In this document: in pieces, positions 1 through 64,000 of the stretch
How positions within the stretch are numbered: position 1 is the first letter of the stretch
Layout: each line of letters begins with the position of its first letter
Assembly (NCBI GenBank): GCA_963765045.1
Contig: CAVXVF010000003.1
Location: 171,488 to 235,487, forward strand
Length of the DNA: 64,000 nt
Source of the DNA: Blastocatellia bacterium
Lineage (GTDB): Bacteria > Acidobacteriota > Blastocatellia > Pyrinomonadales > Pyrinomonadaceae
Reading direction: 5' to 3'
The notes under the pieces: generated by a model
What the model was told of the DNA's origin: nothing
Database searches by the model: none
Seen by the model: the letters and a program-made list of their open reading frames with translations, nothing else
Program-made: the position numbers and the translations under genes

Positions 1-344
1 AGAAACGCAAAAAAATATTAGCCTTAGCCAAAGGCTATCGTGGAACGAAATCGAAACTATATCGTTCGGCCAAAGAGTCGGTCGAACGCACGCTTAACTT
101 TGCCTACACCGGCCGAAAGCTGAAAAAGCGAGACTTTCGTAAACTGTGGATCGTCCGCATCAATGCGGCCTGCCGCTTGAACGACATCAAGTATTCGCAG
201 TTTATTCATGGCCTGAACCTTGCCGAGATCGAACTCGACCGAAAAGTCCTGGCCGATCTCGCCGTAAAACAGCCTGAGGCTTTTGCTTCGGTTGTCGGCC
301 AGGCTAAGGATGCATTGAGCAAGCAGACGCAAGCGGCTGCTTAG
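1..344 (+). CDS. rplT: 50S ribosomal protein L20 (5' end cut by window edge)
   Basis: Frame 3 reads [71 protein letters not shown]... up to TAG at 342-344. It is absent from the ORF track because there is no start codon in the window. Confidence 0.93.
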
Positions 345-366
345 TCAGTTAAGCAAACAAAAGGGT

Positions 367-400
367 GGGGCTTCGTTTGACGGAGCCTCGTACTTTTTAT
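367..400. terminator. Bidirectional hairpin terminator between convergent rplT and kbl
   Basis: ggggcttcg (367-375) pairs with cggagcctc (381-389), with G:U wobbles, followed by tactttttat. Confidence 0.5.
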
Positions 401-1578
401 ATCCCCAACTCCGCCTTTGCCTCAGCAAACATCGCAACCGCAAAATCCAAATCCTCACGAGTGTGAGCGGCTGAGACCTGCGTTCGGATGCGGGCCTTTC
501 CTTTTGGAACAACCGGGAATGAAAATGGAATCACGTAAACCCCTTTTTCCAGAAGAGCCTCGGCCATTTTAACCGCCGGTCCGGCGTCACCAAACATAAC
601 CGGGACGATCGGGTGCTCGCCCGCGAGAATGTCCAGCCCAACGGCCGACAATTTTTCTCTAAAATAGCGTGTATTGTCCTGAAGCCTGTCACGCAGATCG
701 GTCGATTCGGTAAGCAATTCGACGGCTTTTATCGAGGCCGCAACGATGGGCGGAGCGACCGAGTTTGAAAACAGATATGGCCGGGAACGCTGACGCAGCA
801 GGTCAATTATTTCTTTCTTGCCGCTTGTATAACCTCCGCTGGCGCCACCGAGAGCCTTGCCGAGCGTTCCCGTTATAATGTCTATTCGGTCCATAACATT
901 ATGATGCTCGTGCGTTCCGCGGCCGGTTTTGCCCATGAATCCGACAGCGTGCGAATCGTCGATCATCACTAGAGCCTCGTACCTATCCGCAAGGTCGCAA
1001 ATCTCAGGGAGGTTCGCGATAAAACCATCCATCGAAAAAATACCGTCGGTCGCGATCATCTTGAACCTGGTTGAAGATGCTTCCTGCAGTTTCGCCTCAA
1101 GGTCAGCCATATCGCCGTTCCTATATCGAAATCGCTGAGCTTTGCTTAAACGAATGCCGTCGATGACGCTGGCATGATTAAGTTCGTCCGATATCACAGC
1201 ATCTTCCTCGCCCAAAACCGTCTCAAAAAGCCCACCGTTCGCGTCAAAGCACGATGTGTAAAGGATCGTGTCTTCTGTACCGAGAAAGGTGCTGATCTTT
1301 GCCTCAAGCTGTTTATGGACCGTCTGTGTGCCGCAAATAAAGCGAACTGACGAGAGGCCGAAGCCCCAGTCCTTCAGGCCTTGGTGAGCCGCCTTGACAA
1401 TCGCGGGGTGATCAGACAGACCGAGGTAATTGTTGGCACACATATTCAGCACTTCGCGGCCGCCTACGTTAATATGCGCGTCCTGTGGTCCATCGATTAC
1501 CCGCTCTGATTTATAAAGTCCGGCCTCGCGGATGTCGCTCAGCGTGTTTTCTAAATGCTTTTTGAATTTGCCGTACAT
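397..1578 (-). CDS. kbl: 2-amino-3-ketobutyrate CoA ligase (glycine C-acetyltransferase)
   Basis: 393 aa. Class-II aminotransferase/AONS-family sequence ([21 protein letters not shown]-like GTLGKALGG). Sits directly downstream of tdh, as in the canonical tdh-kbl pair. Confidence 0.9.
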
Positions 1579-1619
1579 ATAAATACTCAGTATTACAGTT
1601 GAAAGGCTTAATCGTTCGG

Positions 1620-1787
1620 TTATGGGTTTTTCCTAATTTCTTTTTGTACCGCGTCGAGTTTCTCATAGGTAAGGTAAACTGAGCCGCGATCGGTGTCGAC
1701 CAGCGAACATTGAGAGAGGCTTTCGTCTGCCACCAAGAACAGAATCAAGCTTGCGAAAAGCGCCAAACGTTTGGAACGAATCGTCAT
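1620..1787 (-). CDS. Possible 55-aa small secreted protein between tdh and kbl
   Basis: ATG at 1787 lies 3 nt after the tdh stop. Reads [55 protein letters not shown] with a signal-peptide-like N-terminus. It is below the ORF-track size cutoff, and I can cite no homology. Confidence 0.25.
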
Positions 1788-1790
1788 TGT

Positions 1791-2825
1791 TTACATCTCG
1801 TTAAAGTCAAGAACCACCTTCCCACAGCTACCCGACCGGATTGCTTCAAATCCCTGCTCAAAATCCTTATACGAATACCGATGCGTGATCACAGGCGAGA
1901 TATCGACGCCTGTTTCGAGGAGGACGCTCATTTGGTACCAGGTTTCGTACATCTGGCGGCCATAGATGCCTTTGATGGTGATCATGTTGAAGATGACGGT
2001 CTTCCAGTCGATCGCGAACTGCTCGCTAGGAATTCCCAAGAAGGCGATGTGGCCGCCGTGGAACATATTTGCAAGCATGTCCTTAAAAGCCGCCGGAACG
2101 CCGGACATCTCCATCCCGACGTCAAAGCCTTCCTTCATACCAAGTTCTCTTTGTACGTCTTTGATCGAGGTCTTGCTGACATCGACCGCCCTGGTGACGT
2201 GTCCCATCTTCTCGGCTAGTTCCAAACGAAATGGATTTATGTCTGTGATAACGATATTTCTCGCACCTGCGTGTTTCGCGACGGCGGAGGCCATGATGCC
2301 GATCGGGCCTGCACCAGTGATGAGAACATCCTCGCCGAATACCTCGAAGGCGAGTGCTGTGTGGACTGCGTTGCCGAACGGATCATAGATCGCGGCGACT
2401 TCCAGGTCAATATCGGGTTTGTGCTTCCAAATGTTGGTGACCGGAACGGCAATAAACTCCGCAAAGCCGCCGTTCGTGTTCACGCCGACCCCGCGTGTAT
2501 TTGCACACAAAGCCCGCCGACCGGCCATGCAGTTTCGGCAGCGTCCGCAAACGAGATGGCCTTCGACGCTGACGATGTCGCCAGCTTGGAAATCGAGAAC
2601 GTTCGACCCGACATCGACGATCTCGCCGACGAACTCATGCCCGATCGTGGTAGGCACCTTTATCGTCGCCTGTGCCCACGCGTCCCAGTTGTAAATATGC
2701 AGGTCGGTTCCACAGATCCCGCCTTTCTTGACGCGGATCATGACGTCGTTGATGCCCATTTCCGGTTCGGACACGTCCTCGATCCATAGTCCCGGTTCGG
2801 CCTTGCTCTTTACTATCGCTTTCAT
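1791..2825 (-). CDS. tdh: L-threonine 3-dehydrogenase
   Basis: Zn-dependent MDR dehydrogenase: [35 protein letters not shown]. The ATG at 2825 gives 344 aa. The longer track ORF (to 3026) would overlap pheS and adds non-homologous residues. Confidence 0.9.
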
Positions 2826-2976
2826 TCGGTTTGCGTAATTTCTTATCGTTGAATTCAACAATAATATCAAAGGCGGCCCGTACACGCGAACCTGTGATTT
2901 ACGAGACGCCGATCCGCTGTTAAAATTGCCTTGCGGATTGTATTTTCTACCGCTAAATCGGTTATCCTTTGTGTTT

Positions 2977-4068
2977 ATGTCTGAAGCGAAAGAACAAGTC
3001 GAGGCGGCTCGAACGGCCTTCATCAAAGACTTTGAACGGTTTGAAGATCTGGATCTGAATGGCGGCGGCCTTGCGGACGCGGAGGCCCTCTTGCGCGAGG
3101 TCGGCGAGATCAGGATCCGTCATACGGGAAGAAAGTCGGCGCTCGCCGAAACCAAGAAGCTTATCGGCAAAGTTGCTACTGAAGAACGCGGAGAGTTCGG
3201 CCAGTTCGTCCAATCGATCGAAAAAGAAGTCATTGAAAAGATCGAATCTGCGGAGGCCAGGCTAAACGATTTTATTGTAAAAGCCAGGACCGAAGCTGAA
3301 CGGCTTGACGTGACGATCCCGGGGCTACGACCGCGGACAGGGCATCTGCACCCGATCACGATCCTGCGGCAGAAGATCGAGGATATTTTTGTGTCGATGG
3401 GATATTCAATCGAGGACGACCGCGAGATCGAGACGGATTATTACAATTTCGACGCGTTGAATATTCCCGAAGGGCACCCCGCGCGGCATACGCAGGACAC
3501 CTTCTACACGACGAGTGGTTTTGCTCTTCGCTCGCAGACCTCGACCGTGCAGATCCGTGCAATGGAGCGACGCGGCGTACCGATACGCATTATCGCTCCG
3601 GGCAAGGTCTTCCGTCGCGATACGCCCGATATGACGCACGTACCGATGTTCCACCAGATCGAGGGCCTGTGCGTCGATAAGGGCATAACGATGGCCCATC
3701 TTAAAGGCACTGTGACAGAATGGCTGCGACGGCTATTTGGCGAAGACACGAAAACACGTTTTCGCCCGTCGTACTTCCCCTTCACCGAGCCGTCGGCCGA
3801 ATTCGACTTCTCGTGCTTCAAATGCCACGGCACCGGCAAATTCGAAAACGACCGCTGCCGTCCGTGCAAAGGATCCGGCTGGATCGAATTGGGCGGCTCC
3901 GGCATGGTCCATCCAAATGTTCTGAAGGCCGTTGGGGTCGATCCGCAGGTCTATTCCGGCTTCGCATTTGGCTTCGGCCTCGAACGTATGTGCGCGATGA
4001 TGTATTCGCTCGACGATATTCGACTGATGTTCGATAACGACGTGAGATTTTTGGAACAGTTTAAGTAA
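2977..4068 (+). CDS. pheS: Phenylalanine--tRNA ligase alpha subunit
   Basis: Class II aaRS motifs ([50 protein letters not shown]). ATG at 2977. Confidence 0.95.
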
Positions 4069-4070
4069 AA

Positions 4071-4376
4071 ATGGGTTGGGCTACTCATTACATTGCTAAA
4101 CTCAAAGATGGCGAAGCTGTTTCCTTCAGGCCTCGAGGCCATTCAATGAAAGGAGAGATTGAATCAGGTCAGTTATGCACCGTCGAACCTGTTTCAGACA
4201 TCGCAACTCTCGATAAGGGCAATATTGTTCTCTGCAAAGTGAATGGAAACGAATATTTGCATTTGATAAAAGCGATCCAGGGTTCGCGCTTTCAAATCGG
4301 TAACAATCGCGGGCGGATCAACGGTTGGATAGGCCCGAAATCGATCTTTGGAAAGTGTGTTAAAGTTGAGGACTAG
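4071..4376 (+). CDS. Stand-alone mini S24 (LexA/UmuD-type) peptidase-like protein, 101 aa
   Basis: GHSMKGEIESGQ (Ser nucleophile context G-x-S-M) and LHLIKAI (candidate general-base Lys), with no DNA-binding domain. Starts 2 nt after the pheS stop. Confidence 0.55.
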   Translation: MGWATHYIAKLKDGEAVSFRPRGHSMKGEIESGQLCTVEPVSDIATLDKGNIVLCKVNGNEYLHLIKAIQGSRFQIGNNRGRINGWIGPKSIFGKCVKVED

Positions 4377-4384
4377 GAGTATTT

Positions 4385-4591
4385 ATGCAAGTCACAACTA
4401 TTGAAGGTATTGTCAAGAATGGACAGATACAAGTAGACGAAGATATTATTCTGCCAGAGATGACAAAGGTTTTCGTTATTATTCCACGAGATGAAAACGT
4501 CAGGCGTGTTATGAGTCCGAGACTTGTTAACAAAGCCGACGCGAAAATATTCGAAAAAACGGTCGAGGTTGATCTTGATGACGAAATTTGA
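4385..4591 (+). CDS. Small DUF104/AF2212-like (antitoxin-like) protein, 68 aa
   Basis: The N-terminal pattern IEGIVKNGQIQVDEDIILPEMTKVFVIIP matches the 'G.I.P.....LPEG..V.V.I' shape of DUF104 antitoxins. Acidic C-terminus. Overlaps the next ORF by 14 nt. Confidence 0.5.
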   Translation: MQVTTIEGIVKNGQIQVDEDIILPEMTKVFVIIPRDENVRRVMSPRLVNKADAKIFEKTVEVDLDDEI

Positions 4592-4967
4592 TGCCTCTTA
4601 TGATCCGCCTGCCCCGATCGAAAAAATAGCAATAAAGACCATTGAAAGCGGAGAACGATTGCGAGACGTTAAAATGCTTCTCGACACAGGTTCGGATATT
4701 ACCCTTTTGCCGAAGACGAACTTGCTTGAATTAGGCATCGAACCTTCCGATAAGACATTTGAATTGATCGGGTTCGACGGGCACATTATCAAGTCGGAAA
4801 TTTATCATCTGCAAGTAATTTTTCTTGGGAAGCGTTTCACTGGCAACTATTGCGCGATAGATGATGTGGTTGGGATTCTCGGCCGAGACATTCTTAATCA
4901 AATTACAATTATATTTGACGGTCCAGGTTTAGAATGGGAGGAGATTCAATCGACCTCTTTAAAATAA
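4578..4967 (+). CDS. Retropepsin-like (clan AA) aspartyl protease, ~129 aa
   Basis: All three retropepsin signatures are present: LLDTGSD (catalytic DTG), flap-like IGFDG, and ILGRDILNQ (compare retroviral IIGRNLL). The ATG at 4578 overlaps the upstream stop (atgacgaaatttga). Confidence 0.75.
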   Translation: MTKFDASYDPPAPIEKIAIKTIESGERLRDVKMLLDTGSDITLLPKTNLLELGIEPSDKTFELIGFDGHIIKSEIYHLQVIFLGKRFTGNYCAIDDVVGILGRDILNQITIIFDGPGLEWEEIQSTSLK

Positions 4968-4976
4968 CATTATTGC

Positions 4977-7067
4977 ATGAACATCAGTTACAACTGGTTA
5001 AAAGACTTGATCGCGATCGATTTGTCCGCCGAGGAATTGGCTGAGAAATTGACGCGTGTCGGTTTGGCGGTCGAAGGCATTCATCCTCATGAGGATGATT
5101 TTGTTTTTGATATCGATCTGACGTCGAATCGGCCAGACTGTTTGTCGCATCTCGGCGTGGCCCGCGAAATCGGCGTCATCACTGGGAATCCGCTGTTTCC
5201 GAAAGTTCAGACGCGGCCTTTGGATATAGACGTGCCAATCCCGGCGATCCTTGCTCCGGATATCGTCAAAATCGAAGACCCAGACCTTTGCCACCGGTTC
5301 ACGGCGCGGATTATCAGGAACGTGAAGATCGGCCCCTCGCCGGAGTTTCTTATACAGCGGCTTGAGGCAATCGGTGAGCGTTCGATCAATAACATCGCCG
5401 ACATTACGAATTACGTTATGCATGAGCTTGGGCAGCCGATGCACGCGTTCGATCTCGACAAATTGGCCGAGAAGCGGATCGTTGTCCGCCGGGCAAAAGC
5501 CGGTGAAACGATCAAGACGCTTGATGATGTCGACCGGAAGCTAGATGAAACCATATTGACTATCTGTGATTCGGAAAAACCGGCTGCAATCGGCGGTGTA
5601 ATGGGCGGGCTCGATTCGAGCATCACTGAAGATACAGCTAATGTGTTAATTGAGGTTGCGTTCTTTAAGCGTGAAAGTATAAGGCAGACATCCCGCAAGG
5701 TCGGGCTTGCGACCGAAGCCAGCTATCGCTTTGAACGCGGCGTGGATATAGAGAATCTGAAAGCGGCTTCTGACCGCGCGGCTGAGCTGATACAGGAACT
5801 TGCGGGCGGGGATCTCGGCGAATTCATCGACGTTTATCCGACCAAGCATAAGCGTAATCGCGTTGAGTCAAAGGATATTTCGCCATCCGTAATGCGGCTG
5901 ACTGGTCTGGATGTCCCGCAAAATGCCTGCCTTAACATTCTGGCAAATTTAGGTATTGCCGCGGATGAAGCGAGTACACCGGTCGTGTTCACATCGCCAT
6001 CGTGGCGCCACGATATTGCGATCGAAGAAGACCTGGTTGAAGAAATTGCACGGCACACCGGCTACGAAAACATCGCCGACAAACTGCCGCCGGCTTACGG
6101 AGCAGGCGAATATCAGGGATCTGAGGTGCGTAAGAAGCTGCTGCGACAGACGCTCGTAGACATTGGGTTTGACGAGGCAATCTCCTACAGTTTTATCGAT
6201 ACAAAGTTTGACGATAAGTACGAGTTGATACCCGGAATTGTTGACGAGAACGCAGCGGACAAATTCGTAACCCTTCAGGATTCGGTCATCGAAGGTGCTG
6301 TCCGAATGCGTCCGACGCTTCTGCCCGGACTACTTGATTCGGTTCGGCTTAATCTCAATCATCAACGCCGCGATTTGCGTCTTTTCGAAATCGGAAAGGC
6401 CTTTGCCGCCGGGCAGGGCGAAGATAATCTTCCGATTGAACGCGAGCTGTTCTCTATCGTGTTGACCGGCGGCGAGGCATTGAAAAAGCGCATGATGCCG
6501 GCTCGCGCATTGGATTTTTACGATGCCAAGGGAGCAGTCGAAGCGGCGCTCGATGCGGTCGGGTTCGAATCGGTTGAATTTCGCGATGCGAATGTCAAAC
6601 ATCTTCGCGCTGGACAAACGGCCTCGATCCACATCGACGGCGGCTGTATCGGCACACTTGGGCGTCTGAACGAAGATATCTCGTCCGAATACAAGTTCAA
6701 GCAGCCTGTATATTTGGCGGAGATAGATCTTGACGCAGTGTTTTCGCGAAACACACAGCCGATCCTTTACCGGCCGCTGCATAAGTATCCGTCAATCACC
6801 CGTGATGTGTCGCTTTTGGTCGATCGGACGACTACATTTGACGATATTCGAGCAGCCGTAATCGATCATGATGCGGATCTTTGTCGTAATGTTGGGTTTG
6901 TGGACATCTTCGACGTTAAGGATGCTGTAGACGGTAAACGCTCGCTGACTATAAGGCTAGAGTATCGAAGCGACGAGCGAACCCTTGTTGATGAAGAGGT
7001 TACGGCTGTTCATGAAGGTATTTTAGAGAGTTTAGGTAAAACATTAGGGGTTGAACAGCGGTCTTAA
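4977..7067 (+). CDS. pheT: Phenylalanine--tRNA ligase beta subunit (short form, no N-terminal OB tRNA-binding domain)
   Basis: 696 aa. Contains B3/4, B5 and FDX-ACB regions. The N-terminus runs from AVEGIHPHEDDFVFDIDLTSNRPDCLSHLGVAREI straight into the B3/4 region. Confidence 0.93.
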   Translation: MNISYNWLKDLIAIDLSAEELAEKLTRVGLAVEGIHPHEDDFVFDIDLTSNRPDCLSHLGVAREIGVITGNPLFPKVQTRPLDIDVPIPAILAPDIVKIEDPDLCHRFTARIIRNVKIGPSPEFLIQRLEAIGERSINNIADITNYVMHELGQPMHAFDLDKLAEKRIVVRRAKAGETIKTLDDVDRKLDETILTICDSEKPAAIGGVMGGLDSSITEDTANVLIEVAFFKRESIRQTSRKVGLATEASYRFERGVDIENLKAASDRAAELIQELAGGDLGEFIDVYPTKHKRNRVESKDISPSVMRLTGLDVPQNACLNILANLGIAADEASTPVVFTSPSWRHDIAIEEDLVEEIARHTGYENIADKLPPAYGAGEYQGSEVRKKLLRQTLVDIGFDEAISYSFIDTKFDDKYELIPGIVDENAADKFVTLQDSVIEGAVRMRPTLLPGLLDSVRLNLNHQRRDLRLFEIGKAFAAGQGEDNLPIERELFSIVLTGGEALKKRMMPARALDFYDAKGAVEAALDAVGFESVEFRDANVKHLRAGQTASIHIDGGCIGTLGRLNEDISSEYKFKQPVYLAEIDLDAVFSRNTQPILYRPLHKYPSITRDVSLLVDRTTTFDDIRAAVIDHDADLCRNVGFVDIFDVKDAVDGKRSLTIRLEYRSDERTLVDEEVTAVHEGILESLGKTLGVEQRS

Positions 7068-7159
7068 AAAATGTTAATAACTTACTTGAAGTTTTTTCAA
7101 AAAATACCCATAATCAAAACCTAAAATATTTATCGATTCCTAAATACGGAGACTGCTTA

Positions 7160-7453
7160 ATGAATGGCCTAACGGGGATGGAGAAGTTCTCTCATCTCGA
7201 AGATAAGATTTACCTCACAATCGAATTTGCAAAAAAGATTCGGGAAGAAAAGGAAAAGATCGAACGCGAAGCCGTTTCATTGAGACGCGACGCGGCAAGC
7301 CTTATGGCCGAGAATACCAGGCTGGAAGAAAAGGTCGAGAAGCTGCTTTCCGAACGGGACGCTATTCAGCTAAAAGTTGAAGCTATGCTGGACGCGATGA
7401 CGACGATTGATGCCGAGGTTGCCGAGGCGGTTGGGAGGCAGCAGCACGCATGA
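7160..7453 (+). CDS. ZapB-like coiled-coil cell-division protein
   Basis: Entirely heptad/coiled-coil: FSHLEDKIYLTIEFAKKIREEKEKIEREAV..LEEKVEKLLSERD. Translationally coupled (ATGA) to zapA. An alternative start exists at 7178. Confidence 0.6.
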   Translation: MNGLTGMEKFSHLEDKIYLTIEFAKKIREEKEKIEREAVSLRRDAASLMAENTRLEEKVEKLLSERDAIQLKVEAMLDAMTTIDAEVAEAVGRQQHA

Positions 7454-7800
7454 TAAGCGGTAAAGGAAAAGCGGAATCTTCGGAGCAATCGATCAAGGTC
7501 GAGATTTATAATCAGACTTACAGCATCAGGTCCGATGGTGATAACGATTACATTCTGCATTTGGCCGACTATGTTGACGGAAAGATGCGCGAGATTTCAT
7601 CGGGAACGCTGACCGTTGACTCACTCAAGGTCGCAATTCTTGCGGCCCTGCACATCGCGGACGAATATCACCAGGTAAAGAACATGCAGGCCCAGCTTGA
7701 TGCCCAGCTTGGATCGAGAAGTTCGGAATGTTCGGAAATGCTCGACCGCGTGCTGAAGCACAAAGAAGCCGCTCCGCAGGAATTCGAACGCGAGCAGTAG
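7450..7800 (+). CDS. zapA: Cell division protein ZapA
   Basis: IKVEIYNQTYSIRSDGDNDYILHLADYVDGKMREIS...LKVAILAALHIADEY is a typical ZapA core, in the usual position after pheT. Confidence 0.85.
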   Translation: MISGKGKAESSEQSIKVEIYNQTYSIRSDGDNDYILHLADYVDGKMREISSGTLTVDSLKVAILAALHIADEYHQVKNMQAQLDAQLGSRSSECSEMLDRVLKHKEAAPQEFEREQ

Positions 7801-7810
7801 CCGAATTAAA

Positions 7811-7880
7811 AAGGTAAGAGTAAAAAGATAAAGCAAAACGATATCGCTGCTTTATTTTTACTTTTACCTTTTTACTTTTT
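7811..7880 (+). terminator. Long AT-rich hairpin terminator after zapA
   Basis: aaggtaagagtaaaaagataaagc (7811-7834) pairs with gctttatttttacttttacctt (7849-7870), followed by tttacttttt. Confidence 0.6.
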
Positions 7881-7886
7881 ACTTGC

Positions 7887-8040
7887 AGCCCGCTGTGCTA
7901 GACTTTCAATTGGCGAAGGAATTCTACTGCGTAGCTCGTTACTGAACGCAAACATAATTGAGCCAACACTTGAATTGCGGGAGGCTAATGCCGGTTTCGG
8001 TGCAATCTTCCATGTTGAAGATTTGCCATAGGATCCGGCT
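7887..8040 (+). ncRNA. ssrS: Candidate 6S RNA (ssrS): a ~155-nt rod-like imperfect hairpin
   Basis: Lies in a 345-nt gap between convergent genes, directly downstream of zapA (a conserved ssrS position). Hand-folded pairs: agcc 7887-90 with ggct 8037-40; tttcaa 7904-09 with ttgaag 8015-20; tgg 7911-13 with cca 8010-12; aagg 7916-19 with tctt 8006-09; tagc 7932-35 with gcta 7984-87; cgcaa 7947-51 with ttgcg 7975-79. An unpaired 7920-31 / 7988-8005 segment could be the central bubble. G:U pairs favour the + strand. Confidence 0.4.
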
Positions 8041-8146
8041 ATGATGTTTCGAAAGAAGCAGATCGCCGCCCACCTGTTAAAAGCAGGTTCAATTCATGCG
8101 TTTGGAACGGCCATGTGGTTCTCTCTCGCCTTTTATATTTCCCCTC

Positions 8147-8929
8147 TTATAATTTATCCTCGGCAAGCTCATTTTCAAGTTCCCTTTGGATTTCTTCGGT
8201 CATTCGAGCTTCTTCAAGCGCGATCGGCAGTGTCTGCGAACGGGCGGAAAGTTTCTTTAAGGCCAGTTCGGAATCCGCAAGACTTCGTCCGCGAGTTGCT
8301 GCGGCTTCGATCATCTGAAGCCGGGCCTCTGCCTCTGAAAGCATTAATTTAGCTTCCTCGTTTATCGACGCTATCTTTTCCGCATCCCGATCAATTTGTG
8401 AACGGAAATCCCCGGCCTTTTCGCTTTTTAGGCTTTTTAACTTCGATTTACGCCGCTGGGTTAACAACAGTTCTTTCTTTGACGATTTGACGATGCGTGT
8501 TGCCGTTAAACGCGACGCAAGCGTTTCGCGATAAGCGTCGGCAAGCAACAGATCCGATCGTCCAATATCTTTTAGCGCCCGTTTTTCATTGGATTTCAGT
8601 TCGTGTCTGAACCAATCGATCTCCTCGGCCCGGATCCCATCCGCGGCGATCTTTTCACGCATTTCCTTTGTCCAGTTTGAATGCCTGTAGGCAAATATCG
8701 CAGATGCGGTAACACCGGCGAGAAAGCCGATAGCAGTAACAATGATACCGAGCACAAAAATCGTAAATGCGACCGGTGGAGTGGTTCCAAAGAGCAGAGT
8801 GAGCGCGAGAAATAAGCCCGCTGGCACCAGAGTAAGCAGCGGCGGAGCCGTCCAAGCAGCGATCTTTAAATTACGGCCACGTGCAAGTTCCCTGTCCGTA
8901 ACCTTATATTTAGTTAGGTGATCGTCCAT
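8147..8929 (-). CDS. Hypothetical membrane protein (2 TM) with long C-terminal coiled coil
   Basis: 260 aa. Hydrophobic segments AAWTAPPLLTLVPAGLFLALTLLF and FTIFVLGIIVTAIGFLAGVTASAIF, followed by a charged heptad-rich tail. Confidence 0.6.
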   Translation of the reverse strand: MDDHLTKYKVTDRELARGRNLKIAAWTAPPLLTLVPAGLFLALTLLFGTTPPVAFTIFVLGIIVTAIGFLAGVTASAIFAYRHSNWTKEMREKIAADGIRAEEIDWFRHELKSNEKRALKDIGRSDLLLADAYRETLASRLTATRIVKSSKKELLLTQRRKSKLKSLKSEKAGDFRSQIDRDAEKIASINEEAKLMLSEAEARLQMIEAAATRGRSLADSELALKKLSARSQTLPIALEEARMTEEIQRELENELAEDKL

Positions 8930-9039
8930 TTATTCATTTTTACTTTACAAACAGTGCAAACTAAATTCAATCTTGCGGCATCACAAAGTTTAACCCTTCA
9001 AATGTAATGTATTATGATTACGAGAGTTTCTGAACGGGC

Positions 9040-10011
9040 TTGCGTAAACGTATGACTAAATCCATTCTTTTAACGCTGCTGGCGACACTGGTTTCATCTT
9101 TTCTTTTTGCCTCTCGCGGGTCTGCGCAACCTGACCAGGAAAAACAAAAACAGCGGGTGCGTACAGTTTCCATTCCTATCTCGATCTTCACTAAACAGGA
9201 GCTAAAAGAAGGCCAAGCCACGGAATATGTACAGGCGGAGCGACTAATCGTAAAAGAAGACCGCGAAGAACAAACGATACTTTCGATCAGGAGCATTGTC
9301 GATGCACCGCTCGCGTTGGCAATACTCGTTCAGGAAGACCTTGCCTCAAACTTTAATCTTCAGATAAAAGACATCGCGGAATTCATCCGGCGTTTGCCAA
9401 AGGGTTCTCGAGTCATGGTTGCGTATATCCGTGGCGGAAATCTGCAGATAAGGCAGAAATTTACGGACGATCTGGACCTCGCAGCCAAAGGGCTTAGAAT
9501 CGTCACATCCAGTTCCGCTTCGGCTCCACGGAATCCATTTGATGGCGTCATCGATTCTCTCGATCGTTTTGATGCCCTTCCAGCAGGCCGCAGGGCAATA
9601 CTTCTTGTTTCAGACGGCTTGGACGTTTCCCAGGGCATATCGAGCTCTTCACCGGGCCAAAGTATCGATCTGGACCGTGCAATTCTCCGGGCACAGCGAC
9701 GGTCGGTTGCGGTTTATTCGTTCTATTCACCCGCAAGTCTAACGGATGAAGGCGATTCGCGGTTGATTTTGAATGGACAGAGTTCACTTCAAAGACTTTC
9801 GGACGAAACTGGAGGACGTGCTTTTTTTCAGGGCTCGATCGCACCTATAAGCTTCGATCCGTTCTTCAAGGACCTGAGAATATTATTGAATCGCCAGTTC
9901 CTGCTTTCGTATCTGTCGACGCACATGAAAAAGGGATACCATCGTATAGAGGTTATGAGCACCAATCCGGAAGTTAAGATCGAGCACCCGCGAGGTTACT
10001 ATTACCGTTGA
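9040..10011 (+). CDS. VWFA-related domain protein (acidobacterial type), secreted
   Basis: Signal peptide, then AILVQEDL...AILLVSDGLD (MIDAS-like D.S.S context), ending ...IEHPRGYYYR. Resembles the TIGR03436-type family, from memory. Confidence 0.65.
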   Translation: MRKRMTKSILLTLLATLVSSFLFASRGSAQPDQEKQKQRVRTVSIPISIFTKQELKEGQATEYVQAERLIVKEDREEQTILSIRSIVDAPLALAILVQEDLASNFNLQIKDIAEFIRRLPKGSRVMVAYIRGGNLQIRQKFTDDLDLAAKGLRIVTSSSASAPRNPFDGVIDSLDRFDALPAGRRAILLVSDGLDVSQGISSSSPGQSIDLDRAILRAQRRSVAVYSFYSPASLTDEGDSRLILNGQSSLQRLSDETGGRAFFQGSIAPISFDPFFKDLRILLNRQFLLSYLSTHMKKGYHRIEVMSTNPEVKIEHPRGYYYR

Positions 10012-10018
10012 GATCAGG

Positions 10019-10510
10019 CTAGCTAAGCTTCGCCCGGCAAACCGGACAAATACTCACATTTTCCTTCATTAACAACCCGATCCAAAAGAAAATAAAAGTA
10101 AATACGAGAAGAAGAGAAAAGACGATCCAGCCGGCGGTAGAGATTCTTCGTTCGATAATGGGCAAGGAAGTCGTTCCGCAATTCGGACAGCGGTAATTCT
10201 GCGCCATGTATCGTGGACCGCTGTATGCTAGAGGCTGGGCGTTGGTGAAAGGATTGGTGCCTTGCTGCGGATCGTACTGTTGCGTAACCGCGGTTTGTGG
10301 CTTTACTCGCGGCTCGCTCTGAGTTTGATATTCGTCGGTCTTCCAGGAGTACGGACGCGGTGCTTCGTAGTTGTAGTTATTTTGCGAGTAAGGCTCGGCA
10401 GTCTGAAACCTGATGCCGCAAAACCGGCAAAATTGGCTTTGCTCGGCATTTCCCTGTCCGCATTTGGGGCATGTGATCATAGACGTGGCGGTCTGAACGG
10501 AATATTTCAC
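10019..10510 (-). CDS. Zinc-ribbon domain membrane protein
   Basis: CPKCGQ..CRFCG at the N-terminus; CPNCG..CPVCRAKLS flanking a TM segment (AGWIVFSLLLVFTFIFFWIGLL). The start could be the internal MITCPKCG. Confidence 0.65.
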   Translation of the reverse strand: MKYSVQTATSMITCPKCGQGNAEQSQFCRFCGIRFQTAEPYSQNNYNYEAPRPYSWKTDEYQTQSEPRVKPQTAVTQQYDPQQGTNPFTNAQPLAYSGPRYMAQNYRCPNCGTTSLPIIERRISTAGWIVFSLLLVFTFIFFWIGLLMKENVSICPVCRAKLS

Positions 10511-10561
10511 AAATTCACTAACGAATCATACCGTATAAAGTTTCTGTTTTCGACACTGAAT

Positions 10562-11531
10562 TTAGAATTTAATGCGTTCTCCTGTGTTAATAGCTTTGTA
10601 TACGGATTCGACCAGCTCGACAGACTTAAATCCGTCGTCAGCCGTCACGGGCGGCTCGGTGCCATTCAAGATGGCGTCTATAAACGCTTTATCTTCTTGA
10701 ACGTAACCCCATTTTTCTTCTTTCTCGGTCATGTGAAATGACAAAGTCTCGAAATTCGAGTCCATGCCACGCGAGTCAAAAAGCCGTTCCATTTCCTCGG
10801 TCATTATTGTTCTGTGATGACAAAAAACCTCCATGCGTTCGAACGGAAAATGCCAGCTCGCGTCGGACGACGAGGCGAACGTGCAATGAAAACCGCTTTT
10901 GAATTTGAAAATGATAGAAAACTCGTCGATTTCGGGATATTCGTGCTGTGAACCGTAAGCGACAAGCTCTTCGATCTCGCCGAACTGGAAACGCATCATA
11001 TCGAACAAATGAATGGTCGTTTCGTAAAGAAAACCGCCCGTCACATTTACATCGCCCGTCCAGACAGGATTTTTCAGCTCGCCGCGATTCATTTTGATAT
11101 GAGCAGAATGCGGCGTGTCGCTTTGCAGAAGTTCTTTCAGCTTTGCATAAACCGGAGCGTAACGGCGGTTGTGGCCGACTTGAAAAACGCCTTTGCTGGC
11201 ATTTGCAACTGTCGCGAAGTTCCGCTGCGTCTTCGATGCCAATCGAAAATGGCTTCTCGCAAAAGACGTGTTTGCCTTCGGCGATAGCGTTCAGTGCGAT
11301 GTCTTTGTGCGTTTTGTTCGGTGAACACACGAGAACCGCATCGCAATTCGCAAGAAGTTCTTCACGCGACGAACAAACTTTGCCGCCGATGGTTTTCGCC
11401 GTCCGTTCTGCTCGTTCGGGAACGATGTCGAATAACGCAGTAACTTCCGTCCGCTCATCGCGCGAATATATCCTTCCGTGAACGTTGCCGATATAGCCCG
11501 TTCCGACGATTCCGATTCTTACTTTGTCCAT
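10562..11531 (-). pseudogene. Gfo/Idh/MocA family oxidoreductase, interrupted by one frameshift (~11205-11225)
   Basis: The N-terminal Rossmann part MDKVRIGIVGTGYIGNVH...EKPFSIGIEDAAELRD (frame of ORF 10776..11609) continues as ATVANASKGVFQVGHNRRYAP... in the frame of ORF 10562..11242. This could be a sequencing indel. Confidence 0.8.
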
Positions 11532-11634
11532 AGAATTAAGTTGAGAATTGAAAATGGAAAATTGAGAATTCAGAACTGAAAAGCCGACGCTTTTTCCGGC
11601 ATTTTCCATTCTCCATTCTCAATTGTCCATTAAA

Positions 11635-12480
11635 CTACCAGCTTCCGCCAGCGGCGTATTGACCAATGCTCAAAACCTGTTCAGTCGCTGCCTTTGCTTT
11701 TTTCGCGACTTCAAACGGGTCTTGATTCCAGTATTCAGGGCGAAATATTTCGATGCTAACCATGCGGTTGTAGCCAATCTTGTCGAAGTGTTCCTTAATC
11801 TCGGTTATCGGCAGAATTCCAGTCCCCGGATAGAGCCGGTGGGCGTCGGTTAACTGTTCTTTCGGCAGATCTTCAGCGTCATTGATGTGAAAAATGAAAA
11901 GCTTTTCGGGCCGCATCGAATCGATCGCTTCGAATGTAGAATTCCCCGCGTAAAAATGAAAAGTGTCGATAACGTTGCCAATGCTGTCACGACCGACCTT
12001 TTCGACAATCTCGTTACAAAGGTCGAGCGTCTGGACGGAACAATCAGTCTGACCGAGAAATTCGAACGCAAGCGAAACTCCGTGCGGTTCCGAGATGTCG
12101 GCCAGTTCGTTCAGGACACGAACGGATTCTTCGACCACCTGCTCCTTAGTCCCATTTTCGGGCATCAGGCCAGGCACAACGACAATATACGGGCAGCCGA
12201 TTTCGCCAGCGATCTTCGAAAGCTCTTCACATTCGGCCTTAACCTCGGCGTAGTCTTCGGGCGTTCGGAACGTGACGTGTTCGATTGAATTAATCGAATA
12301 AGGCTCAAGGTTGTGCTCGGCAAGAGCCGCTTTCAAGTCGGCAGGCGTATTCACCTTTAGATATTCGTAAAGCTTTGCCGACCATATCTCCAATAAGTCA
12401 AAACCGGCTGCCGAAGCGGCCTTAATGTCGGTCAAAAGATCGGCATGCATCGTGGTGGCGCCGTTCAGGGCAATTTTCAT
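11635..12480 (-). CDS. Sugar phosphate isomerase/epimerase (xylose-isomerase-like TIM barrel)
   Basis: 281 aa. AAGFDLLEIW, a PGLMPENG-type loop, and FHINDAEDLP (metal-binding H/D/E pattern), as in AP-endonuclease-2/TIM barrel family members. Confidence 0.75.
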   Translation of the reverse strand: MKIALNGATTMHADLLTDIKAASAAGFDLLEIWSAKLYEYLKVNTPADLKAALAEHNLEPYSINSIEHVTFRTPEDYAEVKAECEELSKIAGEIGCPYIVVVPGLMPENGTKEQVVEESVRVLNELADISEPHGVSLAFEFLGQTDCSVQTLDLCNEIVEKVGRDSIGNVIDTFHFYAGNSTFEAIDSMRPEKLFIFHINDAEDLPKEQLTDAHRLYPGTGILPITEIKEHFDKIGYNRMVSIEIFRPEYWNQDPFEVAKKAKAATEQVLSIGQYAAGGSW

Positions 12481-12708
12481 TGTAATAACTCCAAATCATC
12501 GAAAATATTAGTGAAATTTTAACATGATGAGATGACAGGCGGAAACCTGAGCGGTAGCTAGGGTGATCCGAATCAGATTCGGAAATTTAAGAACACACTC
12601 CTACCAGCTCGTGTTTCAGCCTTTTCTCGTGCAACGCTGGAAATTGCCATTTCGTCAAAGAATCGGGTAATCTTGTTTTAACGCTCCGAGCTTCCCGCAT
12701 TACCAAAT

Positions 12709-14070
12709 ATGACAAAATATCTGCTACTTTTTACAGCAATCGTTATCGGTTTCGCCCCTGTTTTCGGCCAGCAATCGGACGCAGCATTGCGTCGTGTTCG
12801 CGAGCAGGACTCGATAAGCCGCGATTCTTCGGGCAAACTGCAAACTCTGTCGGCTGCCGAACATCTTTCGCGAGCAGAGACGTATTCGAGCAATAGATTA
12901 TTTCCTGAGGCACGCGAGCACTGGTCAAAGTTTTTCGAAAATTATCCTGCCGACGTGGGCATTCCAAAGGCATTGTTTGGAACTGCTCGATCTTACATGT
13001 GGGAACGAAAATATGGTGATGCGGTCAAGTGGTTCGACAAACTGACCAAAGACCATCTAAATACAAAGGACGGCCGCGAAGGACTCGCGTTTAAAGGAGC
13101 TTCGTATGTTCGGATGGGTAAAAATCTTGAGGCAGCAAAAACATATGAGCAGTATGTAACGATGTTCCCGCAAGGCGAACGCATCGAATCGGCACATCTG
13201 AATATAATCGACGCTTATCGCGAGGCGGGCAAATATGATGAAGCATACCAGTGGGTTGAACGCACCGTTCAGCAATTTCCCGGCAAACCGTCTGAGGTCA
13301 ATGCATTGCATGCCCGGCTGCGATTAGAGATCAACCGTGAAAATTGGAATGCGGCTGTAACCACGGCGGAGCAACTTCTCAGCGGAAAGCAGTTCGCTGG
13401 TTCGATGGCAAGCAGCGACGAGGTTAAGTATCTTCGAGCGTTCGCACTTGAAAGATCCGGCAGAAAATCAGATGCAGGAGCCTCGTATGCATCTGTCGGC
13501 TCATCGTATTTCGGCGGCTTGGCGCGTGAAAGGCGAAGCAAAATGGGCATCCAAACGATAGCCGCCGTCATACCTCGGAATTTCACCGAGTATCCGGTTC
13601 CCTTCCGTACCGAACTTTTACGCGAAGCGAATAAACACAAAATCGATCCGCGCTTTCTGCTCGCGATAATGAAGCAGGAAAGTAGTTTCAAGCCGAATGC
13701 TAAATCGCCTGCCGGAGCACGTGGGCTTCTACAGTTTGTTTTCGATACGGCCATAAAGTACAACAAGAAGGCCGGTTACGCGAATCTACAGCCGGACGAT
13801 CTTTACAAACCCGCAGTAAGTATCGCCGTAGGCAGCGTTTATGTAGCGGAATTGAAGGATGAGTTTGGCGGACTCTACGAAGCAATCGCGGCCAGCTACA
13901 ACGGCGGCGAGGACAACGCGACACGATGGCTGAACCGCACCAAACCGAAAGACGCGGGCATTTTCGCATCGGAAATAGGATTTGCCGAAACGAAGAACTA
14001 TGTCTTCAAGGTAATGAACAATTACCGAGTCTATCGCGAACTTTATACGGAAAATCTTCAACGGCGCTAA
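12709..14070 (+). CDS. TPR-containing soluble lytic transglycosylase (SLT domain)
   Basis: Signal peptide and N-terminal TPR-like helices. The C-terminal SLT motifs are LLAIMKQESSFKPNAKSPAGARGLLQF and YNGG. Confidence 0.85.
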   Translation: MTKYLLLFTAIVIGFAPVFGQQSDAALRRVREQDSISRDSSGKLQTLSAAEHLSRAETYSSNRLFPEAREHWSKFFENYPADVGIPKALFGTARSYMWERKYGDAVKWFDKLTKDHLNTKDGREGLAFKGASYVRMGKNLEAAKTYEQYVTMFPQGERIESAHLNIIDAYREAGKYDEAYQWVERTVQQFPGKPSEVNALHARLRLEINRENWNAAVTTAEQLLSGKQFAGSMASSDEVKYLRAFALERSGRKSDAGASYASVGSSYFGGLARERRSKMGIQTIAAVIPRNFTEYPVPFRTELLREANKHKIDPRFLLAIMKQESSFKPNAKSPAGARGLLQFVFDTAIKYNKKAGYANLQPDDLYKPAVSIAVGSVYVAELKDEFGGLYEAIAASYNGGEDNATRWLNRTKPKDAGIFASEIGFAETKNYVFKVMNNYRVYRELYTENLQRR

Positions 14071-14184
14071 ACTTCAGGAAAATTACCCCAATTAACCATT
14101 TCTTCAGTCGAAGTGGTCACATTTAATATTGCGGTCGGAAGATTAGACGCGGGCGTCAGCATATCAGGCGCTTTTTTAGAAGTT

Positions 14185-14505
14185 ATGGACGAATTAGTTC
14201 CAAGACAGCAGAATCGGGTTGCAGTGCCGCTGACAATTCAGCTAGAGTCTGCGTCGGGGAACAGCGAAGCCCGGATAACCGACCTAAGCCTGGGCGGATG
14301 TTATGTAGATAGTATCTTCGGCGTTCAGCCGGGACGCAGCGTTAATTTCAACCTCGCCTTGCCGTCTGGACGATCGGGAAAGATGTCTGGGACTATCGTT
14401 TACGTGCACGAAGGCATCGGTTTTGGATTGCAGTTCAACGATTTGACTAGCGAACAGCGGACCATGCTGGAACAATTAATTCGAGTGTGCGGCGGCAGTG
14501 TGTAG
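14185..14505 (+). CDS. PilZ domain protein (c-di-GMP receptor)
   Basis: RQQNR (RxxxR) and DLSLGG (D/NxSxxG) motifs. The track ORF starts at GTG 14113; ATG 14185 is more plausible. Confidence 0.75.
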   Translation: MDELVPRQQNRVAVPLTIQLESASGNSEARITDLSLGGCYVDSIFGVQPGRSVNFNLALPSGRSGKMSGTIVYVHEGIGFGLQFNDLTSEQRTMLEQLIRVCGGSV

Positions 14506-14559
14506 CATTTACCCGGGAATCGAAGACGAAAGCCTTTCGCAACCTCCGTTCAAGTTTTT

Positions 14560-15804
14560 TTATAACGCTTTCTCTTCCCAATCGCCTTGCCCCTCGCGTT
14601 CAACGTGATACCCGGCTGCTTCGAGATGAGCGTGGACGTCTCGAGCGTGCTGTTGATCGCGGACCTCCAGAATCATCTCAATTCCTACACGGCCTAGCGG
14701 AGCGAGCCATATCGCACGCTGGTGATACACCTCGACAACATTTGCACCGGTCTCGGCTACCTGATTGAGCAGCCCGGCAAGCATACCCGGACGATCCAGA
14801 ACAAGCACCTTCAATATCACATAACGGCCGTGACGAACAAGAACCTGTTCGAGGATGCGTGCCAATAGGTTGGCATCGATATTTCCGCCGCACAATATCG
14901 TACAAACGGTGTCGTTCGGCTTAACAATTATCTTCTTTCCGAGAAGAGCGGCAACACCGGCGGCTCCCGCACCTTCTACGACAAGACGCGAATTCTGAGC
15001 GCAGTGAAAAATACCGAGGGCGATCTCTTCCTCGCTTACCTCGACTATCTCATCGACAAACTCGCGGATCAAAGGCAAAGTCTTTTCGCCCGGACGCTTT
15101 ACCGCGATGCCATCGGCGATGGTTGGCTGCTGGTCTGTTATCTCGACAGGCTCTCCGGCAGCAAGCGATCGTTTAACCGTGGCGACGTTCTCAGCCTGCA
15201 CACCGACGACGCGAACGTTCGGCAGCAAGTTTTTGACCGCAATAGCGATCCCAGAAATAATCCCGCCGCCGCCGATCGGCACGATGACGACAGTCACGTC
15301 AGGAAGGTCCCGCACCAATTCCAAACCGATAGTTCCCTGCCCGGCGATGACCAATTCGTCGTCGAATGCGTGAACGTAGATGTAGCCGTGCTCAGCCTGC
15401 AACTGCCGCGAATGGGCGACCGCCTCGTCAAAGCTTGCACCTTTCAGAATCACATCGGCACCCTGAGCCTTGGTCGCGATTATTTTTGTCAGCGGAGCGA
15501 ACTCGGGAAGGACGATAGTCGCTTTGATGTTGTTTAGCCGAGCGGCGAGAGCAACACCTTGGGCATGATTTCCAGCCGAAGCGGTGACTACGCCACGTTT
15601 CTTTTCTTCGTCGGTAAGTCGCGTAATCTTGTTGTACGCACCGCGGACCTTGAACGAACCACCCCGTTGGAGACATTCCGCTTTGAGAAACGCATTTGCG
15701 CCGATCTCGGCGGAAAGCTTCTCATCGGCGATGATCGGTGTTGGTATTATTATGCTTTTTAGAAGTTCGCGAGCATCTTCGATGTCCGAAAGTTGTACTG
15801 TCAT
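14560..15804 (-). CDS. ilvA: Threonine ammonia-lyase (threonine dehydratase) with C-terminal ACT-like domain
   Basis: PLP-fold motifs SFKVRGA, ASAGNHAQG and GGGGIISG. ATG at 15804 (MTVQLSDIEDAREL). Confidence 0.88.
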   Translation of the reverse strand: MTVQLSDIEDARELLKSIIIPTPIIADEKLSAEIGANAFLKAECLQRGGSFKVRGAYNKITRLTDEEKKRGVVTASAGNHAQGVALAARLNNIKATIVLPEFAPLTKIIATKAQGADVILKGASFDEAVAHSRQLQAEHGYIYVHAFDDELVIAGQGTIGLELVRDLPDVTVVIVPIGGGGIISGIAIAVKNLLPNVRVVGVQAENVATVKRSLAAGEPVEITDQQPTIADGIAVKRPGEKTLPLIREFVDEIVEVSEEEIALGIFHCAQNSRLVVEGAGAAGVAALLGKKIIVKPNDTVCTILCGGNIDANLLARILEQVLVRHGRYVILKVLVLDRPGMLAGLLNQVAETGANVVEVYHQRAIWLAPLGRVGIEMILEVRDQQHARDVHAHLEAAGYHVEREGQGDWEEKAL

Positions 15805-15957
15805 TATGGCAACGAGTATAAGCGAAAAGCCGGGAAATTGAAAAAAGCTCGCACACACAAATCAGCACCGGATTAGTACTGCAAACGCATCTTCTTACAG
15901 TCGCGTTTTACTCTAAAATAAGTTATATTCGCATGTATCTATTGATTGGAGGACAAA

Positions 15958-16974
15958 ATGGAGCTTCTTGGCGGTGTCGGACTTGTTTTTCTTTTATTTT
16001 TCGGAATCGCTTTGCTGGTCGTCGCTTGGAAAACGATCAAGATCGTGCCGCAATCGAGCGTTTTGCTGATCGAGCGTCTCGGACGTTTTCATCGCGTAGC
16101 GGCCAGCGGCTTGAATATTATAGTTCCATTTTTTGAGTCGCCGCGTGCGGTTTACTGGACAAACACTCGTCCGGGCACAACTTTTATCGACTCACGCGAG
16201 CAGTTTATCGACCTGCCGTCGCAATCGGTTATTTCACGCGACAACGTGATGATGGGTGTCGATTCGGTCGTTTACTGGCAGATAACCGATCCGATCAAAG
16301 CGACGTATGAGGTCAATGATCTTGTCGGCTCGATCGTGCAGTTGACCTTTACGGGAATGCGTTCGGTGATCGGTAAGCTCGATCTAGATCATACGCTCTC
16401 TTCACGCGATCAGATCAACAACGAGCTTCGCATGATTCTCGACGAAGCGACCAATAAATGGGGCGTAAAAGTCACCCGCGTTGACATCAAAAACATTACG
16501 CCGCCGGAAGACGTTCGCATCACGATGGAAAAACAGATGACTGCCGAGAGAAACAGACGTGCTTTGATTCTCACTGCTGAGGGCGATAAACAGGCTGCCA
16601 TCACTCGTGCCGAAGGTGAAAAACAAGCTGCGATCACGAGGTCCGAAGGCGAAAAGGAATCTGCTATTTTGCAAGCTGACGGTGCGGCACAAGCAAGATT
16701 GAAGTCGGCCGGTGCCGACGCTCAGGCGATCGCTCAGATCTCCCAGGCGATTGGAAGCGCGGAACAAACAACTCAATACTTGATAACTTCCCGCTATATA
16801 GAATCACTGCGCGACATGACGCGAACCCAAAACTCAAAAGTAATCTTTATGCCGATGGAAACCTCAACTTTGCTCTCAAGTATTGGAGCAATCAAAGAAG
16901 TTCTGGCGGAAACCGGAGAAAAATCCGAAGTATTGCCCGCGACCCCACGTTCGCCACGGGAGCTGAACCAATAA
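15958..16974 (+). CDS. SPFH/band-7 (stomatin/slipin-like) protein
   Basis: TM anchor, then IVPQSSVLLIERLGRFHRV..., followed by a repeated QAAITRAEGEK coiled region. A GGAGG sits 5 nt upstream of ATG 15958. Confidence 0.85.
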   Translation: MELLGGVGLVFLLFFGIALLVVAWKTIKIVPQSSVLLIERLGRFHRVAASGLNIIVPFFESPRAVYWTNTRPGTTFIDSREQFIDLPSQSVISRDNVMMGVDSVVYWQITDPIKATYEVNDLVGSIVQLTFTGMRSVIGKLDLDHTLSSRDQINNELRMILDEATNKWGVKVTRVDIKNITPPEDVRITMEKQMTAERNRRALILTAEGDKQAAITRAEGEKQAAITRSEGEKESAILQADGAAQARLKSAGADAQAIAQISQAIGSAEQTTQYLITSRYIESLRDMTRTQNSKVIFMPMETSTLLSSIGAIKEVLAETGEKSEVLPATPRSPRELNQ

Positions 16975-16994
16975 GAAAAGGAAAGGTGAATTTT

Positions 16995-17591
16995 ATGCTG
17001 AAGATAATTGGAGTGGTTGCCGTTTTGGCTGTTATAGGTGTTACGGCTGTGGCGTACGCTTATGGCTTTATATTCAATCCGTCGCCTTCGACGCCGCCAA
17101 AGGAAAAATCTATGTACGAATTTGCAATGAAAGATATCGACGGTAAAGACGTAAAGCTTGATGCTTATAAGGGCAAGGTGGTGATGATCGTCAACACGGC
17201 CAGCAAATGCGGCCTTACGCCGCAGTACGAAGGCCTGCAGGCTCTTTACGACAACTACAAGGACAAAGGCTTTACAATCCTGGGCTTTCCGGCAAATAAC
17301 TTTATGGGCCAGGAACCGGGCACAGAAAAAGAGATCAAAGAATTCTCCGCTCTGAAATATAAAGTGTCGTTCCCGATGTTCTCTAAAATCTCGGTAAAGG
17401 GCACGGACCAGCATCCGTTTTATACGTTTCTCACTAACAAGGAAACAAACGCCGGTTTTGACGGCGACATTACGTGGAACTTCGAAAAATTCGTGGTCGA
17501 TAAATCGGGCAAAGTGATCGCAAGGTTTAGCCCCAAAACGACTCCGGACGACCCGGAGATTGCTAAAACCATCGAAAATGCTCTGAAATAA
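16995..17591 (+). CDS. Glutathione peroxidase (Cys-type), membrane-anchored or secreted
   Basis: VNTASKCGLTPQY, GFPANNF and WNFEKF motifs. N-terminal hydrophobic segment. Confidence 0.88.
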   Translation: MLKIIGVVAVLAVIGVTAVAYAYGFIFNPSPSTPPKEKSMYEFAMKDIDGKDVKLDAYKGKVVMIVNTASKCGLTPQYEGLQALYDNYKDKGFTILGFPANNFMGQEPGTEKEIKEFSALKYKVSFPMFSKISVKGTDQHPFYTFLTNKETNAGFDGDITWNFEKFVVDKSGKVIARFSPKTTPDDPEIAKTIENALK

Positions 17592-17620
17592 AGGCCTCGT
17601 AATTCTATTGCTTGAGTTTG

Positions 17621-17668
17621 AGCCTGCCGGTAATATGTAAAATGCCGCAGGCTTAATTCATTTTGTTT
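17621..17668 (+). terminator. Hairpin terminator after the gpx-like gene
   Basis: agcctgccgg pairs with ccgcaggct (9 bp with a 1-nt bulge), followed by a T-rich tail cattttgtttct. Confidence 0.45.
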
Positions 17669-17670
17669 CT

Positions 17671-18744
17671 ATGAAATTCGTAAAAATAGTTTTTCTTCTA
17701 ATTGTTCTCGCGATCGCCGCAATCGCTTGCGGCTCGTATTGGATATACAACTCTCTCAATTCTCCGCACGAACACGATAAAGCGAGTCAGTTCATAAAGA
17801 TCGAAAAAGGCACGTCGCCAGCCGATATTGTCGCCAGGCTGAACGCCGAAGGTATTTTGTCGAGCCAGCTTCCGGTCCAGATATATCTACGCTTCTTCTC
17901 CGACGCTTCCAAACTACAGGCCGGCGAATACCAGTTCGCATCGCCAATCACGCCGCTACAGGTTTTGAAAGAACTTGAATCGGGCGAAGAGCGGACGACG
18001 AAGCTCACTATTCCCGAAGGCTTTACGCTCTTTGATATAGCCAAGCGGATCGCGGCCAATTTTCCGCAAGACCCGCCAATGGATGATAAACAGATACTTC
18101 TGCTCATGGAAGACACAAGCCTCATCCGCGACATCGCCCCGACCGCAAAAAACCTCGAAGGCTATATGTATCCGAGCACCTACAACTTTCCAAAAGGTGC
18201 GAAGGCCGCTGATATTATTAAAATAACTGTTGAGCAGTTTAAAAAGATCTGGAAACCAGAATGGAACGCACTGGCACAGAAGATCGGACGCACACCGCAA
18301 GAAATCGTCACGATTTCGTCGTTGATCGAAACCGAATCTAAATTCGACGCCGAAAGGCAGAAAGTTGCGTCTGTAATTTACAATCGTTTAAGCAAGAATA
18401 TTCCTCTTGGTATCGACCAAACCGCCGTTTATATTGCAAAAATGGAGGGACGTTGGGACGGCACAATCAACAAAAGCGACCTTGAATCGAACTCGCCATA
18501 TAACACGCGCCGTTACGGCGGCATTCCGCCCGGCCCGATATCGTCCGTCACCGAAAGCTCGATAAACGCCGCTCTGAATCCGGCACAAACCGACTATATT
18601 TTTTATGTACTGAACGTGCAGGCAAATGACGGCTCGCATCATTTTTACTCGTCGGCGGGTGAGTTCGAGAAAGGTAAGGCTGAGTATCAAAGGTGGCTTG
18701 AAAAAGAAAGGCAAGAGAAACGGGAGCTAAACAATAATAATTGA
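17671..18744 (+). CDS. mltG: Endolytic murein transglycosylase MltG (YceG family)
   Basis: N-terminal TM, then LTIPEGF, ASLIE.E, YNTR...GLPPGPI-like (YNTRRYGGIPPGPISS) and YFYV motifs. Confidence 0.88.
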   Translation: MKFVKIVFLLIVLAIAAIACGSYWIYNSLNSPHEHDKASQFIKIEKGTSPADIVARLNAEGILSSQLPVQIYLRFFSDASKLQAGEYQFASPITPLQVLKELESGEERTTKLTIPEGFTLFDIAKRIAANFPQDPPMDDKQILLLMEDTSLIRDIAPTAKNLEGYMYPSTYNFPKGAKAADIIKITVEQFKKIWKPEWNALAQKIGRTPQEIVTISSLIETESKFDAERQKVASVIYNRLSKNIPLGIDQTAVYIAKMEGRWDGTINKSDLESNSPYNTRRYGGIPPGPISSVTESSINAALNPAQTDYIFYVLNVQANDGSHHFYSSAGEFEKGKAEYQRWLEKERQEKRELNNNN

Positions 18745-18773
18745 CGTAACTACATTATGTAGCTACACTATAT

Positions 18774-19049
18774 ATGAGATATGAATGGGATGAACCGAAG
18801 CGGCTCGCAAATTTGCATAGACACGGAATCGATTTCGCTGATGTTTATCAGGTATTCGATTTTGATAGATATTTGTTCGAAGATGATAGGTTCGATTACG
18901 GGGAAACACGTTGGATAACCTTCGGCCTTCTCTTTGGCCAAGTGGTCGTGATTGCCCATACCGAAACAGATGAGGTTATCAGAATAATTTCTGTACGAAG
19001 AGCTGAAAAAGATGAGCAAGAAACATACTTTAAAAATATACGGGACTGA
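18774..19049 (+). CDS. brnT: BrnT family ribonuclease toxin (DUF497)
   Basis: MRYEWDEPKRLANLHRHGIDFADV...DYGETRW...VIRIISVRRAEKDE is a typical BrnT sequence. Confidence 0.8.
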   Translation: MRYEWDEPKRLANLHRHGIDFADVYQVFDFDRYLFEDDRFDYGETRWITFGLLFGQVVVIAHTETDEVIRIISVRRAEKDEQETYFKNIRD

Positions 19050-19293
19050 CATTGAGCGGTTACGGAACATGAAGGACGAAGACATCGATTTCTCGGATAT
19101 CCCCAAAACGACCCCTGAGATGTGGGCTAAAGGATTTGTAAGAAAGGGATTTAAGGTGATTCCACCGAAAAAACAGCTTACTCTTAGGATTGACCAAGAC
19201 GTGATCGACTTTTTTCGAACGCAAGGTCAGGGTTATCAAACAAAGATTAACCAATTACTTAGAGCGTATATGGAAGCTCACAAGGCCAAGTAA
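19012..19293 (+). CDS. brnA: BrnA antitoxin
   Basis: DIDFSDIPKTTPEMWAK...KKQLTLRIDQDVIDFFRTQGQGYQTKINQLLRAYME is a typical BrnA (RHH-like) sequence. Overlaps brnT. The start is uncertain, with an internal Met near 19069. Confidence 0.78.
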   Translation: MSKKHTLKIYGTDIERLRNMKDEDIDFSDIPKTTPEMWAKGFVRKGFKVIPPKKQLTLRIDQDVIDFFRTQGQGYQTKINQLLRAYMEAHKAK

Positions 19294-19305
19294 TTGCTGT
19301 CATCA

Positions 19306-20178
19306 ATGATCAAACTCCTTGCACTCGACCTTGACGGAACGCTGCTGAATTCAAAGGGCAAGATTCCTGAAGCCAATAAACTCGCGATCCGGCAGGCCGA
19401 AGAACGCGGAGTGTTGGTCACAATTGCGACGGGGCGGCGTTTTCGTGATGCGTTGCCGGTGGCGGCTGAGTTGGAATTCAATGCGCCGCTGATCACACAC
19501 AACGGAGCTTTGTTGAAATATGCCGAAAGCCTTGAAACGGTCGCGGCTTCCCTCTTAGCTCACGCAACTACGCTTGAAATACTTAAGGTTGGGAAATCAT
19601 TCGGAGGTGATGCTCTTGTCAGCGTCGATCCGCATGGGCATGGCACGCTGCTTTTCGACACGGTTTCGGACAATAATATTCCGCTGCAAAAATACATAGC
19701 CTGGTCGGATCGGCTTCATGCTGACGATAAAGGAAAATCGGCGATCCATGTCGCTAAACTGGAAGCGGTGGTTGGCGATAACGAAGTGATTCACATCTCT
19801 TTTTCCGGCGGATGCGAATCGATGAAGGAGATGCATCAAGTTCTGACGGAAGAATTAGGAGAAACCGTGACGCTTCTTGCAACCATTTACCCGGAACTTG
19901 ATTTCACGTTGCTCGACATTCTGCCGCCAAATGCCTCCAAAGGAACGGGTGTTGAGACGCTTGCAAAAATAAATGGCCTGTCGCCTAAAAATGTGATGAC
20001 CATCGGCGATAATTTTAACGATCTCGAAATGCTCCAGTTTGCCGGGACAGCCGTTGTGATGGGAAATGCCGACCCCAGTTTGCTAGAAAGCCAAGAATTT
20101 TATACAACTGTAAGTAATGACGAGAACGGGGTTGCCGTCGCTATTAATAAATTTATTTTGAACGAGGAGAAACACTGA
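19306..20178 (+). CDS. Cof-type HAD-IIB family hydrolase
   Basis: LALDLDGTLL, ATGR and GDNFNDLEM motifs. Confidence 0.85.
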   Translation: MIKLLALDLDGTLLNSKGKIPEANKLAIRQAEERGVLVTIATGRRFRDALPVAAELEFNAPLITHNGALLKYAESLETVAASLLAHATTLEILKVGKSFGGDALVSVDPHGHGTLLFDTVSDNNIPLQKYIAWSDRLHADDKGKSAIHVAKLEAVVGDNEVIHISFSGGCESMKEMHQVLTEELGETVTLLATIYPELDFTLLDILPPNASKGTGVETLAKINGLSPKNVMTIGDNFNDLEMLQFAGTAVVMGNADPSLLESQEFYTTVSNDENGVAVAINKFILNEEKH

Positions 20179-20673
20179 GTGGCTAATCGAATTGCAGTTA
20201 TCGAAACGAATAAGGGAACGATAAAGTTTGAACTTTTAGAAACTGACGCACCGAAAACGACCGAGAACTTCCGCATTCATGCCGGAAACGGCTATTACGA
20301 CGGCGTGATCTTTCATCGCATCATTCCGAATTTTATGATTCAGGGCGGCGATCCGCTTGGCGAAGGTTATGGCGGCGAATCGGCCTGGGGCGGAAAGTTC
20401 GATGACGAGATCGACCGAACCTCTGAATTGTATGCCGGTATTTACGACAAAGGCACGGTCGCGATGGCAAACTCAGGTCCAAATACTAACGGATCGCAGT
20501 TTTTTATCATGCACATCGATTACCCATTGCCGCCGAGCTATACGAAATTCGGGAAAGTTACCGAAGGCCAGGATATCGTAAATACGATCGCCGAAGTGCC
20601 GACGAATCAAAACGACAAACCGCTTGAGCCGGTCGTGATGAACAAGGTTTATATCGAGGAACTCTCCGCCTGA
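20179..20673 (+). CDS. ppiB: Peptidyl-prolyl cis-trans isomerase (cyclophilin type), cytoplasmic
   Basis: [36 protein letters not shown] start. Confidence 0.9.
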
Positions 20674-21122
20674 TGAGAGCTGTTTTGCAGCGGGTTTCGA
20701 ACGCTCGGGTTTCGGTTGCGGGAGAAACGGTTGGCGAGATCGGCAAAGGAATACTCGTCTTGCTGGGTGTTTCGATTACTGACAAAGAAGCTGACGCGAT
20801 CTATCTTGTTGAAAAGACGTTGAATCTCCGCATTTTCGATGACGCCGCAGGCAGGGTGAACGATTCGCTGCTTGATGTGAACGGCGAGCTGCTTGTTGTT
20901 TCGCAATTCACGCTTTACGGAGATTCACGACGAGGCCGCCGGCCGTCGTATATCGACGCGGCCAAACCGGACGAAGCAAACCGTCTGTATGAGTTTTTTG
21001 TGAGCGAGGCTCGCAAACAAGTGGCTAAAGTTGAAACCGGGCGTTTTCAGGCTATGATGGATGTCGAACTCGTCAACGACGGGCCAGTTACATTATTGAT
21101 CGATAGCGAAAAGCTATTTTAA
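20673..21122 (+). CDS. dtd: D-aminoacyl-tRNA deacylase
   Basis: [15 protein letters not shown]...[15 protein letters not shown]. The ATG overlaps the ppiB stop (TGATG). Confidence 0.92.
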
Positions 21123-21132
21123 AATTGAATTT

Positions 21133-21766
21133 ATGAAAATCAGCGTAATTGTATTGATAGTCGTTTTAACTGCTTTTGGGTTTTCATGTAATGAAGCGAA
21201 ACCCACAAAGAACCAGCAGCAGCAGCACGTCCGGCATTAAGAAAGGAGTTGCTCCGGTCGCCGACAACGAAGTCGCCGTCATAGAGATGGAAAATTCGTC
21301 GGCTTACGGAACGATAACGATCGAGCTGTATTCAAACATCGCACCGAAGATGGTCGCTCGATTCAAAGAGCTTGCAAAAGAAGGTGTTTATAACGGGACC
21401 AGTTTTCACCGAATCAATCAGACCGTAGTTCAGGGCGGCGATCCGAATTCTAAGGACGATGATCCTTCGAATGACGGCACGGGCAACTCGGACAAACCGA
21501 ATGTTCAGGCAGAGTTTTCGGATATCCCTTATGATACTGCGATCGTTGGTGCCGCTCGCCAGAGTGGTGACGTGAACTCACAAAATTCGCAATTTTTCAT
21601 CATGCTAAAACGTGAAGTGGGCTTTGATAAAAACTATACCGTTTTTGGGAAAGTTATCGAAGGCATGAACAATGTCAGAACAATCTCCGGTGTTTCACCC
21701 AAAGAAGGTGAACGTCCGGTTGAGGCAATAAAGATCAAAAGCGTCACGATCAAGCCGAAGGGCTAA
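21133..21766 (+). pseudogene. Cyclophilin-type PPIase lipoprotein whose signal peptide is in a different frame from the catalytic domain (frameshift ~21185-21240)
   Basis: ATG 21133 encodes MKISVIVLIVVLTAFGFSCNEAKPTKNQQQQHVRH*, which has a lipobox-like GFSC. The cyclophilin domain (FHRINQTVVQGGDP..NSQFFI) is in the +1 frame (track ORF 21176..21766). This is a probable indel near the aaaccc/(cag)n tract. Confidence 0.7.
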
Positions 21767-21772
21767 AAATTT

Positions 21773-21849
21773 GCTCGCGTAGCTCAGTTGGATAGAGTGC
21801 TTCCCTCCGAAGGAAGAAGTCGCAGGTTCAAATCCCGCCGCGAGTACCA
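21773..21849 (+). tRNA. tRNA-Arg (anticodon CCG), CCA encoded
   Basis: Hand-folded cloverleaf: acceptor gctcgcg/cgcgagt, D arm gctc/gagt, anticodon stem cttcc/ggaag with loop ctCCGaa, T loop ttcaaat. There is one A:C mismatch in the T stem. Confidence 0.85.
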
Positions 21850-21852
21850 CAT

Positions 21853-21889
21853 AAAAAAGGGCGTCGATCATCTCGACACCCTTTTTTTC
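21853..21889. terminator. Bidirectional terminator between tRNA-Arg and the convergent C25 peptidase gene
   Basis: agggcgtcga (21858-67) pairs with tcgacaccct (21873-82), with one mismatch. Flanked by an A-run and a T-run. Confidence 0.7.
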
Positions 21890-21907
21890 CTGCAATTAGC
21901 GACCCGT

Positions 21908-24544
21908 TTATTGTTGACGATCGCCTGTCGATGCCGTCCGCACTTTCAGCATAGGATCACCAATTAGTGCCCATGAGAGTCGAACGTCCACTCCGCCTGG
22001 AATAGTAGTTTTTGCGTCGTTTATTAGATCACCCAGCCGCTCGATGCTGCCGCCGCTGATCCTAATAAAGAACCTGGTCGCCATTATCTCCTGAACATCT
22101 GGTGTAGTTTCACCGGTCGAAGCCCAAGCTGCTACAGCTCCGCCATTCGTGGAATCAAGCAGGTTCTCCGCCAGGCTTTTGAAATTCGCATGAAGGAAAT
22201 ATCCGTTCAAACAAGTAAGCATCGTAAAGATCGATTGGTTACTTGCATTGGTTAACGCAGGCACATTATTGCTTGAGAAAAAACTCGAGTTCGCCCATGC
22301 ACCCAGTGACCCGTGTCCCGCGTAATTTACAAGGTATTTGCCCGAGTTCATGGAACTTATTAGTAGCGTCTGGGGAGTATCGGGCGGTGGCGGCGTGTCG
22401 CTCCGAACTACGCTCATCACCGGTACTGCGGGCGGCAGATGACTTCTGAGTCTGTTGTTTATCTCCTGAAAATTATAATTGTTAGCAGCATCGTACTGAT
22501 CGGATGCAAACAAAACGCCCCCAGCAACCATCGTCCTTGCAGCCTGCTCATAAGCTGTCACTTTGGCCAGGGCATTGGTGATTCCCTGAGCGGTGCGAGA
22601 CGGAATGCGGCCGACAGCCATCTCCGCCAGACCATCGTTATCGAAATCCGCCAGTGTGTCATCGCTGCCTGTTTCGATATAAACGGTATCAACCATGTGC
22701 GTCGGCACAAAGTTGTTATTTCCTAAGCCCTCGTAGTTTCGGGCGTCATATGTCGAGTCACCTAGCAAAAGAACGTAACGCGGAGCGACCTGCCAGTTCG
22801 ATGCAGCGTATTGCAGAAAATTTCTAATCGAAAGCGAGTTTACGACACCATAATTGAACTCGTCATAAATCTCCGAAACCTCGATAACCTTGACTGTGAA
22901 CCCTTGTCCTCTACGGTAATTTGCCCAGTTTTCAGCCTCAGTCATCCAGCCCTTGTACGAAATTATAATAAGATCTCCGACACCATTGGGGGTCGCCAGA
23001 ATTGTAGGATCGTTCTGAGTCAACGATGCTGCCTGCAATAAGCCGGAGTTTTCCACCGCGTAAAGCAAACGGCCGCGGCCGGCTGGCATTGTGATCCCAA
23101 ATGTCCCTCCATTCTGCACGACGTTGAGATTTGTCATCAGAGCGGGCGAAGCTTCCGCGGTCATATCGAACACGCGAATATTCGCTGTCGAAAATCCTTC
23201 GATATTTGCACGTCTATAATTTTGCGTGAAGAAGCTCAAGCGGTTTTGCGTAGCACCGAACTTACGGGCAAATCCGACTTTTACCGTGTCAAAAAAGCTA
23301 CTGGTCGCGTTCTGCATGTGGAACACGAGAGAATTGGCACCTTCATTTAGAAATGATGTCGGAATAGTATACAGTTTAGAAAAAGGACCACGCCCGTTCC
23401 CATTTGCCGTTGCAAGCGTCTGACCGTTTACTTTTACTTCCACCACGTGAGCATCAAAAGAGAAGCCTTCAAACGAAACGTCGAGCGTTGCATTGGGAGA
23501 CGCAAAATCAACATTAGTTAACGTAAAGTTGACGGTCGTGTCAAACGATGAGTTTATCGGCTGGCCCCAGTAATTTTGAATATCGCCGTTTAGTACCTGA
23601 CTGAAATAATTAATTCGCTCCTTTTGCAAAAACGTTTGCGAATAGCTTGGAGACGTCACGGTTCCAGCAGTTGGACGCGAAACACGGGATTCAATTCGTT
23701 TACCCGCCGCCGGACCCGAAATCAAATAATAGATCCGTGTGTCACTCTCACGAACATCGACGCCCGTGCCGTAGAATTCGATGTAGTCGCCATTATTCGG
23801 ACCAACGATGATTGACTGCTGAACACCGGCGAGATAAAGCTGCCAGAGGCTTGAATCACCATTCACATTAAAACCCGCACTCTGGAGTTCGGCCCTGGTA
23901 ACACGATAAAAGCCTTCTTTTTTAACGCCGATTTTCACGCCCGGCTGTGAAATGACAAATCTGTGGTTTACCGGATCGTCGGCAAGCTGATTAGTTTCGA
24001 TGTCGTTTACTATCGTCTTCGGCAATTCCAGCCGGTTTGAAATGATAGAGCCGTTGGATTTACTGTCAGCAACCTGCCTGCTCAATTCCTGCGAGCTGTC
24101 CGAACCAACCGAGCGAAGATCGGATATGTATTCGGGTAGAATTGAAGCGGAATTGATGGATTTTCCGTTCGCCTGAATGCTCGTAACCGAATAGGAAGCC
24201 TGAGCATCGCCCTCGGCGTCAAAAAAGGAGTATTTTTCGCCGCTCGTTATTGCCGAGCCACTGATAGCAGCGGAACCGGAAATCAAACTCTTCGACACGA
24301 GCCGGGTACCGGCACCATCGGTTCGACTAACGGTGAACCCGATATTGTTCTTTTCAGCAGCCATTTCCCACTGGATAAGAACTCCGGCACCGTCCGAATA
24401 TGCCCGGAGCGAACCAAATCGCGTTTGAGCATTACCCGACTTTGTTTTTGTTTCGGACGAGCGTTTACTTGCTTGAGCAAACGCCGGAATCACCGAGGTG
24501 ACAGATACGATGGTTAGAAGGCAAAGAGATATTACTCGTTTCAT
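21908..24544 (-). CDS. Peptidase C25 (gingipain-like cysteine protease) family protein, secreted
   Basis: 878 aa with a signal peptide. The C-terminal half carries YVLLLGDSTYD, DNDGLAEMAVGRIP, NYAGHGS (catalytic His context) and FTMLTCLNGYF (catalytic Cys context). Confidence 0.75.
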   Translation of the reverse strand: MKRVISLCLLTIVSVTSVIPAFAQASKRSSETKTKSGNAQTRFGSLRAYSDGAGVLIQWEMAAEKNNIGFTVSRTDGAGTRLVSKSLISGSAAISGSAITSGEKYSFFDAEGDAQASYSVTSIQANGKSINSASILPEYISDLRSVGSDSSQELSRQVADSKSNGSIISNRLELPKTIVNDIETNQLADDPVNHRFVISQPGVKIGVKKEGFYRVTRAELQSAGFNVNGDSSLWQLYLAGVQQSIIVGPNNGDYIEFYGTGVDVRESDTRIYYLISGPAAGKRIESRVSRPTAGTVTSPSYSQTFLQKERINYFSQVLNGDIQNYWGQPINSSFDTTVNFTLTNVDFASPNATLDVSFEGFSFDAHVVEVKVNGQTLATANGNGRGPFSKLYTIPTSFLNEGANSLVFHMQNATSSFFDTVKVGFARKFGATQNRLSFFTQNYRRANIEGFSTANIRVFDMTAEASPALMTNLNVVQNGGTFGITMPAGRGRLLYAVENSGLLQAASLTQNDPTILATPNGVGDLIIISYKGWMTEAENWANYRRGQGFTVKVIEVSEIYDEFNYGVVNSLSIRNFLQYAASNWQVAPRYVLLLGDSTYDARNYEGLGNNNFVPTHMVDTVYIETGSDDTLADFDNDGLAEMAVGRIPSRTAQGITNALAKVTAYEQAARTMVAGGVLFASDQYDAANNYNFQEINNRLRSHLPPAVPVMSVVRSDTPPPPDTPQTLLISSMNSGKYLVNYAGHGSLGAWANSSFFSSNNVPALTNASNQSIFTMLTCLNGYFLHANFKSLAENLLDSTNGGAVAAWASTGETTPDVQEIMATRFFIRISGGSIERLGDLINDAKTTIPGGVDVRLSWALIGDPMLKVRTASTGDRQQ

Positions 24545-24807
24545 TTACAATACTCCTGATAAAAAAAGCCAAGCGACAATGTGTTCGCGATAGGGAATAA
24601 TCTACTACGTTTTTAATTCAAAACCAATACTTTTTTGCTTAGGGCTATACGTCCAGGGATCTCAACTAGAAACTCAGCAGTTTGATCCTGCGGAAATGCA
24701 AAGCAACCCTTTTAATAATACCAATCAGCTATTGTTTTATTCCGCTGCATAAATTTTTCGAAGATTTTTCCCATTTGGATGCAGTTAACGCTAACATTTC
24801 GATATGT

Positions 24808-27687
24808 TTACGCCGAAAGTAGCTGCCGAAGGACGTACTGGAGAATGCCGCCGCCTTTGTAATATTCCAGTTCGATCGGCGTATCGATCCGCAACGTTAA
24901 TAATGTCTCGATCGTTTCTCCGTTTGCCCGATTGATCTTTAATGTTACATCCTGCATCGGCCTGACCGGTGCACTCTCAAGTCCCGTAAGATCAAATGTT
25001 TCGGACCCGTCCAAATTTAGGGTCGCAGCCGACTGCCCGTCCTTAAATTGCAGCGGAAGCACGCCCATGCCGACAAGATTCGAGCGATGTATCCTTTCAA
25101 AAGATTGCGTTATCACGGCTTTGACGCCCATCAGCTTAGTTCCCTTTGCCGCCCAATCGCGAGAGCTTCCCGTTCCGTATTCGAGTCCTGCAAAGATCAC
25201 CAGCGGCGTTTCCGACTCGTTGTACTTCATCGCCGCATCGTAGATAGACATCTCGTCGCCGTCCGGTTGAAACCTGGTAACACCGCCCTCGACCGGAGCC
25301 ACCATTAGATTCTTGATCCGGACATTGGCGAATGTCCCACGCAGCATCACCCGGTCGTTTCCGCGACGCGACCCGTAGGAATTAAAATCCTGTGGTTCGA
25401 CGCCCTGCTGCTGTAAATAAAGGCCCGCCGGGGAATTCGCCTTGATCGCACCGGCAGGCGAGATGTGATCAGTCGTTACCGAATCACCAAATATCGCCAA
25501 GGCCCTTGCTCCATTAAAGTCGGAAAAGCTTCCCGTTTCCATCGAAAAATCTTCAAAATACGGCGGCTCCTGAATGTAGGTCGAGTCGTTGTCCCATTCA
25601 TAAACCTGGCCGGTGCTGGTCGCGATGTCATTCCAGAGCGGATTCTGATCGGCAAATTGGCTGTATAAACGCTTATAGGTTTCAGGATCGAATGCCGTCT
25701 GGAGATACTCTTTCACTTCATCGAGCGATGCCCAAATGTCCTTCAAAAAGACGTCATTGCCGTCACCGTCTTTCCCTATCGGGTGAAGATAGACATCTTT
25801 GATGACCGTACCGGCGAGTGCATAAGCGACAACAAGCGGCGGCGACATCAGAAAATTTGCCTTTATGTTTTGATGAACGCGGGCCTCGAAATTACGATTG
25901 CCGGAGAGCACGGATGCGGCAATTATGTCATTCTCGACAATTTCTTCCTCGATTGCAGCATCGAGAGGGCCGGAGTTACCGATACATGTCGTGCAGCCAT
26001 AGCCAACGAGGTTGAAGCCTATTTGATTTAAATAAGGCTGGAGACCCGTCTTTTCAAGATACTCGGTGACAACCCGCGACCCTGGTGCCAGAGACGTTTT
26101 TACATACGGCGGAACCTTCATCCCTTTCTCGACGGCCTTTTTTGCGACGATGCCGGCAGCGATCATAACCGCCGGGTTAGACGTATTTGTACATGAAGTT
26201 ATCGCCGCGATCAGCACATCGCCGTTTCCTATGGTCGTGGAAGTTGTCTCGGGCTCGCAATCTTCTTCGTCCTGTTCGACTCTGTCAGGCGTCGGGCGAT
26301 TGTTGATCATTTCAACCTCGGTTCCAATATTTGTATTATTTACGCTTACTTCGCCGAGGATCGGCAACGGAACCGATTTTGAGTTTTGATCGCCGCCGCC
26401 GGTAACTGTTGTCGCGACAGGTCCGCACATAGTCACCAAATAGCGTCGATCAAGGTCTTCGGGCAGTTTACCATAGCCGCCATCAGCAACTTTCTGGCTG
26501 AATAATTCGATGAATCTGTCATCGAGATTAGACAGATCAATTCGATCCTGAGGGCGTTTCGGGCCAGCGACGGACGGATTTATCGTTTCAAGGCTAAGCT
26601 CGTAGACCGTAGAATAATCGACCTCCCCATCCTTTGGAATCCCGAACATTTGCTGGGCGGTGTAATAATTACGGATCGTTTCGATCTGCTCGGCTGTTCT
26701 GCCGGTCGCCCGGAAATACTCAAGAGTCTTATCGTCAACACCGAAGAATCCCATCGTCGCGCCGTATTCGGGAGCCATGTTAGCGATCGTTGCACGATCC
26801 GTCGCATGTAGAGCTGCCGCACCTTCCCCAAAAAACTCGACAAACTTGCCGACAACATTCGCTTTTCGCAGCATTTCAGTAACACGCAAAACGAGGTCGG
26901 TCGCAGTCGCTCCTTGCGGCAATTCGCCCGTCAGATGAACGCCGACGACATCAGGTGTCAGAAAATAAACCGGCTGGCCGAGCATTCCGGCCTCGGCTTC
27001 GATTCCGCCGACGCCCCAACCGACGATGCCAAGGCCGTTGATCATGGTCGTGTGCGAATCGGTGCCGACAAGCGAATCAGGGAAATACACGCCTTCTCTC
27101 TCGAATACGCCTTTTGCCAAATACTCAAGATTGACTTGATGCACGATGCCGATTCCCGGAGGAATGACACTAAAGCCATTGAACGCCTGAGTTCCCCACT
27201 TTAAGAATCGGTAACGCTGCTCGTTGCGTTTGAACTCCATCTCGGTATTACGCATGTACGCGGCTTCGCTGCCGGCATAATCTACCTGTACAGAATGGTC
27301 GATCACAAGGTCGACCGGGACAAGCGGCTCGATGACCGCCGCGTCCTTGCCCATTCGAATAACAGCCGACCGCATTGCCGCAAGGTCGACCAAAAGCGGC
27401 ACACCCGTAAAATCCTGCAAAACAACTCGAGCGACAACAAAAGGAATCTCTTCGGTACGCTCGCTTTCGGCAATCCAACCAGCTAAAGCCCTGACGTTCG
27501 CCTCGCTTATCTTTTTCCCGCCATCGAAATTTCTAAGCACGGATTCGAGAACTATTCGGATCGAGATCGGCAGCCGCGAAATTTTCCCAAGGCCTTCTTC
27601 TTCCAATTTAGGAAGCGAATAAAAAACTCCGTCCTGTCCGCTGCCGGTTTTGAAAGTTTGGCGAGAATTGAAAAGATTGTGTGTCAT
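24808..27687 (-). CDS. acnA: Aconitate hydratase A
   Basis: 959 aa. Contains [35 protein letters not shown] and [10 protein letters not shown] motifs. Confidence 0.96.
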
Positions 27688-27835
27688 AATTTCGGTATAT
27701 TTAATGGATCGCTTAACGATGACCAGGCCATAAAGCGTTGTTAATTTAAACGGTTATATTATCACAAACAACGGTCGAGATAATCCTTACATTCGAAGTC
27801 ATGTCCGATTTTGAGTTGGCGCGGCTCACTAATAG

Positions 27836-27950
27836 TTTTCTTTGCGTTCTTTGCGGAATTCCTTTGCGACCTCTGCGTTAAAATTCTTTTTTAACCGCAA
27901 AGAACGCAGAGTTTCTCGCAAAGGACGCTGAGCGGATTTATCGAACGACG
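27836..27950. repeat. Palindromic REP-like element (two inverted copies of the 'ctttgcgttctttgcgg...ctctgcgttaaaa' unit)
   Basis: tttctttgcgttctttgcggaattcctttgcgacctctgcgttaaaa faces its inverted partner ttttaaccgcaaagaacgcagagtttctcgcaaaggacgctgagc. A related single copy lies at 49849-49892. Confidence 0.7.
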
Positions 27951-27968
27951 CAAAGTAGGACAAAATTC

Positions 27969-29063
27969 TTAGATTAGCGGGCCTTTGCCGTTCCGGCCGG
28001 TACGGAGGTCGCTCAAGCGGTTAAGCCAACGGTGTTTCAAAGCTTTCGGCGCAATGAATTCGGTAATGCCGTGCGTTTGATGCTCCTTGCCGTCGGCGAG
28101 CGTGAGCGTGATCAAACTTAGAAAGCGAAGATGATAAAAGCTGGAATCGATGATCTTTAACGGCTTTGACGTGAGCTGAATGCCATCTTCGGAGATCAAA
28201 CCCAAGCTTGTCGGATATCGAATTCCAAACCTGTCGCGAGTGTAATTCTGCTCTTCAAATCGAACTTCCCGAGTCTGAAGCTCGCCATTCTTTATCAAAA
28301 ATAGTTTAGTGATCGGGTTTTCGTCGCCAATCTCACAATAGCGATAAAATATTGCCGTGCAGTCCGCAAAATGCGCCCGGCCCCAATGCCAATCACGCAC
28401 TGTTTTCGCCAGCCATCGATTGTCCAGATTATGATCGTGATATCCCGTCCCGCGAAAGTTTCGCACATCAAGATTTCGCCCTCCTGAGTCGACAACTGTT
28501 ATCTTACCTGTCACATCCGAGCGCGGGGCGACCATATTCCAGCAATGCGACGAGGCATCGTAGCAAAATGGTGCCGATCCGAAGTCCGACTCGATCGAGA
28601 GCCATTCCAGCTTTGCTTCCAGACGCCGGTTTCTAGAAAGTGGCACGTCTATAGATACAGAGAAACCGGAACCGTATGACGCTGACTCATAACGAAATGA
28701 ACTGTTGCCGATTTTGCACTCCGGAACATTTTCGCTGGCTGTGAATTGCTCGGCGGGAAACTCATTGACAGCTCGATATACTTGTTTCCCATCGCGGAAA
28801 TAAGTTATCGAAACCGCGGGAAAACGTTCGCGATTTGGGCTGTGTCCCTCGCCATTAGTAAGTATTTTCCCTATATCGTTATATCGCGGCGAATAAATGA
28901 AATTGTCGAGAAATACAATAACGAGTGCTTCGTTACCATCGTCGGAAAGCGCGTCGAAATACCACCATTCGTATGCCTTTGGATCCTTTTGGGGATGCCA
29001 GACATCGCCTGATACGCTGGACGAAAACACAAACTTTTCCGCGGAGACTTTCTGTGATGCCAA
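27969..29063 (-). CDS. CrtC-like (carotenoid 1,2-hydratase / hydroxyneurosporene synthase family) protein
   Basis: YEWWYFDALSDDGNEALVIVFLDNF is the family's characteristic N-terminal motif, as I recall it. The assigned function is an inference. Confidence 0.5.
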   Translation of the reverse strand: MASQKVSAEKFVFSSSVSGDVWHPQKDPKAYEWWYFDALSDDGNEALVIVFLDNFIYSPRYNDIGKILTNGEGHSPNRERFPAVSITYFRDGKQVYRAVNEFPAEQFTASENVPECKIGNSSFRYESASYGSGFSVSIDVPLSRNRRLEAKLEWLSIESDFGSAPFCYDASSHCWNMVAPRSDVTGKITVVDSGGRNLDVRNFRGTGYHDHNLDNRWLAKTVRDWHWGRAHFADCTAIFYRYCEIGDENPITKLFLIKNGELQTREVRFEEQNYTRDRFGIRYPTSLGLISEDGIQLTSKPLKIIDSSFYHLRFLSLITLTLADGKEHQTHGITEFIAPKALKHRWLNRLSDLRTGRNGKGPLI

Positions 29064-29208
29064 GTCAGTTTCCTACTTCTTTGCTAATTCTCTTAAAGCT
29101 TAGGTTAAAGAATCGCAAAAAGACAAATATATGGCAAACTTTCAAACGGAAAATGAATCAATGCAGATGTAAGACTCTTCCCTTAAATTACCTGATCAGA
29201 GGAGTTCA

Positions 29209-29580
29209 ATGAAAAATTTAAGCACAGCCGTCCTGTCGATAACGCTTGCCTTTGCCGCTTTAATCACCGCTGGCTGCCCTGAACGCGTTTCGATCGCCGA
29301 TATTGAGGCGAATCCCGCAAAATATCAGAATAAAGAGGTAGCCATCGCCGGCACTGTAAAAGACAGCTACGGAATTTCAATTCCCGGCACGCCTATTCAG
29401 GGTGGCGCTTACAAGATAGATGACGGGACCGGTTCTATTTGGGTCATAAGCGAGACGACAGTCCCGACCAAGGGAACGCAGATCGGCGTAAAAGGCCTGA
29501 TCGGAAACGGAGTGAGCTGGAAAGGTAGAAATTACGGCCTCGGCATGTACGAAAAAGACCGCCGCATTCGAAAACGATAG
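29209..29580 (+). CDS. Small lipoprotein, OB-fold-like
   Basis: Lipobox LITAGC, then a beta-rich KEVAIAGTVKDSYG...GTQIGVKGLIG region. Confidence 0.55.
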   Translation: MKNLSTAVLSITLAFAALITAGCPERVSIADIEANPAKYQNKEVAIAGTVKDSYGISIPGTPIQGGAYKIDDGTGSIWVISETTVPTKGTQIGVKGLIGNGVSWKGRNYGLGMYEKDRRIRKR

Positions 29581-29649
29581 GTCCAATTCGCTGTTCGTCG
29601 AGTGACAAGCGGTGACCGGCAGGCTAAAATCCTGACGTCACGTTTGTCA

Positions 29650-30114
29650 ATGAAAACCTACATCGAAATATTCGACGCGCAGTTTCGCAAGATCCACGAG
29701 AGGTCTTGCGAACTAGCCGCGCTCATTCCGAATGAAGTGCTGTTTTCAAAGCCTGCAATGGCCGAATCATATTCGTGCGGCGAATATCTTTTGCGTTCGG
29801 CTGCCGCTGTGGAGCAGACTTTTGGCGGGATCACTGTCCGGCTGTGGGACGATCCTTTTGAATGGACGCTGCCGGAAGAACTGGCGACAACCGATAAGAT
29901 TACTGAGTATCTGAATGAGGTTGAAGCAACTCGGTCGAAGGGTTTTGGGTATTTTATTTCGGACAACGATCTTACCAGGGAGATTCCCGCTCCTGACCGT
30001 CTTACGCCTATCTTTCAACTCTTGCTTGAAACCCTTTCGCGTGCCGAACATTTGCAGGGCAGGGCCTTTGCCGTGTTCCAGATGTTTTCATCCGCCAAAC
30101 TACCCGCCTGGTGA
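29650..30114 (+). CDS. Hypothetical protein, possibly DinB-like four-helix bundle
   Basis: 154 aa from ATG 29650. Helical, with no firm motif. Confidence 0.4.
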   Translation: MKTYIEIFDAQFRKIHERSCELAALIPNEVLFSKPAMAESYSCGEYLLRSAAAVEQTFGGITVRLWDDPFEWTLPEELATTDKITEYLNEVEATRSKGFGYFISDNDLTREIPAPDRLTPIFQLLLETLSRAEHLQGRAFAVFQMFSSAKLPAW

Positions 30115-30199
30115 TCTCGGAAATTTTGCAATGTGAACTTTTTCGTGTAAAAATTCGTTTGAGATTGAGTCTTGCAAAACCGCAATCTGGAGATACTAA

Positions 30200-30748
30200 A
30201 TGCATTGCCCTCGCTGCGGCCAACAACAGGTTTCGGGCGAAACAAAATTCTGTTCTCGCTGCGGCTTTCAATTGGTGATCGTAACCGAACTGCTCGCGAA
30301 CGGCGGTGTTTTGCCGCAATTAGCTGCCCTTCAAAAAAACAAGACTTTTTTCAATAAGAAGAACGGCGTGATGTTCGGCGTCGCATGGTTCATATTCTTC
30401 ACAATGTTTATGACGTCGGTCTGGGGCATTCTTGATGTCGATAAACTGGCGGGATTATTTGCCGTAACCGGTGTGTTCGGAGCACTTTTGATAATCATCG
30501 GATCGCTCGTTTTTCTGCCGTCTTCCAGGCAAACACTACAGATACCTATGCAGGAGATTCCGCTTCCGCAACCGGCTGCTCTCTACGGCAATACCGGATC
30601 GGCGGCCGGATTACCATCGCAACGGCAGCAGCCGGCGAACGAATACACCGCTCCGACAGGTGCATGGAAGGCCCCGGACACAGGCGATCTTGTCGGCCCC
30701 GGCAGCGTTATCGAAAGCACAACGAAATTATTAAAACGCGACGAATAG
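30200..30748 (+). CDS. Zinc-ribbon membrane protein (paralog 1)
   Basis: MHCPRCGQQQVSGETKFCSRCGFQL, then 2-3 TM segments and a Pro/Gly-rich tail ending SVIESTTKLLKRDE. Confidence 0.7.
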   Translation: MHCPRCGQQQVSGETKFCSRCGFQLVIVTELLANGGVLPQLAALQKNKTFFNKKNGVMFGVAWFIFFTMFMTSVWGILDVDKLAGLFAVTGVFGALLIIIGSLVFLPSSRQTLQIPMQEIPLPQPAALYGNTGSAAGLPSQRQQPANEYTAPTGAWKAPDTGDLVGPGSVIESTTKLLKRDE

Positions 30749-30757
30749 TTATTAACA

Positions 30758-31315
30758 ATGCATTGCCCAAAGTGTGGACAACAACAGGTATCAGACGAAA
30801 TTCGCTATTGTTCAAGGTGCGGATTTCTACTTTTAGGAATCGCAGAAGTTGTCGAGAATAACGGATTTCTTCCAGGTAGTACAAGTTCCGTTTCGACGGC
30901 AATATCGCCCCGAAAAAGAGGAGTGCGGCAGGGCGTTTTCATCTTCCTGCTGTCGTTTTTAATTGTCCCAGTTTTAGCTTTGTTGTCCGCGGTACTAAGC
31001 ACGGAGCCGGTTCTCGCAGTATTGGCGACTATCTTATTGGTTGCAGGCGGGTTCCTTCGAGCAGTTTATGCTTTGATGTTCGAATCCAAAGGTCCCGGCG
31101 GATCAACAACGGAAGAAAATTTGCTGGCCGCTACTCAAAACTTTCTCAAAACGAAGTCAAGGCCTGCTGAACTTCCCGCTGAAACTTCTATTCCCGCGGC
31201 AACATATGTCGCACCGGGCACTGGAAATTGGCGCGATTCCAACGATCTTGCACCTTCGGCAAGCGTCACTGACAGCACAACAAAACTTTTACAAAAAGAG
31301 CGTGAAAATCAATAA
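30758..31315 (+). CDS. Zinc-ribbon membrane protein (paralog 2)
   Basis: MHCPKCGQQQVSDEIRYCSRCGFLL with the same architecture. The tail ends SVTDSTTKLLQKEREN. Confidence 0.7.
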   Translation: MHCPKCGQQQVSDEIRYCSRCGFLLLGIAEVVENNGFLPGSTSSVSTAISPRKRGVRQGVFIFLLSFLIVPVLALLSAVLSTEPVLAVLATILLVAGGFLRAVYALMFESKGPGGSTTEENLLAATQNFLKTKSRPAELPAETSIPAATYVAPGTGNWRDSNDLAPSASVTDSTTKLLQKERENQ

Positions 31316-33045
31316 CCTATCGCCGCTCCGTCGCTTCGCGAATCGATCGCACCCAGCCGAACTCCGTCATTGTCGATCATAATACCCGTAGCCGACGCAA
31401 TGCTGCCCGGACGCGAAACAAATTTGTGCCCGTAACCGGAAAGGACATTCATCGTGTCTGCCGACAGGCCAAACTGCTCGTATGCTATCTCATCCGGAAG
31501 CCATTGGTGATGAATGCGCGGAGCATCGATCGCTTCCTGAATATCCATTCCGTAATCGATCACATTAATTACAGACTGCATCACCGCCGAGATGATCCGC
31601 GGTCCTCCACGCGCACCCAATGCAAACCAAACCGAGCCATCTTTTTTGAGAACTATCGTCGGCGTCATCGACGACAGTGGACGCTTGCCGCCCTGAACTT
31701 TATTGCGTTCGCCCTGAATCAAGCCGAACAGATTTGCTTTGCCCGGCCGTGCGGCAAAGTCGTCCATTTCATCATTGAGAAGAACTCCCGTCCCTTTTGC
31801 GGTTACACGCGAGCCGTAAAGATCGTTGATGGTGTAGGTGTTCGTCACGACATTGCCGTCTCTATCAACGACCGTAAAATGCGTCGTCTCCGTTCCTTCC
31901 GTTCCTATTAATGTCCCGGGCTTTAATTCGCTGCTCGGCGTGGCGTGTTTGAGGTCAAGTTTCTCACGCAGTTTCGCGGCATAATCCTTGCGGACTAAAG
32001 CTCCCGTCGGTACATCCGCAAAGTCCGGGTCAGCCATGTATTCGGAACGGTCGGCAAATGCCCTCCGCGACGCCTCAGTATATAAATGAAGCTCAGCGGA
32101 CGAATTGTGGCCCATTGCCTTGAGGTCGTATGCCTCCAGAATGTTCAGCACTTGCAGCATTAATACTCCGCCCGAGCTGGGCGGCGGCATCGTTATGATC
32201 TCGTACCCACGGTAATTTCCGCGAAGCGGCTCGCGTTCCTTAGCGACATAGTTTTTCATGTCTTCGAGCGTGATCAGACCTCCATTGGCCTTCATATCGG
32301 CAGCGATCATCTGAGCGGTCTTGCCAGTGTAGAATTCCTTTGCTCCCTGCGTTTGAATCCGCCGAAGCGTTGCTCCTAGTTCGGGTTGTTTGAACAGATC
32401 GCCTTCTTTGTAAAAGTTGCCGTTGTTAAGAAATATCCGATTGCTGTCGGGGTATTTTGCGAGGTGTTCTTTATAGCCGACGAGCAGTTCCGCCAGTCGA
32501 TAACTCAGAACGTATCCATTCACGGCGAGACGGCGAGCAGGTTCGACAACATCGCTCCAGCTTACTTTTCCCGATCCGTATTTCTTGAACGCCAGATCAA
32601 AACCCGCCAACGTTCCCGGTACGCCCGAAGCCCGATATCCGACAGTTGAACCGCCTTCGCCTCGGATCAGATTGCCGTCCTTATCGACAAAAATATCGCG
32701 GTTCGCCGCCGCCGGGGCCATCTCGCGGTAATCGATCGCGAACGTCTTCCCGTCTTTACGACGAAGCAGCATAAAACCGCCGCCGCCGATGTTCCCGGCT
32801 TCCGGATAAACAACCGCAAGAGCCAGCCCGACCGCAACCGCCGCGTCCACGGCATTTCCGCCTTTTTTCAAAATGCTGACGCCGATCTTCGAAGCCAGCT
32901 CGTGCTGCGAAGCAACCATCGCATGACGGCCGCGAACCGGTGCCGGAGCCGAGCCGTAAACAATTGAATTGAGCAAAAGGCCCGGGCAAACGAGCGAGGC
33001 AAAAATCAGGAAAGCTGAGAACTTTCTTATTCGAATGATCTTCAT
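31309..33045 (-). CDS. ggt: Gamma-glutamyltranspeptidase
   Basis: Signal peptide; the TTHF autoprocessing site (GTETTHFTVVD); the GGPRIIS region. Confidence 0.92.
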   Translation of the reverse strand: MKIIRIRKFSAFLIFASLVCPGLLLNSIVYGSAPAPVRGRHAMVASQHELASKIGVSILKKGGNAVDAAVAVGLALAVVYPEAGNIGGGGFMLLRRKDGKTFAIDYREMAPAAANRDIFVDKDGNLIRGEGGSTVGYRASGVPGTLAGFDLAFKKYGSGKVSWSDVVEPARRLAVNGYVLSYRLAELLVGYKEHLAKYPDSNRIFLNNGNFYKEGDLFKQPELGATLRRIQTQGAKEFYTGKTAQMIAADMKANGGLITLEDMKNYVAKEREPLRGNYRGYEIITMPPPSSGGVLMLQVLNILEAYDLKAMGHNSSAELHLYTEASRRAFADRSEYMADPDFADVPTGALVRKDYAAKLREKLDLKHATPSSELKPGTLIGTEGTETTHFTVVDRDGNVVTNTYTINDLYGSRVTAKGTGVLLNDEMDDFAARPGKANLFGLIQGERNKVQGGKRPLSSMTPTIVLKKDGSVWFALGARGGPRIISAVMQSVINVIDYGMDIQEAIDAPRIHHQWLPDEIAYEQFGLSADTMNVLSGYGHKFVSRPGSIASATGIMIDNDGVRLGAIDSRSDGAAIGY

Positions 33046-33194
33046 GGACGAACTTTACCAAATTTATCGCCGGACTTTAAATCGTATAGAGGCGGTCGGC
33101 TTTCCAAATATCGTCAGAAAAGCTATATTCAGTTTTTCAGTCAGCCACATTTCTCGAAATATTTAGAAGATGATCGACGGCGACAGTTGCGGCA

Positions 33195-34502
33195 ATGTTT
33201 TTATCACGCCTTACACCGAAACAGTTGGTGCGAGCCTCGCGGAATTATTATGCGCGGCTTCGGCGGATCGTTTCTGAATATCGCTCTCTTACCTACCTTG
33301 CCATTTTAGGACCCGGAATAATCGCGGCAAATGCCGGAAACGACGCGAGCGGAATCGCGACCTATTCGAGCGCCGGTGCTGGATTCGGCTATTCCCTTCT
33401 CTGGGTATTTATTCCAATGACCGTCAGCCTTATTGTCGTGCAGGAAATGTGCGTCCGAATGGGCGTCGTTACGGGCCAGGGATTGGCCGATCTTATCCGT
33501 GAGCAATTCGGTGTGCGCTGGACGGCATTCGTCATGCTCGCATTATTGATAGCAAACACGGGCGTTATTATCTCCGAGTTCGTCGGCATTGCGCAGGCAT
33601 CTGAGCTGCTCGGCGTGTCGCGGTATATCGCAATCCCGCTTGCGGGCGGATTGATCTGGTGGCTGGTGGTAAAAGGATCGCAGAAGCGCGTGGAACGGGT
33701 TTTTCTGGCTATGTCACTCGTTTTCTTTTCGTACCTGATCTCCGCGTTTCTGGCAAAGCCGGAGTGGTCACAGGCTGCCGCCGGATTTGTAGAACCGACC
33801 TTTAGCCTCGAAACTGCTTATCTATTTACGGTAATGGCGCTGATCGGAACTACGATCACTCCATTTATGCAGGTTTTTGTGCAATCGTCCGTAGTCGAAA
33901 AAGGCATGGACAAGGACGATCTTTCGCTCGTCAGGGCGGACGTAATTGTCGGGACGATCTTCGCTTGCACTATTGCTGCGTCCATAATGATCGCGACTGC
34001 CGCTACGCTGCATTCACAGGGCATCCTGAAGATTGATTCCGCCGCCACGGCCGCCGAATCTCTCGCCCCAATCGCCGGCCAGTATGCAAAATATCTTTTT
34101 GCGGTCGGACTTTTTGGTGCCGCAATGCTCGCGATGGGCGTACTGCCACTTTCAACCGCATATTCGGTCAGCGAGGCTCTGGGGTTTGAAAAAGGACTGT
34201 CGCGATCATTTAGAGAGGCTCCGATCTTTCTCGGTATTTTTACGATTCTAATTCTAGTCGGCGGCCTGACCGCGATGATTCCCGGAATACCTCAGATCAA
34301 GCTGCTTCTATTTACGCAATGCGTAAACGGCCTCTTGCTGCCGATAATTCTCGGAGCTGTCGTAAAGCTCGCCAATAATGCCGAGATAATGGGCAAATAT
34401 AAGAACGGCCTTATATTCAATATATTTGCATGGACAATCACATTGACCGTTTCGGTGCTGTCTCTTTTATTGATTGGAAATACGATTGCTGATATGTTTT
34501 AG
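33195..34502 (+). CDS. mntH: NRAMP family divalent metal (Mn2+/Fe2+) transporter
   Basis: GPGIIAANAGNDASGI (DPGN-like motif), 11-12 TM segments, MPH-like region. Confidence 0.85.
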   Translation: MFLSRLTPKQLVRASRNYYARLRRIVSEYRSLTYLAILGPGIIAANAGNDASGIATYSSAGAGFGYSLLWVFIPMTVSLIVVQEMCVRMGVVTGQGLADLIREQFGVRWTAFVMLALLIANTGVIISEFVGIAQASELLGVSRYIAIPLAGGLIWWLVVKGSQKRVERVFLAMSLVFFSYLISAFLAKPEWSQAAAGFVEPTFSLETAYLFTVMALIGTTITPFMQVFVQSSVVEKGMDKDDLSLVRADVIVGTIFACTIAASIMIATAATLHSQGILKIDSAATAAESLAPIAGQYAKYLFAVGLFGAAMLAMGVLPLSTAYSVSEALGFEKGLSRSFREAPIFLGIFTILILVGGLTAMIPGIPQIKLLLFTQCVNGLLLPIILGAVVKLANNAEIMGKYKNGLIFNIFAWTITLTVSVLSLLLIGNTIADMF

Positions 34503-34514
34503 CACGAAGCACAT

Positions 34515-36029
34515 ATGGCCTTTTCCGATCTGTACAAAAAAGCAGTCTATTTCGTTATCTTCGCGGGGATTATCACGCTTGTCCTCATCCTTCTCCCGTT
34601 TGTCGAACAAGCGCTTCAGAATTACGTTTTGTCACAATTCGGTTTAGCGATCTCGCCGGAAGGCAATGTCGTCGGGACTGACGGCGAATCGCCGAGTATG
34701 ATGACCGCGACGTCGATCGGCCTCATAATCAACCTTTTTCATATCGCCAAGATTTTGTTGTGGATGGCCCTGATCATTTCGACCGTCCGATTCCTTAGTC
34801 ATCTTATTTTTAAGACCGCGTTAAGAAACTCAAGCCAGTCCGAAATCTCATCGCTCGTTAGGACGGTCGTTTCGATAGTCGTTTACATCGTAGCTTTCTT
34901 TATTATTTTTCAGTCGCAATACCCGAACGTACAGCTTGCGCCTCTTTTCACCGGATCAACCATAATCGGAATTGTCGTCGGTCTCGCTCTACAGGACACG
35001 CTCGGTAATTTATTTGCGGGGATTGCCTTGCAGGCCGATCAGGCTTTTCAGGTCGGCGATGTGATTTCGATATCGAATAGAATGGGCGGCGTCGTTGAAA
35101 ACGTATCCTGGCGTGGGGTTAAAATCCGTACTTTTCAAAACAAGTTGCTTGTCCTGAGCAATTCGGTGATGGGAAAAGAAACGATCGAGGTAGCTCCGCG
35201 CGACAATCTGAATGCGCGGCTCGTTATATTCCATACGATTTATACCGATTCCCCTTCGCGTACGATCCAGGCGGTGCGGGAAGCCGTGCGGCAAGTCGAA
35301 AATGTCTCGCCAAAGATTCGCCCAGTTGTCAGGATGATGAATCTCGGCGAAAGCGGTATTGATTGGGAAGTTAAATACTGGGCGGAGGATTATTCAAAGT
35401 TCAATGATACCGACGCCTTGATAAGACAGCGTATCTGGTATGTTTTTAACCGCGAAAAGATCGGTTTCCCATTCCCGACGCGAACAGTTCATATGGCGGC
35501 CGTGCCGGAAAAGGTAACGCTGGATGAATATCTTAACGCGACCTCCGAGCTGCTCAGTGAAATCCCTATATTCGCTCCGCTTTCCGAAGAAGAACTTGAA
35601 AAGCTCGCCGCCGCGTCAAAGGTCCGGATTTATGCTCCCGGTGAAGCGATCGTAAGACGCGGGCAGGAAGGAAACTCGATGTTCGTGATAACGCACGGGG
35701 CGGTTGAAGTTCAGATTCTGATCGCGGGAGAAGCAAAAACCATCAATACGCTTCGCAACAGCGATTACTTCGGCGAAATGAGTCTGCTTACCGGAGAGCC
35801 GCGGACCGCAACCGTCGTCGCCGTCGAAGAAACCGAGGTAATCCAGATAAATAAAACCGCTCTCAAACCAATTTTCGAGGCAAACCCCGAACTTGTTAAG
35901 TCGGTCTGCGACCTGATCGAAGAGCGTCGCTTGCTTCTAAGCACCGGCGTCGAGGAACAGGAAAAAGACGAAAAGAAACGCGACAAAGGCGTGCTCACTT
36001 CAATCCGAAACTTCTTCGGCCTCAAATAG
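34515..36029 (+). CDS. MscS-family mechanosensitive channel fused to a C-terminal cyclic-nucleotide-binding domain
   Basis: MscS core GNLFAGIALQADQAFQVGDVI. The cNMP domain is FGEMSLLTGEPRTATVVA. Confidence 0.85.
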   Translation: MAFSDLYKKAVYFVIFAGIITLVLILLPFVEQALQNYVLSQFGLAISPEGNVVGTDGESPSMMTATSIGLIINLFHIAKILLWMALIISTVRFLSHLIFKTALRNSSQSEISSLVRTVVSIVVYIVAFFIIFQSQYPNVQLAPLFTGSTIIGIVVGLALQDTLGNLFAGIALQADQAFQVGDVISISNRMGGVVENVSWRGVKIRTFQNKLLVLSNSVMGKETIEVAPRDNLNARLVIFHTIYTDSPSRTIQAVREAVRQVENVSPKIRPVVRMMNLGESGIDWEVKYWAEDYSKFNDTDALIRQRIWYVFNREKIGFPFPTRTVHMAAVPEKVTLDEYLNATSELLSEIPIFAPLSEEELEKLAAASKVRIYAPGEAIVRRGQEGNSMFVITHGAVEVQILIAGEAKTINTLRNSDYFGEMSLLTGEPRTATVVAVEETEVIQINKTALKPIFEANPELVKSVCDLIEERRLLLSTGVEEQEKDEKKRDKGVLTSIRNFFGLK

Positions 36030-36105
36030 TCAAAACCGCGAGCGGTAGCGACCGGCCTCCTAATTCTTTGCTCCTCCTTTTCTTTCTTCTTCCTCCTCCC
36101 CTTAC

Positions 36106-36131
36106 GTGGTTAAGATTTATTGTCGGATCAC
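36106..36131 (+). repeat. Degenerate copy of the 'gtggttaaga..ccgaccac' hairpin element
   Basis: gtggttaagatttattgtcggatcac. The first ~12 nt match the copies at 37491 and 49670; the rest has diverged. Confidence 0.4.
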
Positions 36132-36347
36132 AAAAATAAACCTGCAAACGATTTGACTTTTAAAAAATTGAGATTACTGTCTCACCAACTTCTGTAAAAC
36201 TAGAAAAGAATTTGTTTGTTTTCAGTCACGATTATGACTGTTGTTTCCCGCAACGAATCATTTTTTGAGTTCAGAAACGCTGGACGATTTGGCCTGTAAA
36301 GGCTCTAATCGTCGGCGTTTTTTATTTTTTGATACCAAAGGAACATT

Positions 36348-37448
36348 ATGTCCAAAAAGAAAAGAAATGAGCAGAGTCTGAACCCGGCCAACAAAAAGCT
36401 TTCGGCGACAAAAGCGAATAAAGCCCTAATCAAGATCGGGCTGATTGTCGGAATATTGTTGTTCGTATTGGTCGGATTTGGAGCGTTCGTGAGCCGGCAA
36501 AACTCGACTGAAAACATTGCGTCGAGTTCCGCCAATCCACCCGCGCCATTGCCGACTCCGCAATACGCGGCAAACGCTCCAGCCAAGGAATTTTTGTACG
36601 CAGGCAGCAAATTACTGGCCGTATCTGAACCAGTTCAGCCCGCTCCGAATGACCTTGCCGTATGGCGGCTTTCGACCGGAGAGTGGTTCGTAATGGGAGA
36701 ATCCGGAGGCATCACTCAGCAAGTCTGGGGGGTGTCTACTGACAAACCTGCACCCGGCGATTTCGACGGCGACGGCAAGACCGATTTCTGCGTATTCCGG
36801 CCAAGCGAAGGCAAATGGTACATCGTACAATCGGGTACGAATACCTCTAATACACTCACTTTCGGCGTAAACGGAGACATCCCTGTTCCTGCGGATTTCG
36901 ATGGCGACAGCCGTACCGATTTGGCACTGTACCGGCCGAGCAATCAGACCTGGTACATCAAGCACATGGCCTCCGGCAATATCGTGACTCGCCAATATGG
37001 GAATAGCACCGACAAACCGCTGCCGAGCGATTTTGACGGCGACGGCAAAGCCGATATCGCCCTTTGGCGAAACAGCAACGCAACCTGGTATGTCTGGAAG
37101 AGCAGCACCAACTCGGGATCGAGCCTTGTGTGGGGCGCGAGCGGCGATAAACCGGTGCCCGGAGATTTCGACGGTGACGGCAAGACCGATCATGCCGTTT
37201 GGAAAAGCACTAACCTTTGGAGCATCCGCCGCAGTTCGAACGGCACGACAATGACCGCTACATGGGGCTTCCAGGCAAGCGATATTTCCGTTCAGGGCGA
37301 TTATGACCGGGACGGCAAATCCGACGTCGCCGTCTGGCGTCCGTCAAACGGCACCTGGTACATCGTTAAATCGAGCAACGGAACTATTCGCACCCAGGTC
37401 TGGGGCCAAAACGGAGACATCCCCGTCCCGACGCCGTACCGAAGATAG
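36348..37448 (+). CDS. Membrane-anchored FG-GAP/VCBS-repeat (beta-propeller-like) protein
   Basis: N-terminal TM (IKIGLIVGILLFVLVGFGAFV), then about six or seven ~44-aa repeats of D-K-P-x-P-G-D-F-D-G-D-G-K-T-D-x-x-x-[WFY]-R-P-S-x-x-x-W-Y-[IV]. Confidence 0.8.
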   Translation: MSKKKRNEQSLNPANKKLSATKANKALIKIGLIVGILLFVLVGFGAFVSRQNSTENIASSSANPPAPLPTPQYAANAPAKEFLYAGSKLLAVSEPVQPAPNDLAVWRLSTGEWFVMGESGGITQQVWGVSTDKPAPGDFDGDGKTDFCVFRPSEGKWYIVQSGTNTSNTLTFGVNGDIPVPADFDGDSRTDLALYRPSNQTWYIKHMASGNIVTRQYGNSTDKPLPSDFDGDGKADIALWRNSNATWYVWKSSTNSGSSLVWGASGDKPVPGDFDGDGKTDHAVWKSTNLWSIRRSSNGTTMTATWGFQASDISVQGDYDRDGKSDVAVWRPSNGTWYIVKSSNGTIRTQVWGQNGDIPVPTPYRR

Positions 37449-37459
37449 CGTCGCGTTTG

Positions 37460-37536
37460 TTCCTCTTGTTCGTTCTTGTTCTTCTTCATAAGTGGTTAAG
37501 ACTTAAATCCGACCACGGAACAAGATGAACAAGACC
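37460..37536 (+). repeat. Long imperfect hairpin element with conserved core agtggttaagacttaaatccgaccacgga (37491-37519)
   Basis: Core stem gtggt/accac. The flanks (cttgttc-rich on the left, gaacaag-rich on the right) are mutually complementary. The 29-nt core matches 49670-49698 at 27/29 positions in the same orientation. Confidence 0.7.
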
Positions 37537-37606
37537 GTAAAAGAAACAGAAAGAAGTTAAAAAAATTGCTCGTGGCGAATTAACCACAGCAAAACATTAT
37601 CTCAAA

Positions 37607-40600
37607 ATGATCCCGGAGAAAACGACCATGACCCGATTCAATAAAGCCGCTGACCAAATCCTGAAAGTAAGAAGCATTCAAGTACCTTCCCGACAATTTT
37701 CAGCAATTTTGCTGTTATTTGCTGTGTTGATGCCGATCACCGCGCCGATACCCGCTTGGGCATACAACCTGAACTTGCCGCCGGCGGCTGTCGATGACGG
37801 ATTGCGGTTAACCGCTTCTGGAGAGCATTTTAAAAACTCAATCAGCGATTTTCTGTCGAAGCTGACGAGCGACCCTGCTGCGTTGGTTACGACATCCGCC
37901 GGTGAAAATATAGACAAGGAATCTACATATTCATCGACAGCGTTGGAAAAGCGAGTTGCGGACATAAAGACGGAATTACATGACGGAGAAGTGATAGAGG
38001 TTGGACAGAAGATTTCATTGGCCGCTCGACCGATAGACAAAAAAGGCCTAATTATAAATGGTATCGCCGCTGAGTGGAGCTGTACCAATTCAAAAGTGCT
38101 CCGCATTTTGAACGATTCGGAAGCCGTAGCTATCGCGGAAGGCGAAGCGAAGCTTGTCGTACGTTCGGGGAATGTCATCAGAGAAGTGAGATTTAAAGTC
38201 AACAAGAGAGCTAGAAACGGTGCGAGACCTGTATCGTCCATGCTTGAGCCGCCGGAAATGCCTGTCATTACCGAGCAGCAAGTCGAAAATCTCGTTACCC
38301 CGGAAAATAATCTTGGCAATCCAATTGGACAAACAGAAATGGGTTCGCGGTCCGCGTCAGCGGCACTAAGAACGCGGGAGCGGTTCGGAAGCTCGAATTT
38401 CAGTTTTGATATTCCGGCGGCATCGCTGCCAGGTCGGGGAATCGATGCCTCAGTCGGAATCACATACAACAGCCGCATATGGAATAAGGCGTCATTTGGC
38501 GGAACGGATGTCTATACTTTTAACACGGATGGGAGTTGGCTGGCTCCGGGCTTTGAGATGGGATTTGGCGAGTTGACTCCATACGGATCGGGTACCGTAA
38601 GTGGCTACATGCTTACAAGTCCTGACGGCTCGAGACATCAACTGATTTACAAACAGGCGTCGGGTCAATGTTCGATTTTTGAATCGGCTGATGGGACGTT
38701 TATCGAAACCACGATCTGTGGTATTTATACGACCTCAACCTTGAACGTTGTTTTTCCGGACGGGACACAGGTGATGTATGGTGCGTCTACCGCTTCCGGA
38801 AAACGTTTTCCAATCCGAATTACCGACCGCAACGGCAACATGCTTACCATTGCGTATGTGCAAAACGACACTCAAGGCAAGATTTCGTACATCCGCGATA
38901 CTTTGAACCGGTATATCAATTTCTACTACGACACGCCTGATAATAAGCTGGTGGCGATCACCGTTCCGGGTTTTGACGGCGGTGCCGAACGGCAAACGAT
39001 CAGGTTTTATTACGCTGACATGACTTTCAACTGGATCGGGCGATTTGACGGCACGGTAAATGCCCCGACCACCGTTAAGGTCCTGAAGTATGTATATTTC
39101 CCAGGCACGCAAACAGGTTTTAAATACGATTATTCGCCGTATTTCGGAATGATTCACAAAATCTGGCAAATGCGCGGAATGCTGGTGAGCAGCAACAGCA
39201 CAACCGATACCGGTACTGTTACAAGCGAAGGAACATGGGCCGCATGGACAAGTTACAATTACCCGACAACTCCAGTCCCGACTCTGACTGACGTTCCAAA
39301 ATACACTCAGCGGACCGATGATTGGCTGGGCCGAACGAGCGCCGTTCCACAGACAAATTTCTCAATCAGCGAAGACGTGACACCGGCGGGTTGCGATATA
39401 AGCACCGGAGCCTGCACTGGCACGCGAAACGTCACGGTTACGGCGCCGGACGGCACAAGAAGTATTTCGGTTTCGAAGATAAGACCTTCAATCGATTGGG
39501 AAAACGGTCTGTTGCAGGAAACCAGAATCGAGACCGGCGCGGTCGGGTCGGAAGTAGTTTGGTCTAAGACAAAGCTCTTTTGGGAACAAGGAGCGGGCAG
39601 CACATTGCCCGGTCGAGATAATCCTCGTCTGGACAAAATCGAGGTTACGAACGACGCCAACCAGACAAGAGCAACAACCTTCGATTACGACAATTACAAT
39701 AATCAAACCGTTGTACGGGAACATGATTTTGCCGCGCCAAATAGTGAAGGAACCGAACTAAGAAGAACCGAGACGACGTATGAGACAGGGCTAGGGTGGA
39801 CAAACAATCGGCTTCTTCGCCTGCCCAAAGAGATAAAGACGATCGTCGGCACGGCGACCGTTTCTAAGACCGCTTACGAATATGACAAGAACGGCGAAGC
39901 AGCGGAGACCGCACTCACTCCGAGGCTAGATATTTCCGCTAGCGTGCATGATATAAGATACGACCCCTCGGCGCCGTCGGGACAGCAGTGCGCTCCGCAA
40001 TGCGAGGAGCCGCATCGTTGTTGTTGGACGGTTCACGTTTATCAGGCTTATACGCGGTTTCGCGGAAACGTAACAAAGATCACGGCGTTTTCGGATGCGA
40101 CGCTGGCAAGTGACCCGAACGCTTCGGTTTCGACGGTGAAATATGACATCGCCGGAAACGTAACGGAATCATCGTCAAGCTGCTGCGAACTGAAAACAAC
40201 GCAGTATTCGAACACGAATCACTATGCCTATCCGATGTCCGAAACACGCAACGGGCAGGGATTATCGTTAACCACGAGCGCGACTTACGATGTGCCGACC
40301 GGTTTTGTAAAAACCGCGACGGATGAGAACAATCAGACATCCATGCTGACCTACGACCCTAACAATTTGCGAGTCATCAGAAGCGACGGTCCGGTTGGAA
40401 CGGGCATCTGGTCAACGACGGAGTATAATGATTCGGTGTTTCCTTATCATGTAAAAACGACAAGCAGTCTGGACGCGACGCGGAGTGTATCGGCGTGGAG
40501 TTTTTCAAACGGGCGCGGACAAGGGTTTAGAAGCCGGAGCCAGACAACGGGAGGATATCTTTCGAGCGAGGTCGAATTTGACGTAATGGGTCGTGCCGAG

Positions 40601-43105
40601 AAGAGTTACAATCCGCACACGGTTACCAGTCTGACGGCCGCCCTTCCGACCGGAATAAAATTCTCGCGTATTACATCGCTTGACGGTTTGGGGCGGACGC
40701 TATCGACGACGCTGCCGGATAACACAATTGTCACGGCTACTTACAGCGGTCTTGTGGCGACCGCAACCGATCAGGCTGGAAAACAAAGAAGGCAAATAGC
40801 CGATGCTCTCGGCAGAACTGCGCGTGTCGACGAACCTGATGCGACGGGAAATCTCGGCTTGGTAACTTCGCCGGTTCAACCGACATTTTACGAATACGAC
40901 GGGAACGATAATCTGACAAAAGTTACGCAGTCGATACCGGGCGTGGTGACGCAGGAAAGATTGTTCAAGTACGACAGCCTTTCGCGATTGACACACGAAA
41001 AGCAGGTCGAGGCGAATGCGACGCTCGACAACAACGGCGTCAAGGTCGGGGCGGGCGGCCAGTGGACGGGCGTTTATAAGTACGACTTGGACAGCCTGCT
41101 GGTTGAAGGTTTCGATGCCCGCGGCGTGAAAACGGCGTTTACTTATGACGGTTTGAACCGTGTCAAAACGATTGCATACACCGGCGAGACGGGCTATCAG
41201 ACGCCGACGGCGACTTATACTTACGACGAGACGGAAACCAATTTCTTCAACAACGGGCGGCTGACGAAAGTTCAAACGGCGGCGAATGCCACATACGGAA
41301 TACCGGAGACAATCCAGAATTATCGGTATGACAAAATCGGGCAGGTGACAAAGCACGTCCAAAACATCGGTAATCAGAGTTATCAGCTTGAGTATGGATA
41401 CAATCTGGCCGGACAGTTAATTTCAGAGAAATATCCGTCAGGAAAGATCGTCAATATGACGGTCGATAATTTCGGACGGCTTTCGACGGTTGCGGACGCA
41501 CAGAGGACTTATCTGAGCAGTGTTGGTTTCAACAATCAGGGTCTGCTGTCGCAGATGAATCTGGGTAATGGAACTTCTGAAACGTTTTCTTACAATGACC
41601 GTTTTCAGATGACTTCGCAGAGTTTAAATAAGGGCGCTGAGGTTTTGCAGAAGTATGATTATTCTTACGGCACGGTCGATCTGGCAACAGGAACGGTTAA
41701 TACGCAAACCAATAATGGTCAGCTTTCCAAAATAGAAGGCTGGATAGGTGCCAACAAGCAGTGGAGCCAGAGGTTTGGTTATGACGAGCTTGGCCGATTA
41801 AAAGAAGCCCGCGAGTACAAGCAGGGGGTGAATACTCAGCTTACATACAAACAGGTGTTCGATTTCGACCGTTTCGGGAATCTCTATCGTAAAGCGGCGA
41901 GCAACCCAACGGCGGGTCAGCAGAATCCGCTTACATACACGCCTATCGAAGATGCCCACATTGACAGGGCCAAAAACCGTCTGACAACCGGAACGACCTA
42001 TGACGACGCCGGACAGGTTGTGAATGATACGAAGTTTCGTTCGATGTCGTTCGCCTATGACGCGAACGGCCATCAGGTGAAAGCTATGAGAGCCAGCGTC
42101 CCCGACGCGTGGACGGTTTATGACGCACTCGGAAACAGGGTTGCCACGAAGATCAACGACATCTGGCAATACATGGTTTATGATGCGTTTGGCAAATTAG
42201 TTGCTGAATACGGCGTCGCTTCCGAAACTCTCGGCGGCGTTAAATATCTACAACAAGATTGGCAGGGTTCAGTTCGCACTACGACCAATTCAAACGGTTT
42301 CGTGGTTGCGAGGACAGATCATCAAGCCTTTGGTGACGATGTCGGTTACGGAGTCGGGTTGCGTTCAATCGAGCAGGGATATTCGGTAGGAAAGGTTGCA
42401 AAACAAGGTTACGGTTTAACCGAGAATGATCAAGGTTCTGGACAGCAGCATACTTGGTTTAGGAAACTCGAAACCTCCGCCGGAAGATGGACGGGGCCTG
42501 ATCCGTATAAAGGGTCGATGTCGCTCGGCAATCCGCAATCGTTTAACCGGTATTCTTATGTTGAGAATCAGCCGACAAACTTTGTCGATCCGAGTGGGCT
42601 TTTCATAGTAGCGATTTGTTCTTTTGTTGGCACCTTCATTATCAATTTTGATACTCGTTGGCAGCAAACTGTGGATGTATATTTATGTACCATTATCGAC
42701 TTCGGTGGGGGCGGCCCAATCTTTCCCGTAGAACCTACATCTGGCGGTGGGGTGGGCGAACCTCAATTCGTCAATGCCAAGTTCGACGATGAGTACAAAA
42801 ATTACGATGCGTGCGTTAAAGCTGAAAATCAAAAATGTTTGAACAAAGGCCGTAAAAATTTCAATGAAAATGCTGTGTGGGATGCAGCTTCTTTACCGTT
42901 TACTGGAGGTGCGGGTATTATTTACGCGATGATCAAAAGCGCCGCTCTATGGAGCGCCCGCCTCGCTTTTGGTGCGATTGGAATAGGCGGAGGAATTGCT
43001 CTCGGTCTTTACAGGGCAGCACAGAGAGCGCAAGGGGTTGAGAATGATTGCAAGGAAGAAGTTCCAGCCAAATGTAAAGAATATAAGAGGAGTAACGTGG
43101 CATGA
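37607..43105 (+). CDS. RHS/YD-repeat polymorphic toxin, full length (1832 aa)
   Basis: N-terminal hydrophobic segment FSAILLLFAVLMPITAPIPAWA and a Big_2-like Ig domain (~aa 125-200). Many YD repeats (YDIAGNVTES, YEYDGNDNLTKV, YDSLSRLTHE, YDGLNRVKT, YDELGRLKEA, YDDAGQVVND, YDALGNRVAT, YDAFGKLVAE). The core ends with NQPTNFVDPSGL (Asp codon at 42587), followed by a 167-aa unique tip. Confidence 0.93.
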   Translation: MIPEKTTMTRFNKAADQILKVRSIQVPSRQFSAILLLFAVLMPITAPIPAWAYNLNLPPAAVDDGLRLTASGEHFKNSISDFLSKLTSDPAALVTTSAGENIDKESTYSSTALEKRVADIKTELHDGEVIEVGQKISLAARPIDKKGLIINGIAAEWSCTNSKVLRILNDSEAVAIAEGEAKLVVRSGNVIREVRFKVNKRARNGARPVSSMLEPPEMPVITEQQVENLVTPENNLGNPIGQTEMGSRSASAALRTRERFGSSNFSFDIPAASLPGRGIDASVGITYNSRIWNKASFGGTDVYTFNTDGSWLAPGFEMGFGELTPYGSGTVSGYMLTSPDGSRHQLIYKQASGQCSIFESADGTFIETTICGIYTTSTLNVVFPDGTQVMYGASTASGKRFPIRITDRNGNMLTIAYVQNDTQGKISYIRDTLNRYINFYYDTPDNKLVAITVPGFDGGAERQTIRFYYADMTFNWIGRFDGTVNAPTTVKVLKYVYFPGTQTGFKYDYSPYFGMIHKIWQMRGMLVSSNSTTDTGTVTSEGTWAAWTSYNYPTTPVPTLTDVPKYTQRTDDWLGRTSAVPQTNFSISEDVTPAGCDISTGACTGTRNVTVTAPDGTRSISVSKIRPSIDWENGLLQETRIETGAVGSEVVWSKTKLFWEQGAGSTLPGRDNPRLDKIEVTNDANQTRATTFDYDNYNNQTVVREHDFAAPNSEGTELRRTETTYETGLGWTNNRLLRLPKEIKTIVGTATVSKTAYEYDKNGEAAETALTPRLDISASVHDIRYDPSAPSGQQCAPQCEEPHRCCWTVHVYQAYTRFRGNVTKITAFSDATLASDPNASVSTVKYDIAGNVTESSSSCCELKTTQYSNTNHYAYPMSETRNGQGLSLTTSATYDVPTGFVKTATDENNQTSMLTYDPNNLRVIRSDGPVGTGIWSTTEYNDSVFPYHVKTTSSLDATRSVSAWSFSNGRGQGFRSRSQTTGGYLSSEVEFDVMGRAEKSYNPHTVTSLTAALPTGIKFSRITSLDGLGRTLSTTLPDNTIVTATYSGLVATATDQAGKQRRQIADALGRTARVDEPDATGNLGLVTSPVQPTFYEYDGNDNLTKVTQSIPGVVTQERLFKYDSLSRLTHEKQVEANATLDNNGVKVGAGGQWTGVYKYDLDSLLVEGFDARGVKTAFTYDGLNRVKTIAYTGETGYQTPTATYTYDETETNFFNNGRLTKVQTAANATYGIPETIQNYRYDKIGQVTKHVQNIGNQSYQLEYGYNLAGQLISEKYPSGKIVNMTVDNFGRLSTVADAQRTYLSSVGFNNQGLLSQMNLGNGTSETFSYNDRFQMTSQSLNKGAEVLQKYDYSYGTVDLATGTVNTQTNNGQLSKIEGWIGANKQWSQRFGYDELGRLKEAREYKQGVNTQLTYKQVFDFDRFGNLYRKAASNPTAGQQNPLTYTPIEDAHIDRAKNRLTTGTTYDDAGQVVNDTKFRSMSFAYDANGHQVKAMRASVPDAWTVYDALGNRVATKINDIWQYMVYDAFGKLVAEYGVASETLGGVKYLQQDWQGSVRTTTNSNGFVVARTDHQAFGDDVGYGVGLRSIEQGYSVGKVAKQGYGLTENDQGSGQQHTWFRKLETSAGRWTGPDPYKGSMSLGNPQSFNRYSYVENQPTNFVDPSGLFIVAICSFVGTFIINFDTRWQQTVDVYLCTIIDFGGGGPIFPVEPTSGGGVGEPQFVNAKFDDEYKNYDACVKAENQKCLNKGRKNFNENAVWDAASLPFTGGAGIIYAMIKSAALWSARLAFGAIGIGGGIALGLYRAAQRAQGVENDCKEEVPAKCKEYKRSNVA
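41225..42601 (+). repeat. rhs core segment duplicated in the two downstream orphan cassettes
   Basis: Colinear with 43681-45060 (with a one-codon length difference) and, from ~41390 onward, with 46378-47620. Includes an 80-nt perfect match, 42413-42492 = 44872-44951. Confidence 0.9.
42602..43102 (+). other. RHS C-terminal toxin domain 1 (unassigned; glycine-zipper-like hydrophobic segment)
   Basis: Sequence after DPSGL: FIVAICSF..VYLCTIIDFGGGGP..GGGVGEP..YDACVKAENQKC..GGAGIIYAMIKSAALWSARLAFGAIGIGGGIALGLYRAA. I recognise no catalytic motif. Confidence 0.7.
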
Positions 43106-43539
43106 TTTCTAAGTCTAAATACTCGTCAAAAGATTTTATCCAAGATGTCGCCGTTGCAGCTTTGATTACGACGATGTGTATGCTGGCATTTTTGCGGCGG
43201 GATTATTTGTATGGATCCCAAGATTACGATGGTATCGTATCTGTGTTTTTTTATGTGGGAATTGGGCTAAAAATCATTTTTGTAATAGGCTCCCTTTATT
43301 TACTATTGAGGTTGCAATACCCACAGAGTTTAGTTGCCGGAATAGTTTTGGTCGGTTGCTGGCTGCTTGCTGAATGTTTCCCGAATTCCGTATCAGTTTT
43401 ATTCTTAAAAGAACTGAATGACGTTTTCGGGTATTTTGGGGGCGTATTTATTTACCCGATTTGGCGGTGGCAGAGGCTAACGAACACCAATGCGGAGGTC
43501 TTGGACGACAAACCCACTACTTTGAATTTGAATAACTAG
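43102..43539 (+). CDS. Putative immunity protein 1 (4-TM membrane protein)
   Basis: The ATG overlaps the rhs stop (ATGA). 145 aa with about 4 hydrophobic helices, AT-richer than the flanking sequence. Confidence 0.65.
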   Translation: MISKSKYSSKDFIQDVAVAALITTMCMLAFLRRDYLYGSQDYDGIVSVFFYVGIGLKIIFVIGSLYLLLRLQYPQSLVAGIVLVGCWLLAECFPNSVSVLFLKELNDVFGYFGGVFIYPIWRWQRLTNTNAEVLDDKPTTLNLNN

Positions 43540-43568
43540 AGTGCAGGGGATATGTGAAGGAGCGTTTG

Positions 43569-43680
43569 TATCCTCATTCGTTCAATCTCATCTAGGCTGA
43601 TGGCGTCGCTCGTGCGGTCGTAAAGCTTTGTTGTTCGGGACTAGCATGGGCGGCTATTTCCTGCTCGTAACTGTAAAAAC
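43569..43680 (-). pseudogene. 3' remnant of a tyrosine recombinase/integrase gene (frameshifted and 5'-truncated at the orphan rhs junction)
   Basis: The minus strand reads ..EQEIAAHASP (frame a), then, one missing base later, RTTKLYDRTSDAISLDEIERMRI (frame b). From memory, this matches the conserved C-terminus (..AAHESPRTTKLYDRT.D.I.LDE.ERI.I) of a family of site-specific integrases. Confidence 0.5.
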
Positions 43681-45060
43681 GACGAGACCGAGAGCGGTTT
43701 CCACAACAACGGGCAGTTGACAAAAGTTCAAACGGCGGCGAATGCCACATACGGAATACCGGAGACAATACAGAATTATCGTTACGACAAAATCGGACAG
43801 GTTACAAAGCATGTTCAGACCATCGGCAATCAGAGTTATCAGCTTGAGTATGGATACAACCTCGCCGGACAGTTGGTGAGCGAGAAGTATCCGAGCGGCA
43901 AGATCGTCAACATGACGGTCGATAATTTCGGAAGATTGCAAACTGTCGCCGACGCACAGCGGACTTATCTGAGCAGTGTCGGTTTCAACAATCAGGGTCT
44001 GCTGTCGCAGGTGAATCTCGGCAACGCAACGAGCGAAACTTTTTCGTACAATGACCGTTTTCAGATGACTTCCCAGAGCCTGAATCGCGGTTCGGAAGTT
44101 TTGCAAAAATATGATTATTCTTACGGCACGGTCGATCTGGCAACAGGAACGGTTAATACACAAACCAATAATGGTCAGCTTTCCAAAATAGAAGGTTTTA
44201 TCGGAGCAAACAAGCAGTGGTCGCAGCGGTTCGGTTACGACGAGCTTGGGCGCTTGAAGGAAGCGAGAGAGTACAAGCAGGGCACGAATACTCAACTAAC
44301 TTACAAACAGGTGTTCGACTTCGACCGCTTTGGGAATCTCTATCGAAAGAACGCAAGCAACCCAACCGCAGGGCAGCAGAACCCGCTTATATACACGCCG
44401 ATTGAGAATGCGGACATAGATAAAACTAAAAATCGTCTCACAACCGGAACAACTTACGACGATGCCGGACAGGTTGTGAATGATACGAAGTTTCGTTCGA
44501 TGAGTTTTGCCTACGACGCAAATGGCCGTCAGGTCAACTCTACGAACTCTATAAACTCTACGAACGCTCAAACAGTCTATGACGCACTTGGAAACAGAGT
44601 CGCCACGAAGATCAACGACATTTGGCAGTACATGGTCTATGACGCTTTCGGGAAATTGGTTGCTGAATACGGCACGGCGAGCGAAGGTCTCGGCGGTGTG
44701 AAGTACGTTCAGCAGGACTGGCAAGGCAGTGTCAGAACCGTGACAAATAACAACGGCTTCGTGGTCGCCCGAACGGATCACCAGGCATTCGGCGGCGAAG
44801 TCGGTTACGGAACCGGGCAACGCTCCGTCGAACAAGGCTACAACGTCGGTAAGGTTACAAAACAAGGCTACGGTTTAACCGAGAATGATCAAGGTTCTGG
44901 ACAGCAGCATACTTGGTTTAGGAAACTCGAAACCTCCGCCGGAAGATGGACAGGTCCCGATCCGTACAAGGGTTCAATGTCGCTTGGCAATCCACAGTCG
45001 TTTAATCGATATTCTTACGTTGAAAACCAGCCGACGAATTTTGTTGATCCAAGTGGATTA
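43681..45060 (+). repeat. rhs core copy within orphan cassette 1
   Basis: DETESGFHNNGQLTKVQTAANATYGIPETIQNYRYDKIGQVTKHVQ... parallels main-gene aa ~1207-1665. Confidence 0.9.
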
Positions 45061-45714
45061 CTCTACATCTTATATTGCACATATATTGGATACATGGCCG
45101 ATATGCCCGGTTTTCCAAGTGTGTATTCTTGCCATTTGGTGGAAATTGGCGGCGGCGGCATCGGTGGTCCTAGGGAGCCGCCTGTTCACGGCGGCGGTGT
45201 TGGCAGCGGCGGCAGAGAGACACCACCAGTCGATAGCGATTGTGAAAAATTTGCCAAGTTAGTTGGTGAAATCGCCAAGAGTGCTAAAAATGCCAAAGAT
45301 TTTGCGGATCAGATGGCTAAAAGATTTCTTGGCGTTAACGGAGCCTCATTGAGTGAATTACGCAGGGCGAATGAGGTTGGCGGTGGTGAATCGTTTGGTA
45401 GCTCGGGATTCAAAGAGCAATTTCAGGGGCCTGGCAATCAGGTGCGACACTTTACAGGAGGCCTGATCGGTGGTTACTTGTTTGGAGCAACGGGCGGCGA
45501 TTGGGGAATGTGGTTTGGGGAGGACGACCCAGAGGATATTGCGCTTAATGCGGTTAGCAGTGCTTTAGGAGCCAGAATAGTGGACCCTACGCCTGCGACG
45601 ACAAAGGAGGTTTCCGGTGGGTACAGAAGCGAAATGAGACGTATCGTAAATGTCCCTGCCAATCCTGGATATACTGATTTGGCGGATCGTATTAGGAAAC
45701 AAGTCTGTGAATAA
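43717..45714 (+). CDS. Orphan RHS C-terminal cassette 1 (core fragment plus 217-aa toxin tip 2); no canonical start
   Basis: The in-frame homology begins at 43681, just after a TAG at 43642. Only a TTG (43717) is available as a start. The core ends NQPTNFVDPSGL (Asp at 45046), then a unique tip contains ..GFKEQFQGPGNQVRHFTGGLIGGYLFGATGGDWGMWFGEDDPEDIALN... Confidence 0.8.
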   Translation: MTKVQTAANATYGIPETIQNYRYDKIGQVTKHVQTIGNQSYQLEYGYNLAGQLVSEKYPSGKIVNMTVDNFGRLQTVADAQRTYLSSVGFNNQGLLSQVNLGNATSETFSYNDRFQMTSQSLNRGSEVLQKYDYSYGTVDLATGTVNTQTNNGQLSKIEGFIGANKQWSQRFGYDELGRLKEAREYKQGTNTQLTYKQVFDFDRFGNLYRKNASNPTAGQQNPLIYTPIENADIDKTKNRLTTGTTYDDAGQVVNDTKFRSMSFAYDANGRQVNSTNSINSTNAQTVYDALGNRVATKINDIWQYMVYDAFGKLVAEYGTASEGLGGVKYVQQDWQGSVRTVTNNNGFVVARTDHQAFGGEVGYGTGQRSVEQGYNVGKVTKQGYGLTENDQGSGQQHTWFRKLETSAGRWTGPDPYKGSMSLGNPQSFNRYSYVENQPTNFVDPSGLLYILYCTYIGYMADMPGFPSVYSCHLVEIGGGGIGGPREPPVHGGGVGSGGRETPPVDSDCEKFAKLVGEIAKSAKNAKDFADQMAKRFLGVNGASLSELRRANEVGGGESFGSSGFKEQFQGPGNQVRHFTGGLIGGYLFGATGGDWGMWFGEDDPEDIALNAVSSALGARIVDPTPATTKEVSGGYRSEMRRIVNVPANPGYTDLADRIRKQVCE

Positions 45715-45786
45715 TCAAGGGCGAATTTTGCTTCGTTCCCGGTGTTGATATGCCAAATTTAGTGCAGTAATTCGTTCGAGGTGTTT

Positions 45787-46341
45787 ATGTTCGGGAAAAA
45801 ACTTTCAATCGTATTGTTCGGATGCTTGGTTTTTAGTTCTTGCGGCAAAGGCTACGACACTAAAAAGGTTGTTGAGTCTTGGGAGACAGGAAATCAACAG
45901 TTAAAAATCCGTGTTGCATCATATCCAGAAAATATCCATCTTCTTTATGGGGGAGCATATTATGTTTTTGAGTCATCTAGAAATGGCGAATGGGTAGAGA
46001 TTATGACTGTTAGGCATGATGATCTGACTCCTATTGACAAAAATGGCGTGAAATTCGTTAACGAAAATATTTGCTATGTTTATTCGGGTTCGGGGTTTGC
46101 TGTTACTACGGATGTTGGGAATACGTGGACTCTATGGGATGGTCGGGAACATAATTACTTGGATAAAGAGGTTGAATATGGCGTGATAACAAAGATAGAA
46201 ATCCGAAGCGATGGTCAGGGTGAAATGATCGTATGGGTATTTGCACCCAACAAGAATGATTGTCAAACGGTATTGACAAGCGACTACGGACAAACTTGGG
46301 TGAACGGTAATTTACTTGACAAAGGTAAATGTTCTCTCTAG
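45787..46341 (+). CDS. Putative immunity protein 2: lipoprotein with BNR/Asp-box motifs
   Basis: Lipobox VFSSCGKG and two Asp-box-like S/T-x-D-x-G-x-T-W motifs (TTDVGNTW, TSDYGQTW). Located directly after toxin tip 2. Confidence 0.6.
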   Translation: MFGKKLSIVLFGCLVFSSCGKGYDTKKVVESWETGNQQLKIRVASYPENIHLLYGGAYYVFESSRNGEWVEIMTVRHDDLTPIDKNGVKFVNENICYVYSGSGFAVTTDVGNTWTLWDGREHNYLDKEVEYGVITKIEIRSDGQGEMIVWVFAPNKNDCQTVLTSDYGQTWVNGNLLDKGKCSL

Positions 46342-48214
46342 TTTTGCGCGAAAAAAAACGCCTTGGATAGATGCACAGCAATACAATCTTGAGTACGGCT
46401 ACAATCTGGCCGGGCAATTGATTACGGAGAAATATCCTTCTGGAAAGATCGTCACAACGAGCTATGATGCGAACGGCAGATTGTCGGGCGTCGCCGATCC
46501 TTCTCGGACTTATCTGAGCGGTATGCAGTATTTGGGCAAGGGCAATTCGGTCAGCCAGATGACGCTTGGCAACGGAACGGTTGAGAACTATACGCTTAAC
46601 GACCGTTTTCAAATGACCGGACAGGAGTTGAAACGCGGCACCGAGGTTCTGCAAAAGTACAATTACGGTTATGGCGAGATCGACGGTTCGGGGAATCTTG
46701 TTACGACAAAAAATAACGGTCAGCTTGGAAGAATAGAAAGCTACATCGGCACGGCAAAGCAATCGACGCAGAAGTTTCTTTACGATCACATTGGCCGTTT
46801 GAAAGAATCGGCCGAATATCGCGGTGATAACAATAGTCTGACTTACAAGCAGAAGTTCGATTTTGACAGGTTTGGGAATCTTTATCGGAAAGCCGCGAGC
46901 AACCCAACGGCGGGACAGGCGAATCCATTGGCTTACACTCCGATTGAAGAGACGACGACACCGGGAACGGGCGATATCGAAAAGTCGACGAATCGATTCC
47001 GCACCGGCACGACGTATGACGATGCTGGGCAAGTTGTCGCGGATAATAAATTCCGTTCGATGAACTTTGCCTACGACGCGAATGGCCGTCAGGTCAACTC
47101 TACGAACTCTACAAACTCTACGAACGCTCAAACCGTCTATGATGCGAGCGGAAACAGAGTTGCGACAAAGATCAATAACATCTGGCAGTATATGATCTAC
47201 GACGCCTTCGGAAAACTTGTGGCCGAATACGGCGTAGCGTCAGAAGGCGTGGGCGGAGTAAAATATCTCCAGCAGGATTGGCAAGGCAGCGTGAGAACCG
47301 TAACAAACAATAATGGATTTGTCGTCGGAAGAACGGATCACCAAGCTTTTGGTAATGACGTGGGATACGGAGTCGGGCAACGCTCGGTCGAGCAGGGCTA
47401 TTCGGGTGGTAAAGCTACTCGACAGGGCTATGGATTGACCGAACGCGACGACGCGACGGGACAAGATCACACGTGGTTCAGAAAGAACGAAAACCTCGCC
47501 GGACGCTGGACAAGTCCCGATCCTTATAATGGCTCGATGTCCCTCGGCGACCCGCAGAGTTTCAACCGGTACAGTTATGTCCAAAGTGATCCAACGAATT
47601 TCGTTGATCCGAGTGGGTTGCAAATGGCAATTTGTTATATCGACGGATTCCAGGCAAACTGCAGCACGGCGTTTCACTTGGTGCAATCGGGTGGCGGCTA
47701 CGTCAGTTGGCACAGCGTCGATTGGTTGACGGTTGTCAACGAATACACCCTGATTGATGACCGCTGGACGCGTACTGGTCAATATCTTCATTTTAATCCT
47801 TTATACAATTTTAACCCAGAGGGCAATCTTGGTCCTCGTGGTGGTGGCGGCGGTAACAAAAATAATTCTGAAGATGATTTCTCGGATTGTCGAGATGAAG
47901 TCAGGGCGGAATTTATGTCGGATATATTTGCCGCAAGTGATAAATTTAATAAAGCTAATTCTGACCACATTCTGGATCCGGCATCTCTGAAAACTGCGGC
48001 CCTCGGAATCGTTGGTCTGGCGGGAGGTATTCTTTTCAGGTCTCCGTCGTCACTGTTGAGTGGCTTGGCTGCTTTGTCTTGGGTTCAGGGTGCTTCTTAC
48101 GTCAATTTATATACTCTAGCAAAAGATGTTTGGAAAGCGTATAGGAAAGAAAGAAAGCAGATGGCTAGATGCACACCGATTTTGATCAATAAAAGTAGAA
48201 GTGTTTCGGTATGA
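46316..48214 (+). CDS. Orphan RHS C-terminal cassette 2 (core fragment plus 197-aa toxin tip 3); no canonical start
   Basis: Homology to the main core starts ~46378 (YNLEYGYNLAGQLITEKYPSGKIV). The track ORF begins at a TTG that overlaps the preceding gene. The core ends SDPTNFVDPSGL (Asp at 47606), followed by a unique tip. Confidence 0.8.
   Translation: MTKVNVLSSFARKKTPWIDAQQYNLEYGYNLAGQLITEKYPSGKIVTTSYDANGRLSGVADPSRTYLSGMQYLGKGNSVSQMTLGNGTVENYTLNDRFQMTGQELKRGTEVLQKYNYGYGEIDGSGNLVTTKNNGQLGRIESYIGTAKQSTQKFLYDHIGRLKESAEYRGDNNSLTYKQKFDFDRFGNLYRKAASNPTAGQANPLAYTPIEETTTPGTGDIEKSTNRFRTGTTYDDAGQVVADNKFRSMNFAYDANGRQVNSTNSTNSTNAQTVYDASGNRVATKINNIWQYMIYDAFGKLVAEYGVASEGVGGVKYLQQDWQGSVRTVTNNNGFVVGRTDHQAFGNDVGYGVGQRSVEQGYSGGKATRQGYGLTERDDATGQDHTWFRKNENLAGRWTSPDPYNGSMSLGDPQSFNRYSYVQSDPTNFVDPSGLQMAICYIDGFQANCSTAFHLVQSGGGYVSWHSVDWLTVVNEYTLIDDRWTRTGQYLHFNPLYNFNPEGNLGPRGGGGGNKNNSEDDFSDCRDEVRAEFMSDIFAASDKFNKANSDHILDPASLKTAALGIVGLAGGILFRSPSSLLSGLAALSWVQGASYVNLYTLAKDVWKAYRKERKQMARCTPILINKSRSVSV
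46378..47620 (+). repeat. rhs core copy within orphan cassette 2
   Basis: More diverged than copy 1, but colinear through to DPSGL. Confidence 0.85.
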
Positions 48215-48353
48215 CTCTGAAATCCAGGATTAACTTGGGTTATCCATTTTAGCGTGGCACTTTATTAAATAGTTGAACCAGAACCTATCGCTGGTCAGTT
48301 TTTGAACCGAATATGGAGTAATTTTGTACAAATCCCTGAAAAAGGTCACCATC

Positions 48354-48641
48354 ATGTACGGCCTGAAAAATGATATGCGAATAATAAAGCAGATTAATAG
48401 GATTCAAGAGTTATTGTTTACATCTCCGTCTAAGATTCCCCAAATCTTTCACATGTATCCATCTCTATTATTGTTGATCGGTATAAGTATTTTAGGGACG
48501 TCGGCCCTTGGATTCTTTTGGGCAATAGGCCATGAAAAAAATATCATTCTCTTCGCTTTGTCTATTGTCTTATTCTTGTTAAGCATTTCAATTCTGATTT
48601 CGTATTGGCGAATTTACCATTGTAAGCATCCAGTAAAATAG
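48354..48641 (+). CDS. Putative immunity protein 3 (2-TM membrane protein)
   Basis: MYGLKNDMRIIKQ... with helices YPSLLLLIGISILGTSALGFFWAI and IILFALSIVLFLLSISILISYW. AT-rich, and lies downstream of toxin tip 3. Confidence 0.55.
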   Translation: MYGLKNDMRIIKQINRIQELLFTSPSKIPQIFHMYPSLLLLIGISILGTSALGFFWAIGHEKNIILFALSIVLFLLSISILISYWRIYHCKHPVK

Positions 48642-48721
48642 TACCAGACAGAATTACCGTTTCCGTTCAGAATAGGAAGGAAAATGACGAGGAGTAAGAT
48701 CCGTATTCGAAACATTGCCGT

Positions 48722-49657
48722 TCATTGGACATTCTTGTCGTAGATGTCGTGAAGAACTTCGGTGATGGGCTTGCGGTCGGCGAACGGGTCTTTCTTTAGT
48801 TTTTTCGAATTGTTCTTTTCTTCGTGTCGATGGGAAGCCCCGGAAGTTCTCGCTGTAGCTTTGTCGAAGGCTTCGAACGTAGTGTCGGTCACGCTTCGCC
48901 GTGGCTGGACTTGCGAGTGTTCGGGAAGAACCTGAACGTCGTTGAGATCAGTGTTTTGAGAGCCATTAGTGTGCGTGTTCTTCGCGTAAATAGTGCGGCT
49001 TTCTTCGAGAAGAGCTTTGCCGCGAAGCTTACGGGCACGTTCCAAAGCGCGGATAGATGCAGATGTCAGCGGAGCATCGGCCGGATCGCGTTCGATCTTC
49101 CGTAGCACCTTTACATAATTTCTCAGCTCCGGCGATGGATAAACGTAGGAGGTCTCGTTGGCAGTATCATTTTCGATGACGTGCGAAAGGCAGTTGATGG
49201 CGGACTGATGATCGCCGGCTTTGTGGTAAAGAGCTCCGAGCGCGAAATAGACTAGCGGCGGAGCACCGCTCATCCTGTTCAATATCGCCTCACCACGGGC
49301 GATCGAATCCTTTATTTCAAAACCGAACCAGTTGCGGCCGTCATCACGGAGCATTTCGTTGGCGGACAGATAAAATTCGAAGATGTCGCGGGTCTCGTTC
49401 CTCGTGCCCGATGCGAACATCTTGAATAGGAAATAAGCGAAAACTCCGAAAAAGAAGATAACAAACACCGGAAAGCCCGCCACCAAAAGCATCGACGCGA
49501 CAACGCCAAAGGCAATGAAATATTGACCTTTTTCCTTTATCGAACCAGGTGCTTTTTTTTGTATCTTGTTCTCGTTCACAGATAATAAGTGCAGTCCAAA
49601 AAATTGAGTCAAGCGAATCTGACGGAAATATTCTTTCGTCTTGTTCATCTGTTCCAT
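48722..49657 (-). CDS. Hypothetical membrane protein with TPR-like helical domain
   Basis: 311 aa. TM pair (YFIAFGVVASMLLVAGFPVFVIFFFGVFAYFLF) and a helical C-terminal part. Its first codons lie inside the left arm of the 49640-49716 hairpin element. Confidence 0.55.
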   Translation of the reverse strand: MEQMNKTKEYFRQIRLTQFFGLHLLSVNENKIQKKAPGSIKEKGQYFIAFGVVASMLLVAGFPVFVIFFFGVFAYFLFKMFASGTRNETRDIFEFYLSANEMLRDDGRNWFGFEIKDSIARGEAILNRMSGAPPLVYFALGALYHKAGDHQSAINCLSHVIENDTANETSYVYPSPELRNYVKVLRKIERDPADAPLTSASIRALERARKLRGKALLEESRTIYAKNTHTNGSQNTDLNDVQVLPEHSQVQPRRSVTDTTFEAFDKATARTSGASHRHEEKNNSKKLKKDPFADRKPITEVLHDIYDKNVQ

Positions 49658-49716
49658 TTCATCTTGATCAGTGGTTATGATTTAAATCCGACCACGGATC
49701 AAGAGGAACGGAACGA
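49640..49716 (+). repeat. Long imperfect hairpin element with core agtggttatgatttaaatccgaccacgga (49670-49698)
   Basis: tcttgatc(a)gtggt...accac(g)gatcaaga forms an extended stem. The core matches 37491-37519 at 27/29 positions. Confidence 0.7.
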
Positions 49717-49848
49717 AAAAGAGGGTTTGAACGGCTTTGGCTTAAATTCTTTTTTGAATTTTCATAAGTACCCATGAGTAGATCCCCTTTCCAGACATTA
49801 CTCGCCAGCTCGCGGCTTTGATTCGCTCTTTAGTAATGTCCTATTGCC

Positions 49849-49892
49849 TCTCAGCGTTCTCTGCGAGATCTCGGCTACCTCAGCGTTAAAAT
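49849..49892 (+). repeat. Single copy of the REP-like unit seen at 27836-27950
   Basis: ctcagcgttctctgcgagatctcggctacctcagcgttaaaatc aligns with ctttgcgttctttgcggaattcctttgcgacctctgcgttaaaat. Confidence 0.6.
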
Positions 49893-49986
49893 CGATCTAA
49901 TGAGAAAAACGCGTCCGCCGAGAAAGATGTTTGTGATTTCATATCGGCTAGGTGGCTAGGTCCCACAAAGACAAAAGTTTTAGGCA

Positions 49987-50604
49987 CTACCCGCTTTCCG
50001 GCCTTGATGTCTTAGGTCTGGCCGAAGATTTGGGTTTAGCTTTCTTCGCTGCCGGTTCGTGTTCTTTTGGCCGTGCCGACTTTTTGCTGTCTTCTTCTTT
50101 TTTTAGGCCAAACTCGGCCATCACATCCATCACTTTATCGAAGACCAAATAGGGCGAATTCATTACAAAAGAAACTGTTTCGCTGAGGGCTATTGCCTCA
50201 AGCTGGACCAGAGTTGCTATCTTTTTTTCCAATGGCAATTCGGCAAAATCCTTTTTGTATTGCTCGGTTTGCTCTTCTGTATTTGGTTCATCGGCGGCTT
50301 TGTCTTTTTTCTCAGTAGTCATAATAACTAAATCTCCAGCAGTTTGAATTTTGGCCTGACATGCAAGTCTTTCATTAGTCTTACGCCCGTGAGCCGAGAA
50401 ATGTTCTGTTTCGACCGCGGTCAACGGTGATAATTTGTCCGAGCCGCTAACGACTAAAAGCGAACAGAAATGGATGTCTTCAGCCTGCACGCAGTCTTCG
50501 TCAAATCTAATACCGAATCGCTTTGCGGCGTCCGCCAGATAGCTGCCGACCGCGACAATTCCCTCGCGACCTTCGCGCTCGAATGTAATTTGTGCCACTG
50601 ACAT
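49987..50604 (-). CDS. Ferredoxin-fold-like protein with incomplete Cys ligand set and Lys-rich tail
   Basis: The N-terminus ITFEREGREGIVAVGSYLADAAKRFGI..C.(8).C...RLACQAKI resembles plant-type 2Fe-2S ferredoxins, but only 3 Cys are present. Lies 16 nt downstream of fur. Confidence 0.45.
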   Translation of the reverse strand: MSVAQITFEREGREGIVAVGSYLADAAKRFGIRFDEDCVQAEDIHFCSLLVVSGSDKLSPLTAVETEHFSAHGRKTNERLACQAKIQTAGDLVIMTTEKKDKAADEPNTEEQTEQYKKDFAELPLEKKIATLVQLEAIALSETVSFVMNSPYLVFDKVMDVMAEFGLKKEEDSKKSARPKEHEPAAKKAKPKSSARPKTSRPESG

Positions 50605-50620
50605 AACCAATCCCTCTTGT

Positions 50621-51142
50621 TCAATTACCACTGACCGATCTCATTCGAACACGCGGCTGCGCACCGGATGGAGCACTCTGCGTTTCCATTCCCTTCTTTT
50701 GACAGTCCGAACATTCTCCCCATATTCGCAAACTGTGATGCGTCGGACGGAAGCCGAGTTTGTCCGCCATTTCATCCTGCATCGTTTCGATTCCCTGCGA
50801 AAAGAACTCGATAACCTTACCGCATCCGGTACAGATCATATGGTCGTGATGATCGTGGTTGTAATGATGCTCGTAATAGGTTTTGTTATCGCCGAACCGT
50901 ACTTCGCGTGCGAGCCCGGCTTCGGTCAACAATTTCAGTGTGCGGTAAACGGTCGTGTGCCCGACGGTCGGATCGTCTTTTTGTACAAGCCAATAGAGGT
51001 CTTCGCTCGTAAGGTGGTCCTCGATCCGAAGAAAGATGTCCATTATCAAGTCACGCTGAGCGGTGCGGCGAAGCCCCGCTTTCTGGATATGCTCCAGGAA
51101 GATTTCCCTCTCTTTCGTGAAGTCTTGCTTTTTCTTAGCCAT
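50621..51142 (-). CDS. fur: Fur family transcriptional regulator
   Basis: [41 protein letters not shown], ...CSDC. Confidence 0.88.
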
Positions 51143-51167
51143 ATTTCCTGACTTGTCTGAGCCCATT

Positions 51168-52054
51168 TTAGCATTTGACAGAGCGTAGCGCTAACTTTAT
51201 ACCTTCCCGAAGTTTCTGAACACTTTCGGACGGTTGCCCAACGCTTTCGGCAAGATCGAGTGACCGGCTGCCCAGCTCAAGATAGATGCGAATGATCTCA
51301 TCCGGAACATTTTTGGACAACGCAATCAAATGCCTTTCAAAAGCCGCGTCGTCCGCTCTGGCAAATGTGCCGGTCAAAGCCTTTGCATTGCTCTGATTTT
51401 CGAGATTCTCGACCGTGCTTTTTATCAACGGCATCAATATCCGCTTCGCCTCGTCTGGCCCAATTCCACATTTCGAAAGCGTTTCAGACGCAATGTCGAT
51501 CAATGCGACGAGATGGCCCGAAGCCGTCACCGCCGCCGCGTGATAAAGCGACTTAAACCTGGTTTCGATCGAAAACCCGTTGCCTCCTAGTTTTCCAACC
51601 ATATCTTTTGCCGCAGCCACGGCCTCATTTTGACCCTCGATACAGAAAAAGGCTCCAGCAAAGCGCTCGCTTCCGCGGATCGGATCGCTTATCGACACAA
51701 GCGGGTGCATCGACCCGGTCAAGCAGCCAGCATCGGCAAGGTCAGAAAGAATATCGGAGGAAAGCGATCCGCTTGCGTGAAAAACCAGCGGCCTTATTAC
51801 TTGTTTTTGAAGAAAGCCGAGAAGAAATTGCTTCGATGTCTGGATCTGCCGAGGTGATAAATATAGCGTTGGAAGCCAGATTTTGCAGATCATCGAAAGC
51901 AATCAAATTTGGCGAAGGTGAGATCAGTCCCGCGATCTCTTCCGGCACATTCGACCGGTATACTGAGATTCTCAACCTGATAACCTGCTCGCGAAAGAGC
52001 AAGTGCAAGCGCACCGCCGAGACGTCCGATTCCAACAATGGATACGCTTTGCAT
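51168..52054 (-). pseudogene. Rossmann-like/DUF2520 family protein with two frameshifts (~51955-51975 and ~51800-51825)
   Basis: Three frames join as follows: MQSVSIVGIGRLGGALALALSRAGYQVENL, then YRSNVPEEIAGLISPS..ITSADPDIEAISSRLS, then LQKQVIRPLVFHASGSL...LTGTFARADDAAFERHLIAL. The second shift is at an A5/T5 run. Confidence 0.75.
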
Positions 52055-52132
52055 ACCAAAGAATATAGCGGAAACGGTTGAAAGTTAAAACTCGATCTCG
52101 TTGGACGGTGAAGCGGCAAACGTTCTGGAAGC

Positions 52133-55100
52133 TTAAATATTTACTGAAACGGCGTCATCGGCAAATTCGTCCAACAATCCGCCGGAGCTTGTATGAATAT
52201 CCGAACCCGATTCGTCTTTCTTAAATATTTCACGAAGAATTTTTAACTGAAGATCGCTAAAAGGCGGAATGTCTTTGCCTTTTTTCAATGAACTTAGCAA
52301 TTGCTTCGAAGCGTCGCTAAGTTCTTGATCGGCAGTTTCGTCCGATAGGAACTCGAGCGATCTGATCAGATCTTCACTGTTTTTGACTAAGGATTTACGG
52401 AAGGACTTCAAGCCCGAGCTAATTGTGTCATTGAGAGCTTTTGGCAAATTGGCGGAATAGGAACTCTTGTTCAGCGAGAACGTGCAAAGACAGAACGGAT
52501 GCCGGTCCAGGACCTGTCTGGTATCGACTCTGCAATCGAGTTCGGCAATCCGGCGGCGATATTCGTTCGCATTATTCGATACGGCTGCGTCAAAGATCGA
52601 CGTCTCTGAAAGCATGTCGAATTCCCACCACTCGTCACTCCGCAGCGTTTCATTCAATTGAGCTTTTGCCTCGGGAGCCTTCATTACAGCCGTGTGCCGC
52701 TCGTCGAAATAATCTGAAAATTCCTGCTTGAATTTCTCCCATACTTCGCTCAATTGGCGGTTGATGGAGTCGCTCGGTTGAGCATAAGCGGCATCGGTCA
52801 ACGCAAATATTGTTTCTCTTAATTGCTCGATATTCGGGTCCTGCGTTATTTCGCAAGCCGCCAGATAAGACCTGATCTCATCACGCAGCCTGGCACCCTT
52901 CGTAAAGCTCGAAAGAACCTGAAAGCCTGCCTCGCAAGCCTTAAACTCTGTTTCCGAATCGGAGAATGCATCGGCAATGCTGTTAAGACAATCTTCAAGC
53001 GGCATCGAACCAATAGATGCGCCTTCAATCGATTCGGCAACCGATCCAAACGTTTTCGAAATCCGTGCAGCAAGCTGCCAAATCCGAACGTTCAAAACAT
53101 CGTCGGGCAATTGTATGAATTGCTCGAGAAGCCGGGAATCATTCCACTTCTCTGTCCAATCGGCAAATGCTGCCTGCAAAGCTTCCCTGTCCTCGGCCCG
53201 ATCAAGCGATTTGAACTCGCCTACTTTTACGAACATGGCCGCCCAGCGCTTTAATTTCTTAGCGGAAATAACGCTTTCTATCGGCTTAGCGATCCCGACG
53301 ATGTCATCCCAAATAATCTTCAGATCGAGAGATCTGTGGTTAATGCGATTTCCGGAGGAGGTGACAAATTCGACCTGGCGTTGAGCGACCAGCGCCGTTA
53401 ATACAATCTGTTGAGCTTCGCGTACCAGCCCGACCGGAGCTTTGCTCATTTGAGCACAAACTGCATTTATGGCAACCGGCTCCGCTCCCTTGGCCGCGAC
53501 AAGACCTAGTAATTCTGCCACGATCGGCTGCGCGGCAACTTTTTCTACAGACTCAGGAACGAACGATGTTCCTTCGTGCCGGACCAGCCCAAGCGGAAAT
53601 GCGAAAGTCTGAGCCCGGCTTTGGACGTCTGGGAGGTCTTGGCGCGTTCCGTTATAAAGATCGGTGACGATCGATGCAACGTCGATATTATCGAGAGTTT
53701 TTGTAAAGTATGGATGTGCCGAATAGCGCGTCTCAAACAAGGGTTCGAGCATCGCCGAGAACAACTCTGACAATGTCGGGGCCGATCTTGCCTCTTCGGT
53801 AAAGTTATAATCGAATCCGTCGATCACCAGCTTGCCGTCATCCAGAAAAACACGGTTTACTATTTTTTCTACGGCGATCGAATGTGCGTGGACCGATGCT
53901 CGAATCTGATCGCTAAACTTTTCCTGGAGATCGGCGTTCGAGCTTAACGCATGATAGCTGCGTATCTTGTCGATTTCATCCGGGCGAAGAACGTCCGGCT
54001 TCCAAATGACCCGTGCCACGTCTCCTGTTGTTTCCGGTTGGATAAATGCTCCGTTTTGCAGATCGATGATCACTTCCCAATCCGTGGCATCGAATGCCGA
54101 AGCCGGAGTTTCTGTTACCGCCGCTTCAAGTGTTGAATTCCACAAAATGCGTCCGCGACGAATTCCACCACGCCAAACGATCTCGGTGTCCACGCAGATT
54201 TCGTCAGATACTTCTGAACCAGACGCTGAACTCGCAAAGCGTTCCTGAAACACTCGCCGCACGATCCCCGGAACCGTGTCATCCGAAATATCTTTTAAGG
54301 CTTCGGCAAGTGCATTGTTAAGGTTTTCCTTGCTGCTAACCTTAAAGCAGTAACGAGATTCGACACCAGCCTCGGAAAATACGTTGAAATCCTCCGGCAG
54401 CGCTTCCGCAAAAGTTTTGAGGAGATCCTCGACGGTTTTTCCGGCTTTGGCTGGATCAGATTCTTCGAAGATCAACACCGACGCACAAATATCGTTGGCG
54501 GTCGCTCCTTGTCCATCGAGCGAGAGCAGCAGCAGAGCCTTTAATATTAGCTTCGCCTGCAGACGCTGCATTACCGGTATCTTGCTGACGACACTTGCGT
54601 TTAGCTTGTCATACGCGGCGAACGCCTCACTGAGATCTTCGATCTTTCGCAGACCGGCCTCGGCATTGTCGTAAACTTCGTCAAGCGCGATCAGAGAGTT
54701 CGATGGACGGCCCATGATCCGTTCGCCCGCCTCGGACGCAAAACCGAGCAAGGCAAAATCATGCACGTACAGCCTGACGTAAGGTGCAATTTCCAGAATC
54801 GCGGGGTGCAGCGGGTAAAGCGAGGTAAATTTTTGCTCGCTCCAACGGAAACTCGGCAGGACCTCCCGAAAATAAGCATAAATATCATGCAGAACCGGCT
54901 GCATCTGGTTATGTTTCGGGAAAATATGCGAGTTTACGACCTTGTAAAGATGTGCCTGATCGAGGTAGTCGATCGAAAAAGACCGGACGATGGCAGAGTT
55001 TGAACCGTCGGCTCCGGCAATGTCGTCATCAAGGGCCACTCCGACAAAAACGTTCAACTTCTTTGCCGCCTCGCCGATCTCGCTTAAAAACTCACCGTCA

Positions 55101-55636
55101 TCGCGGGCAACGCGTGCTCCACGCTCGAATGCCGTGTCGATCAATAATATGAAAGCACTTTCACCGCATTTTTCAGCGGCGACTGTCAAAATGTTTTCGT
55201 ATGACGTTTCATCCTGCGACGATTCAATGCCAAATGCTTTGGAAATGGCGGACTTCAGCTCTTCGATAAGCGTTGGGTGGGTTCCGCGACGCAAATAAGC
55301 AACCGAGTAATGCCGCCTCTGGAGTCTCTGTGCGCTAAATGCCACGTGTGACTCGGAAACGCGACTGCGATGCTCCGGGTTTGCTGCAATTGCCCCAAGT
55401 GTTGCCAGAAAATGACTTTTACCGACACCGCGATAGCCAGCAAGAGCATAAGCGGCACCTTTACCGCTTTGGACAGATGAAATTCCGTCAAGCCACTTAG
55501 CCATCAGGTCAGATGTTGCATCGGTAAAATGATAATTGCTTAACGTTTCCGCTGGATCAACAATGAAATCACGTATGCTGTTATACGGTCGAACCTCGAC
55601 TATATCTTTTACTTTTTCCTGAATTCGTTTCATCAA
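52133..55636 (-). CDS. Large stand-alone P-loop ATPase, BrxC/PglY-like (DUF499/DUF6079-type) architecture
   Basis: 1167 aa. Walker A GYRGVGKSHF, Walker B-like AFILLIDTAF, an LYPLHPAILE motif, long helical middle and C-terminal regions, and a CRVDTRQVLDRHPFCLCTF Cys cluster near the C-terminus. Confidence 0.6.
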   Translation of the reverse strand: MMKRIQEKVKDIVEVRPYNSIRDFIVDPAETLSNYHFTDATSDLMAKWLDGISSVQSGKGAAYALAGYRGVGKSHFLATLGAIAANPEHRSRVSESHVAFSAQRLQRRHYSVAYLRRGTHPTLIEELKSAISKAFGIESSQDETSYENILTVAAEKCGESAFILLIDTAFERGARVARDDGEFLSEIGEAAKKLNVFVGVALDDDIAGADGSNSAIVRSFSIDYLDQAHLYKVVNSHIFPKHNQMQPVLHDIYAYFREVLPSFRWSEQKFTSLYPLHPAILEIAPYVRLYVHDFALLGFASEAGERIMGRPSNSLIALDEVYDNAEAGLRKIEDLSEAFAAYDKLNASVVSKIPVMQRLQAKLILKALLLLSLDGQGATANDICASVLIFEESDPAKAGKTVEDLLKTFAEALPEDFNVFSEAGVESRYCFKVSSKENLNNALAEALKDISDDTVPGIVRRVFQERFASSASGSEVSDEICVDTEIVWRGGIRRGRILWNSTLEAAVTETPASAFDATDWEVIIDLQNGAFIQPETTGDVARVIWKPDVLRPDEIDKIRSYHALSSNADLQEKFSDQIRASVHAHSIAVEKIVNRVFLDDGKLVIDGFDYNFTEEARSAPTLSELFSAMLEPLFETRYSAHPYFTKTLDNIDVASIVTDLYNGTRQDLPDVQSRAQTFAFPLGLVRHEGTSFVPESVEKVAAQPIVAELLGLVAAKGAEPVAINAVCAQMSKAPVGLVREAQQIVLTALVAQRQVEFVTSSGNRINHRSLDLKIIWDDIVGIAKPIESVISAKKLKRWAAMFVKVGEFKSLDRAEDREALQAAFADWTEKWNDSRLLEQFIQLPDDVLNVRIWQLAARISKTFGSVAESIEGASIGSMPLEDCLNSIADAFSDSETEFKACEAGFQVLSSFTKGARLRDEIRSYLAACEITQDPNIEQLRETIFALTDAAYAQPSDSINRQLSEVWEKFKQEFSDYFDERHTAVMKAPEAKAQLNETLRSDEWWEFDMLSETSIFDAAVSNNANEYRRRIAELDCRVDTRQVLDRHPFCLCTFSLNKSSYSANLPKALNDTISSGLKSFRKSLVKNSEDLIRSLEFLSDETADQELSDASKQLLSSLKKGKDIPPFSDLQLKILREIFKKDESGSDIHTSSGGLLDEFADDAVSVNI

Positions 55637-55922
55637 TTATCGAAGTAAGGCTGGAAACCAGCAGCCGTTTGCTGGGCCGCTAGTTGGGAACTTTTGACGC
55701 GGAAGCGAGTGCTTTCACAAGCTTTGCAGTAACACTTTAACAATTTTTACGCTTAAACAAAAGGTTTTTCCTTACTTTTTTTACAGAATGATATTGTGTA
55801 ACAAAGATTTTTTTACCAATCACAACTATTTTATTGGTGTCTGCATCATAGATTATGTTGATTTTACCGCGTAACAGGTTATGATTAGACAGTTCCCTTT
55901 TGATTATTTTCGGAGGCAATTA

Positions 55923-57107
55923 ATGCGTAAGAATTCAATTCGCAAATCTAGTGCGTTCCTGCTTATTTTAGCTCTTTACTTAACTTCGGTTTCCTTTTTG
56001 CAGACTGGCGTAGCGGCACAGACCACCAGCGATAAAAAGGCTCCCGCTAAAAACGCCAAGACTAAGGCCACAAAAGCTGAACCGACGCCGACACCTCAGC
56101 CCGCGGGCCCGAAGCCGCTTGCCGTTAAGGAAGATCCATCCCAGATCGGTAAACGAAAAATTAATAATGGCTCTGACAAACTTTTCGGCTGGCTTGGCGG
56201 TTCGCAGGAGAAGGAGATAGCACTTGGCCGTCAGCTTGCCGCACAGGTCGAACAGCAGGCGAAGATGGTCGAAGATCCGATTGTTACGGAATATATCAAT
56301 CGCATCGGCCAAAATGTAGTGCTGCACTCGGACGCCAAAGTGCCGTTCACTATCAAAGTGATCGACAGCGACGAGGTCAATGCATTTGCATTGCCCGGCG
56401 GATTCTTTTTTGTACATAAGGGATTGATTCTCGCGGCTGACAACGAAGCTGAGTTGGCCGGTGTGATGGCCCATGAAATTGCCCACGTCGCGGCTCGTCA
56501 TGCGATGGAAAATCAGGGCAAAGGCACGCTTATTAATTACGGAGCTTTGGCCGGCATAATTTTTGGCGGGCCGATTGTGAGTACCATTTTGCAGAACGGC
56601 GGTGGAATAATGGCCGGTCTCGCGGGGCTGAAATTCACGCGCGGAGCCGAAGTGGAAGCGGACAGCCTCGGTGTGCAATATTTGTACGCTTCTGGCTACG
56701 ATCCGACTGCTATGTCGACGATGTTCGAGAAATTAGCGTCGAAAAACAAGAAAAAGCCGGGTACCATCCAAAAATTGTTCTCTTCGCACCCGCAATCGAT
56801 TGATCGCCGCGACTCAAGCCTTGCTTTAGTGTCTCGTTTTGCAGAAAAGGAAGAGTACGTTATCAGCACCTCTGAATTCAATCGCGTGAAAGGCCATCTG
56901 TTGAAAATCACGAACGCAAAGGCCGGAATCACGACGGACTTTGACGAGGAAGACAATGCAAAGCCGACGCTCAAGAAACGTCAGCCGGATGCAGTCGATG
57001 GCGACTCGAGCGATTCCGACGGCTCGTCCAGCTCGTCGTCTGATGGGCCGCCCAAACTAAAGAAGCGCGATATCGAACCGGAGCCTTCACCGACTCCGAA
57101 ACCGTAA
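55923..57107 (+). CDS. M48 family metallopeptidase (BepA/Ste24-like), secreted
   Basis: Signal peptide, HEIAHVAARH (HExxH), and a downstream E..AD ligand region. Low-complexity acidic/Ser tail. Confidence 0.85.
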   Translation: MRKNSIRKSSAFLLILALYLTSVSFLQTGVAAQTTSDKKAPAKNAKTKATKAEPTPTPQPAGPKPLAVKEDPSQIGKRKINNGSDKLFGWLGGSQEKEIALGRQLAAQVEQQAKMVEDPIVTEYINRIGQNVVLHSDAKVPFTIKVIDSDEVNAFALPGGFFFVHKGLILAADNEAELAGVMAHEIAHVAARHAMENQGKGTLINYGALAGIIFGGPIVSTILQNGGGIMAGLAGLKFTRGAEVEADSLGVQYLYASGYDPTAMSTMFEKLASKNKKKPGTIQKLFSSHPQSIDRRDSSLALVSRFAEKEEYVISTSEFNRVKGHLLKITNAKAGITTDFDEEDNAKPTLKKRQPDAVDGDSSDSDGSSSSSSDGPPKLKKRDIEPEPSPTPKP

Positions 57108-57134
57108 GCGTTTAGTCTCAATAATCAATAAAAA

Positions 57135-57170
57135 GGCGGTCCGTAATTGGGCCGCTTTTTTTTGGTTTTT
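57135..57170. terminator. Bidirectional rho-independent terminator
   Basis: ggcggtcc / gggccgct stem with a gtaatt loop, followed by an 8-T run and preceded by an A-run. Confidence 0.75.
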
Positions 57171-57186
57171 ACAATGTCGCCGAATT

Positions 57187-59267
57187 CTATTTTTTAAGCT
57201 TTTTCTTCAATCGATCGATATCAGCTTCGTCCCAAGCAAGCTTCAGAGCTTTCTCCCAAGCTTGCCTTTGCTAGACCTGAGTTCTGTTTCTTAAAATAGA
57301 CGTCGCCGAGATGTTCTTGGATCGTCGAAGAATCCGCATCCAGCCGTGCCGCGTCTTTCAAAAACTTCTCCGCATCATCCAATTTGCCCAAGCTTGAAGA
57401 AGGCCCAGCCCAAACTGTCTAGATACGATGGATTTCTCGGATCGACCTTCAACGCCTGTTGTATGAGGTCAACGGCTTCCGGTATACGCTCATCGCGTTC
57501 AACCAGAAAATAGCCAAGATTGTTGAGAGCGATCGGATTGCCGGGAGTTTGTTTGAGGATCTCACGAAGCGTCGTCTCGGCTCCCTTAAAATCTCCGCCA
57601 AGTTGCTGTGCCGAGGCGAGCGTCAATTTCGCGATCTGCTTTCTTTCGCTGCCCAGAGCCGAAGCAAACGCATCGTTTGCAGAGTCAGCGGCCTCTTTTG
57701 CACGGTTTGCCTTGCTGTAAAGATTTGAGATAAATAGGTGATTTGAAAACGCGTCGTAAGGCGCGACTTGGACGGAAATAGTGCCGGGATTGGCGTCCGG
57801 TATAGAACCCGTGGCTGGCGTTTTACCGATCATGCCCGCTCTTATCAGAGCAACCGCTGAATCGACCTTGCCTGTTTCAGCCAGAAGCGTAGCCTCAAGC
57901 CGAATGAAGCTGTTATCCTTTGGCAATCTTTCGCGCACCGCACGTGTAGCAGCTAACGCTTCGATCTTGTTGCCGGTGCTACGGTAGAACGAGATCAACT
58001 GGCGATCAGCAAAAAGGTCTTCCTTTCCGAACAAAGTTCGTGCACGCTCGATTACAGCCCGAACATCGCTCGGCCGGTCAGAAAGTTTGTACGTCTGGAT
58101 CAATTTTTCAAAGACATATATAACAAATTCGCGATCTTCACCTGCTATTTGCTGATTTGCCGCTACTCCGCGGACCACTAGTGAGTTTTCAAAAGATTCG
58201 GCTGCCTCGTTATAACGGTCTTTTTCAATGTAAAGATCGCCGAGAGAAACGAGCAAAGCAGATGACGCGGGAGCATCGGTTTTGGCTGTTTTTTCAGCGC
58301 TTGTTTTGAGAAGCTTCACCGCATCATCGAAACGCCCGGTTCGGTTTTGCAAGCGTGCCAGCATATCGACCAGCGAAACGTTTGCGGGATTGGCATATAC
58401 AGCTTGCTGCAGCCCTTCTATCGCGGCCGCGGCCGCAGAAAGCTCTGAAGATTCGATCGCTTCGCCAAGCAGGCTAACGGCTTCCGCGTTGTTCGCGTCG
58501 TCAACAATGACAGAGCTTAGCGTTTCGACAGCCTCTCTGTTACGCCCGGCTTTCATTAATGCCGCTCCGAGTTTTACCGTCGCGCTTTCAGGGCTCAAAC
58601 TCGCGTCCTGCCCCATGACACGACCGTAAAATTGAACATCGAGCGGAGATGCGGAGGCGATCCAGTTTCTCAGCATCTCTATTTGCTCTGATGCCTGATT
58701 TTTGCCGGATGTGAACGCGCTAAGAAACGCCCAACCTTCCGCGTTTCTTGGGTCAAGCCGCGTTACTTGCTTCCATTCTTCGACGGCCTTAGCCGCAAAC
58801 ACCGGATCGACAGGCCCATTGTTTAACTTGCTCTTAACGGTGTAAAGACGAGCAAGCATTCGGTGGCCGCCAAAATTGTCGGGTTCGATCTTCGTCGCCG
58901 TCGTAGCGAGGCGGATCGATTCTTCAATGTCTATCGGGGCCACGCCAACCGCCAGTTCGGCCAACGCCGTATAACCTTCGGCAAGCGATGAATCTAAATC
59001 GACGGCTTTCTGAAACGCGACCTTCGCCAGTTTCATTGAGTTGGACTTCCCGGCCTGCGTCTGCATCCGGCCGGAATTCCAAACATATCTCTGCCCTTCC
59101 AGGAGTTTTGCATAAGCCTGTTCGCGACGAACGCGAGGATCGCTTGACAGAGTGGATGTAATGGTAACAATTGGAGGCGTTGGAGTTGCAGACGGCCTCG
59201 GCTGCGCGTAGTATGTCTGCCCCGTCATCAATATTGCAGCCACATATATCGAAATATTTAATTTCAT
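57187..59267 (-). pseudogene. Secreted multi-TPR protein; 3' end disrupted by two 1-nt frameshifts (~57376-57389 and ~57261-57271)
   Basis: The track ORF stops at 57375 (..DSLGWAFFKLGQIG*). The TPR repeat continues in other frames: LDDAEKFLKDAARLDADSSTIQEHLGDVYFKKQN, then QAWEKALKLAWDEADIDRLKKKLKK* (stop at 57187-57189). Confidence 0.7.
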
Positions 59268-59348
59268 AAAATCAGTCACGCCGTCAGCCATTTGACAAAA
59301 AAAGCGGTCGCAAAGAACCGCTTTTCGAGCAATTCTATTGGAAGGTTA

Positions 59349-60878
59349 TCATTTTTTTTCAGGAATCTGAGGCTGCGCCTGTTTCTGCGGTTGTGTTACC
59401 GCCTGTTTCTGAGAAATAACGGTCGTCAGGGCCTGCGGAATCTGATTTGTGAGGATATCACCTTGATTCTCGATGATCTGATCGATCATTTCGAATTTTT
59501 CCTTATCAAAATCGTTGGTCATCAACACTCCGTTTTTATCAATCGTCATCGGATAAATACCGAACAGTTGATTTTTGAAATTCTGAAAGAACGACACCGT
59601 CTCCGGCGGCAAAACCTTTAATCTTTCAGGATTCGGTTCCGGAATGGTGGCACCGATCAACGCAAGCTGCTCTTTAGATTTTTCGACCCAGTCGCTGTTC
59701 GGAAAATCACGAACTATACGCTGAAAATACCTGGCGGCCTGATCGGTTTCTTCCTCGACAAGGTAGGTGTTGGCCAATTTGAAAAGCGTCTCGTCCTGAA
59801 AGCTAAAGTTAGGATACTTATCCAGAATCTCCCTGTAACGCGACTGAGCCCCCTTCAACCCGCCTTTGCTCTGCTGAACGGATTGGGTGTAGTAATAATT
59901 CGCGATAAGCAAATTGTGCAGTCCCAAATTGTCCTGAACTTGTGCCAACCGCGTTTCGGCCTCAGGCCTGAGGATCGAGTTCGGATGCTGCTGCAAAAGG
60001 GCCTTGAGCCGCGTTTCGGCGCGTTTTGCCCGGGTTGCATCGCGATCTGGAAGCCCGATCTGACGCATTTCCGACTCGGCGATTTTCAGGATCACGCGAT
60101 CCGCAAGAGCATGTGTCGGGAAAAAGGTCAGCCAGTCCTGATACGAAGCGATCGCCTGGATCAGAGCACTCGTCGAGCCCTCAAGAAAGAAAGAATCGGC
60201 GACCGCAAGCTTAGACATCGGCAAATATGGCGAATCCGGATAAGTGGTAATGATTGTTTGAAAAAGCAATCTGCCAACGTCAAAGTTCTTTTTACGAACC
60301 TCGCGGGTCGCAACGATGAAAAGTTCGCGATCGCGTCCGGGAGTCACTCCGCCGATCAATTCTTCGTACTCGTCAGTTCCGCCACCGCCAAAAATACCAA
60401 GAAACTTCTTCTTTTTCTTGATTTCACGGGCTGTTCCGACTTTTGACTCGGGGTTGGCTCTCGCCGCCGCAGTTTCTACGAGAACTGCTTCCGCTCGCGT
60501 TTGAAGGTCCGCTACCGATGCTTCCAGTTGGTCGATCTCGCTTGCTTCATACTTCTCCGAGCGGTCCAGTTTTCCGCGAAGGCTGTTGACGTCAGATTGC
60601 AGTCCCGAAGCTTCTTTCTCGATCGAGCGGAGCCGGGCGATCGGCGTATCTATTTTGGTCTTATCTTCCTTGGAAGCTTTGTCGTCTTTCGCTTCTTGCT
60701 TTAATACGGAAGCCGAGCTGGCTGCGGACCGTCGGATGGTCTCAAGCTTTTGCCTCATTACTTCGAGCCGTTGAGACGGCGAACCGTCACCGGGCTTTGC
60801 CTGTCCAAAAGCTCCTGCTGTGAAGCAAAACGCCGCCAAAATTAGTGAAATAAGAGTCCTGTTATTTCTAAAATGCAT
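59349..60878 (-). CDS. bamD: BamD-like outer membrane protein assembly factor with N-terminal coiled-coil extension
   Basis: Signal peptide. TPR-like BamD core: TYPDSPYLPMSKLAVADSFF, YQDWLTFFPTH, LLQQHPNS, ILDKYPNFSF, IVRDFPNSDW. Confidence 0.7.
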   Translation of the reverse strand: MHFRNNRTLISLILAAFCFTAGAFGQAKPGDGSPSQRLEVMRQKLETIRRSAASSASVLKQEAKDDKASKEDKTKIDTPIARLRSIEKEASGLQSDVNSLRGKLDRSEKYEASEIDQLEASVADLQTRAEAVLVETAAARANPESKVGTAREIKKKKKFLGIFGGGGTDEYEELIGGVTPGRDRELFIVATREVRKKNFDVGRLLFQTIITTYPDSPYLPMSKLAVADSFFLEGSTSALIQAIASYQDWLTFFPTHALADRVILKIAESEMRQIGLPDRDATRAKRAETRLKALLQQHPNSILRPEAETRLAQVQDNLGLHNLLIANYYYTQSVQQSKGGLKGAQSRYREILDKYPNFSFQDETLFKLANTYLVEEETDQAARYFQRIVRDFPNSDWVEKSKEQLALIGATIPEPNPERLKVLPPETVSFFQNFKNQLFGIYPMTIDKNGVLMTNDFDKEKFEMIDQIIENQGDILTNQIPQALTTVISQKQAVTQPQKQAQPQIPEKK

Positions 60879-60890
60879 AAAAAACCTCAA

Positions 60891-61554
60891 TCAAACCCAG
60901 ACCGTCCCTTTTTCGATAAGCTCTTTGACCGATTCTGTCGCTGTTCCTTTTCCATAGACCGCAGAACCGGCAACCGCGATCTCAACACCGGCTTCGATCA
61001 CTTCGAGAATGTTCTCCCCATCGATTCCACCGTCAATCTCAATTCTTGTAGCAAGCCCGCGATCGTCGATCATCCTTCTCAACCGCCGGACTTTATCCAG
61101 CGATGTAGGAATAAACGCCTGACCGCCAAAGCCCGGATTGACCGACATTATCAAAACAAAATCCGCGTACGGCAATGCTTCTTCAAGCGAACCAAGCGGC
61201 GTCGCCGGGTTGATAGCAATGCCGGCCTTGGCTCCCGCGTCTCGAATCGCGGAGAGCGTTCTGTGCAAATGAGCATCAGCTTCGACATGGACTGAAACCA
61301 TGTCTGCTCCCGCTTTTACAAATTCCGACTGCGTATTGGCCGGGATTGGCGATCATTAAGTGACAATCGATCGTCAATCTTGTCGCTTTTCTTAACGATT
61401 TGACCACCGGCAGACCGATCGTGATATTCGGAACGAAGTGGCCGTCCATCACGTCAACGTGCAGGATCGTCGCTCCGCCAAGCTCTACCGCCTTAATCTC
61501 CTCGGCTAATCGGGCAAAATCCGCCGACAGGATCGAAGGTGCAATTTCAAACAT
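60891..61554 (-). pseudogene. rpe: Ribulose-phosphate 3-epimerase with a single extra G (~61325)
   Basis: [44 protein letters not shown], then (shift) [36 protein letters not shown]. On the minus strand gtcggaattt should read gtc gaa ttt. This is very likely a sequencing indel. Confidence 0.85.
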
Positions 61555-61609
61555 TCGCTGATTTTCTTTCACTTTGTTGCAAATAAAGCTTAATCGGTTG
61601 TACAACAGC

Positions 61610-62296
61610 TCACGGTTTTGGCTGTGTTCGCGGCCTTGTTTCGCCTGCCGGTTTCTTAGGCGGATTTACGGACGGCTTTGCTGGCGTTCCGGTCGAAGAG
61701 TTCTTATTTCCTTTATCGCCCGGATTCGTTACGGTTGTCGGGTCCTTTTTATTCGTGTTGTCGGACTTCCCTTTATCATCGGAGTTCGAATTGGAATTCG
61801 AATTGTTCGCTATCACATCTCGCGTCGTGTCGGCTTTTTTCTTTGCGTTGCTGTTCGAATTCGACTTAGCCTTTTTCGGCTTGTCCGAGATCATATCCTC
61901 TATTTTCTTGGTGTCGTCCGATTCTATATCCTTGATCAGCGATTTCGGCGTATCTTCTCCTTCAACACCTGCTTTGCTCACTACGACAAAGATCAACTGT
62001 CCGGTCTTAACAGTTTCGCCGGCCTTTGGGAGCTGTTCGAGCACGGTATTCATCTTCTCCGTGCTTGCACGGTCCGCTCTACGCTTGATCTTCAGGCCGA
62101 GGCTTGCAAGCTCTTTCTCGCTGTCAATAAAGTCCTTGCCCGTAATCTCCGGAACAGTGATCTCTCTTCCAGACAGGGACATGTACACGACGCCGGCCAT
62201 GCCGACGAGAAAAGCCAAAAGAAGACCTCCGACAACGGCCAGTTTCCCTATTGCTGAAATGCCTGTTTTTATTATTCCCACAGCAGATGGCTCCAA
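61610..62296 (-). CDS. PASTA domain-containing membrane protein with Lys/Asn/Ser-rich tail
   Basis: TM anchor, then a PASTA-like [24 protein letters not shown]...[15 protein letters not shown], then low complexity (NSNSNSNSD). Confidence 0.65.
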
Positions 62297-62339
62297 AAAA
62301 CTAACCGAAAGTTTAACATTATTTTTCTATCCGACAAAC

Positions 62340-63635
62340 CTACGCAGGCCTTATCTTTTCGAATGATGCGATGAAAAAGCCATCCATATTGTCCCGATAA
62401 GGCAGCGTGCGAGCAAACCCGTCAGCGTCGAGAAAGCGGCCGGGAACTTTCGGCTTTGCCTTTATAAACTCTGGCGACTTTGCCAGAAATTCATCACATA
62501 CGTGCTCATTCTCCTCGCTTTCGAGTGAGCAGGTCGAATAGATCAGATTCCCGCCGGTTCGCAACAGCTTGGATGCATTTTCAAGAAGGCTGAGTTGTTT
62601 CTTTGCCAATTCTGCAAAATCGGTTTGTTCGAGCGAGTATCTAATCTCTGGGTTATGCCGGATCGTCCCCGTACCCGAACACGGAGCGTCGATCAAAATC
62701 GTATCGAAACTTTCGTCCGCAAATGGAACGGATGACTCAGCGTCATATTGCAAAATGTTCACATTCCTGAGCCTCTGATTTTTACAATTTTCACGCAAAA
62801 ATCCAACTCGGCGTGCGTGTAGATCACCCGCAACCAATATTCGAGAAGTAGTTGCCGAGCATTCCGCAATCTGTGTGAATTTACTCCCCGGAGCGGCGCA
62901 CAGATCGAGAAACGCTGCATTCTGTTTTAACTCAACCGCGGCTGCAACCATCTGCGAACCTTGATCCTGAAAATAGATCTCATTTGCTTCCGCAGCAGCC
63001 AGCAACTCAGCAGTGCCGCCACGTGAAATAAAACAGCCTTCGACATATTCTGAAGCAACGGCGTCTTCGAAACGTTTTGACTTACTTGATTCCGATGTCA
63101 GCCGGAACGCGTTTGCGGGAATTTCGTTGTTTGCGGTTGCGAGTTTTTCCGTTTCCGCGACGCCATACCGGCTTATCCATCTTTCTATAAGCCATCGCGG
63201 GTGCGACGTTTCAACTGAGATCCGATCTATTTCATCAACAAAATCAGGAACGTAGGTTTCCCTGGTCGCTCGTCGCAGCACGGCATTGACCAAGCCTTTT
63301 GCCGAAGTCTTTTTCGCATACTGCGCCAGATTTACGCTTTCGTTAACGGCTGAGTAATCGGGCACTTTCGAAAGGAAAAGTAGTTGGTAAATGCCGAGAC
63401 GAAGAGTAATTCTTATGGACGAGTCGATACGTTTTTCGCCGACAAAATGATCGATGATTCGATCAATGAGAATCTGCTTTCTTAAAACGCCGAGGGTGAG
63501 ATTATGGCAAAGCGAACGGTCGTTATCGGACAGATTTTTCTCATAAAGCGGCAGTAGCTCAGAAGAAAACGCTTGTTCGTTTTCGATCTTCGACAAGATC
63601 TCAAATGCCGCGATTCTTGCCGGTGATATTTTCAT
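62340..63635 (-). CDS. rsmB: 16S rRNA (cytosine967-C5)-methyltransferase
   Basis: NusB-like N-terminal domain. SAM motif DLCAAPGSK, DAPCSGTGT and YSTCS catalytic Cys motifs. Confidence 0.9.
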   Translation of the reverse strand: MKISPARIAAFEILSKIENEQAFSSELLPLYEKNLSDNDRSLCHNLTLGVLRKQILIDRIIDHFVGEKRIDSSIRITLRLGIYQLLFLSKVPDYSAVNESVNLAQYAKKTSAKGLVNAVLRRATRETYVPDFVDEIDRISVETSHPRWLIERWISRYGVAETEKLATANNEIPANAFRLTSESSKSKRFEDAVASEYVEGCFISRGGTAELLAAAEANEIYFQDQGSQMVAAAVELKQNAAFLDLCAAPGSKFTQIAECSATTSRILVAGDLHARRVGFLRENCKNQRLRNVNILQYDAESSVPFADESFDTILIDAPCSGTGTIRHNPEIRYSLEQTDFAELAKKQLSLLENASKLLRTGGNLIYSTCSLESEENEHVCDEFLAKSPEFIKAKPKVPGRFLDADGFARTLPYRDNMDGFFIASFEKIRPA

Positions 63636-63650
63636 TTATTGCGGTAATTG

Positions 63651-64000
63651 CTAACGTTTTTTGTTCTTGTGCCGCTGAGAATAATCCGGGCCGGTTCCCT
63701 GATCGAGTTGGTGGGTGAGAGTGCGGCGTTCGTCAAAAACGAAACACTCGCCTTCCCAGAGCTGTTCCTCTTTCGGGACGTCCTCAAGGTATTTCAAAAT
63801 ACCGCCCTGAAGCTGAAAAACTTCTGCAAAGCCAAGGCTTTTCATATATGGAGCAAACTTTTCACAGCGAATTCCGCCGGTGCAGTACATCGCGATCTTG
63901 GTGTGCGTCTTCGGATCGAGTTTTTCCGCGACAAAATCCGGCAGCTCGCTAAATTTGGTTGTCTCCGGATTTACCGCCGACTTAAAGCTGCCATTTTTGT
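63651..64000 (-). CDS. trhO: Rhodanese-domain protein TrhO/YceA (UPF0176), 5' end outside window
   Basis: The open frame continues to the window edge: ..[68 protein letters not shown]. Confidence 0.8.

Follow-up and report, generated by a model that had tools for sequence, protein, structure and literature searches.

The 64-kb stretch of Pyrinomonadaceae DNA analysed here (the window) contains the genes of both subunits of phenylalanyl-tRNA synthetase, pheS and pheT, separated by an insert in which three small open reading frames are closely packed. All of the genes are co-oriented, and the features of the locus are as follows.

pheS: 2977-4068, + strand; phenylalanyl-tRNA synthetase alpha subunit (Pfam tRNA-synt_2d, E 8e-97), upstream anchor of the probable hotspot
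Insert: 4069-4976, + strand; 908 nt between pheS and pheT, made up of two independent cassettes
ORF1 (cassette 1): 4071-4376, + strand; 101 aa, stand-alone protein of LexA/signal-peptidase fold (clan SF)
ORF2 (cassette 2, first gene): 4385-4591, + strand; 68 aa, AF2212-like (DUF104/COG2880) antitoxin-type beta domain
ORF3 (cassette 2, second gene): 4578-4967, + strand; 129 aa from ATG, retropepsin-like aspartic protease
pheT: 4977-7067, + strand; phenylalanyl-tRNA synthetase beta subunit, 696 aa, downstream anchor of the probable hotspot

Public gene calls place the start of pheS at the ATG at 2977, giving a protein of 363 aa, with a TTG at 2926 as the alternative. For ORF3, public gene calls of the same protein begin at the ATG, which makes the listed TTG start at 4524 less likely. 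The pheT product carries the Pfam domains B3_4, B5, tRNA_synthFbeta and FDX-ACB (E 1e-20 to 1e-70 for B3_4, B5 and FDX-ACB).

Composition and spacing of the insert

The spacings from pheS through ORF1, ORF2 and ORF3 to pheT were 2, 8, -14 (an overlap) and 9 nt, in exact agreement with a preliminary description of the locus, which had also given 908 bp and three ORFs, and the Shine-Dalgarno sequence of ORF2 (AGGAG) overlaps the stop codon of ORF1. The GC content of the insert was 42.1%, whereas pheS had 54.9%, pheT 51.5% and the window overall 49.2%, and GC as low as this was reached in only 1.1% of 908-nt segments across the 64 kb; the preliminary description, which counted 60-nt samples by hand, had the direction of this difference right and its values somewhat off (about 37% in the insert, about 48% in pheS). 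Its reservation that the ORFs might lack conservation was not borne out, since the median dN/dS among orthologues was 0.13 for ORF1, 0.19 for ORF2 and 0.25 for ORF3, values that mark all three as conserved protein-coding genes.

A terminator scan found no terminator-like sites on the + strand inside 4069-4976, and promoter-like matches in the insert were not above the shuffled expectation, which, together with the spacing, makes co-transcription of the insert genes with pheST plausible. The repeat scan of the insert returned neither flanking repeats nor attC-like inverted repeats, just short chance repeats, and no further copies of any hotspot cassette were present elsewhere in the 64-kb window. 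Other clusters matching within the insert corresponded to opposite-strand ORFs overlapping ORF1-3 and to nothing else.

Gene content of the pheS-pheT junction in related species

The junction was compared across 80 related species loci, 69 of which held both genes (in the remaining 11, no pheT lay within the DNA fetched), with pheS 75-87% and pheT 55-85% identical to those of the window. The distance from pheS to pheT was -4 nt in 9 of the 69 loci, 7-134 nt in 13 and 244 to more than 5570 nt in 47, and the gap was gene-free in 22, nine of these having an ATGA overlap of the two genes. The next junction, from pheT to a gene encoding 97 aa, measured 80-99 nt in 54 of 57 loci; the length variability is specific to the pheS-pheT junction.

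The trio ORF1-ORF2-ORF3 was present in only 5 of the 80 related species, and even the closest relatives differed, L016 carrying a different gene (324 aa) and L010 a gap of 97 nt. The insert is patchy in distribution and foreign-looking, as the preliminary description had taken it to be, and comparison of pheS-pheT spacing in the 80 species did not reveal the ancient, phylum-wide trio that had been named there as the observation speaking against such an origin. The trio does not, as had been supposed, form one unit: ORF1 occurred without ORF2 and ORF3 in L026, L045, L079 and L080, while ORF2 and ORF3 occurred without ORF1 in L025, L033, L059, L068, L078 and L082, and the insert is composed of two separate cassettes, ORF1 and ORF2+ORF3. 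At least 15 recurrent cassette families, plus singletons, were identified at the junction. The other cargo included XisH/XisI, PIN with a partner, NmrA-DUF2867, redoxin, SIR2-STAND, DMP19-like and small membrane proteins, and in one closed 5.4-Mb genome 10 co-oriented genes occupied the gap. No integrase or transposase was found among the (larger) gap ORFs that were scanned. Metagenome assemblies make up most of the comparison genomes, and assemblers can be misled by repeats; however, the closed long-read chromosomes L054, L084 and L086 show the same arrays.

Decayed copies were common: in L011, the closest relative, ORF1 is interrupted by an in-frame stop, and fragmented cassette genes occur in L045, L052, L054, L059, L063, L068, L071 and L084. 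These observations bear on the proposal that the three genes are selfish hitch-hikers in an essential operon, always expressed and undeletable without harm to pheT expression, an addiction-like arrangement that would make loss difficult. The tight packing, the absence of a terminator and the abundance of toxin-antitoxin-type cargo at the hotspot (PIN with a partner, XisH/XisI, AF2212-like with protease) are in keeping with this proposal. However, loss is evidently easy, given the gene-free gaps (nine junctions being free of any insert and 13 shorter than 135 nt) and the other content of the closest relatives; moreover, all three genes are often encountered as pseudogenes or in truncated form, and ORF1 has neither a partner gene nor the usual toxin-antitoxin features. 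We therefore consider addiction an unlikely explanation of the locus. The hotspot holds anything from nothing to ten different genes in related soil Acidobacteria, which indicates that the insert cassettes are readily gained and lost and are not fixed in place.

The GC content of the gap lay below that of both flanks in 42 of 45 loci, and the pairwise identity of cassettes followed that of the flanks poorly (rho 0.03-0.37) compared with pheS against pheT (rho 0.58-0.74); by these measures the cassettes look horizontally acquired. It could be argued instead that ORF1, and perhaps more of the insert, is ancestral between pheS and pheT and that the present diversity reflects differential loss, since within the family ORF1 is always at this junction and is highly conserved and under purifying selection. 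Such an origin is very unlikely, as ORF1 identity correlates weakly with that of the flanks (rho 0.29-0.37), the cassettes are low in GC, the neighbours of ORF1 differ on both sides between species, and phages and Vibrio plasmids carry relatives of ORF1 with 60-75% identity.

Scars of pheS and pheT and the proposed route of cassette movement

Copies of the 3' end of pheS were found between cassettes in at least 13 loci (87-100% identity, 40-86 nt), and copies of the 5' end of pheT lay inside the gap in L014 and L025. For 10 of 14 scars the resident pheS was not the best match, and the scar in L086, for instance, matched the end of the L054 pheS with 100% identity along 65 nt. The scars point to recombination anchored in pheS and pheT. 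The insert of the window carries no scar, so its own insertion route is unreadable from the window.

Throughout the Pyrinomonadaceae lineage, the pheS-pheT junction is probably a hotspot of recombination of the 'minimal mobile element' (MME) type. Being conserved and essential, pheS and pheT would serve as homology anchors between which co-oriented genes with neither promoter nor terminator could be gained, swapped, stacked and lost, the cassette genes presumably being read through from the pheST promoter. A copy of the pheS 3' end behind a cassette would supply homology on both sides, and the cassette could then be dropped after the pheS of any relative by homologous recombination, or excised again; the copy in the window would represent a streamlined version free of scars.

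A different route would be site-specific integration, in which a trans-acting recombinase would use the pheS 3' end for attachment, comparable to integrons, XerCD/dif or tRNA-gene islands. The pheS 3' direct repeats do bound cassettes and all reach the stop codon, the stacks are co-oriented as in integrons, and some boundaries are common to several species: the left boundary of the scars after ORF2-ORF3 is the same in L078, L064 and L075, and likewise in L081 and L063, as could also result from a site-specific mechanism or from one event in an ancestor. However, the repeats vary in length from 26 to 86 nt, pheT 5' copies also occur, many junctions (all four in the window among them) are 0-12 nt and repeat-free, neither an integrase in the scanned loci nor attC-like inverted repeats in the window were detected, and foreign pheS alleles in scars are expected from homologous exchange. 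A site-specific route thus seems distinctly improbable, and we retain recombination anchored in the flanking genes as the preferred reading.

In Neisseria, minimal mobile elements comprise different whole-gene cassettes exchanged between two conserved genes via homologous recombination (PMC3082526), and in meningococci the slot at pheS/pheT is occupied by differing restriction-modification systems (PMC3082526; NmeDI system, PMC7973814). In the Pyrinomonadaceae there are similarly two conserved flanks and differing whole-gene cassettes, and neither a mobility gene (transposase or integrase) nor terminal repeats are present in the window insert. The two systems share variable whole-gene cassettes in one slot, the lack of a mobility gene and the same flanking pair, pheS/pheT. 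They differ in that the present hosts belong to the Acidobacteriota, the cargo consists mostly of small toxin-antitoxin-type or uncharacterised genes rather than restriction-modification systems, and the cassettes are stacked co-oriented, with up to 10 genes and only a few nucleotides left at the junctions. In the Pyrinomonadaceae, cassettes are often set apart by pheS 3' copies. The MME work cited in PMC3082526 is that of Saunders and Snyder in 2002 and of Snyder and colleagues in 2007.

Integron arrays resemble the present arrays in that co-oriented, mostly promoter-less cassettes are stacked behind one promoter and in that toxin-antitoxin cassettes are often among them. Unlike integrons, the scanned loci have no intI and the window insert no attC inverted repeats, and the repeats seen here are pieces of housekeeping genes that are missing at many junctions. 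The core defence hotspot cDHS1 of Pseudomonas aeruginosa has pheS, pheT and rplT among its conserved neighbours, and its region also includes a MerR-family regulator, ihfA and a tRNA-Pro gene (PMC10250203). The likeness is that of a variable defence-gene island near pheS/pheT, some Pyrinomonadaceae gaps holding SIR2-STAND; however, cDHS1 is taken to adjoin the operon near tRNA-Pro rather than to lie between pheS and pheT, and it carries large defence systems.

Proteins encoded by the two cassettes

Pfam AF2212-like (PF01954) was matched by 9 of 17 ORF2 family members (best E 2.1e-5), with the window's own ORF2 below threshold, and the family alignment showed a conserved I-M-S-P-R-L-V motif after the beta domain, followed by an acidic tail. 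For COG2880, a role as an AbrB-like antitoxin acting on PIN toxins has been predicted (PMC2701414). ORF3 matched Pfam Asp_protease_2, gag-asp_proteas and RVP (E 2e-5 to 1e-4), with scores near or below curated cut-offs, and D36, T37, G38, G102 and R103 were invariant in 43 sequences. The AF2 model of the ORF3 monomer (pLDDT 89) matched HIV-1 protease in Foldseek at a target-normalised TM of 0.6-0.7, and the top ones among its 182 PDB matches at E<=0.001 were all retroviral proteases. ORF3 thus shares with the retropepsins (A2), Asp_protease_2 and NCBIfam clan_AA_DTGF the fold, a D-T-G-S motif and a G-R-D near its C-terminus, and, being of monomer size, it would have to dimerise; unlike retropepsins, it lies outside any polyprotein or retroelement and is encoded with a small partner.

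In the related loci every ORF3 homologue found adjoined an ORF2 homologue, and ORF2 occurred alone in L056 and L076. With two small co-directional genes that overlap by 14 nt and one partner belonging to a recognised antitoxin family, ORF2-ORF3 is most likely a toxin-antitoxin-like pair. Upstream of the pair, just 8 nt separate it from ORF1, and promoter-like matches are no more frequent than after shuffling. The conserved C-terminal tail of ORF2 might restrain the ORF3 protease or be cut by it, and an addiction-like function of this pair is possible. VapBC-type pairs with COG2880/DUF104/AF2212 antitoxins (PMC2701414) are alike in having a small AF2212-like gene upstream of, and overlapping, a gene for an enzyme of about 130 aa, and in their patchy, mobile distribution; however, the partner of ORF2 is a retropepsin-like aspartic protease and not a PIN nuclease.

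Assignment of the pair to PADLOC PDC-M08 was rejected, as ORF3 aligned weakly with PDC-M08B (E 2e-4) and no ORF2 member aligned with PDC-M08A. PHROGs and NCBIfam gave no usable assignment for ORF1, ORF2 or ORF3, and the sole match of the ORF2 profile to PDB sequences, ribosomal protein L1, was at chance level. A distant ORF3 homologue has a DUF5678 protein as its partner; this partner showed no similarity to the ORF2 family in hhalign, and homology of the two is not claimed. ORF3 gave only three weak matches in viral contigs, and its cassette is therefore not typically phage-borne. Full-text literature searches for retropepsin-like proteins with toxin-antitoxin systems, and for PDC-M08, returned nothing, and the pairing of an AF2212-like with a retropepsin-like protein was not found in the 2009 catalogue (PMC2701414) as far as searched.

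ORF1 matched Pfam S24 (PF00717) weakly (E 0.003, 17.7 bits, below the cut-off of 23.3) and fell far below the cut-offs of the NCBIfam signal-peptidase models. The profile of its family, however, matched the signal peptidase SpsB (E 4.6e-4), with S25 and H64 aligned to the catalytic Ser and the catalytic Lys of that enzyme, respectively. The AF2 model (pLDDT 95) resembled the LexA C-domain, UmuD' and SpsB in Foldseek at TM 0.6-0.68 (LexA C-domains with E to 1.5e-4), and a search of BFVD folds gave nothing beyond CI/LexA/signal-peptidase look-alikes. G23, S25 and M26 (G-x-S-M) were invariant in 80 sequences; His64 is invariant too, whereas Lys67 varied (K, S, T, G, L, Q). The preliminary description was essentially right in calling ORF1, whose fold is of the S24/S26 kind, S24-like, and likewise in naming a retropepsin-like ORF3 and an antitoxin-like ORF2; its Ser/Lys mechanism for ORF1 was rejected, the Lys not being conserved and the invariant His64 occupying the catalytic-Lys column of SpsB.

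The two invariant residues suggest a Ser25/His64 dyad, and ORF1, which has neither an HTH domain nor a membrane anchor, is probably a cytoplasmic Ser/His peptidase. With other members of clan SF (LexA/UmuD/lambda CI, S24; signal peptidase I, S26A; SEC11/archaeal, S26B) it shares the fold and G-x-S-M, and the replacement of the general-base Lys by an invariant His is as in the S26B (Ser/His) enzymes. It differs from them in comprising just 101 aa, with no DNA-binding domain, Ala-Gly self-cleavage region or membrane anchor.

The ORF1 family is large (5699 clusters at 90% identity, 1334 representatives at 50%). Contexts of ORF1 outside the Pyrinomonadaceae were a site downstream of leuA with IS elements alongside, a site behind a radical-SAM gene, an element that carries an integrase, and megaplasmids of Vibrio. 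An unexpected observation was that ORF1 relatives are common in jumbo-phage contigs, often within tRNA gene arrays. In viral contigs, tRNA genes lay within 5 kb of 30 of 80 ORF1 homologues, all 234 tRNAs being on the same strand, and in 13 loci the nearest tRNA was at most 150 nt away; gp89 of Bacillus phage G, an ORF1 homologue, lies within a tRNA array, 220 nt from tRNA-Phe. By sequence inspection alone, recurrent phage neighbours include a release-factor-like protein with a GGQ motif and a class II aminoacyl-tRNA synthetase-like fragment. A metagenome scan with the single ORF1 protein returned one locus only, and a literature search combining tRNA array, phage and S24 found nothing. ORF1 travels on its own, as a lone gene, between bacteria, megaplasmids and jumbo phages.

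The position at pheST could mean that ORF1, and perhaps other cassettes, act on phenylalanyl-tRNA synthetase, tRNA or translation. All Pyrinomonadaceae contexts of ORF1 examined lie between pheS and pheT, its identity (about 80%) equals that of pheS and exceeds that of pheT (about 63%), and the tRNA proximity of viral homologues and the GGQ and synthetase-like neighbours agree with such a link. However, about 60 of the 80 related species have no ORF1 at pheS-pheT, the four contexts outside the Pyrinomonadaceae have no tRNA genes nearby, phage tRNA arrays are known landing places for small mobile genes, with HNH endonucleases the commonest neighbours of ORF1 homologues in phages, and the other cargo of the hotspot is unrelated to translation. 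We regard this functional link as doubtful.

A combined reading, in which ORF1 represents a translation-linked family of Ser/His peptidases and the cassettes form an integrase-free, self-propagating array, is offered tentatively as a possibility that is itself rather unlikely. ORF1 and its relatives would then be an undescribed group of minimal peptidases within the LexA/signal-peptidase clan, naturally at home in translation-gene loci, and they might act in phage-host conflict over tRNA and translation, for instance through the breakdown of a toxin that targets tRNA or the processing of a translation factor. The copied 3' end of an essential gene would act in the array as a portable homology arm, taking the role that attC has in integrons.

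As a probable hotspot, the locus presents an essential two-gene operon at which accessory genes would dock frequently, in soil bacteria that are abundant but poorly studied. That pheS/pheT has the same role in Neisseria, which belongs to a distant phylum, may point to a general property of the junction, candidates being two highly conserved genes, strong constitutive expression and a tolerance of spacing. The pheS-3' scars would provide a readable record of cassette arrival without a mobility enzyme, and the locus offers a concise inventory of small genes that resemble toxin-antitoxin and defence genes, including the pairing of an AF2212-like protein with a retropepsin-like protease that is not described in the literature searched. 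The ORF1 family, with thousands of members, common to jumbo phages and unstudied, comes with a clear catalytic hypothesis.

Anatomy and variability of the pheS-pheT junction

The 908 nt between pheS and pheT (window positions 4069-4976) hold three small open reading frames, and the anatomy given for them in the preliminary description, checked against the listed ORFs and the underlying nucleotide sequence, proved correct to the base, with gaps of 2 nt before ORF1, 8 nt before ORF2 and 9 nt before pheT and with ORF2 and ORF3 overlapping by 14 nt:

pheS: ends at 4068, + strand, unambiguous by Pfam
ORF1: 4071-4376, + strand, 101 aa (ORF list and raw sequence)
ORF2: 4385-4591, + strand, 68 aa (ORF list and raw sequence)
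ORF3: 4578-4967, + strand, 129 aa counted from the ATG, the same ATG as in public gene calls
pheT: starts at 4977 (4977-7067), + strand, unambiguous by Pfam

The GC content of the insert was 42.1% (pheS, 54.9%; pheT, 51.5%; window, 49.2%), a value as low being reached by 1.1% of equally long stretches in the window. Since sequence scans of the insert revealed no terminator-like site on the + strand and no excess of promoter-like matches over shuffled expectation, it is reasonable to infer that the three ORFs are co-transcribed with pheST. All three were under purifying selection (median dN/dS of 0.13, 0.19 and 0.25 for ORF1, ORF2 and ORF3, respectively) and, judged from sequence, are genuine genes. 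The window PheT comprises 696 aa (687-696 aa for the homologues called in related loci). Many bacterial PheT proteins carry, close to the N-terminus, a tRNA-binding (B2/EMAP-like) domain, for which the Pfam scan of the window protein gave no match. Downstream of the cluster of pheT, a 97-aa gene and zapA is a 6S RNA (SsrS) gene (7921-8125, + strand; Rfam 53.9 bits, gathering score 46.4).

The trio was found, identical or near-identical, in five public contigs evidently of one species with the window. A PheS scan, taking one genome per species, yielded 80 comparison loci (designated here, like same-species and viral contigs, by L-numbers), all from Pyrinomonadaceae and related Blastocatellia (Acidobacteriota) with PheS 75-87% identical to that of the window, in which pheS, pheT and the three ORFs were placed by tblastn. 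In 9 of the 69 loci with both genes, pheS and pheT overlap as ATGA (a distance of -4 nt); they lie 7-134 nt apart in 13 and 244-5570 nt apart in 47. In the further 11, pheT was not reached in the DNA examined. As 54 of 57 loci kept the next junction downstream (pheT to the 97-aa gene), which served as a control, at 80-99 nt, this extreme variability is specific to the pheS-pheT junction.

The rplT-pheS junction was also variable among loci (window 397-3026, - strand; L003, L086, L087): a divergent kbl-tdh pair lies between rplT and pheS in the same-species contig L003 and the same pair lies upstream of pheS in the window, while the slot holds a Uma2-family gene in L086 and is empty in L087. 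In L056, L077 and L084 (pheS at approximately 6001-7095), pheT was not reached within 6 kb and the genes filling the gap (cassettes) were followed by ordinary-looking chromosomal genes, including those for an ABC-type ATPase and an enolase-superfamily enzyme of the MR_MLE family and, for L084, an oppositely oriented 937-aa gene; the pheS-pheT linkage may be broken in these three loci.

Cassettes, their probable exchange and associated scars

Gap ORFs were clustered and representatives scanned against Pfam. The recurrent cassettes, nearly all on the pheS strand, were XisH with XisI, PIN with a small partner, an NmrA/DUF2867 protein, a secreted redoxin, small membrane proteins, zinc-ribbon proteins and a Cys-rich 84-aa protein; SIR2-STAND, DUF4268, DMP19-like and M35 peptidase genes were single cases. 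Neither integrase nor transposase genes turned up in the gap ORFs that were scanned. Unusual or defence-type cargo included a 784-aa SIR2-like and STAND NTPase protein (L036, 7180-9534), a DMP19-like protein (L042, 7170-7766) and a DUF4268 protein (L064, 8636-9742). Ten co-oriented genes separated pheS from pheT in a closed 5.4-Mb genome, and the presence of arrays on L054 and L084, both closed chromosomes, likewise shows that the pattern does not stem from assembly errors.

The trio, previously regarded as a single unit, consists of two modules, as ORF1 was the sole occupant of the gap, then some 310 nt long, in L026, L045, L079 and L080, and ORF2 with ORF3 occurred without ORF1 in L025, L033, L059, L068, L078 and L082; the contiguous trio was confined to L009, L011, L014, L015 and L052, the last copy being degenerate. 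The nearest relatives by PheT identity (L011, 85%; L016, 79%; L010, 76%) differed in gap content: L011 carried the trio, with an in-frame stop in ORF1 (1273-1578, called as 54- and 37-aa fragments) that may reflect a recent pseudogene or a sequencing error, L016 carried a different 324-aa gene and L010 had a gap of 97 nt only. These differences, and the truncated copies that were common for each of the three ORFs, contradict the suggestion that the position makes loss difficult. Pairwise identities of cassettes tracked those of the flanks weakly (Spearman 0.03-0.37, with 0.58-0.74 for pheS against pheT) and the GC content of the gap was below that of both flanks in 42 of 45 loci, which together indicate exchange of cassettes among lineages rather than simple vertical descent and uphold the horizontal origin first proposed for the insert.

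ORF1 junctions measured 0-12 nt on both sides in different genomes, whatever the neighbour, leaving no room for attC-like sites, and a repeat scan of the window insert found neither flanking nor inverted repeats. Scars were present in at least 13 loci, where the terminal 40-86 nt of pheS, as far as its stop codon, recur downstream of cassettes, and such copies separated cassettes in, for example, L077, L081, L063, L064 and L086; copies of the pheT 5' end were found within the gap in L014 and L025. In L077 (7101-8589) a PIN-plus-partner cassette was present in two tandem copies, each followed by a pheS 3' copy. Some scar boundaries were common to different species, which would also be compatible with a less probable alternative, cassette insertion by a site-specific recombinase acting in trans. 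When 80 species were compared, the resident pheS 3' end was not the best match in 10 of 14 scars (the L086 scar showed 100% identity over 65 nt with the L054 pheS end, and the resident pheS ranked 38th for the second L063 scar), so that one or other, the scar or the pheS end now in place, derives from another lineage, as recombination anchored in pheS predicts. A cassette with its trailing pheS 3' repeat would have homology on both sides, and could enter after any relative's pheS, or excise, by homologous recombination alone.

Minimal mobile elements of Neisseria are defined as whole-gene cassettes, varying between genomes, that homologous recombination places between a pair of conserved genes, and different restriction-modification systems (e.g. 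NmeDI) are described at the meningococcal pheS/pheT locus (PMC3082526, PMC7973814); pheS, pheT, rplT and a tRNA-Pro gene are among the conserved neighbours of the Pseudomonas aeruginosa core defence hotspot cDHS1 (PMC10250203). Given these precedents, the kind of feature is already known, namely a hotspot of the minimal mobile element type, lying between the two genes that also flank one in Neisseria. The Pyrinomonadaceae hotspot differs in its phylum, in the stacking of cassettes in co-oriented arrays, in its pheS-3' scars, in its small toxin-antitoxin-type cargo and in its very tight packing.

Predicted products of the two modules

The protein types initially proposed agreed with our predictions, ORF1 being S24/signal-peptidase-like, ORF2 of the AF2212-like antitoxin type and ORF3 retropepsin-like. 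The window ORF2 fell below Pfam detection, and 9 of 17 family members matched PF01954 (AF2212-like), of the COG2880/DUF104 group of predicted AbrB-like antitoxins of PIN toxins (PMC2701414); the family shares a conserved I-M-S-P-R-L-V motif and an acidic tail. ORF3 has invariant D-T-G and G-R motifs and a confident structural model whose best matches were retroviral proteases. Every ORF3 homologue in related loci adjoined an ORF2 homologue, ORF2 occurred alone in L056 and L076, and the ORF2-ORF3 cassette was rare in viral contigs. The most economical reading would be a toxin-antitoxin-like module; no description of an AF2212-like protein paired with a retropepsin-like protease was found in the literature searched. 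Assignment to PADLOC PDC-M08 was rejected on its two-component test. An ORF3 homologue of 32-34% identity follows parAB with a different small partner (weak DUF5678 match). The family-conserved C-terminal motif of ORF2, R-(I/V)-M-S-P-R-L-V (residues 41-49, window 4505-4530), resembles the R-R-V-Q-M-T-S end of the DUF5678-type protein, unrelated to ORF2, that is paired with a distant ORF3 homologue (L088, 3603-4004), and the two may represent a shared protease recognition or cleavage motif.

ORF1 gave a sub-threshold S24 match only in Pfam, yet it belongs to a very large family, of 5699 clusters when grouped at 90% identity and 1334 representatives when grouped at 50%. Aligning a diverse set of its members showed W3, A4, P21, G23, S25, M26 and H64, among others, to be invariant. 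The family profile matched the Staphylococcus aureus signal peptidase SpsB (E 4.6e-4), aligning S25 with the catalytic Ser and H64 with the catalytic Lys. The Ser/Lys chemistry of S24 peptidases originally attributed to ORF1 was not borne out, as Lys67 is not conserved in the same alignment and the invariant H64 occupies the position of the SpsB Lys. The AlphaFold model was confident (pLDDT 95) and resembled LexA C-domains, UmuD', lambda CI and signal peptidases, including human Ser/His enzymes; ORF1 is read, from sequence and model, as a putative minimal cytoplasmic Ser/His peptidase of clan SF.

ORF1 relatives and phage tRNA arrays

Outside Pyrinomonadaceae, ORF1 homologues were found in an element carrying an integrase and IS sequences, downstream of leuA next to IS630-type transposases, downstream of a radical-SAM gene, on Vibrio megaplasmids (60% identity) and in jumbo phages. 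The homologue in Bacillus phage G (gp89; L096) lies within a tRNA array, 220 nt from tRNA-Phe, and that in Rctr197k (L098) lies 2.4 kb after an array with 12 annotated tRNAs, 11 of which were recovered by ARAGORN. An IMG/VR scan revealed 109 viral contigs with ORF1 relatives (45-75% identity), many of 200-570 kb. When the tRNA neighbourhood was examined in the best 80 of these 109 loci (L107-L186), tRNA genes lay within 5 kb of the ORF1 relative in 30, and the closest was no more than 150 nt away in 13 loci and no more than 1.5 kb away in 28; all 234 of these tRNAs were on the strand of the homologue, and tRNA-Phe lay within 5 kb in 9 loci. Recurrent neighbours were HNH endonucleases and, by sequence inspection only, a GGQ-motif release-factor-like protein and a class II aminoacyl-tRNA-synthetase-like fragment; the neighbour survey showed no single recurrent partner gene, and no matching literature on ORF1 relatives in phage tRNA arrays was found. 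This association of the ORF1 family with phage tRNA arrays is the lead of greatest novelty. ORF1 may have a role in tRNA or translation biology, or else the pheS-pheT junction and the tRNA arrays may both be expressed slots that are permissive to recombination.

Follow-up and report, generated by a model that had tools for sequence, protein, structure and literature searches.

The 64-kb stretch of DNA that was analysed (the window) carries a full-length rhs gene followed by two start-less rhs 3′ fragments, and comparative analysis confirmed this array as a genuine toxin-cassette locus of a soil Pyrinomonadaceae-like Acidobacterium, made up of one full-length rhs gene and two spare toxin/immunity cassettes. 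The ORFs lay as described earlier, with two displaced orphan tip/immunity cassettes behind the full-length gene and with all three cores ending in PTNFVDPSGL, but the preliminary description had passed over a conserved FG-GAP gene directly upstream of the array (referred to as the partner gene). The features of the locus are as follows:

36348–37448, + strand: partner gene, 366 aa (Pfam FG-GAP_3, 2e-20; FG-GAP, 2e-19)
37607–43105, + strand: main rhs gene, 1832 aa, encoding a predicted signal peptide, an Ig-like domain, the YD shell, a putative aspartyl-protease core and tip 1 (ORF, RHS models)
37607–37762, + strand: predicted Sec-type signal peptide, residues 1–52 (hydropathy, homologue alignment)
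37763–37816, + strand: mature N-terminal motif, residues 53–70 (invariant residues of alignment A3)
37958–38206, + strand: Ig-like (Big_2-like) domain, residues ~118–200 (profile A5 match to S-layer Ig-like domains)
38306–42601, + strand: Rhs shell/core, residues 234–1665 (invariant columns of alignment A6, motif positions)
42602–43102, + strand: tip 1, 167 aa (sequence)
43102–43539, + strand: imm1, 145 aa, three predicted TM helices (ORF, sequence)
43679–45060, + strand: orphan 1 core fragment, start-less (81.5% identity to main 41223–42601)
42410–42492, + strand: identical 83-nt stretch, main copy (= 44869–44951)
44869–44951, + strand: identical 83-nt stretch, orphan 1 copy (= 42410–42492)
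45061–45714, + strand: tip 2, 217 aa (relatives, alignment A2, AF2 model)
45781–46341, + strand: imm2, 186 aa, likely start ATG 45787 (ORF; homologues 3′ of tip 2 homologues)
46378–47620, + strand: orphan 2 core fragment, start-less (67–69% identity to the other two cores)
47621–48214, + strand: tip 3, 197 aa (sequence)
48324–48641, + strand: imm3, 105 aa, possible start ATG 48354, two predicted TM helices (ORF, sequence)

Specifically, the homology of orphan 1 started at 43679, with a stop-bounded ORF from 43717 to 45714 (665 aa), and that of orphan 2 at about 46378–46388, with an ORF from 46316 to 48214 (632 aa) that overlaps the 3′ end of imm2. Both fragments had in-frame stops 5′ of the homology and no ATG. 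The NFVDPSGL motif was found three times, with its DPSGL at nucleotides 42587–42601, 45046–45060 and 47606–47620, and a small ORF followed each tip at a distance of 0 to 110 nt. The ATG of the first of these, imm1, overlaps the stop codon of the main rhs gene (ATGA) and has AAGAGGAG upstream; as read from the sequence, imm1 is translationally coupled to the main rhs gene.

Rhs core, N-terminus and upstream partner

The Pfam RHS_repeat model (PF05593) matched the main protein, orphan 1 and orphan 2 at 1.2e-14, 8e-13 and 1.6e-9, respectively, the NCBIfam Rhs_assc_core model (TIGR03696) scored above cutoff in all three copies (1e-9 in the main copy), and YD_repeat models (TIGR01643, with YD_repeat_2x in the main copy) likewise matched each of them. 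With a profile built from five homologues (A6), the PDB entry 7q97 ('Rhs family protein') scored 1.5e-10 and Tse5 0.012. The core ended in DPYKG-x(24)-DPSGL (residues 1632 and 1661, respectively), and D1632 and D1661 constitute a putative aspartyl autoprotease pair that would cleave after L1665. At its other end, the sequence homology of all related loci began around residues 206–234 of the main Rhs.

Hydropathy analysis of the N-terminus of the main protein revealed a basic n-region, a hydrophobic stretch (AILLLFAVLMPI) and the c-region TAPIPAWA, in which P43, P47, P49, W51 and A52 were invariant in five homologues (alignment A3), yielding a conserved P-x-P-x-W-A pattern. The Sec-like segment reported earlier was thereby borne out as an n-h-c signal layout shared with these homologues, and cleavage is predicted after AWA; the hydrophobic segment could also be an uncleaved anchor instead of a cleaved signal. 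Residues 53–70 contain the motif x-[DN]-L-N-L-P-P-x(2,3)-D-D-G-L-R-L-T, of which L55, N56, L57, P58, D63, G65, L68 and T69 were invariant in the same alignment, and this mature N-terminal motif is a candidate docking or sorting motif.

A Big_2 domain had also been placed in this N-terminus. No Pfam match to Big_2 (PF02368) was obtained in the main Rhs or in three close homologues, a four-sequence profile of the region (A5) matched S-layer Ig-like domains (4uid at 8.8e-6 and 8opr at 3e-4), and the equivalent region in the related locus L016 gave a sub-threshold Big_2 score (E=0.021; 15.2 bits against a cutoff of 22.8). The Ig-like character of the region therefore stood, whereas the Big_2 label is unproven. 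Its profile also matched 9ifo weakly (0.22), an AF2 model of the region reached a pLDDT of only 33, and the domain is missing in the L002 homologue. Disulfides are suggested by Cys pairs that are conserved in the shell, in the hairpin behind DPSGL and at either end of tip 2.

The partner protein consists of a basic N-tail, one TM helix (about residues 28–48) and ~6–7 FG-GAP/VCBS blades, and it carries a single hairpin resembling an RHS/YD repeat (PAKEFLYAGSKLLAVSEP, residues 78–95). Homologues with 52–68% identity are located directly upstream of related rhs genes in four loci (L001, L002, L003 and L006). In L004/L007, moreover, the Rhs N-terminus carries a fused module made up of the TM helix and a YxYAGSKLxAV motif (pairwise E=9e-5), and in L016 this module opens a Big_7 protein encoded upstream of an Rhs. 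A short and weak TcdB_toxin_midN match (5e-7) of the L002 partner is attributable to its FG-GAP repeats. The partner most likely attaches to the Rhs shell by means of the hairpin and would then act as an anchor, adaptor or receptor-binding subunit. Its TM helix would keep it at the inner membrane, a location that agrees poorly with delivery to another cell. Co-transcription of partner and rhs is assumed, promoter and terminator scans having been uninformative.

Tips and immunity genes

In each of the three tips, DPSGL is followed by a Cys-containing segment and a poly-Gly linker. In keeping with the earlier claim that no family could be named, neither the tips nor the immunity ORFs matched any in Pfam or NCBIfam, and the tips matched none of the PDB sequences. 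The tips had further been called unrelated, and they were indeed mutually unalignable, but they are not all different in kind, since tips 1 and 3 are both of a Gly-rich, hydrophobic-helix type.

Tip 1 contains a hydrophobic segment with cysteines (C1671...C1694), a GGGG linker and a Gly-zipper-like pair of hydrophobic helices (GGAGIIYAMIKSAALWSARLAFGAIGIGGGIALGLY), and its sole relative among 5.8 billion clusters was the sister-strain copy P0088 (99% identical). Tip 3 begins with a Cys segment and a beta-rich pre-toxin part, after which a GGGGG linker leads to hydrophobic Gly/Ala-rich helices (AALGIVGLAGGILF...LSGLAALSWVQGA); it had no relative except itself among the same 5.8 billion clusters, and its pre-toxin part is common to the first tip of a sister-strain contig (L013). 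The corresponding imm3 yielded only a sub-threshold Tetraspanin match, which arises from its TM composition. Given their composition and their membrane-protein immunities, tips 1 and 3 are predicted to be membrane-active toxins.

Tip 2 combines a Cys hairpin and a Gly-rich linker with a 165-aa toxin domain (45217–45711), in which C9...C164, Q75, R77, H78, E102, D107, N111 and S114 were invariant (alignment A2). Its relatives numbered 86 at E≤1e-3 and 49 at ≤1e-10, and we assign it to an unnamed family of at least 86 clusters. The full-domain matches that were checked lay at the C-terminus, and the long true members were RHS proteins. Three weak long matches were PA14 repeat proteins. An AF2 model of the domain reached a pLDDT of 91.5 and a pTM of 0.85, and a Foldseek comparison of this model with the PDB and BFVD returned no match at E≤1e-3 (best TM about 0.2). 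We infer that tip 2 may be a periplasm-acting enzyme with a new fold and with Q-x-R-H, E, D and N as candidate catalytic residues, the enzymatic part of this reading being drawn solely from the invariant polar residues.

The adjacent imm2 contains a lipoprotein-like signal (LVFSSC) and the Asp-box motifs TDVGNTW and SDYGQTW, and is predicted to be a periplasmic, lipoprotein-like immunity protein. Homologues of imm2 (36–38% identity, E 1e-29 to 1e-34), with sub-threshold BNR matches, were found directly 3′ of tip 2 homologues in L014, L015 and L016, and the pairing was thus kept in all three other loci examined. Among ten tips in related loci, two were Peptidase_M23 cell-wall hydrolases. The TM helices of the immunity proteins, the lipobox-like sequence of imm2, the terminal Cys residues of tip 2, the M23 tips of the relatives and the precedent of a Sec-dependent YD-shell protein whose tip shows toxicity only on being directed to the periplasm (PMC13018210) all indicate the cell envelope as the target of the three cassettes.

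Recombination among the cores

Among direct-repeat families, the core was present in three copies. Identity amounted to 81.5% between main and orphan 1 (1382 columns), 67% between main and orphan 2, and 69% between the two orphans. A perfect run of 80 nt had been reported between main and orphan 1; such a shared run was recovered, but it measured 83 nt (42410–42492 = 44869–44951). Under a simple independent-site model, a run of this length at 81.5% identity has a P of about 1e-5, which disfavours chance and argues for recent gene conversion or recombination. Orphan 2 in turn contains a patch of 86–87% identity to orphan 1 at 44468–44620, and the three cores, as aligned, are mosaics of each other.

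A contig of a sister strain (L013; 95–96% identical) matched window positions 42049–45056 at 96.3% over 3010 bp. In this contig, tip 1 and imm1 occupy an orphan position: they are preceded by a core of only ~540 nt and, before that, by the 3′ end of another rhs gene. The imm1 gene 3′ of tip 1 is identical. The orphan 1 core (L013 2991–4368, 96% identical) bears a different tip: it diverges at window position 45056, inside DPSGL, and continues into that tip and a DUF4431 immunity gene. A 223-nt remnant of orphan 2 then adjoins the same flanking TPR gene. The same cassettes thus stand at different positions in the sister strain, with breakpoints at DPSGL, showing that tips are swapped or displaced through homologous recombination within the core. 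Together with the 83-nt identical tract, this tip turnover upheld the tip exchange via the core that had been proposed earlier. Orphan arrays were also present in three further relatives (L002, L008 and L009).

It appears unlikely that the two orphan fragments are remnants of pseudogenes in decay, or small toxins translated on their own, and not a working reservoir that recombines into the main gene. Canonical start codons are absent, yet long open frames (665 and 632 aa) run across core and tip, and the immunity ORFs are intact. For orphan 2, decay would fit with a core that is 67% identical to the main copy and has no exact match of ≥25 nt to it, making it a poor recombination substrate, with the short remnant that is left in L013, and with a run of short rhs-core remnants in L015. 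On the other hand, the 83-nt tract and the mosaic patches indicate ongoing exchange, and the same cassette is found in main or orphan position depending on the strain.

Delivery and proposed mechanism

The preliminary description had reported no PAAR, VgrG or Hcp gene, and Pfam scans across the 64-kb window (main called ORFs, mostly ≥120 aa), which belongs to a contig no shorter than 452,815 bp, indeed revealed none of these and no Tss gene. The main Rhs itself has no PAAR or prePAAR (Pfam, NCBIfam), no VgrG, Hcp, Eag or DUF1795 gene lies nearby, and the related loci examined with 10-kb flanks have no T6SS genes beside rhs. The array is probably a T6SS-independent Rhs (YD-shell) polymorphic toxin locus with one expressed toxin gene and two reserve cassettes, which are assumed to be silent. 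In such a system, Sec would export the Rhs precursor, the signal would be removed after AWA, and the shell would fold outside the cytoplasm. The tip would then be cut after DPSGL and be kept encapsulated until delivery to the envelope of a neighbouring cell. There, tips 1 and 3 would insert into the cytoplasmic membrane from the periplasmic side and permeabilise or depolarise it, unless neutralised by their small integral-membrane immunity proteins, while tip 2 would act as a periplasmic enzyme neutralised by the periplasmic lipoprotein imm2.

Such a locus could not be upheld as an undescribed antagonism system, the term used earlier, since RHS toxins with signal peptides, Sec-dependent YD-shell toxins and pore-forming tips have each been reported (PMC3482391, PMC13018210 and PMC10684867, respectively). 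It is of a known kind, an Rhs polymorphic toxin with orphans, that carries new toxin families. Specifically, Zhang, de Souza, Anantharaman, Iyer & Aravind 2012 (PMC3482391) catalogued a Sec/T2SS class of RHS polymorphic toxins with Acidobacteria among its carriers. This class shares the signal peptide (predicted here), the RHS repeats, the polymorphic C-terminal toxin with adjacent immunity and the stand-alone cassettes, but was defined in silico only, by the presence of a signal peptide. By comparison, the mature motif, the partner, the Cys-hairpin/poly-Gly segment and the three tips described here match no Pfam or NCBIfam model, the families of that class having been compared via Pfam only.

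A likeness is also found to the bacterial teneurin-like proteins of Raoelijaona et al. 2026 (PMC13018210; PDB 9ifo, 9pt5), YD-shell toxins that depend on Sec and combine an Ig-like N-terminus with a membrane-active tip and an immunity gene downstream, and to WapA of Bacillus/Streptococcus. Ig-like N-terminal domains, a YD shell and an immunity gene immediately downstream are common to both and to this locus, as are the following traits, which are predicted here: Sec export, DPxG aspartyl autoproteolysis, encapsulation of a cleaved tip of ~15–20 kDa, and hydrophobic membrane-active tips that are toxic solely from the periplasmic side. In contrast, WapA has Gram-positive cell-wall-binding repeats, whereas the host here is a diderm, and the propeller of this locus is a separate FG-GAP protein. 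The Tc (ABC) toxins likewise have a two-polypeptide TcB-TcC cocoon in which an RHS shell is combined with an FG-GAP-type beta-propeller, but here there is no TcA, SpvB or insecticidal context, and the propeller protein is TM-anchored with one YD-like hairpin; the analogy with the Tc cocoon is speculation.

These resemblances could suggest a Tc-toxin-like or teneurin-like surface protein directed against eukaryotic grazers, or serving adhesion or kin recognition, with the FG-GAP protein standing in for the TcB propeller or for the NHL domain of teneurins; we hold this to be improbable. The teneurin-like proteins have the same Sec/Ig/YD-shell/small-tip layout, with social roles proposed (PMC13018210), and the TcdB_toxin_midN match of the L002 partner would agree with a Tc-like protein. 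However, Pfam found no SpvB, TcdB mid-N or NHL domain and no TcA-like translocator in the window, no FN-plug or NHL propeller was detectable by sequence in the main Rhs, and profile A6 reached T6SS-type Rhs structures but not 9ifo or 9pt5 at E≤1. Moreover, a membrane or lipoprotein ORF lies beside each tip and imm2 co-varies with tip 2, a self-protection signature that is expected of antibacterial toxins, and relatives carry M23 peptidoglycan hydrolase tips.

The array also resembles the enterobacterial Rhs loci of E. coli, Salmonella, Dickeya and Serratia, in which a full-length rhs gene is followed by 5′-truncated cores ending in PxxxxDPxGL, each with a tip and immunity gene, and in which the shared core is the recombination substrate and strain differences appear as cassette displacement. 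Those proteins are T6SS cargo (PAAR/VgrG-linked) without a signal peptide and mostly act as nucleases or ARTs in the cytoplasm, whereas this locus has a Sec-type signal, an Ig-like domain, predicted envelope-directed tips and an anchored FG-GAP partner, and the window lacks T6SS genes. It is highly improbable that the protein is nonetheless an ordinary T6SS cargo with its secretion genes (T6SS core, VgrG, PAAR, chaperone) at another site in the genome and with an N-terminal helix that inserts into the target membrane as in prePAAR effectors. Loci with rhs genes remote from T6SS clusters are common in proteobacteria, and the inspected DNA covers only 64 kb of the ≥452-kb contig, but the missing PAAR/prePAAR domain, the missing VgrG, Eag and DUF1795 genes and the related loci without adjoining T6SS genes speak against it. 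Acidobacteria are also listed with T6SS in Zhang et al. 2012 (PMC3482391); nevertheless, behind the signal-peptide layout with its conserved AXA-type site comes an Ig-like domain of the sort usual in surface proteins, and folding outside the cytoplasm would agree with the conserved Cys pairs and the predicted envelope-acting tips. Tse5, Tse4 and the BiTLP C-terminal domain, as predicted here for tips 1 and 3, are small, hydrophobic tips of Gly-rich helices that target the cytoplasmic membrane and are paired with membrane-protein immunity, but Tse5, an Rhs pore-forming toxin of P. aeruginosa (PMC10684867), is delivered by T6SS, and tips 1 and 3 have no sequence similarity to solved proteins.

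That an assembly error, by collapse or expansion of a repeat, produced the copies is barely credible: the source is probably a metagenome assembly, in which repeats of 1.2–1.4 kb are prone to mis-joins, but copies that are 67–82% identical and carry different tips cannot be one collapsed sequence, and the independent assembly of the related strain, in which tip 1, imm1 and the orphan 1 core are contiguous (3010 bp, 96.3%) and the TPR-gene junction recurs, argues against duplication during assembly.

Building on the T6SS-independent toxin locus favoured above, we raise as a tentative possibility a two-component Rhs delivery module of diderms. In this module, the YD hairpin of the anchored adaptor would complete or gate the Sec-exported cocoon, like the split TcB/TcC, and the variable outer domain of the adaptor (the FG-GAP propeller here, Big_7 in relatives) would select the target. 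The toxins would act on the envelope, and would include the new enzyme fold of tip 2 with its Asp-box lipoprotein immunity. If true, such a two-component delivery module would be undescribed.

Anatomy and surroundings of the rhs array

ORF calling placed six ORFs where the preliminary description had put them, and a gene that it had overlooked lies directly upstream of rhs. This gene and the main gene of the array are:

36348-37448, + strand: partner gene (366 aa, FG-GAP type), immediately upstream of rhs with a 158-nt gap
37607-43105, + strand: main rhs gene (1832 aa)

RHS repeats, YD repeats and the Rhs-associated core domain (Pfam/NCBIfam) were present in the main gene and in both downstream start-less core fragments (orphans 1 and 2), and the NFVDPSGL motif was found three times, with DPSGL encoded at nt 42587-42601, 45046-45060 and 47606-47620. 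The C-terminal domains following DPSGL are referred to as tips 1 to 3, and the small ORFs directly 3′ of them as imm1 to imm3. Homology of orphan 1 begins at 43679, upstream of which are in-frame stops without an ATG, while that of orphan 2 begins at ~46378-46388, within a frame overlapping the 3′ end of the preceding small ORF.

The cores of the main gene and orphan 1 are 81.5% identical, those of the main gene and orphan 2 67%, and those of the two orphans 69%. The perfect run reported between the main gene and orphan 1 indeed exists, although it measures 83 nt (42410-42492 = 44869-44951) rather than 80 nt; at 81.5% overall identity, such a run has a P of about 1e-5. At 44468-44620, the identity of orphan 1 reaches 86-87% with orphan 2 and falls to ~70% with the main gene. 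Because identity along them is patchy, the three cores are mosaics. Multi-cassette arrays were also present in three related loci from other genomes (L002, L008 and L009). A promoter/terminator scan of the locus returned counts at shuffle level, which are uninformative on operon structure.

The array is flanked by housekeeping genes (aminotransferase, PheRS, aconitase, C25 peptidase, gamma-glutamyltranspeptidase, Nramp, MscS-cNMP, Fur, RsmB and others). A Pfam scan of the main called ORFs of the 64-kb window, mostly those of 120 aa or longer, revealed no PAAR, VgrG, Hcp or Tss proteins among them, so that the absence of a T6SS context holds for these 64 kb of a contig of at least 452,815 bp. 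Next to the related loci L001-L012, none of the MscS, TPR and Fur flanks was found, and the module therefore occurs in differing contexts.

A repeated palindromic intergenic element lies upstream of the FG-GAP gene (36085-36135), in the FG-GAP/rhs gap (37464-37535) and just past the far end of the array by the TPR gene (49640-49710), as well as at 6811-6906 of the sister-strain contig L013. Its core, AGTGGTTAAGAyTTAAATCCGACCAC, is flanked by inverted CTTGTTC/GAACAAG, or by CTTGATC/GATCAAG with compensatory changes. Three matches were found against 0.04 expected, and strong folding was obtained for two of the copies (z = –3.9 and –4.5); the element could be REP-like, a terminator or a regulatory site bracketing the locus.

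Elsewhere in the window, a large uncharacterised ORF of 1167 aa (52133-55636, – strand) matches DUF6079 in part (3.9e-16, profile positions 31-427 of 1238); its neighbours are the Fur/DUF2520 genes on one side and an M48 peptidase on the other. Tandem paralogues of ~183 aa (30200-30748 and 30758-31315, + strand) each carry an N-terminal zinc ribbon, and a third small protein (10019-10510, – strand) is zinc-ribbon/LITAF-like. A 147-aa ORF between pheS and pheT (4524-4967, + strand) yielded sub-threshold matches to retropepsin-like aspartyl proteases (about 2e-5).

Cassette exchange in a sister strain

A homology search with concatenated tips 1 and 3 returned, besides self, a single foreign protein (P0088), encoded on the 7.2-kb contig L013 of a sister strain (NCBI GCA_965193195.1). 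L013 positions 1361-4368 are 96.3% identical to window positions 42049-45056, and positions 5892-7017 are 95% identical to the TPR gene at 48722-49831 of the window. L013 carries the following features, in this order:

Feature 1: 3′ end of an rhs gene, the tip of which has the pre-toxin part of tip 3 and then diverges
Feature 2: fragment with only ~540 nt of core, followed by tip 1 and an identical imm1
Feature 3: orphan-1 core, which within the DPSGL codons (equivalent of window position 45056) runs into a different tip, followed by a DUF4431 gene
Feature 4: orphan-2 core remnant of 223 nt
Feature 5: TPR gene, the same one that flanks the array in the window

In L013, the tip 1/imm1 pair thus occupies an orphan position. 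Comparison of L013 with the window therefore reveals two close genomes that differ in both the position and the content of their cassettes, with breakpoints at the core/tip boundary, exactly as predicted by the earlier reading of the locus as a toxin-swapping array. An origin of the fragments as assembly duplications was ruled out, as the tip1-imm1-orphan1 join recurs in the independent L013 assembly.

The alternative tip on the orphan-1 core of L013 (4373-5622) has a WRNNNPGNLR motif and no Pfam match, and together with the ensuing DUF4431 protein (4e-14) makes up a candidate further toxin/immunity pair. In a related Acidobacterium (L015; GCA_026931425.1, JAIXLL010000002.1), the aconitase/C25-peptidase/cyclophilin backbone that the window also has is interrupted at 3100-12000 by ~9 kb of inserted DNA, holding short remnants of rhs cores, a tip2-like gene that stands alone and an imm2-like gene. 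The equivalent site in the window (21766-21908) holds only a tRNA-Arg(CCG) gene (21773-21849), and the insertion suggests a second, tRNA-adjacent accumulation site for Rhs cassettes.

Tips and their candidate immunity ORFs

The three tips and those of related loci share a common design after DPSGL, in which a short hydrophobic segment with 2-4 Cys is followed by a poly-Gly linker and a domain of ~120-165 aa. Tip 1 has a Gly-zipper-like hydrophobic helix pair, and imm1, which starts in an ATGA overlap with a Shine-Dalgarno-like AAGAGGAG upstream, has three predicted TM helices. Tip 3 has hydrophobic helices rich in Gly and Ala, and imm3 has two predicted TM helices. Consistent with the earlier claim that the tips belong to no nameable family, tips 1 and 3 had no Pfam, NCBIfam or PDB match and no relative beyond the sister strain, and sequence searches of the PDB with the tips gave chance-level matches only. 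Tip 1 versus tip 3 and imm1 versus imm3 revealed no significant similarity either, so that, as judged from sequence, these pairs appear alike in type and not by homology.

For tip 2 that claim stood in part: Foldseek searches of PDB and BFVD with its confident AF2 model (pLDDT 91.5, pTM 0.85) yielded no match at E<=1e-3, and tip 2 nonetheless belongs to an unnamed family. An exhaustive HMMER search returned 86 relatives at E<=1e-3, with 49 reaching E<=1e-10. Any "new fold" of the modelled domain would be new only relative to the solved structures of PDB and the viral ones of BFVD. The few named relatives are Acidobacteriota/Pyrinomonadaceae proteins annotated as 'hypothetical' or 'RHS repeat', and all full-domain matches checked were located at C-termini. 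Eight matches exceeded 600 aa, five of them RHS proteins and the other three weak hits to PA14/GLEYA proteins (P0063, P0081 and P0086), which were judged compositional and rejected as family members. Invariant C9 and C164 bracket the domain, and Q75, R77, H78, E102, D107, N111 and S114 are likewise invariant.

In the imm2 protein, a lipoprotein-like signal and two Asp-box motifs were recognised. At each of the three further loci fetched (L014, L015 and L016), tblastn placed an imm2 homologue (36-38% identity, E 1e-29 to 1e-34) directly 3′ of the tip2 homologue. This co-variation across genomes is good genomic evidence for tip 2 and imm2 being a cognate toxin/immunity pair. A search with concatenated imm1, imm2 and imm3 returned nothing and missed even the identical imm1 of L013, and its outcome is no evidence of absence.

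Among ten tips of related loci, two were Peptidase_M23 domains (cell-wall endopeptidases) and eight had no Pfam family. Every indicator, namely the membrane or lipoprotein nature of the immunity proteins, the terminal Cys residues and the M23 relatives, argues for a target in the cell envelope. Because tip 2 combines a confident model lacking a structural match with a co-varying immunity gene, tip 2/imm2 offers a tractable pair for a new envelope-directed activity.

The Rhs protein, its partner and their place among known systems

In a species-representative genome collection, the closest Rhs relatives all came from Acidobacteriota MAGs, mostly Pyrinomonadaceae/Blastocatellia, the best being 68% identical. 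The Sec-like N-terminus noticed earlier was borne out, as residues 1-52 are laid out as a predicted Sec signal peptide, with P43, P47, P49, W51 and A52 invariant in an alignment of five homologues. Directly after the signal, this alignment revealed a strikingly conserved motif, x-[DN]-LNLPP-x(2,3)-DDGLRLT. A search with the N-terminal 240 aa found one relative only, and AF2 modelling of the N-terminal 300 aa from a 2-sequence alignment was unusable (pLDDT 33).

The region initially labelled Big_2 (residues ~118-200) looks Ig-like, the Big_2 label itself being tentative: Pfam Big_2 matched neither this Rhs protein nor three close homologues. A four-sequence profile of the region matched the S-layer Ig-like domains 4uid (8.8e-6) and 8opr (3e-4) and, more weakly, a LigB-like domain and a teneurin-like protein; in the more distant homologue of L016, a sub-threshold Big_2 match covered nearly the whole model. 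The Ig-like domain is optional, because it is absent from the L002 homologue. From ~residue 234 on, the sequence is conserved across all relatives, and a five-sequence shell/core profile matched the solved T6SS Rhs 7q97 (1.5e-10) and Tse5 (0.012) and did not reach solved bacterial teneurin-like proteins. Shell cysteines C355, C805, C859 and C860 are invariant, and the core ends in DPYKG-x(24)-DPSGL, the predicted aspartyl-protease pair.

The upstream partner begins with a basic tail and a single TM helix, which are followed by the segment PAKEFLYAGSKLLAVSEP and ~6-7 FG-GAP blades. Its homologues lie directly upstream of rhs in L001, L002, L003 and L006 (52-68% identity), a conservation about equal to that of Rhs itself. 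By eye and unscored, the segment looks like one RHS/YD repeat (cf. WQYMVYDAFGKLVAEYG from the Rhs core). No FG-GAP gene was present at L004 or L007, where a TM helix stands at the N-terminus of Rhs itself, with SKSYIYAGSKLVAVEE spaced from it as in the partner (pairwise E=9e-5). At L016, this TM-plus-hairpin module forms the start of a Big_7 protein encoded upstream of a full-length Rhs with a tip2-family tip. The constant element is therefore the TM helix with one YD-like hairpin, the outer domain being variable. As Rosetta-stone-type evidence, the fusions seen at L004/L007 indicate that this module and Rhs work together. The fused genes (L004 4368-6764, L007 3077-5467) lie a few kb 3′ of a MobL/MobA-type relaxase gene, because of which this variant may ride on a mobilisable element; in L004, a frameshift splits rhs into ORFs of 371 and 1603 aa.

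In the mechanism we propose, Rhs would be exported via Sec and its signal cleaved, after which it would fold extracytoplasmically with disulfides and cleave itself after DPSGL, the tip remaining encapsulated. It would then associate with the partner, whose hairpin may add to the Rhs beta-shell and whose propeller (or the Ig domain) might serve as anchor, gate or target-binding part. Upon delivery to the envelope of a neighbouring cell, tips 1 and 3 would permeabilise the membrane and tip 2 would exert an enzymatic activity in the periplasm, while the adjacent ORFs would protect the producer. The orphans would be silent, and expressed once recombined into the main gene. The TM anchor of the partner is a difficulty for a contact-dependent model.

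Because all its sequence-level defining features are present, the locus belongs to the Rhs polymorphic-toxin family, and its orphan-array layout is the classic enterobacterial one. The T6SS-effector features looked for were not found, and the locus falls outside both the NHL definition of teneurin-like proteins and the TcA/SpvB definition of Tc toxins. RHS toxins with a signal peptide were catalogued as a class by Zhang et al. (2012, PMC3482391), who list Acidobacteria as carriers, and pore-forming Rhs tips are already known from Tse5 (PMC10684867). Sec-dependent YD-shell toxins characterised in 2026 have Ig-like N-termini, small hydrophobic tips and downstream immunity genes; the tips of these teneurin-like proteins are toxic only from the periplasm, and the authors expressly describe the machinery of their delivery as unknown (PMC13018210). 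The finding of the preliminary description is thus real and its core interpretation stands, its degree of novelty being less than claimed, and as a type the locus is unsurprising. Its new features are those of a variant: a conserved motif at the mature N-terminus, a partner carrying a TM helix and a YD hairpin, a pre-toxin design of Cys hairpin and poly-Gly, two membrane tips that are singletons and one unnamed toxin/immunity family without PDB or BFVD match.

If no inferred part holds, this is a routine Rhs array. The direct comparative evidence of Rhs tip swapping is extended from enterobacteria to Acidobacteriota, which are abundant in soil and whose interbacterial weaponry is, to our knowledge, largely unstudied. 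How Sec-exported YD-shell toxins reach and enter their targets is an acknowledged open question, for which the conserved partner, with its constant part sometimes fused to Rhs, provides a concrete, genetically testable candidate accessory factor for delivery. The locus is useful as a way into the question of how diderms deliver Rhs toxins without a T6SS, and it supplies new families of toxins directed at the envelope.

Follow-up and report, generated by a model that had tools for sequence, protein, structure and literature searches.

Tip 1 of a signal-bearing RHS protein from a Blastocatellia bacterium: a probable envelope-acting toxin domain with twin CX7C motifs and a membrane-protein partner

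To our knowledge, non-enzymatic cargo that depolarises membranes is known for few RHS proteins, chiefly Tse5, and we know of no structure of a depolarising RHS toxin in the membrane. The pore former Tse5-CT (149 aa), carried by an Rhs protein and paired with the 2-TM immunity protein Tsi5, makes pore-forming RHS tips an already known kind (PMC9637101), and the Tse5 toxin domain has been reported as unresolved in structure (PMC11630599). The ionophores of contact-dependent inhibition (CDI) systems consist of an entry or linker part and a helical membrane-spanning part, one of whose helices contains a putative glycine zipper; some of their entry domains contain predicted disulfides, and their CdiI proteins are very hydrophobic (PMC11630599). 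EsxX, TelE and TspA depolarise from the extracellular side, and the definition of a glycine zipper quoted in the same work is (G/A/S)xxxGxxxG or GxxxGxxx(G/S/T) in a hydrophobic helix (PMC12744356). Glycine-zipper membrane toxins are united by a motif and not by homology.

The locus considered here lies in a window of 64,000 nucleotides, this being the whole stretch of Blastocatellia bacterium DNA that was analysed, and its features are collected in Table 1. ORF 37607-43105 encodes an RHS protein of 1832 aa with a Sec-type signal peptide at its N-terminus (aa 1-52, read by eye, ending in ...PAWA ahead of Y) and YD repeats (PF05593, E 1.2e-14; TIGR01643, E 2.6e-8). The NCBIfam model of the Rhs-associated core, TIGR03696, matches aa 1601-1665 and reaches its last position (76/76) there, so that the tip comprises aa 1666-1832, that is 167 aa encoded at 42602-43102. 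The core end reads ...QPTNFVDPSGL, with the pattern PxxxxDPxGL directly before the variable tip, and the DPSGL motif also precedes the tips of two orphan RHS fragments downstream and of homologues. Going by established RHS biology, DPSGL is presumed to be the site of autoproteolytic release. Among the ORFs scanned between 27969 and 55636, no gene of a type VI secretion system (T6SS) was seen.

Table 1. Features of the tip 1 locus, numbered from the first nucleotide of the window
Feature	Position	Strand	Basis
RHS/YD-repeat scaffold, aa 1-1665	37607..42601	+	Pfam PF05593, TIGR01643, TIGR03696
DPSGL motif, aa 1661-1665, Rhs core terminus	42587..42601	+	TIGR03696 match end
Pre-toxin module, tip aa 1-52	42602..42757	+	layout common to unrelated tips
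Toxin domain proper, tip aa 53-167, 115 aa	42758..43102	+	homologue alignment
First CX7C, CVKAENQKC, domain C19-C27, N-terminal charged helix	42812..42838	+	invariant in 6/6 members; within AF2 helix 16-44
Gly/Ala-rich stretch GGAGIIYAMIKSAALWSARLAFGAIGIGGGIALGLYRAA, tip aa 102-140	42905..43021	+	hydropathy, conservation
Glycine zipper GxxxGxxxGxxxA, GIGGGIALGLYRA, tip aa 127-139	42980..43018	+	motif scan
Second CX7C, CKEEVPAKC, domain C98-C106, C-terminal charged helix	43049..43075	+	invariant in 6/6 members; within AF2 helix 79-106
Shine-Dalgarno GAGGAG, 9 nt ahead of the ATG of ORF 43102-43539	43087..43092	+	read from sequence
Candidate immunity gene, 145-aa polytopic membrane protein	43102..43539	+	hydropathy, conserved adjacency
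Spacer (43540-43678) and first orphan RHS fragment, different tip	43540..45714	+	DNA identity to main core

Translation and the TIGR03696 boundary bear out the coordinates and sequences that the original prediction gave for the tip, the Gly/Ala-rich stretch and the downstream ORF. That prediction had treated the 167-aa tip as a whole; the boundary stands, but the tip is not one domain, being divided into a shared module of ~52 aa and a toxin of ~115 aa. In the module a hydrophobic hairpin with two Cys residues (FIVAIC...YLCTIIDF) leads into a Gly/Pro linker, GGGGPIFPVEPTSGGGVG, and the same layout recurs after DPxGL in tips 2 and 3 of the window, in the tips of the related-strain locus L001 and in the homologues P0016, P0017 and P0019, regardless of the toxin that follows; it is not specific to the toxin of tip 1. 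The toxin domain proper is marked by a twin pattern, CX7C...CX7C, which is the invariant hallmark of the family, is absent from the original prediction, and flanks a Gly/Ala-rich hydrophobic hairpin of ~39 aa. In the hairpin a basic turn (ARL) joins helix B (GGAGIIYAMIKSAALWS) to helix C (AFGAIGIGGGIALGLY), after which comes RAA; the motif scan finds a strict GxxxGxxxG in GIGGGIALG (tip aa 127-135), which falls within the zipper definition quoted in PMC12744356.

An exhaustive HMMER scan for homologues of the tip among 1.84 billion (1.84e9) representatives returned only five true homologues, with E between 5e-28 and 7e-4; in four of these the domain sits at an RHS end, directly after ...DPxGL. 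Identity among the homologues is 24-51%, and in their alignment with the window protein (A1, six members) nine residues are invariant, namely C19, E23, C27, G31, F35, N38, G72, C98 and C106 in domain numbering, though the family is tiny and such conservation statistics are therefore thin. The family pattern is CX7C, ~70-85 residues containing the Gly/Ala-rich hydrophobic hairpin with its basic turn, and CX7C again; the turn carries R or K in all six members, and the conserved hydrophobic centre has a G+A content of 28-36%. P0018 possesses additional cysteines in mirror image (CX3CX7C ... CX7CX3C), a gain which fits an antiparallel disulfide ladder. The glycine zipper originally proposed is supported, with a refinement: the hydrophobic Gly/Ala hairpin is conserved and a strict zipper is present, but it is kept by only four of the six members (the window protein, P0016, P0017 and P0018) and weakened in P0019 (GxxxG) and P0022 (TxxxA), and the motif alone is not significant, a GxxxGxxxG turning up in 19% of tip shuffles that preserve composition.

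In Pfam, neither the tip nor any other member of the six had a family at E<=0.1, and the sole NCBIfam match of the tip (E 0.099) lay far below its cut-off; neither the tip nor the family profile matched a PDB chain at E<=10, and Foldseek found no PDB fold at E<=0.001. The weak PHROG matches to holins (E 0.04 and 0.23) mirror generic TM-like composition only. Judged by these searches, the toxin domain founds a small family absent from Pfam and NCBIfam. The statement that the tip has no nuclease-, deaminase- or ADP-ribosyltransferase-like motif extends to the whole family, as the Pfam, NCBIfam and PDB searches detected no enzymatic family, motif or fold in the tip or any homologue, and the hairpin and the Cys-bearing helices take up so much of the domain that too little sequence is left for a catalytic one. 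The same results bear on whether the zipper hairpin could be a translocation device by which some minimal toxic element reaches the cytoplasm of the target, as in Tde1, where the zipper is needed for crossing the target membrane and not for DNase toxicity (PMC10240207). This is very unlikely for tip 1, in which there are, besides the hairpin, only two charged helices of ~30 residues, the invariant residues are mainly cysteines, and profile and fold searches detect no enzymatic domain in tip or family; moreover, the four invariant cysteines argue for an oxidising compartment over the cytoplasm, and cytoplasmic toxins do not use polytopic membrane immunity proteins.

Action at the membrane, as originally predicted, is supported by sequence features, although the hydrophobicity of the toxin domain is borderline compared with classical TM helices. 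The Gly/Ala-rich stretch has an Eisenberg mean hydrophobicity of 0.5-0.63 with a low hydrophobic moment and a Kyte-Doolittle maximum of 1.79 over 15 residues; over 19 residues the maximum is 1.43 for the window protein and 1.12-1.73 for the family, against a usual threshold of ~1.6. Helix B keeps polar or charged residues across the family (Y56, K60 and N/T). The AF2 model of the toxin domain is all-helical and of low confidence (pLDDT 58), with long terminal helices (16-44 and 79-106) that bear the Cys motifs and short central helices. Class II bacteriocins and microcins jam or open targets such as Man-PTS or SdaC. The hairpin of tip 1 might similarly dock on an inner-membrane protein or lipid carrier and jam or open it, with the immunity protein mimicking or shielding the target. 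Moderate hydrophobicity and the conserved polar residues of helix B would agree with such a receptor-dependent toxin, the rigid disulfide-stapled stalk could act as its recognition surface, CDI ionophores depend on particular membrane proteins, AcrB or YciB among them, for membrane entry (PMC11630599), and a membrane immunity protein together with the missing enzyme signature suits it as well as the pore model. A dependence on a receptor is nonetheless unlikely, if a serious contender, as the sequence indicates no particular receptor and a glycine-zipper face with a basic turn is more typical of self-assembling channels. The preferred reading is that tip 1 probably acts on the envelope as a pore-former or ionophore stapled by disulfides, and that its immunity protein is located in the membrane.

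The candidate immunity gene begins at an ATG (43102) that overlaps the RHS stop codon (gcATGAtt). Its product has strong hydrophobic segments at ~13-31, 44-70 and 75-100 and a weaker, aromatic and Gly-rich one at ~107-123; of the four TM segments originally proposed, three are therefore strong and the fourth is weak in the window copy, whereas the proteins downstream of homologues show four clear hydrophobic segments. The ATGA-coupled polytopic membrane ORF noted in the original prediction recurs as downstream partner: four of the five homologues (at loci L003, L005, L006 and L007) directly precede an ORF of 144-168 aa with four hydrophobic segments. At the remaining locus, L004, which carries the closest toxin homologue (P0016), a transposase gene lies downstream and there is no immunity gene. 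The downstream proteins share weak similarity (13-24% identity), and BLASTP links three of the five, those of the window, L005 and L006 (window-L005, 5e-5; L005-L006, 3e-10), those of L003 and L007 being linked by position and topology only. L001 and L002 encode a protein 100% identical to that of the window, which has no Pfam family and is all-helical in an AF2 model of low confidence (pLDDT 53). Given the conserved adjacency and hydropathy, it most likely protects the producer.

Downstream of the pair, 43679-45056 is 81.9% identical to 41223-42597 in the core of the main gene, and the orphan fragments (43717-45714 and 46316-48214) have 82% and 67% DNA identity to that core and different tips; the first re-uses the main-gene core and thus offers a downstream homology arm for cassette exchange. 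In the related strain, L001 carries the same tip and immunity cassette on a truncated RHS fragment of 370 aa. A single nucleotide in 1115 separates the two cassettes, against identities of 91.5% and 94.9% for the flanking cores. GC content drops from 0.506 in the core to 0.457 in the tip and 0.406 in the immunity gene. Tip 1 thus appears to be the exchangeable cassette of an RHS polymorphic toxin that leaves the cell by Sec, encoded in an Acidobacteriota genome, probably of the Pyrinomonadaceae; the cassette was lately swapped intact between strains. This exchange also weighs against the possibility that the cassette is inactive, a decaying or non-toxic RHS C-terminus followed by an unrelated or accessory membrane protein. 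The extreme rarity of the family, its location mainly on orphan fragments and the homologue without a partner gene (P0016, L004) would fit such decay, but it is highly improbable considering that the window copy is in-frame on a full-length, signal-bearing RHS gene, that translational coupling through ATGA comes with a good Shine-Dalgarno sequence, that the nine invariant residues are retained across homologues so divergent, and that the partner ORF recurs at four independent loci. Elsewhere in the array, the candidate immunity genes likewise encode envelope proteins, one lipoprotein-like (45781-46341) and one with 2 TM segments (48324-48641). Each candidate is either a membrane protein or carries an N-terminal signal of the export type, and every tip of the array has terminal Cys residues; signal peptide, envelope-type immunity candidates and terminal cysteines together fit action on the envelope side.

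For tip 1 as a membrane-inserting toxin the following sequence of events is proposed. The tip would be freed at DPSGL, presenting the generic Cys-hairpin and Gly/Pro linker (aa 1-52) and then the helical toxin domain of 115 aa, in which the two charged CX7C helices may pair antiparallel. Putative disulfides, C19-C106 and C27-C98 in domain numbering, would staple them into a soluble stalk, and this would remain on the oxidising, periplasmic side. The Gly/Ala-rich helical hairpin of ~39 aa, with its basic turn residue, would insert into the cytoplasmic membrane of the target and self-associate via its small-xxx-small (glycine-zipper) face, and the assembly could dissipate the membrane potential as an ion channel or small pore. 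The 145-aa four-helix inner-membrane protein would be the cognate immunity protein, probably binding the hairpin in the bilayer and thereby blocking insertion or oligomerisation. A more far-reaching proposal is tentative and on balance doubtful: that tip 1 founds a structurally new class of membrane toxin in bacteria, a twin-CX7C-laddered hairpin whose distal hydrophobic half is the channel and whose activity would require oxidative folding in the envelope by the Dsb system of producer or target, within a T6SS-independent, Sec-exported Acidobacteriota RHS system whose cargo is all envelope-acting.

If the preferred reading holds, tip 1 would be a second and very small (~115-aa) example of a depolarising RHS tip, with no detected sequence similarity to Tse5, and would have a built-in structural constraint in its two predicted disulfides, by which the flanking helices are fixed in register. 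With its clear cognate membrane partner it would make an attractive minimal model for how an RHS shell stores a hydrophobic toxin and how the toxin is then inserted and neutralised; if the domain is inactive, it is merely another uncharacterised RHS tip. The array hints at an RHS system devoted to envelope targets without a T6SS, and, were the more far-reaching proposal right, such a system would reach the periplasm of diderm targets by a delivery route of its own. The locus also suggests that under-sampled phyla such as Acidobacteriota harbour toxin and immunity families missing from Pfam and NCBIfam.

Among known systems, class II microcins and Gly-rich bacteriocins of the colicin V type are Gly/Ala-rich and hydrophobic, ~90-110 aa long, with one or more disulfides; they attack the inner membrane from its periplasmic face, and small membrane proteins confer immunity. 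They are, however, secreted as free peptides, bear leader sequences and are taken up through TonB; they are not RHS cargo, and the window tip has no Pfam match. Twin-CX9C (CHCH) proteins and plant alpha-hairpinins (CX3C...CX3C) form an antiparallel helix-loop-helix with two disulfides between equally spaced Cys pairs, one pair on each helix, a resemblance in structural logic only, as the spacing here is CX7C, the insert is ~70 residues with a hydrophobic hairpin, and the biology is unrelated. Tde1 shares GxxxG repeats in its N-terminal zipper and is a secreted antibacterial effector that permeabilises the target inner membrane, but its zipper translocates a DNase domain (PMC10240207), whereas the window tip has no cargo domain. 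EsxX, TelE and TspA with ExiCD and TsaI likewise pair C-terminal glycine-zipper toxins with polytopic membrane immunity (PMC12744356); these LXG toxins of type VII secretion systems are, in contrast, Gram-positive, are built on an LXG scaffold, lack the cysteine ladder and have no detectable homology to the window tip. The CDI ionophores (CdiA-CT EC93 family) with CdiI are closer in being polymorphic-toxin C-termini of two-part layout that dissipate the membrane potential (PMC11630599), but differ in CdiB/CdiA delivery, a VENN boundary and predicted five-helix bundles, where the window tip is carried by RHS behind DPxGL; they have no Pfam or profile link to the tip and are otherwise set apart by description. 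Tse5-CT/Tsi5 shares a small, non-enzymatic Rhs C-terminal tip, membrane-inserting and depolarising in Tse5, and an adjacent gene for a small integral inner-membrane immunity protein, here recognised from hydropathy and adjacency (PMC9637101, PMC10684867). The RHS core matches the Tse5 cage (8cp6_B, 1121 aa), whereas tip and family profile match no PDB chain at E<=10; Tsi5 has 2 TM segments against ~4 in the window candidate, and Tse5 is PAAR/VgrG/T6SS-delivered while the window RHS protein has a Sec signal. The best reading of this comparison is that tip 1 would work like Tse5-CT/Tsi5, to which it shows no detected sequence similarity.

The RHS protein carries RHS/YD repeats (Pfam PF05593, E 1.2e-14; NCBIfam TIGR01643 also matched) and an Rhs-associated core, for which the TIGR03696 model is matched to its very end over aa 1601-1665, at ...ENQPTNFVDPSGL, which places the C-terminal tip (tip 1) exactly within the limits given by the original prediction. 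The RHS core also matches the cage of Tse5 in the PDB (8cp6_B, E 3.7e-5), and the N-terminus, M1...FSAILLLFAVLMPITAPIPAWA|Y53, resembles a Sec signal peptide when read by eye. The ATG of the downstream ORF lies within gcATGAtt and gives a 4-nt overlap with the RHS stop codon, and promoter and terminator counts across 36000-49000 equalled those of shuffled sequences. The tip is composite: its first 52 aa are generic, and the specific putative toxin domain follows them. When tip 1, the tips of the downstream orphan RHS fragments 43717-45714 and 46316-48214 (tips 2 and 3), and tips from related loci on other contigs were compared, all were found to have, immediately past DPxGL, a common short hydrophobic segment with at least two Cys and next to it, irrespective of toxin type, a Gly/Pro linker (GGGG...P.EPP...GGGV). 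The start of tip 1, FIVAICSFVGTFIINF, belongs to this generic module and is thus not a toxin transmembrane (TM) segment. Pairwise BLAST similarity among the three tips of the window falls largely in the common linker region. The Cys hairpin and linker also occur at ~45061-45220, ~47621-47860 and in the tips of the related locus L001. This hairpin and linker may form a common plug, release or entry module in this RHS lineage.

Features of the RHS array in the window and of related loci on other contigs (L-numbers)
Feature	Sequence	Position	Size	Remarks
FG-GAP/VCBS-repeat protein	window	36348-37448		directly upstream of RHS gene; hydrophobic N-terminus
RHS protein ORF	window	37607-43105	1832 aa
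Last part of RHS core	window	42049-42601	553 bp	91.5% identity to L001
Tip 1	window	42602-43102	167 aa	aa 1666-1832; starts after TIGR03696 end
Tip, immunity gene and spacer	window	42602-43716	1115 bp	1 nt difference from L001
Generic module of tip 1	window	42602-42757		tip aa 1-52; Cys-containing hydrophobic hairpin and Gly/Pro linker
Specific toxin domain of tip 1	window	42758-43102	115 aa	tip aa 53-167
Hydrophobic stretch of original prediction	window	42905-43021		tip aa 102-140
GAGGAG	window	43087-43092		precedes ATG of downstream ORF
Candidate immunity ORF, tip 1	window	43102-43539	145 aa
Following orphan core	window	43717-45056		94.9% identity to L001
Candidate immunity ORF after tip 2	window	45781-46341		lipoprotein-like signal MFGKKLSIVLFGCLVFSSCGKG
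Candidate immunity ORF after tip 3	window	48324-48641	105 aa	2-TM
DUF6079-family protein	window	52133-55636	1166 aa	minus strand; E 3.9e-16; few kb downstream of RHS array
Small ORF	L001	1065-1301	78 aa	2-TM
DUF4431 protein	L001	5095-5622		hydrophobic N-terminus a signal sequence (read by eye)
ORF downstream of P0022	L003	1500-1934	144 aa
ORF downstream of P0017	L005	975-1421	148 aa
ORF downstream of P0018	L006	5879-6385	168 aa
ORF downstream of P0019	L007	757-1242	161 aa

The absence of an enzymatic motif from tip 1, as originally claimed, held in every search: Pfam gave no family at E<=0.1, NCBIfam a single match at E 0.099, far under the cut-off, PDB sequences nothing significant (best E 0.32), Foldseek of the toxin-domain model against the PDB nothing (best E 4.8), and PHROGs nothing significant, two holin families at E 0.04 and 0.23 reflecting TM-like composition only. 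A word-indexed protein search of 5.8 billion clusters returned no match with tip 1 and P0022 only with the family profile (A1, the alignment of six toxin-domain members), so that this index evidently misses most of the family and an exhaustive HMMER scan was needed. Run over 1.84 billion 50%-identity representatives, the scan produced seven matches, five of them true homologues (P0016, E 5e-28; P0017, 4e-18; P0018, 8e-12; P0019, 8e-8; P0022, 7e-4). The other two were set aside: P0021 (2086 aa, seven matched stretches) proved on inspection to be a repetitive, unrelated protein, and P0020 (5830 aa, 16 stretches against the Gly-rich linker region) is a probable low-complexity match. An RHS core ending in DPxGL lies directly N-terminal to the domain in four of the five homologues, P0022 being a degenerate orphan that has retained the Gly linker alone. 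None of the six members matches Pfam at E<=0.1, and the family profile finds no PDB sequence at E<=10. A1 being too divergent for pattern building, contigs were scanned with patterns derived from its three nearest members (A3), which gave no further relatives in 185,579 species-representative genomes, evidently not including the window's own, or in JGI metagenome contigs. Judged by these searches, the putative toxin domain is a genuine, very rare and uncatalogued family.

Invariant in this family, numbered from tip aa 53, are C19, E23, C27, G31, F35, N38, G72, C98 and C106. Each charged terminal segment contributes one CX7C motif (CVKAENQKC and CKEEVPAKC), the two motifs together accounting for the four cysteines, and the 70-85 residues between the motifs contain a two-halved hydrophobic region rich in Gly and Ala (28-36% G+A). 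P0018 has acquired one further Cys at either end, the two spacings mirroring each other (CX3CX7C...CX7CX3C), as predicted by an antiparallel helix-helix disulfide ladder (C22-C95, C14-C103, C10-C107). Binding of Zn by the four cysteines is less likely than disulfide formation, given that the protein appears from its signal, read by eye, to be Sec-exported, that the Cys spacing is helical (i, i+8) and that the gain in P0018 is mirror-imaged. Structure prediction, suggested earlier as a check and carried out with AF2 on the six-sequence alignment of the toxin domain, returned a helical model, though one of low confidence (pLDDT 58, best block means up to 75), whose best-scored parts are long helices 16-44 and 79-106 bearing the CX7C motifs, with short helices 52-60 and 63-70 within the hydrophobic centre.

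The glycine zipper on which the original prediction had centred is present, but the hallmark of the family is the cysteine ladder. The second hydrophobic half holds GxxxGxxxGxxxA (tip aa 127-139), and strict GxxxGxxxG is kept in four of six members (the window protein, P0016, P0017 and P0018), with GxxxG in P0019 and TxxxA in P0022. GxxxGxxxG turns up in 19% of shuffles of tip 1, so the motif by itself is no proof and the evidence lies in its conservation in context. The first half keeps polar Y56, K60 and, in most homologues, N/T, together with L64-W65, and the turn between the halves has R or K in all members, just N-terminal of invariant G72. Over residues 38-88, in 18-residue windows whose starts range from 38 to 71, Eisenberg hydrophobicity averages 0.34-0.63, for the most part above 0.5, and the hydrophobic moment is low. 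The Kyte-Doolittle 19-residue maximum, however, is only 1.43 in the window protein and 1.12-1.73 across the family, and the hydrophobic segments of the putative toxin are thus Gly-rich and borderline as TM segments.

The polytopic membrane ORF expected downstream of the toxin is coupled to it by the ATGA overlap and has a comparable ORF next to four of the five homologues, on L003, L005, L006 and L007, where it adjoins or overlaps the toxin gene and encodes a protein with the same arrangement of four hydrophobic segments. P0016 (L004) is the sole exception, an opposite-strand transposase gene following the toxin on a short contig. The window product has strong hydrophobic segments at ~13-31, 44-70 and 75-100 and a weaker aromatic/Gly-rich one at ~107-123; the predicted count of four is clear in the homologues, the window copy has only a weak fourth segment, and a 4-TM protein is a reasonable description. 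AF2 (alignment A4) gives an all-helical model of low confidence (pLDDT 53; helices 9-37, 40-70, 75-92, 97-109 and 112-134). BLASTP connects the window and L005 proteins over their full length (E 5e-5) and L005 with L006 (3e-10), the L003 and L007 proteins being connected to the others via position and topology only. No Pfam family matches any of the downstream proteins, the immunity protein finds nothing significant in Pfam, NCBIfam or PHROGs, and a profile search with its family recovers near-duplicates of known members only. By its recurrence, the downstream gene counts as a conserved partner of the putative toxin. In the immunity-protein alignment (A2), the proteins have in common an acidic C-terminal tail that finishes with [ST]L.[LI]N (TTLNLNN, ISLDLNK, LTILILND, ISLNIRSEK). 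A 92-aa fragment of this family, P0027, is labelled Escherichia coli by NCBI on a 276-bp contig; given its near-identity to metagenomic P0024 and P0026, it probably stems from assembly contamination and not from an E. coli gene.

A 100%-identical immunity protein is found on two further contigs. On L001 (GCA_965193195.1), tip 1 recurs with one F-to-L change on a truncated 370-aa RHS fragment, downstream of another tip and a small 2-TM ORF. L001 1361-4368 and window 42049-45056 are 96.3% identical, with the differences distributed very unevenly (see table), and the downstream boundary of the array is common to both (L001 5892-7017 and window 48722-49831, 95%). By this mosaic divergence, tip and immunity gene act as a single unit of recent exchange, with the DPSGL junction at one end and the core homology of the next orphan at the other, and GC falls from 0.506 in the core to 0.457 in the tip and 0.406 in the immunity gene. 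The alignment indicates a very recent cassette exchange between strains, a pattern that is classic RHS tip displacement, and the joint exchange is independent evidence that tip and immunity gene belong together. That the cassette is an inactive or decaying module is most improbable in view of this recent intact exchange, the conserved toxin-partner pairing, the invariant residues and the fact that the tip is fused in frame to a full-length RHS.

The ORFs scanned between 27969 and 55636 included no recognisable T6SS genes. The product of 36348-37448, with a weak TcdB_toxin_midN match (E 0.0036), could be an export or target-binding partner of the T6SS-independent RHS. A neighbouring NRAMP protein shares a cluster at >=90% identity with a protein of a Pyrinomonadaceae MAG, so the source probably belongs to the Acidobacteriota. 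The array's other candidate immunity proteins, those encoded at L001 1065-1301 and 5095-5622 included, are envelope proteins too; that of tip 2, which like tip 2 itself has no Pfam match, would be periplasmic by its lipoprotein-like signal. Each toxin domain of the window and L001 arrays (42758-43102, ~45200-45711 and ~47860-48211; L001 2-1045 and 3029-5014), representing four or more mutually unrelated types, carries a Cys close to the start and a second close to the C-terminus (e.g. DSDC...KQVCE, FSDC...MARC, RARC...FNFC, ETDC...VECRQFR), so that the system's cargo in general may be disulfide-clamped from end to end. Together with the RHS signal peptide and the envelope-type immunity proteins, these terminal cysteines suggest that all cargo delivered by the system folds and acts within the oxidising envelope. 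A second tip type (46316-48214; L001 2-1045), with an Ala/Gly-rich hydrophobic centre followed by a small 2-TM ORF, is probably a second type of membrane-acting cassette; it shares the architecture of tip 1, alike in hydrophobic centre and membrane partner, without detectable homology, and a common origin was rejected (hhalign of A1 against A5, probability 0.2%). L006 (10.9 kb), which holds P0018, contains a dense run of small unannotated ORFs, among them a weak Toxin_SdpC match, a DUF1648 protein and a DUF7689 protein, and looks like a toxin/immunity island.

Taken together, tip 1 is rather likely to be an envelope-acting, disulfide-stapled pore-former or ionophore with an in-membrane immunity protein, and the original observation is confirmed. 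All computational evidence at hand supports the original prediction, with four refinements: the composite nature of the tip, the cysteine ladder as hallmark in place of the zipper, the borderline hydrophobicity, and the precedent set by Tse5. Once the tip is freed at DPSGL, its two CX7C helices would pair antiparallel and be stapled by two disulfides into a charged stalk on the periplasmic side, while the Gly/Ala-rich hairpin would enter the cytoplasmic membrane of the target, its basic turn possibly pulled inwards by the membrane potential, as described for pore-forming colicins (PMC11630599). Helix C could then self-associate through its small-xxx-small face, giving an ion-conducting assembly by which the proton-motive force is dissipated, the Y, K and N/T residues on the polar side of helix B might line the channel, and the four-helix membrane protein would neutralise the toxin inside the producer's bilayer. 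A receptor-dependent membrane toxin, computationally inseparable from such a pore, is fairly unlikely. A translocation device like that of Tde1 (PMC10240207) is highly improbable, since the toxin has no cargo domain, its Cys pattern speaks for an oxidising compartment and its immunity protein is membrane-embedded.

In its proposed working mode, tip 1 would resemble Tse5-CT/Tsi5, the only well-studied pore former carried by an Rhs protein, in which a non-enzymatic, bilayer-partitioning domain of 149 aa depolarises cells and is countered by a 2-TM immunity protein (PMC9637101, PMC10684867). Similar likenesses may be drawn to CDI ionophores with hydrophobic CdiI (PMC11630599) and to the glycine-zipper LXG toxins EsxX, TelE and TspA with polytopic immunity proteins (PMC12744356). 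Searches of Pfam, NCBIfam, the PDB and Foldseek gave no profile, sequence or fold link of tip 1 to any of these groups, and membership in them is not supported; for Tse5, the comparison reached the cage, the part that the RHS core matches in the PDB. Tip 1 is set apart from the named systems by its invariant twin CX7C ladder, its Sec-signal, T6SS-independent context, its immunity protein of about four TM segments and its phylum, and with these distinct features and no homology link it is classed as a new sequence family of a kind already known from Tse5. For the polymorphic-toxin field, it would be of interest as a candidate membrane toxin of minimal size and constrained structure, from a phylum that has received little study, the concept itself being unsurprising.
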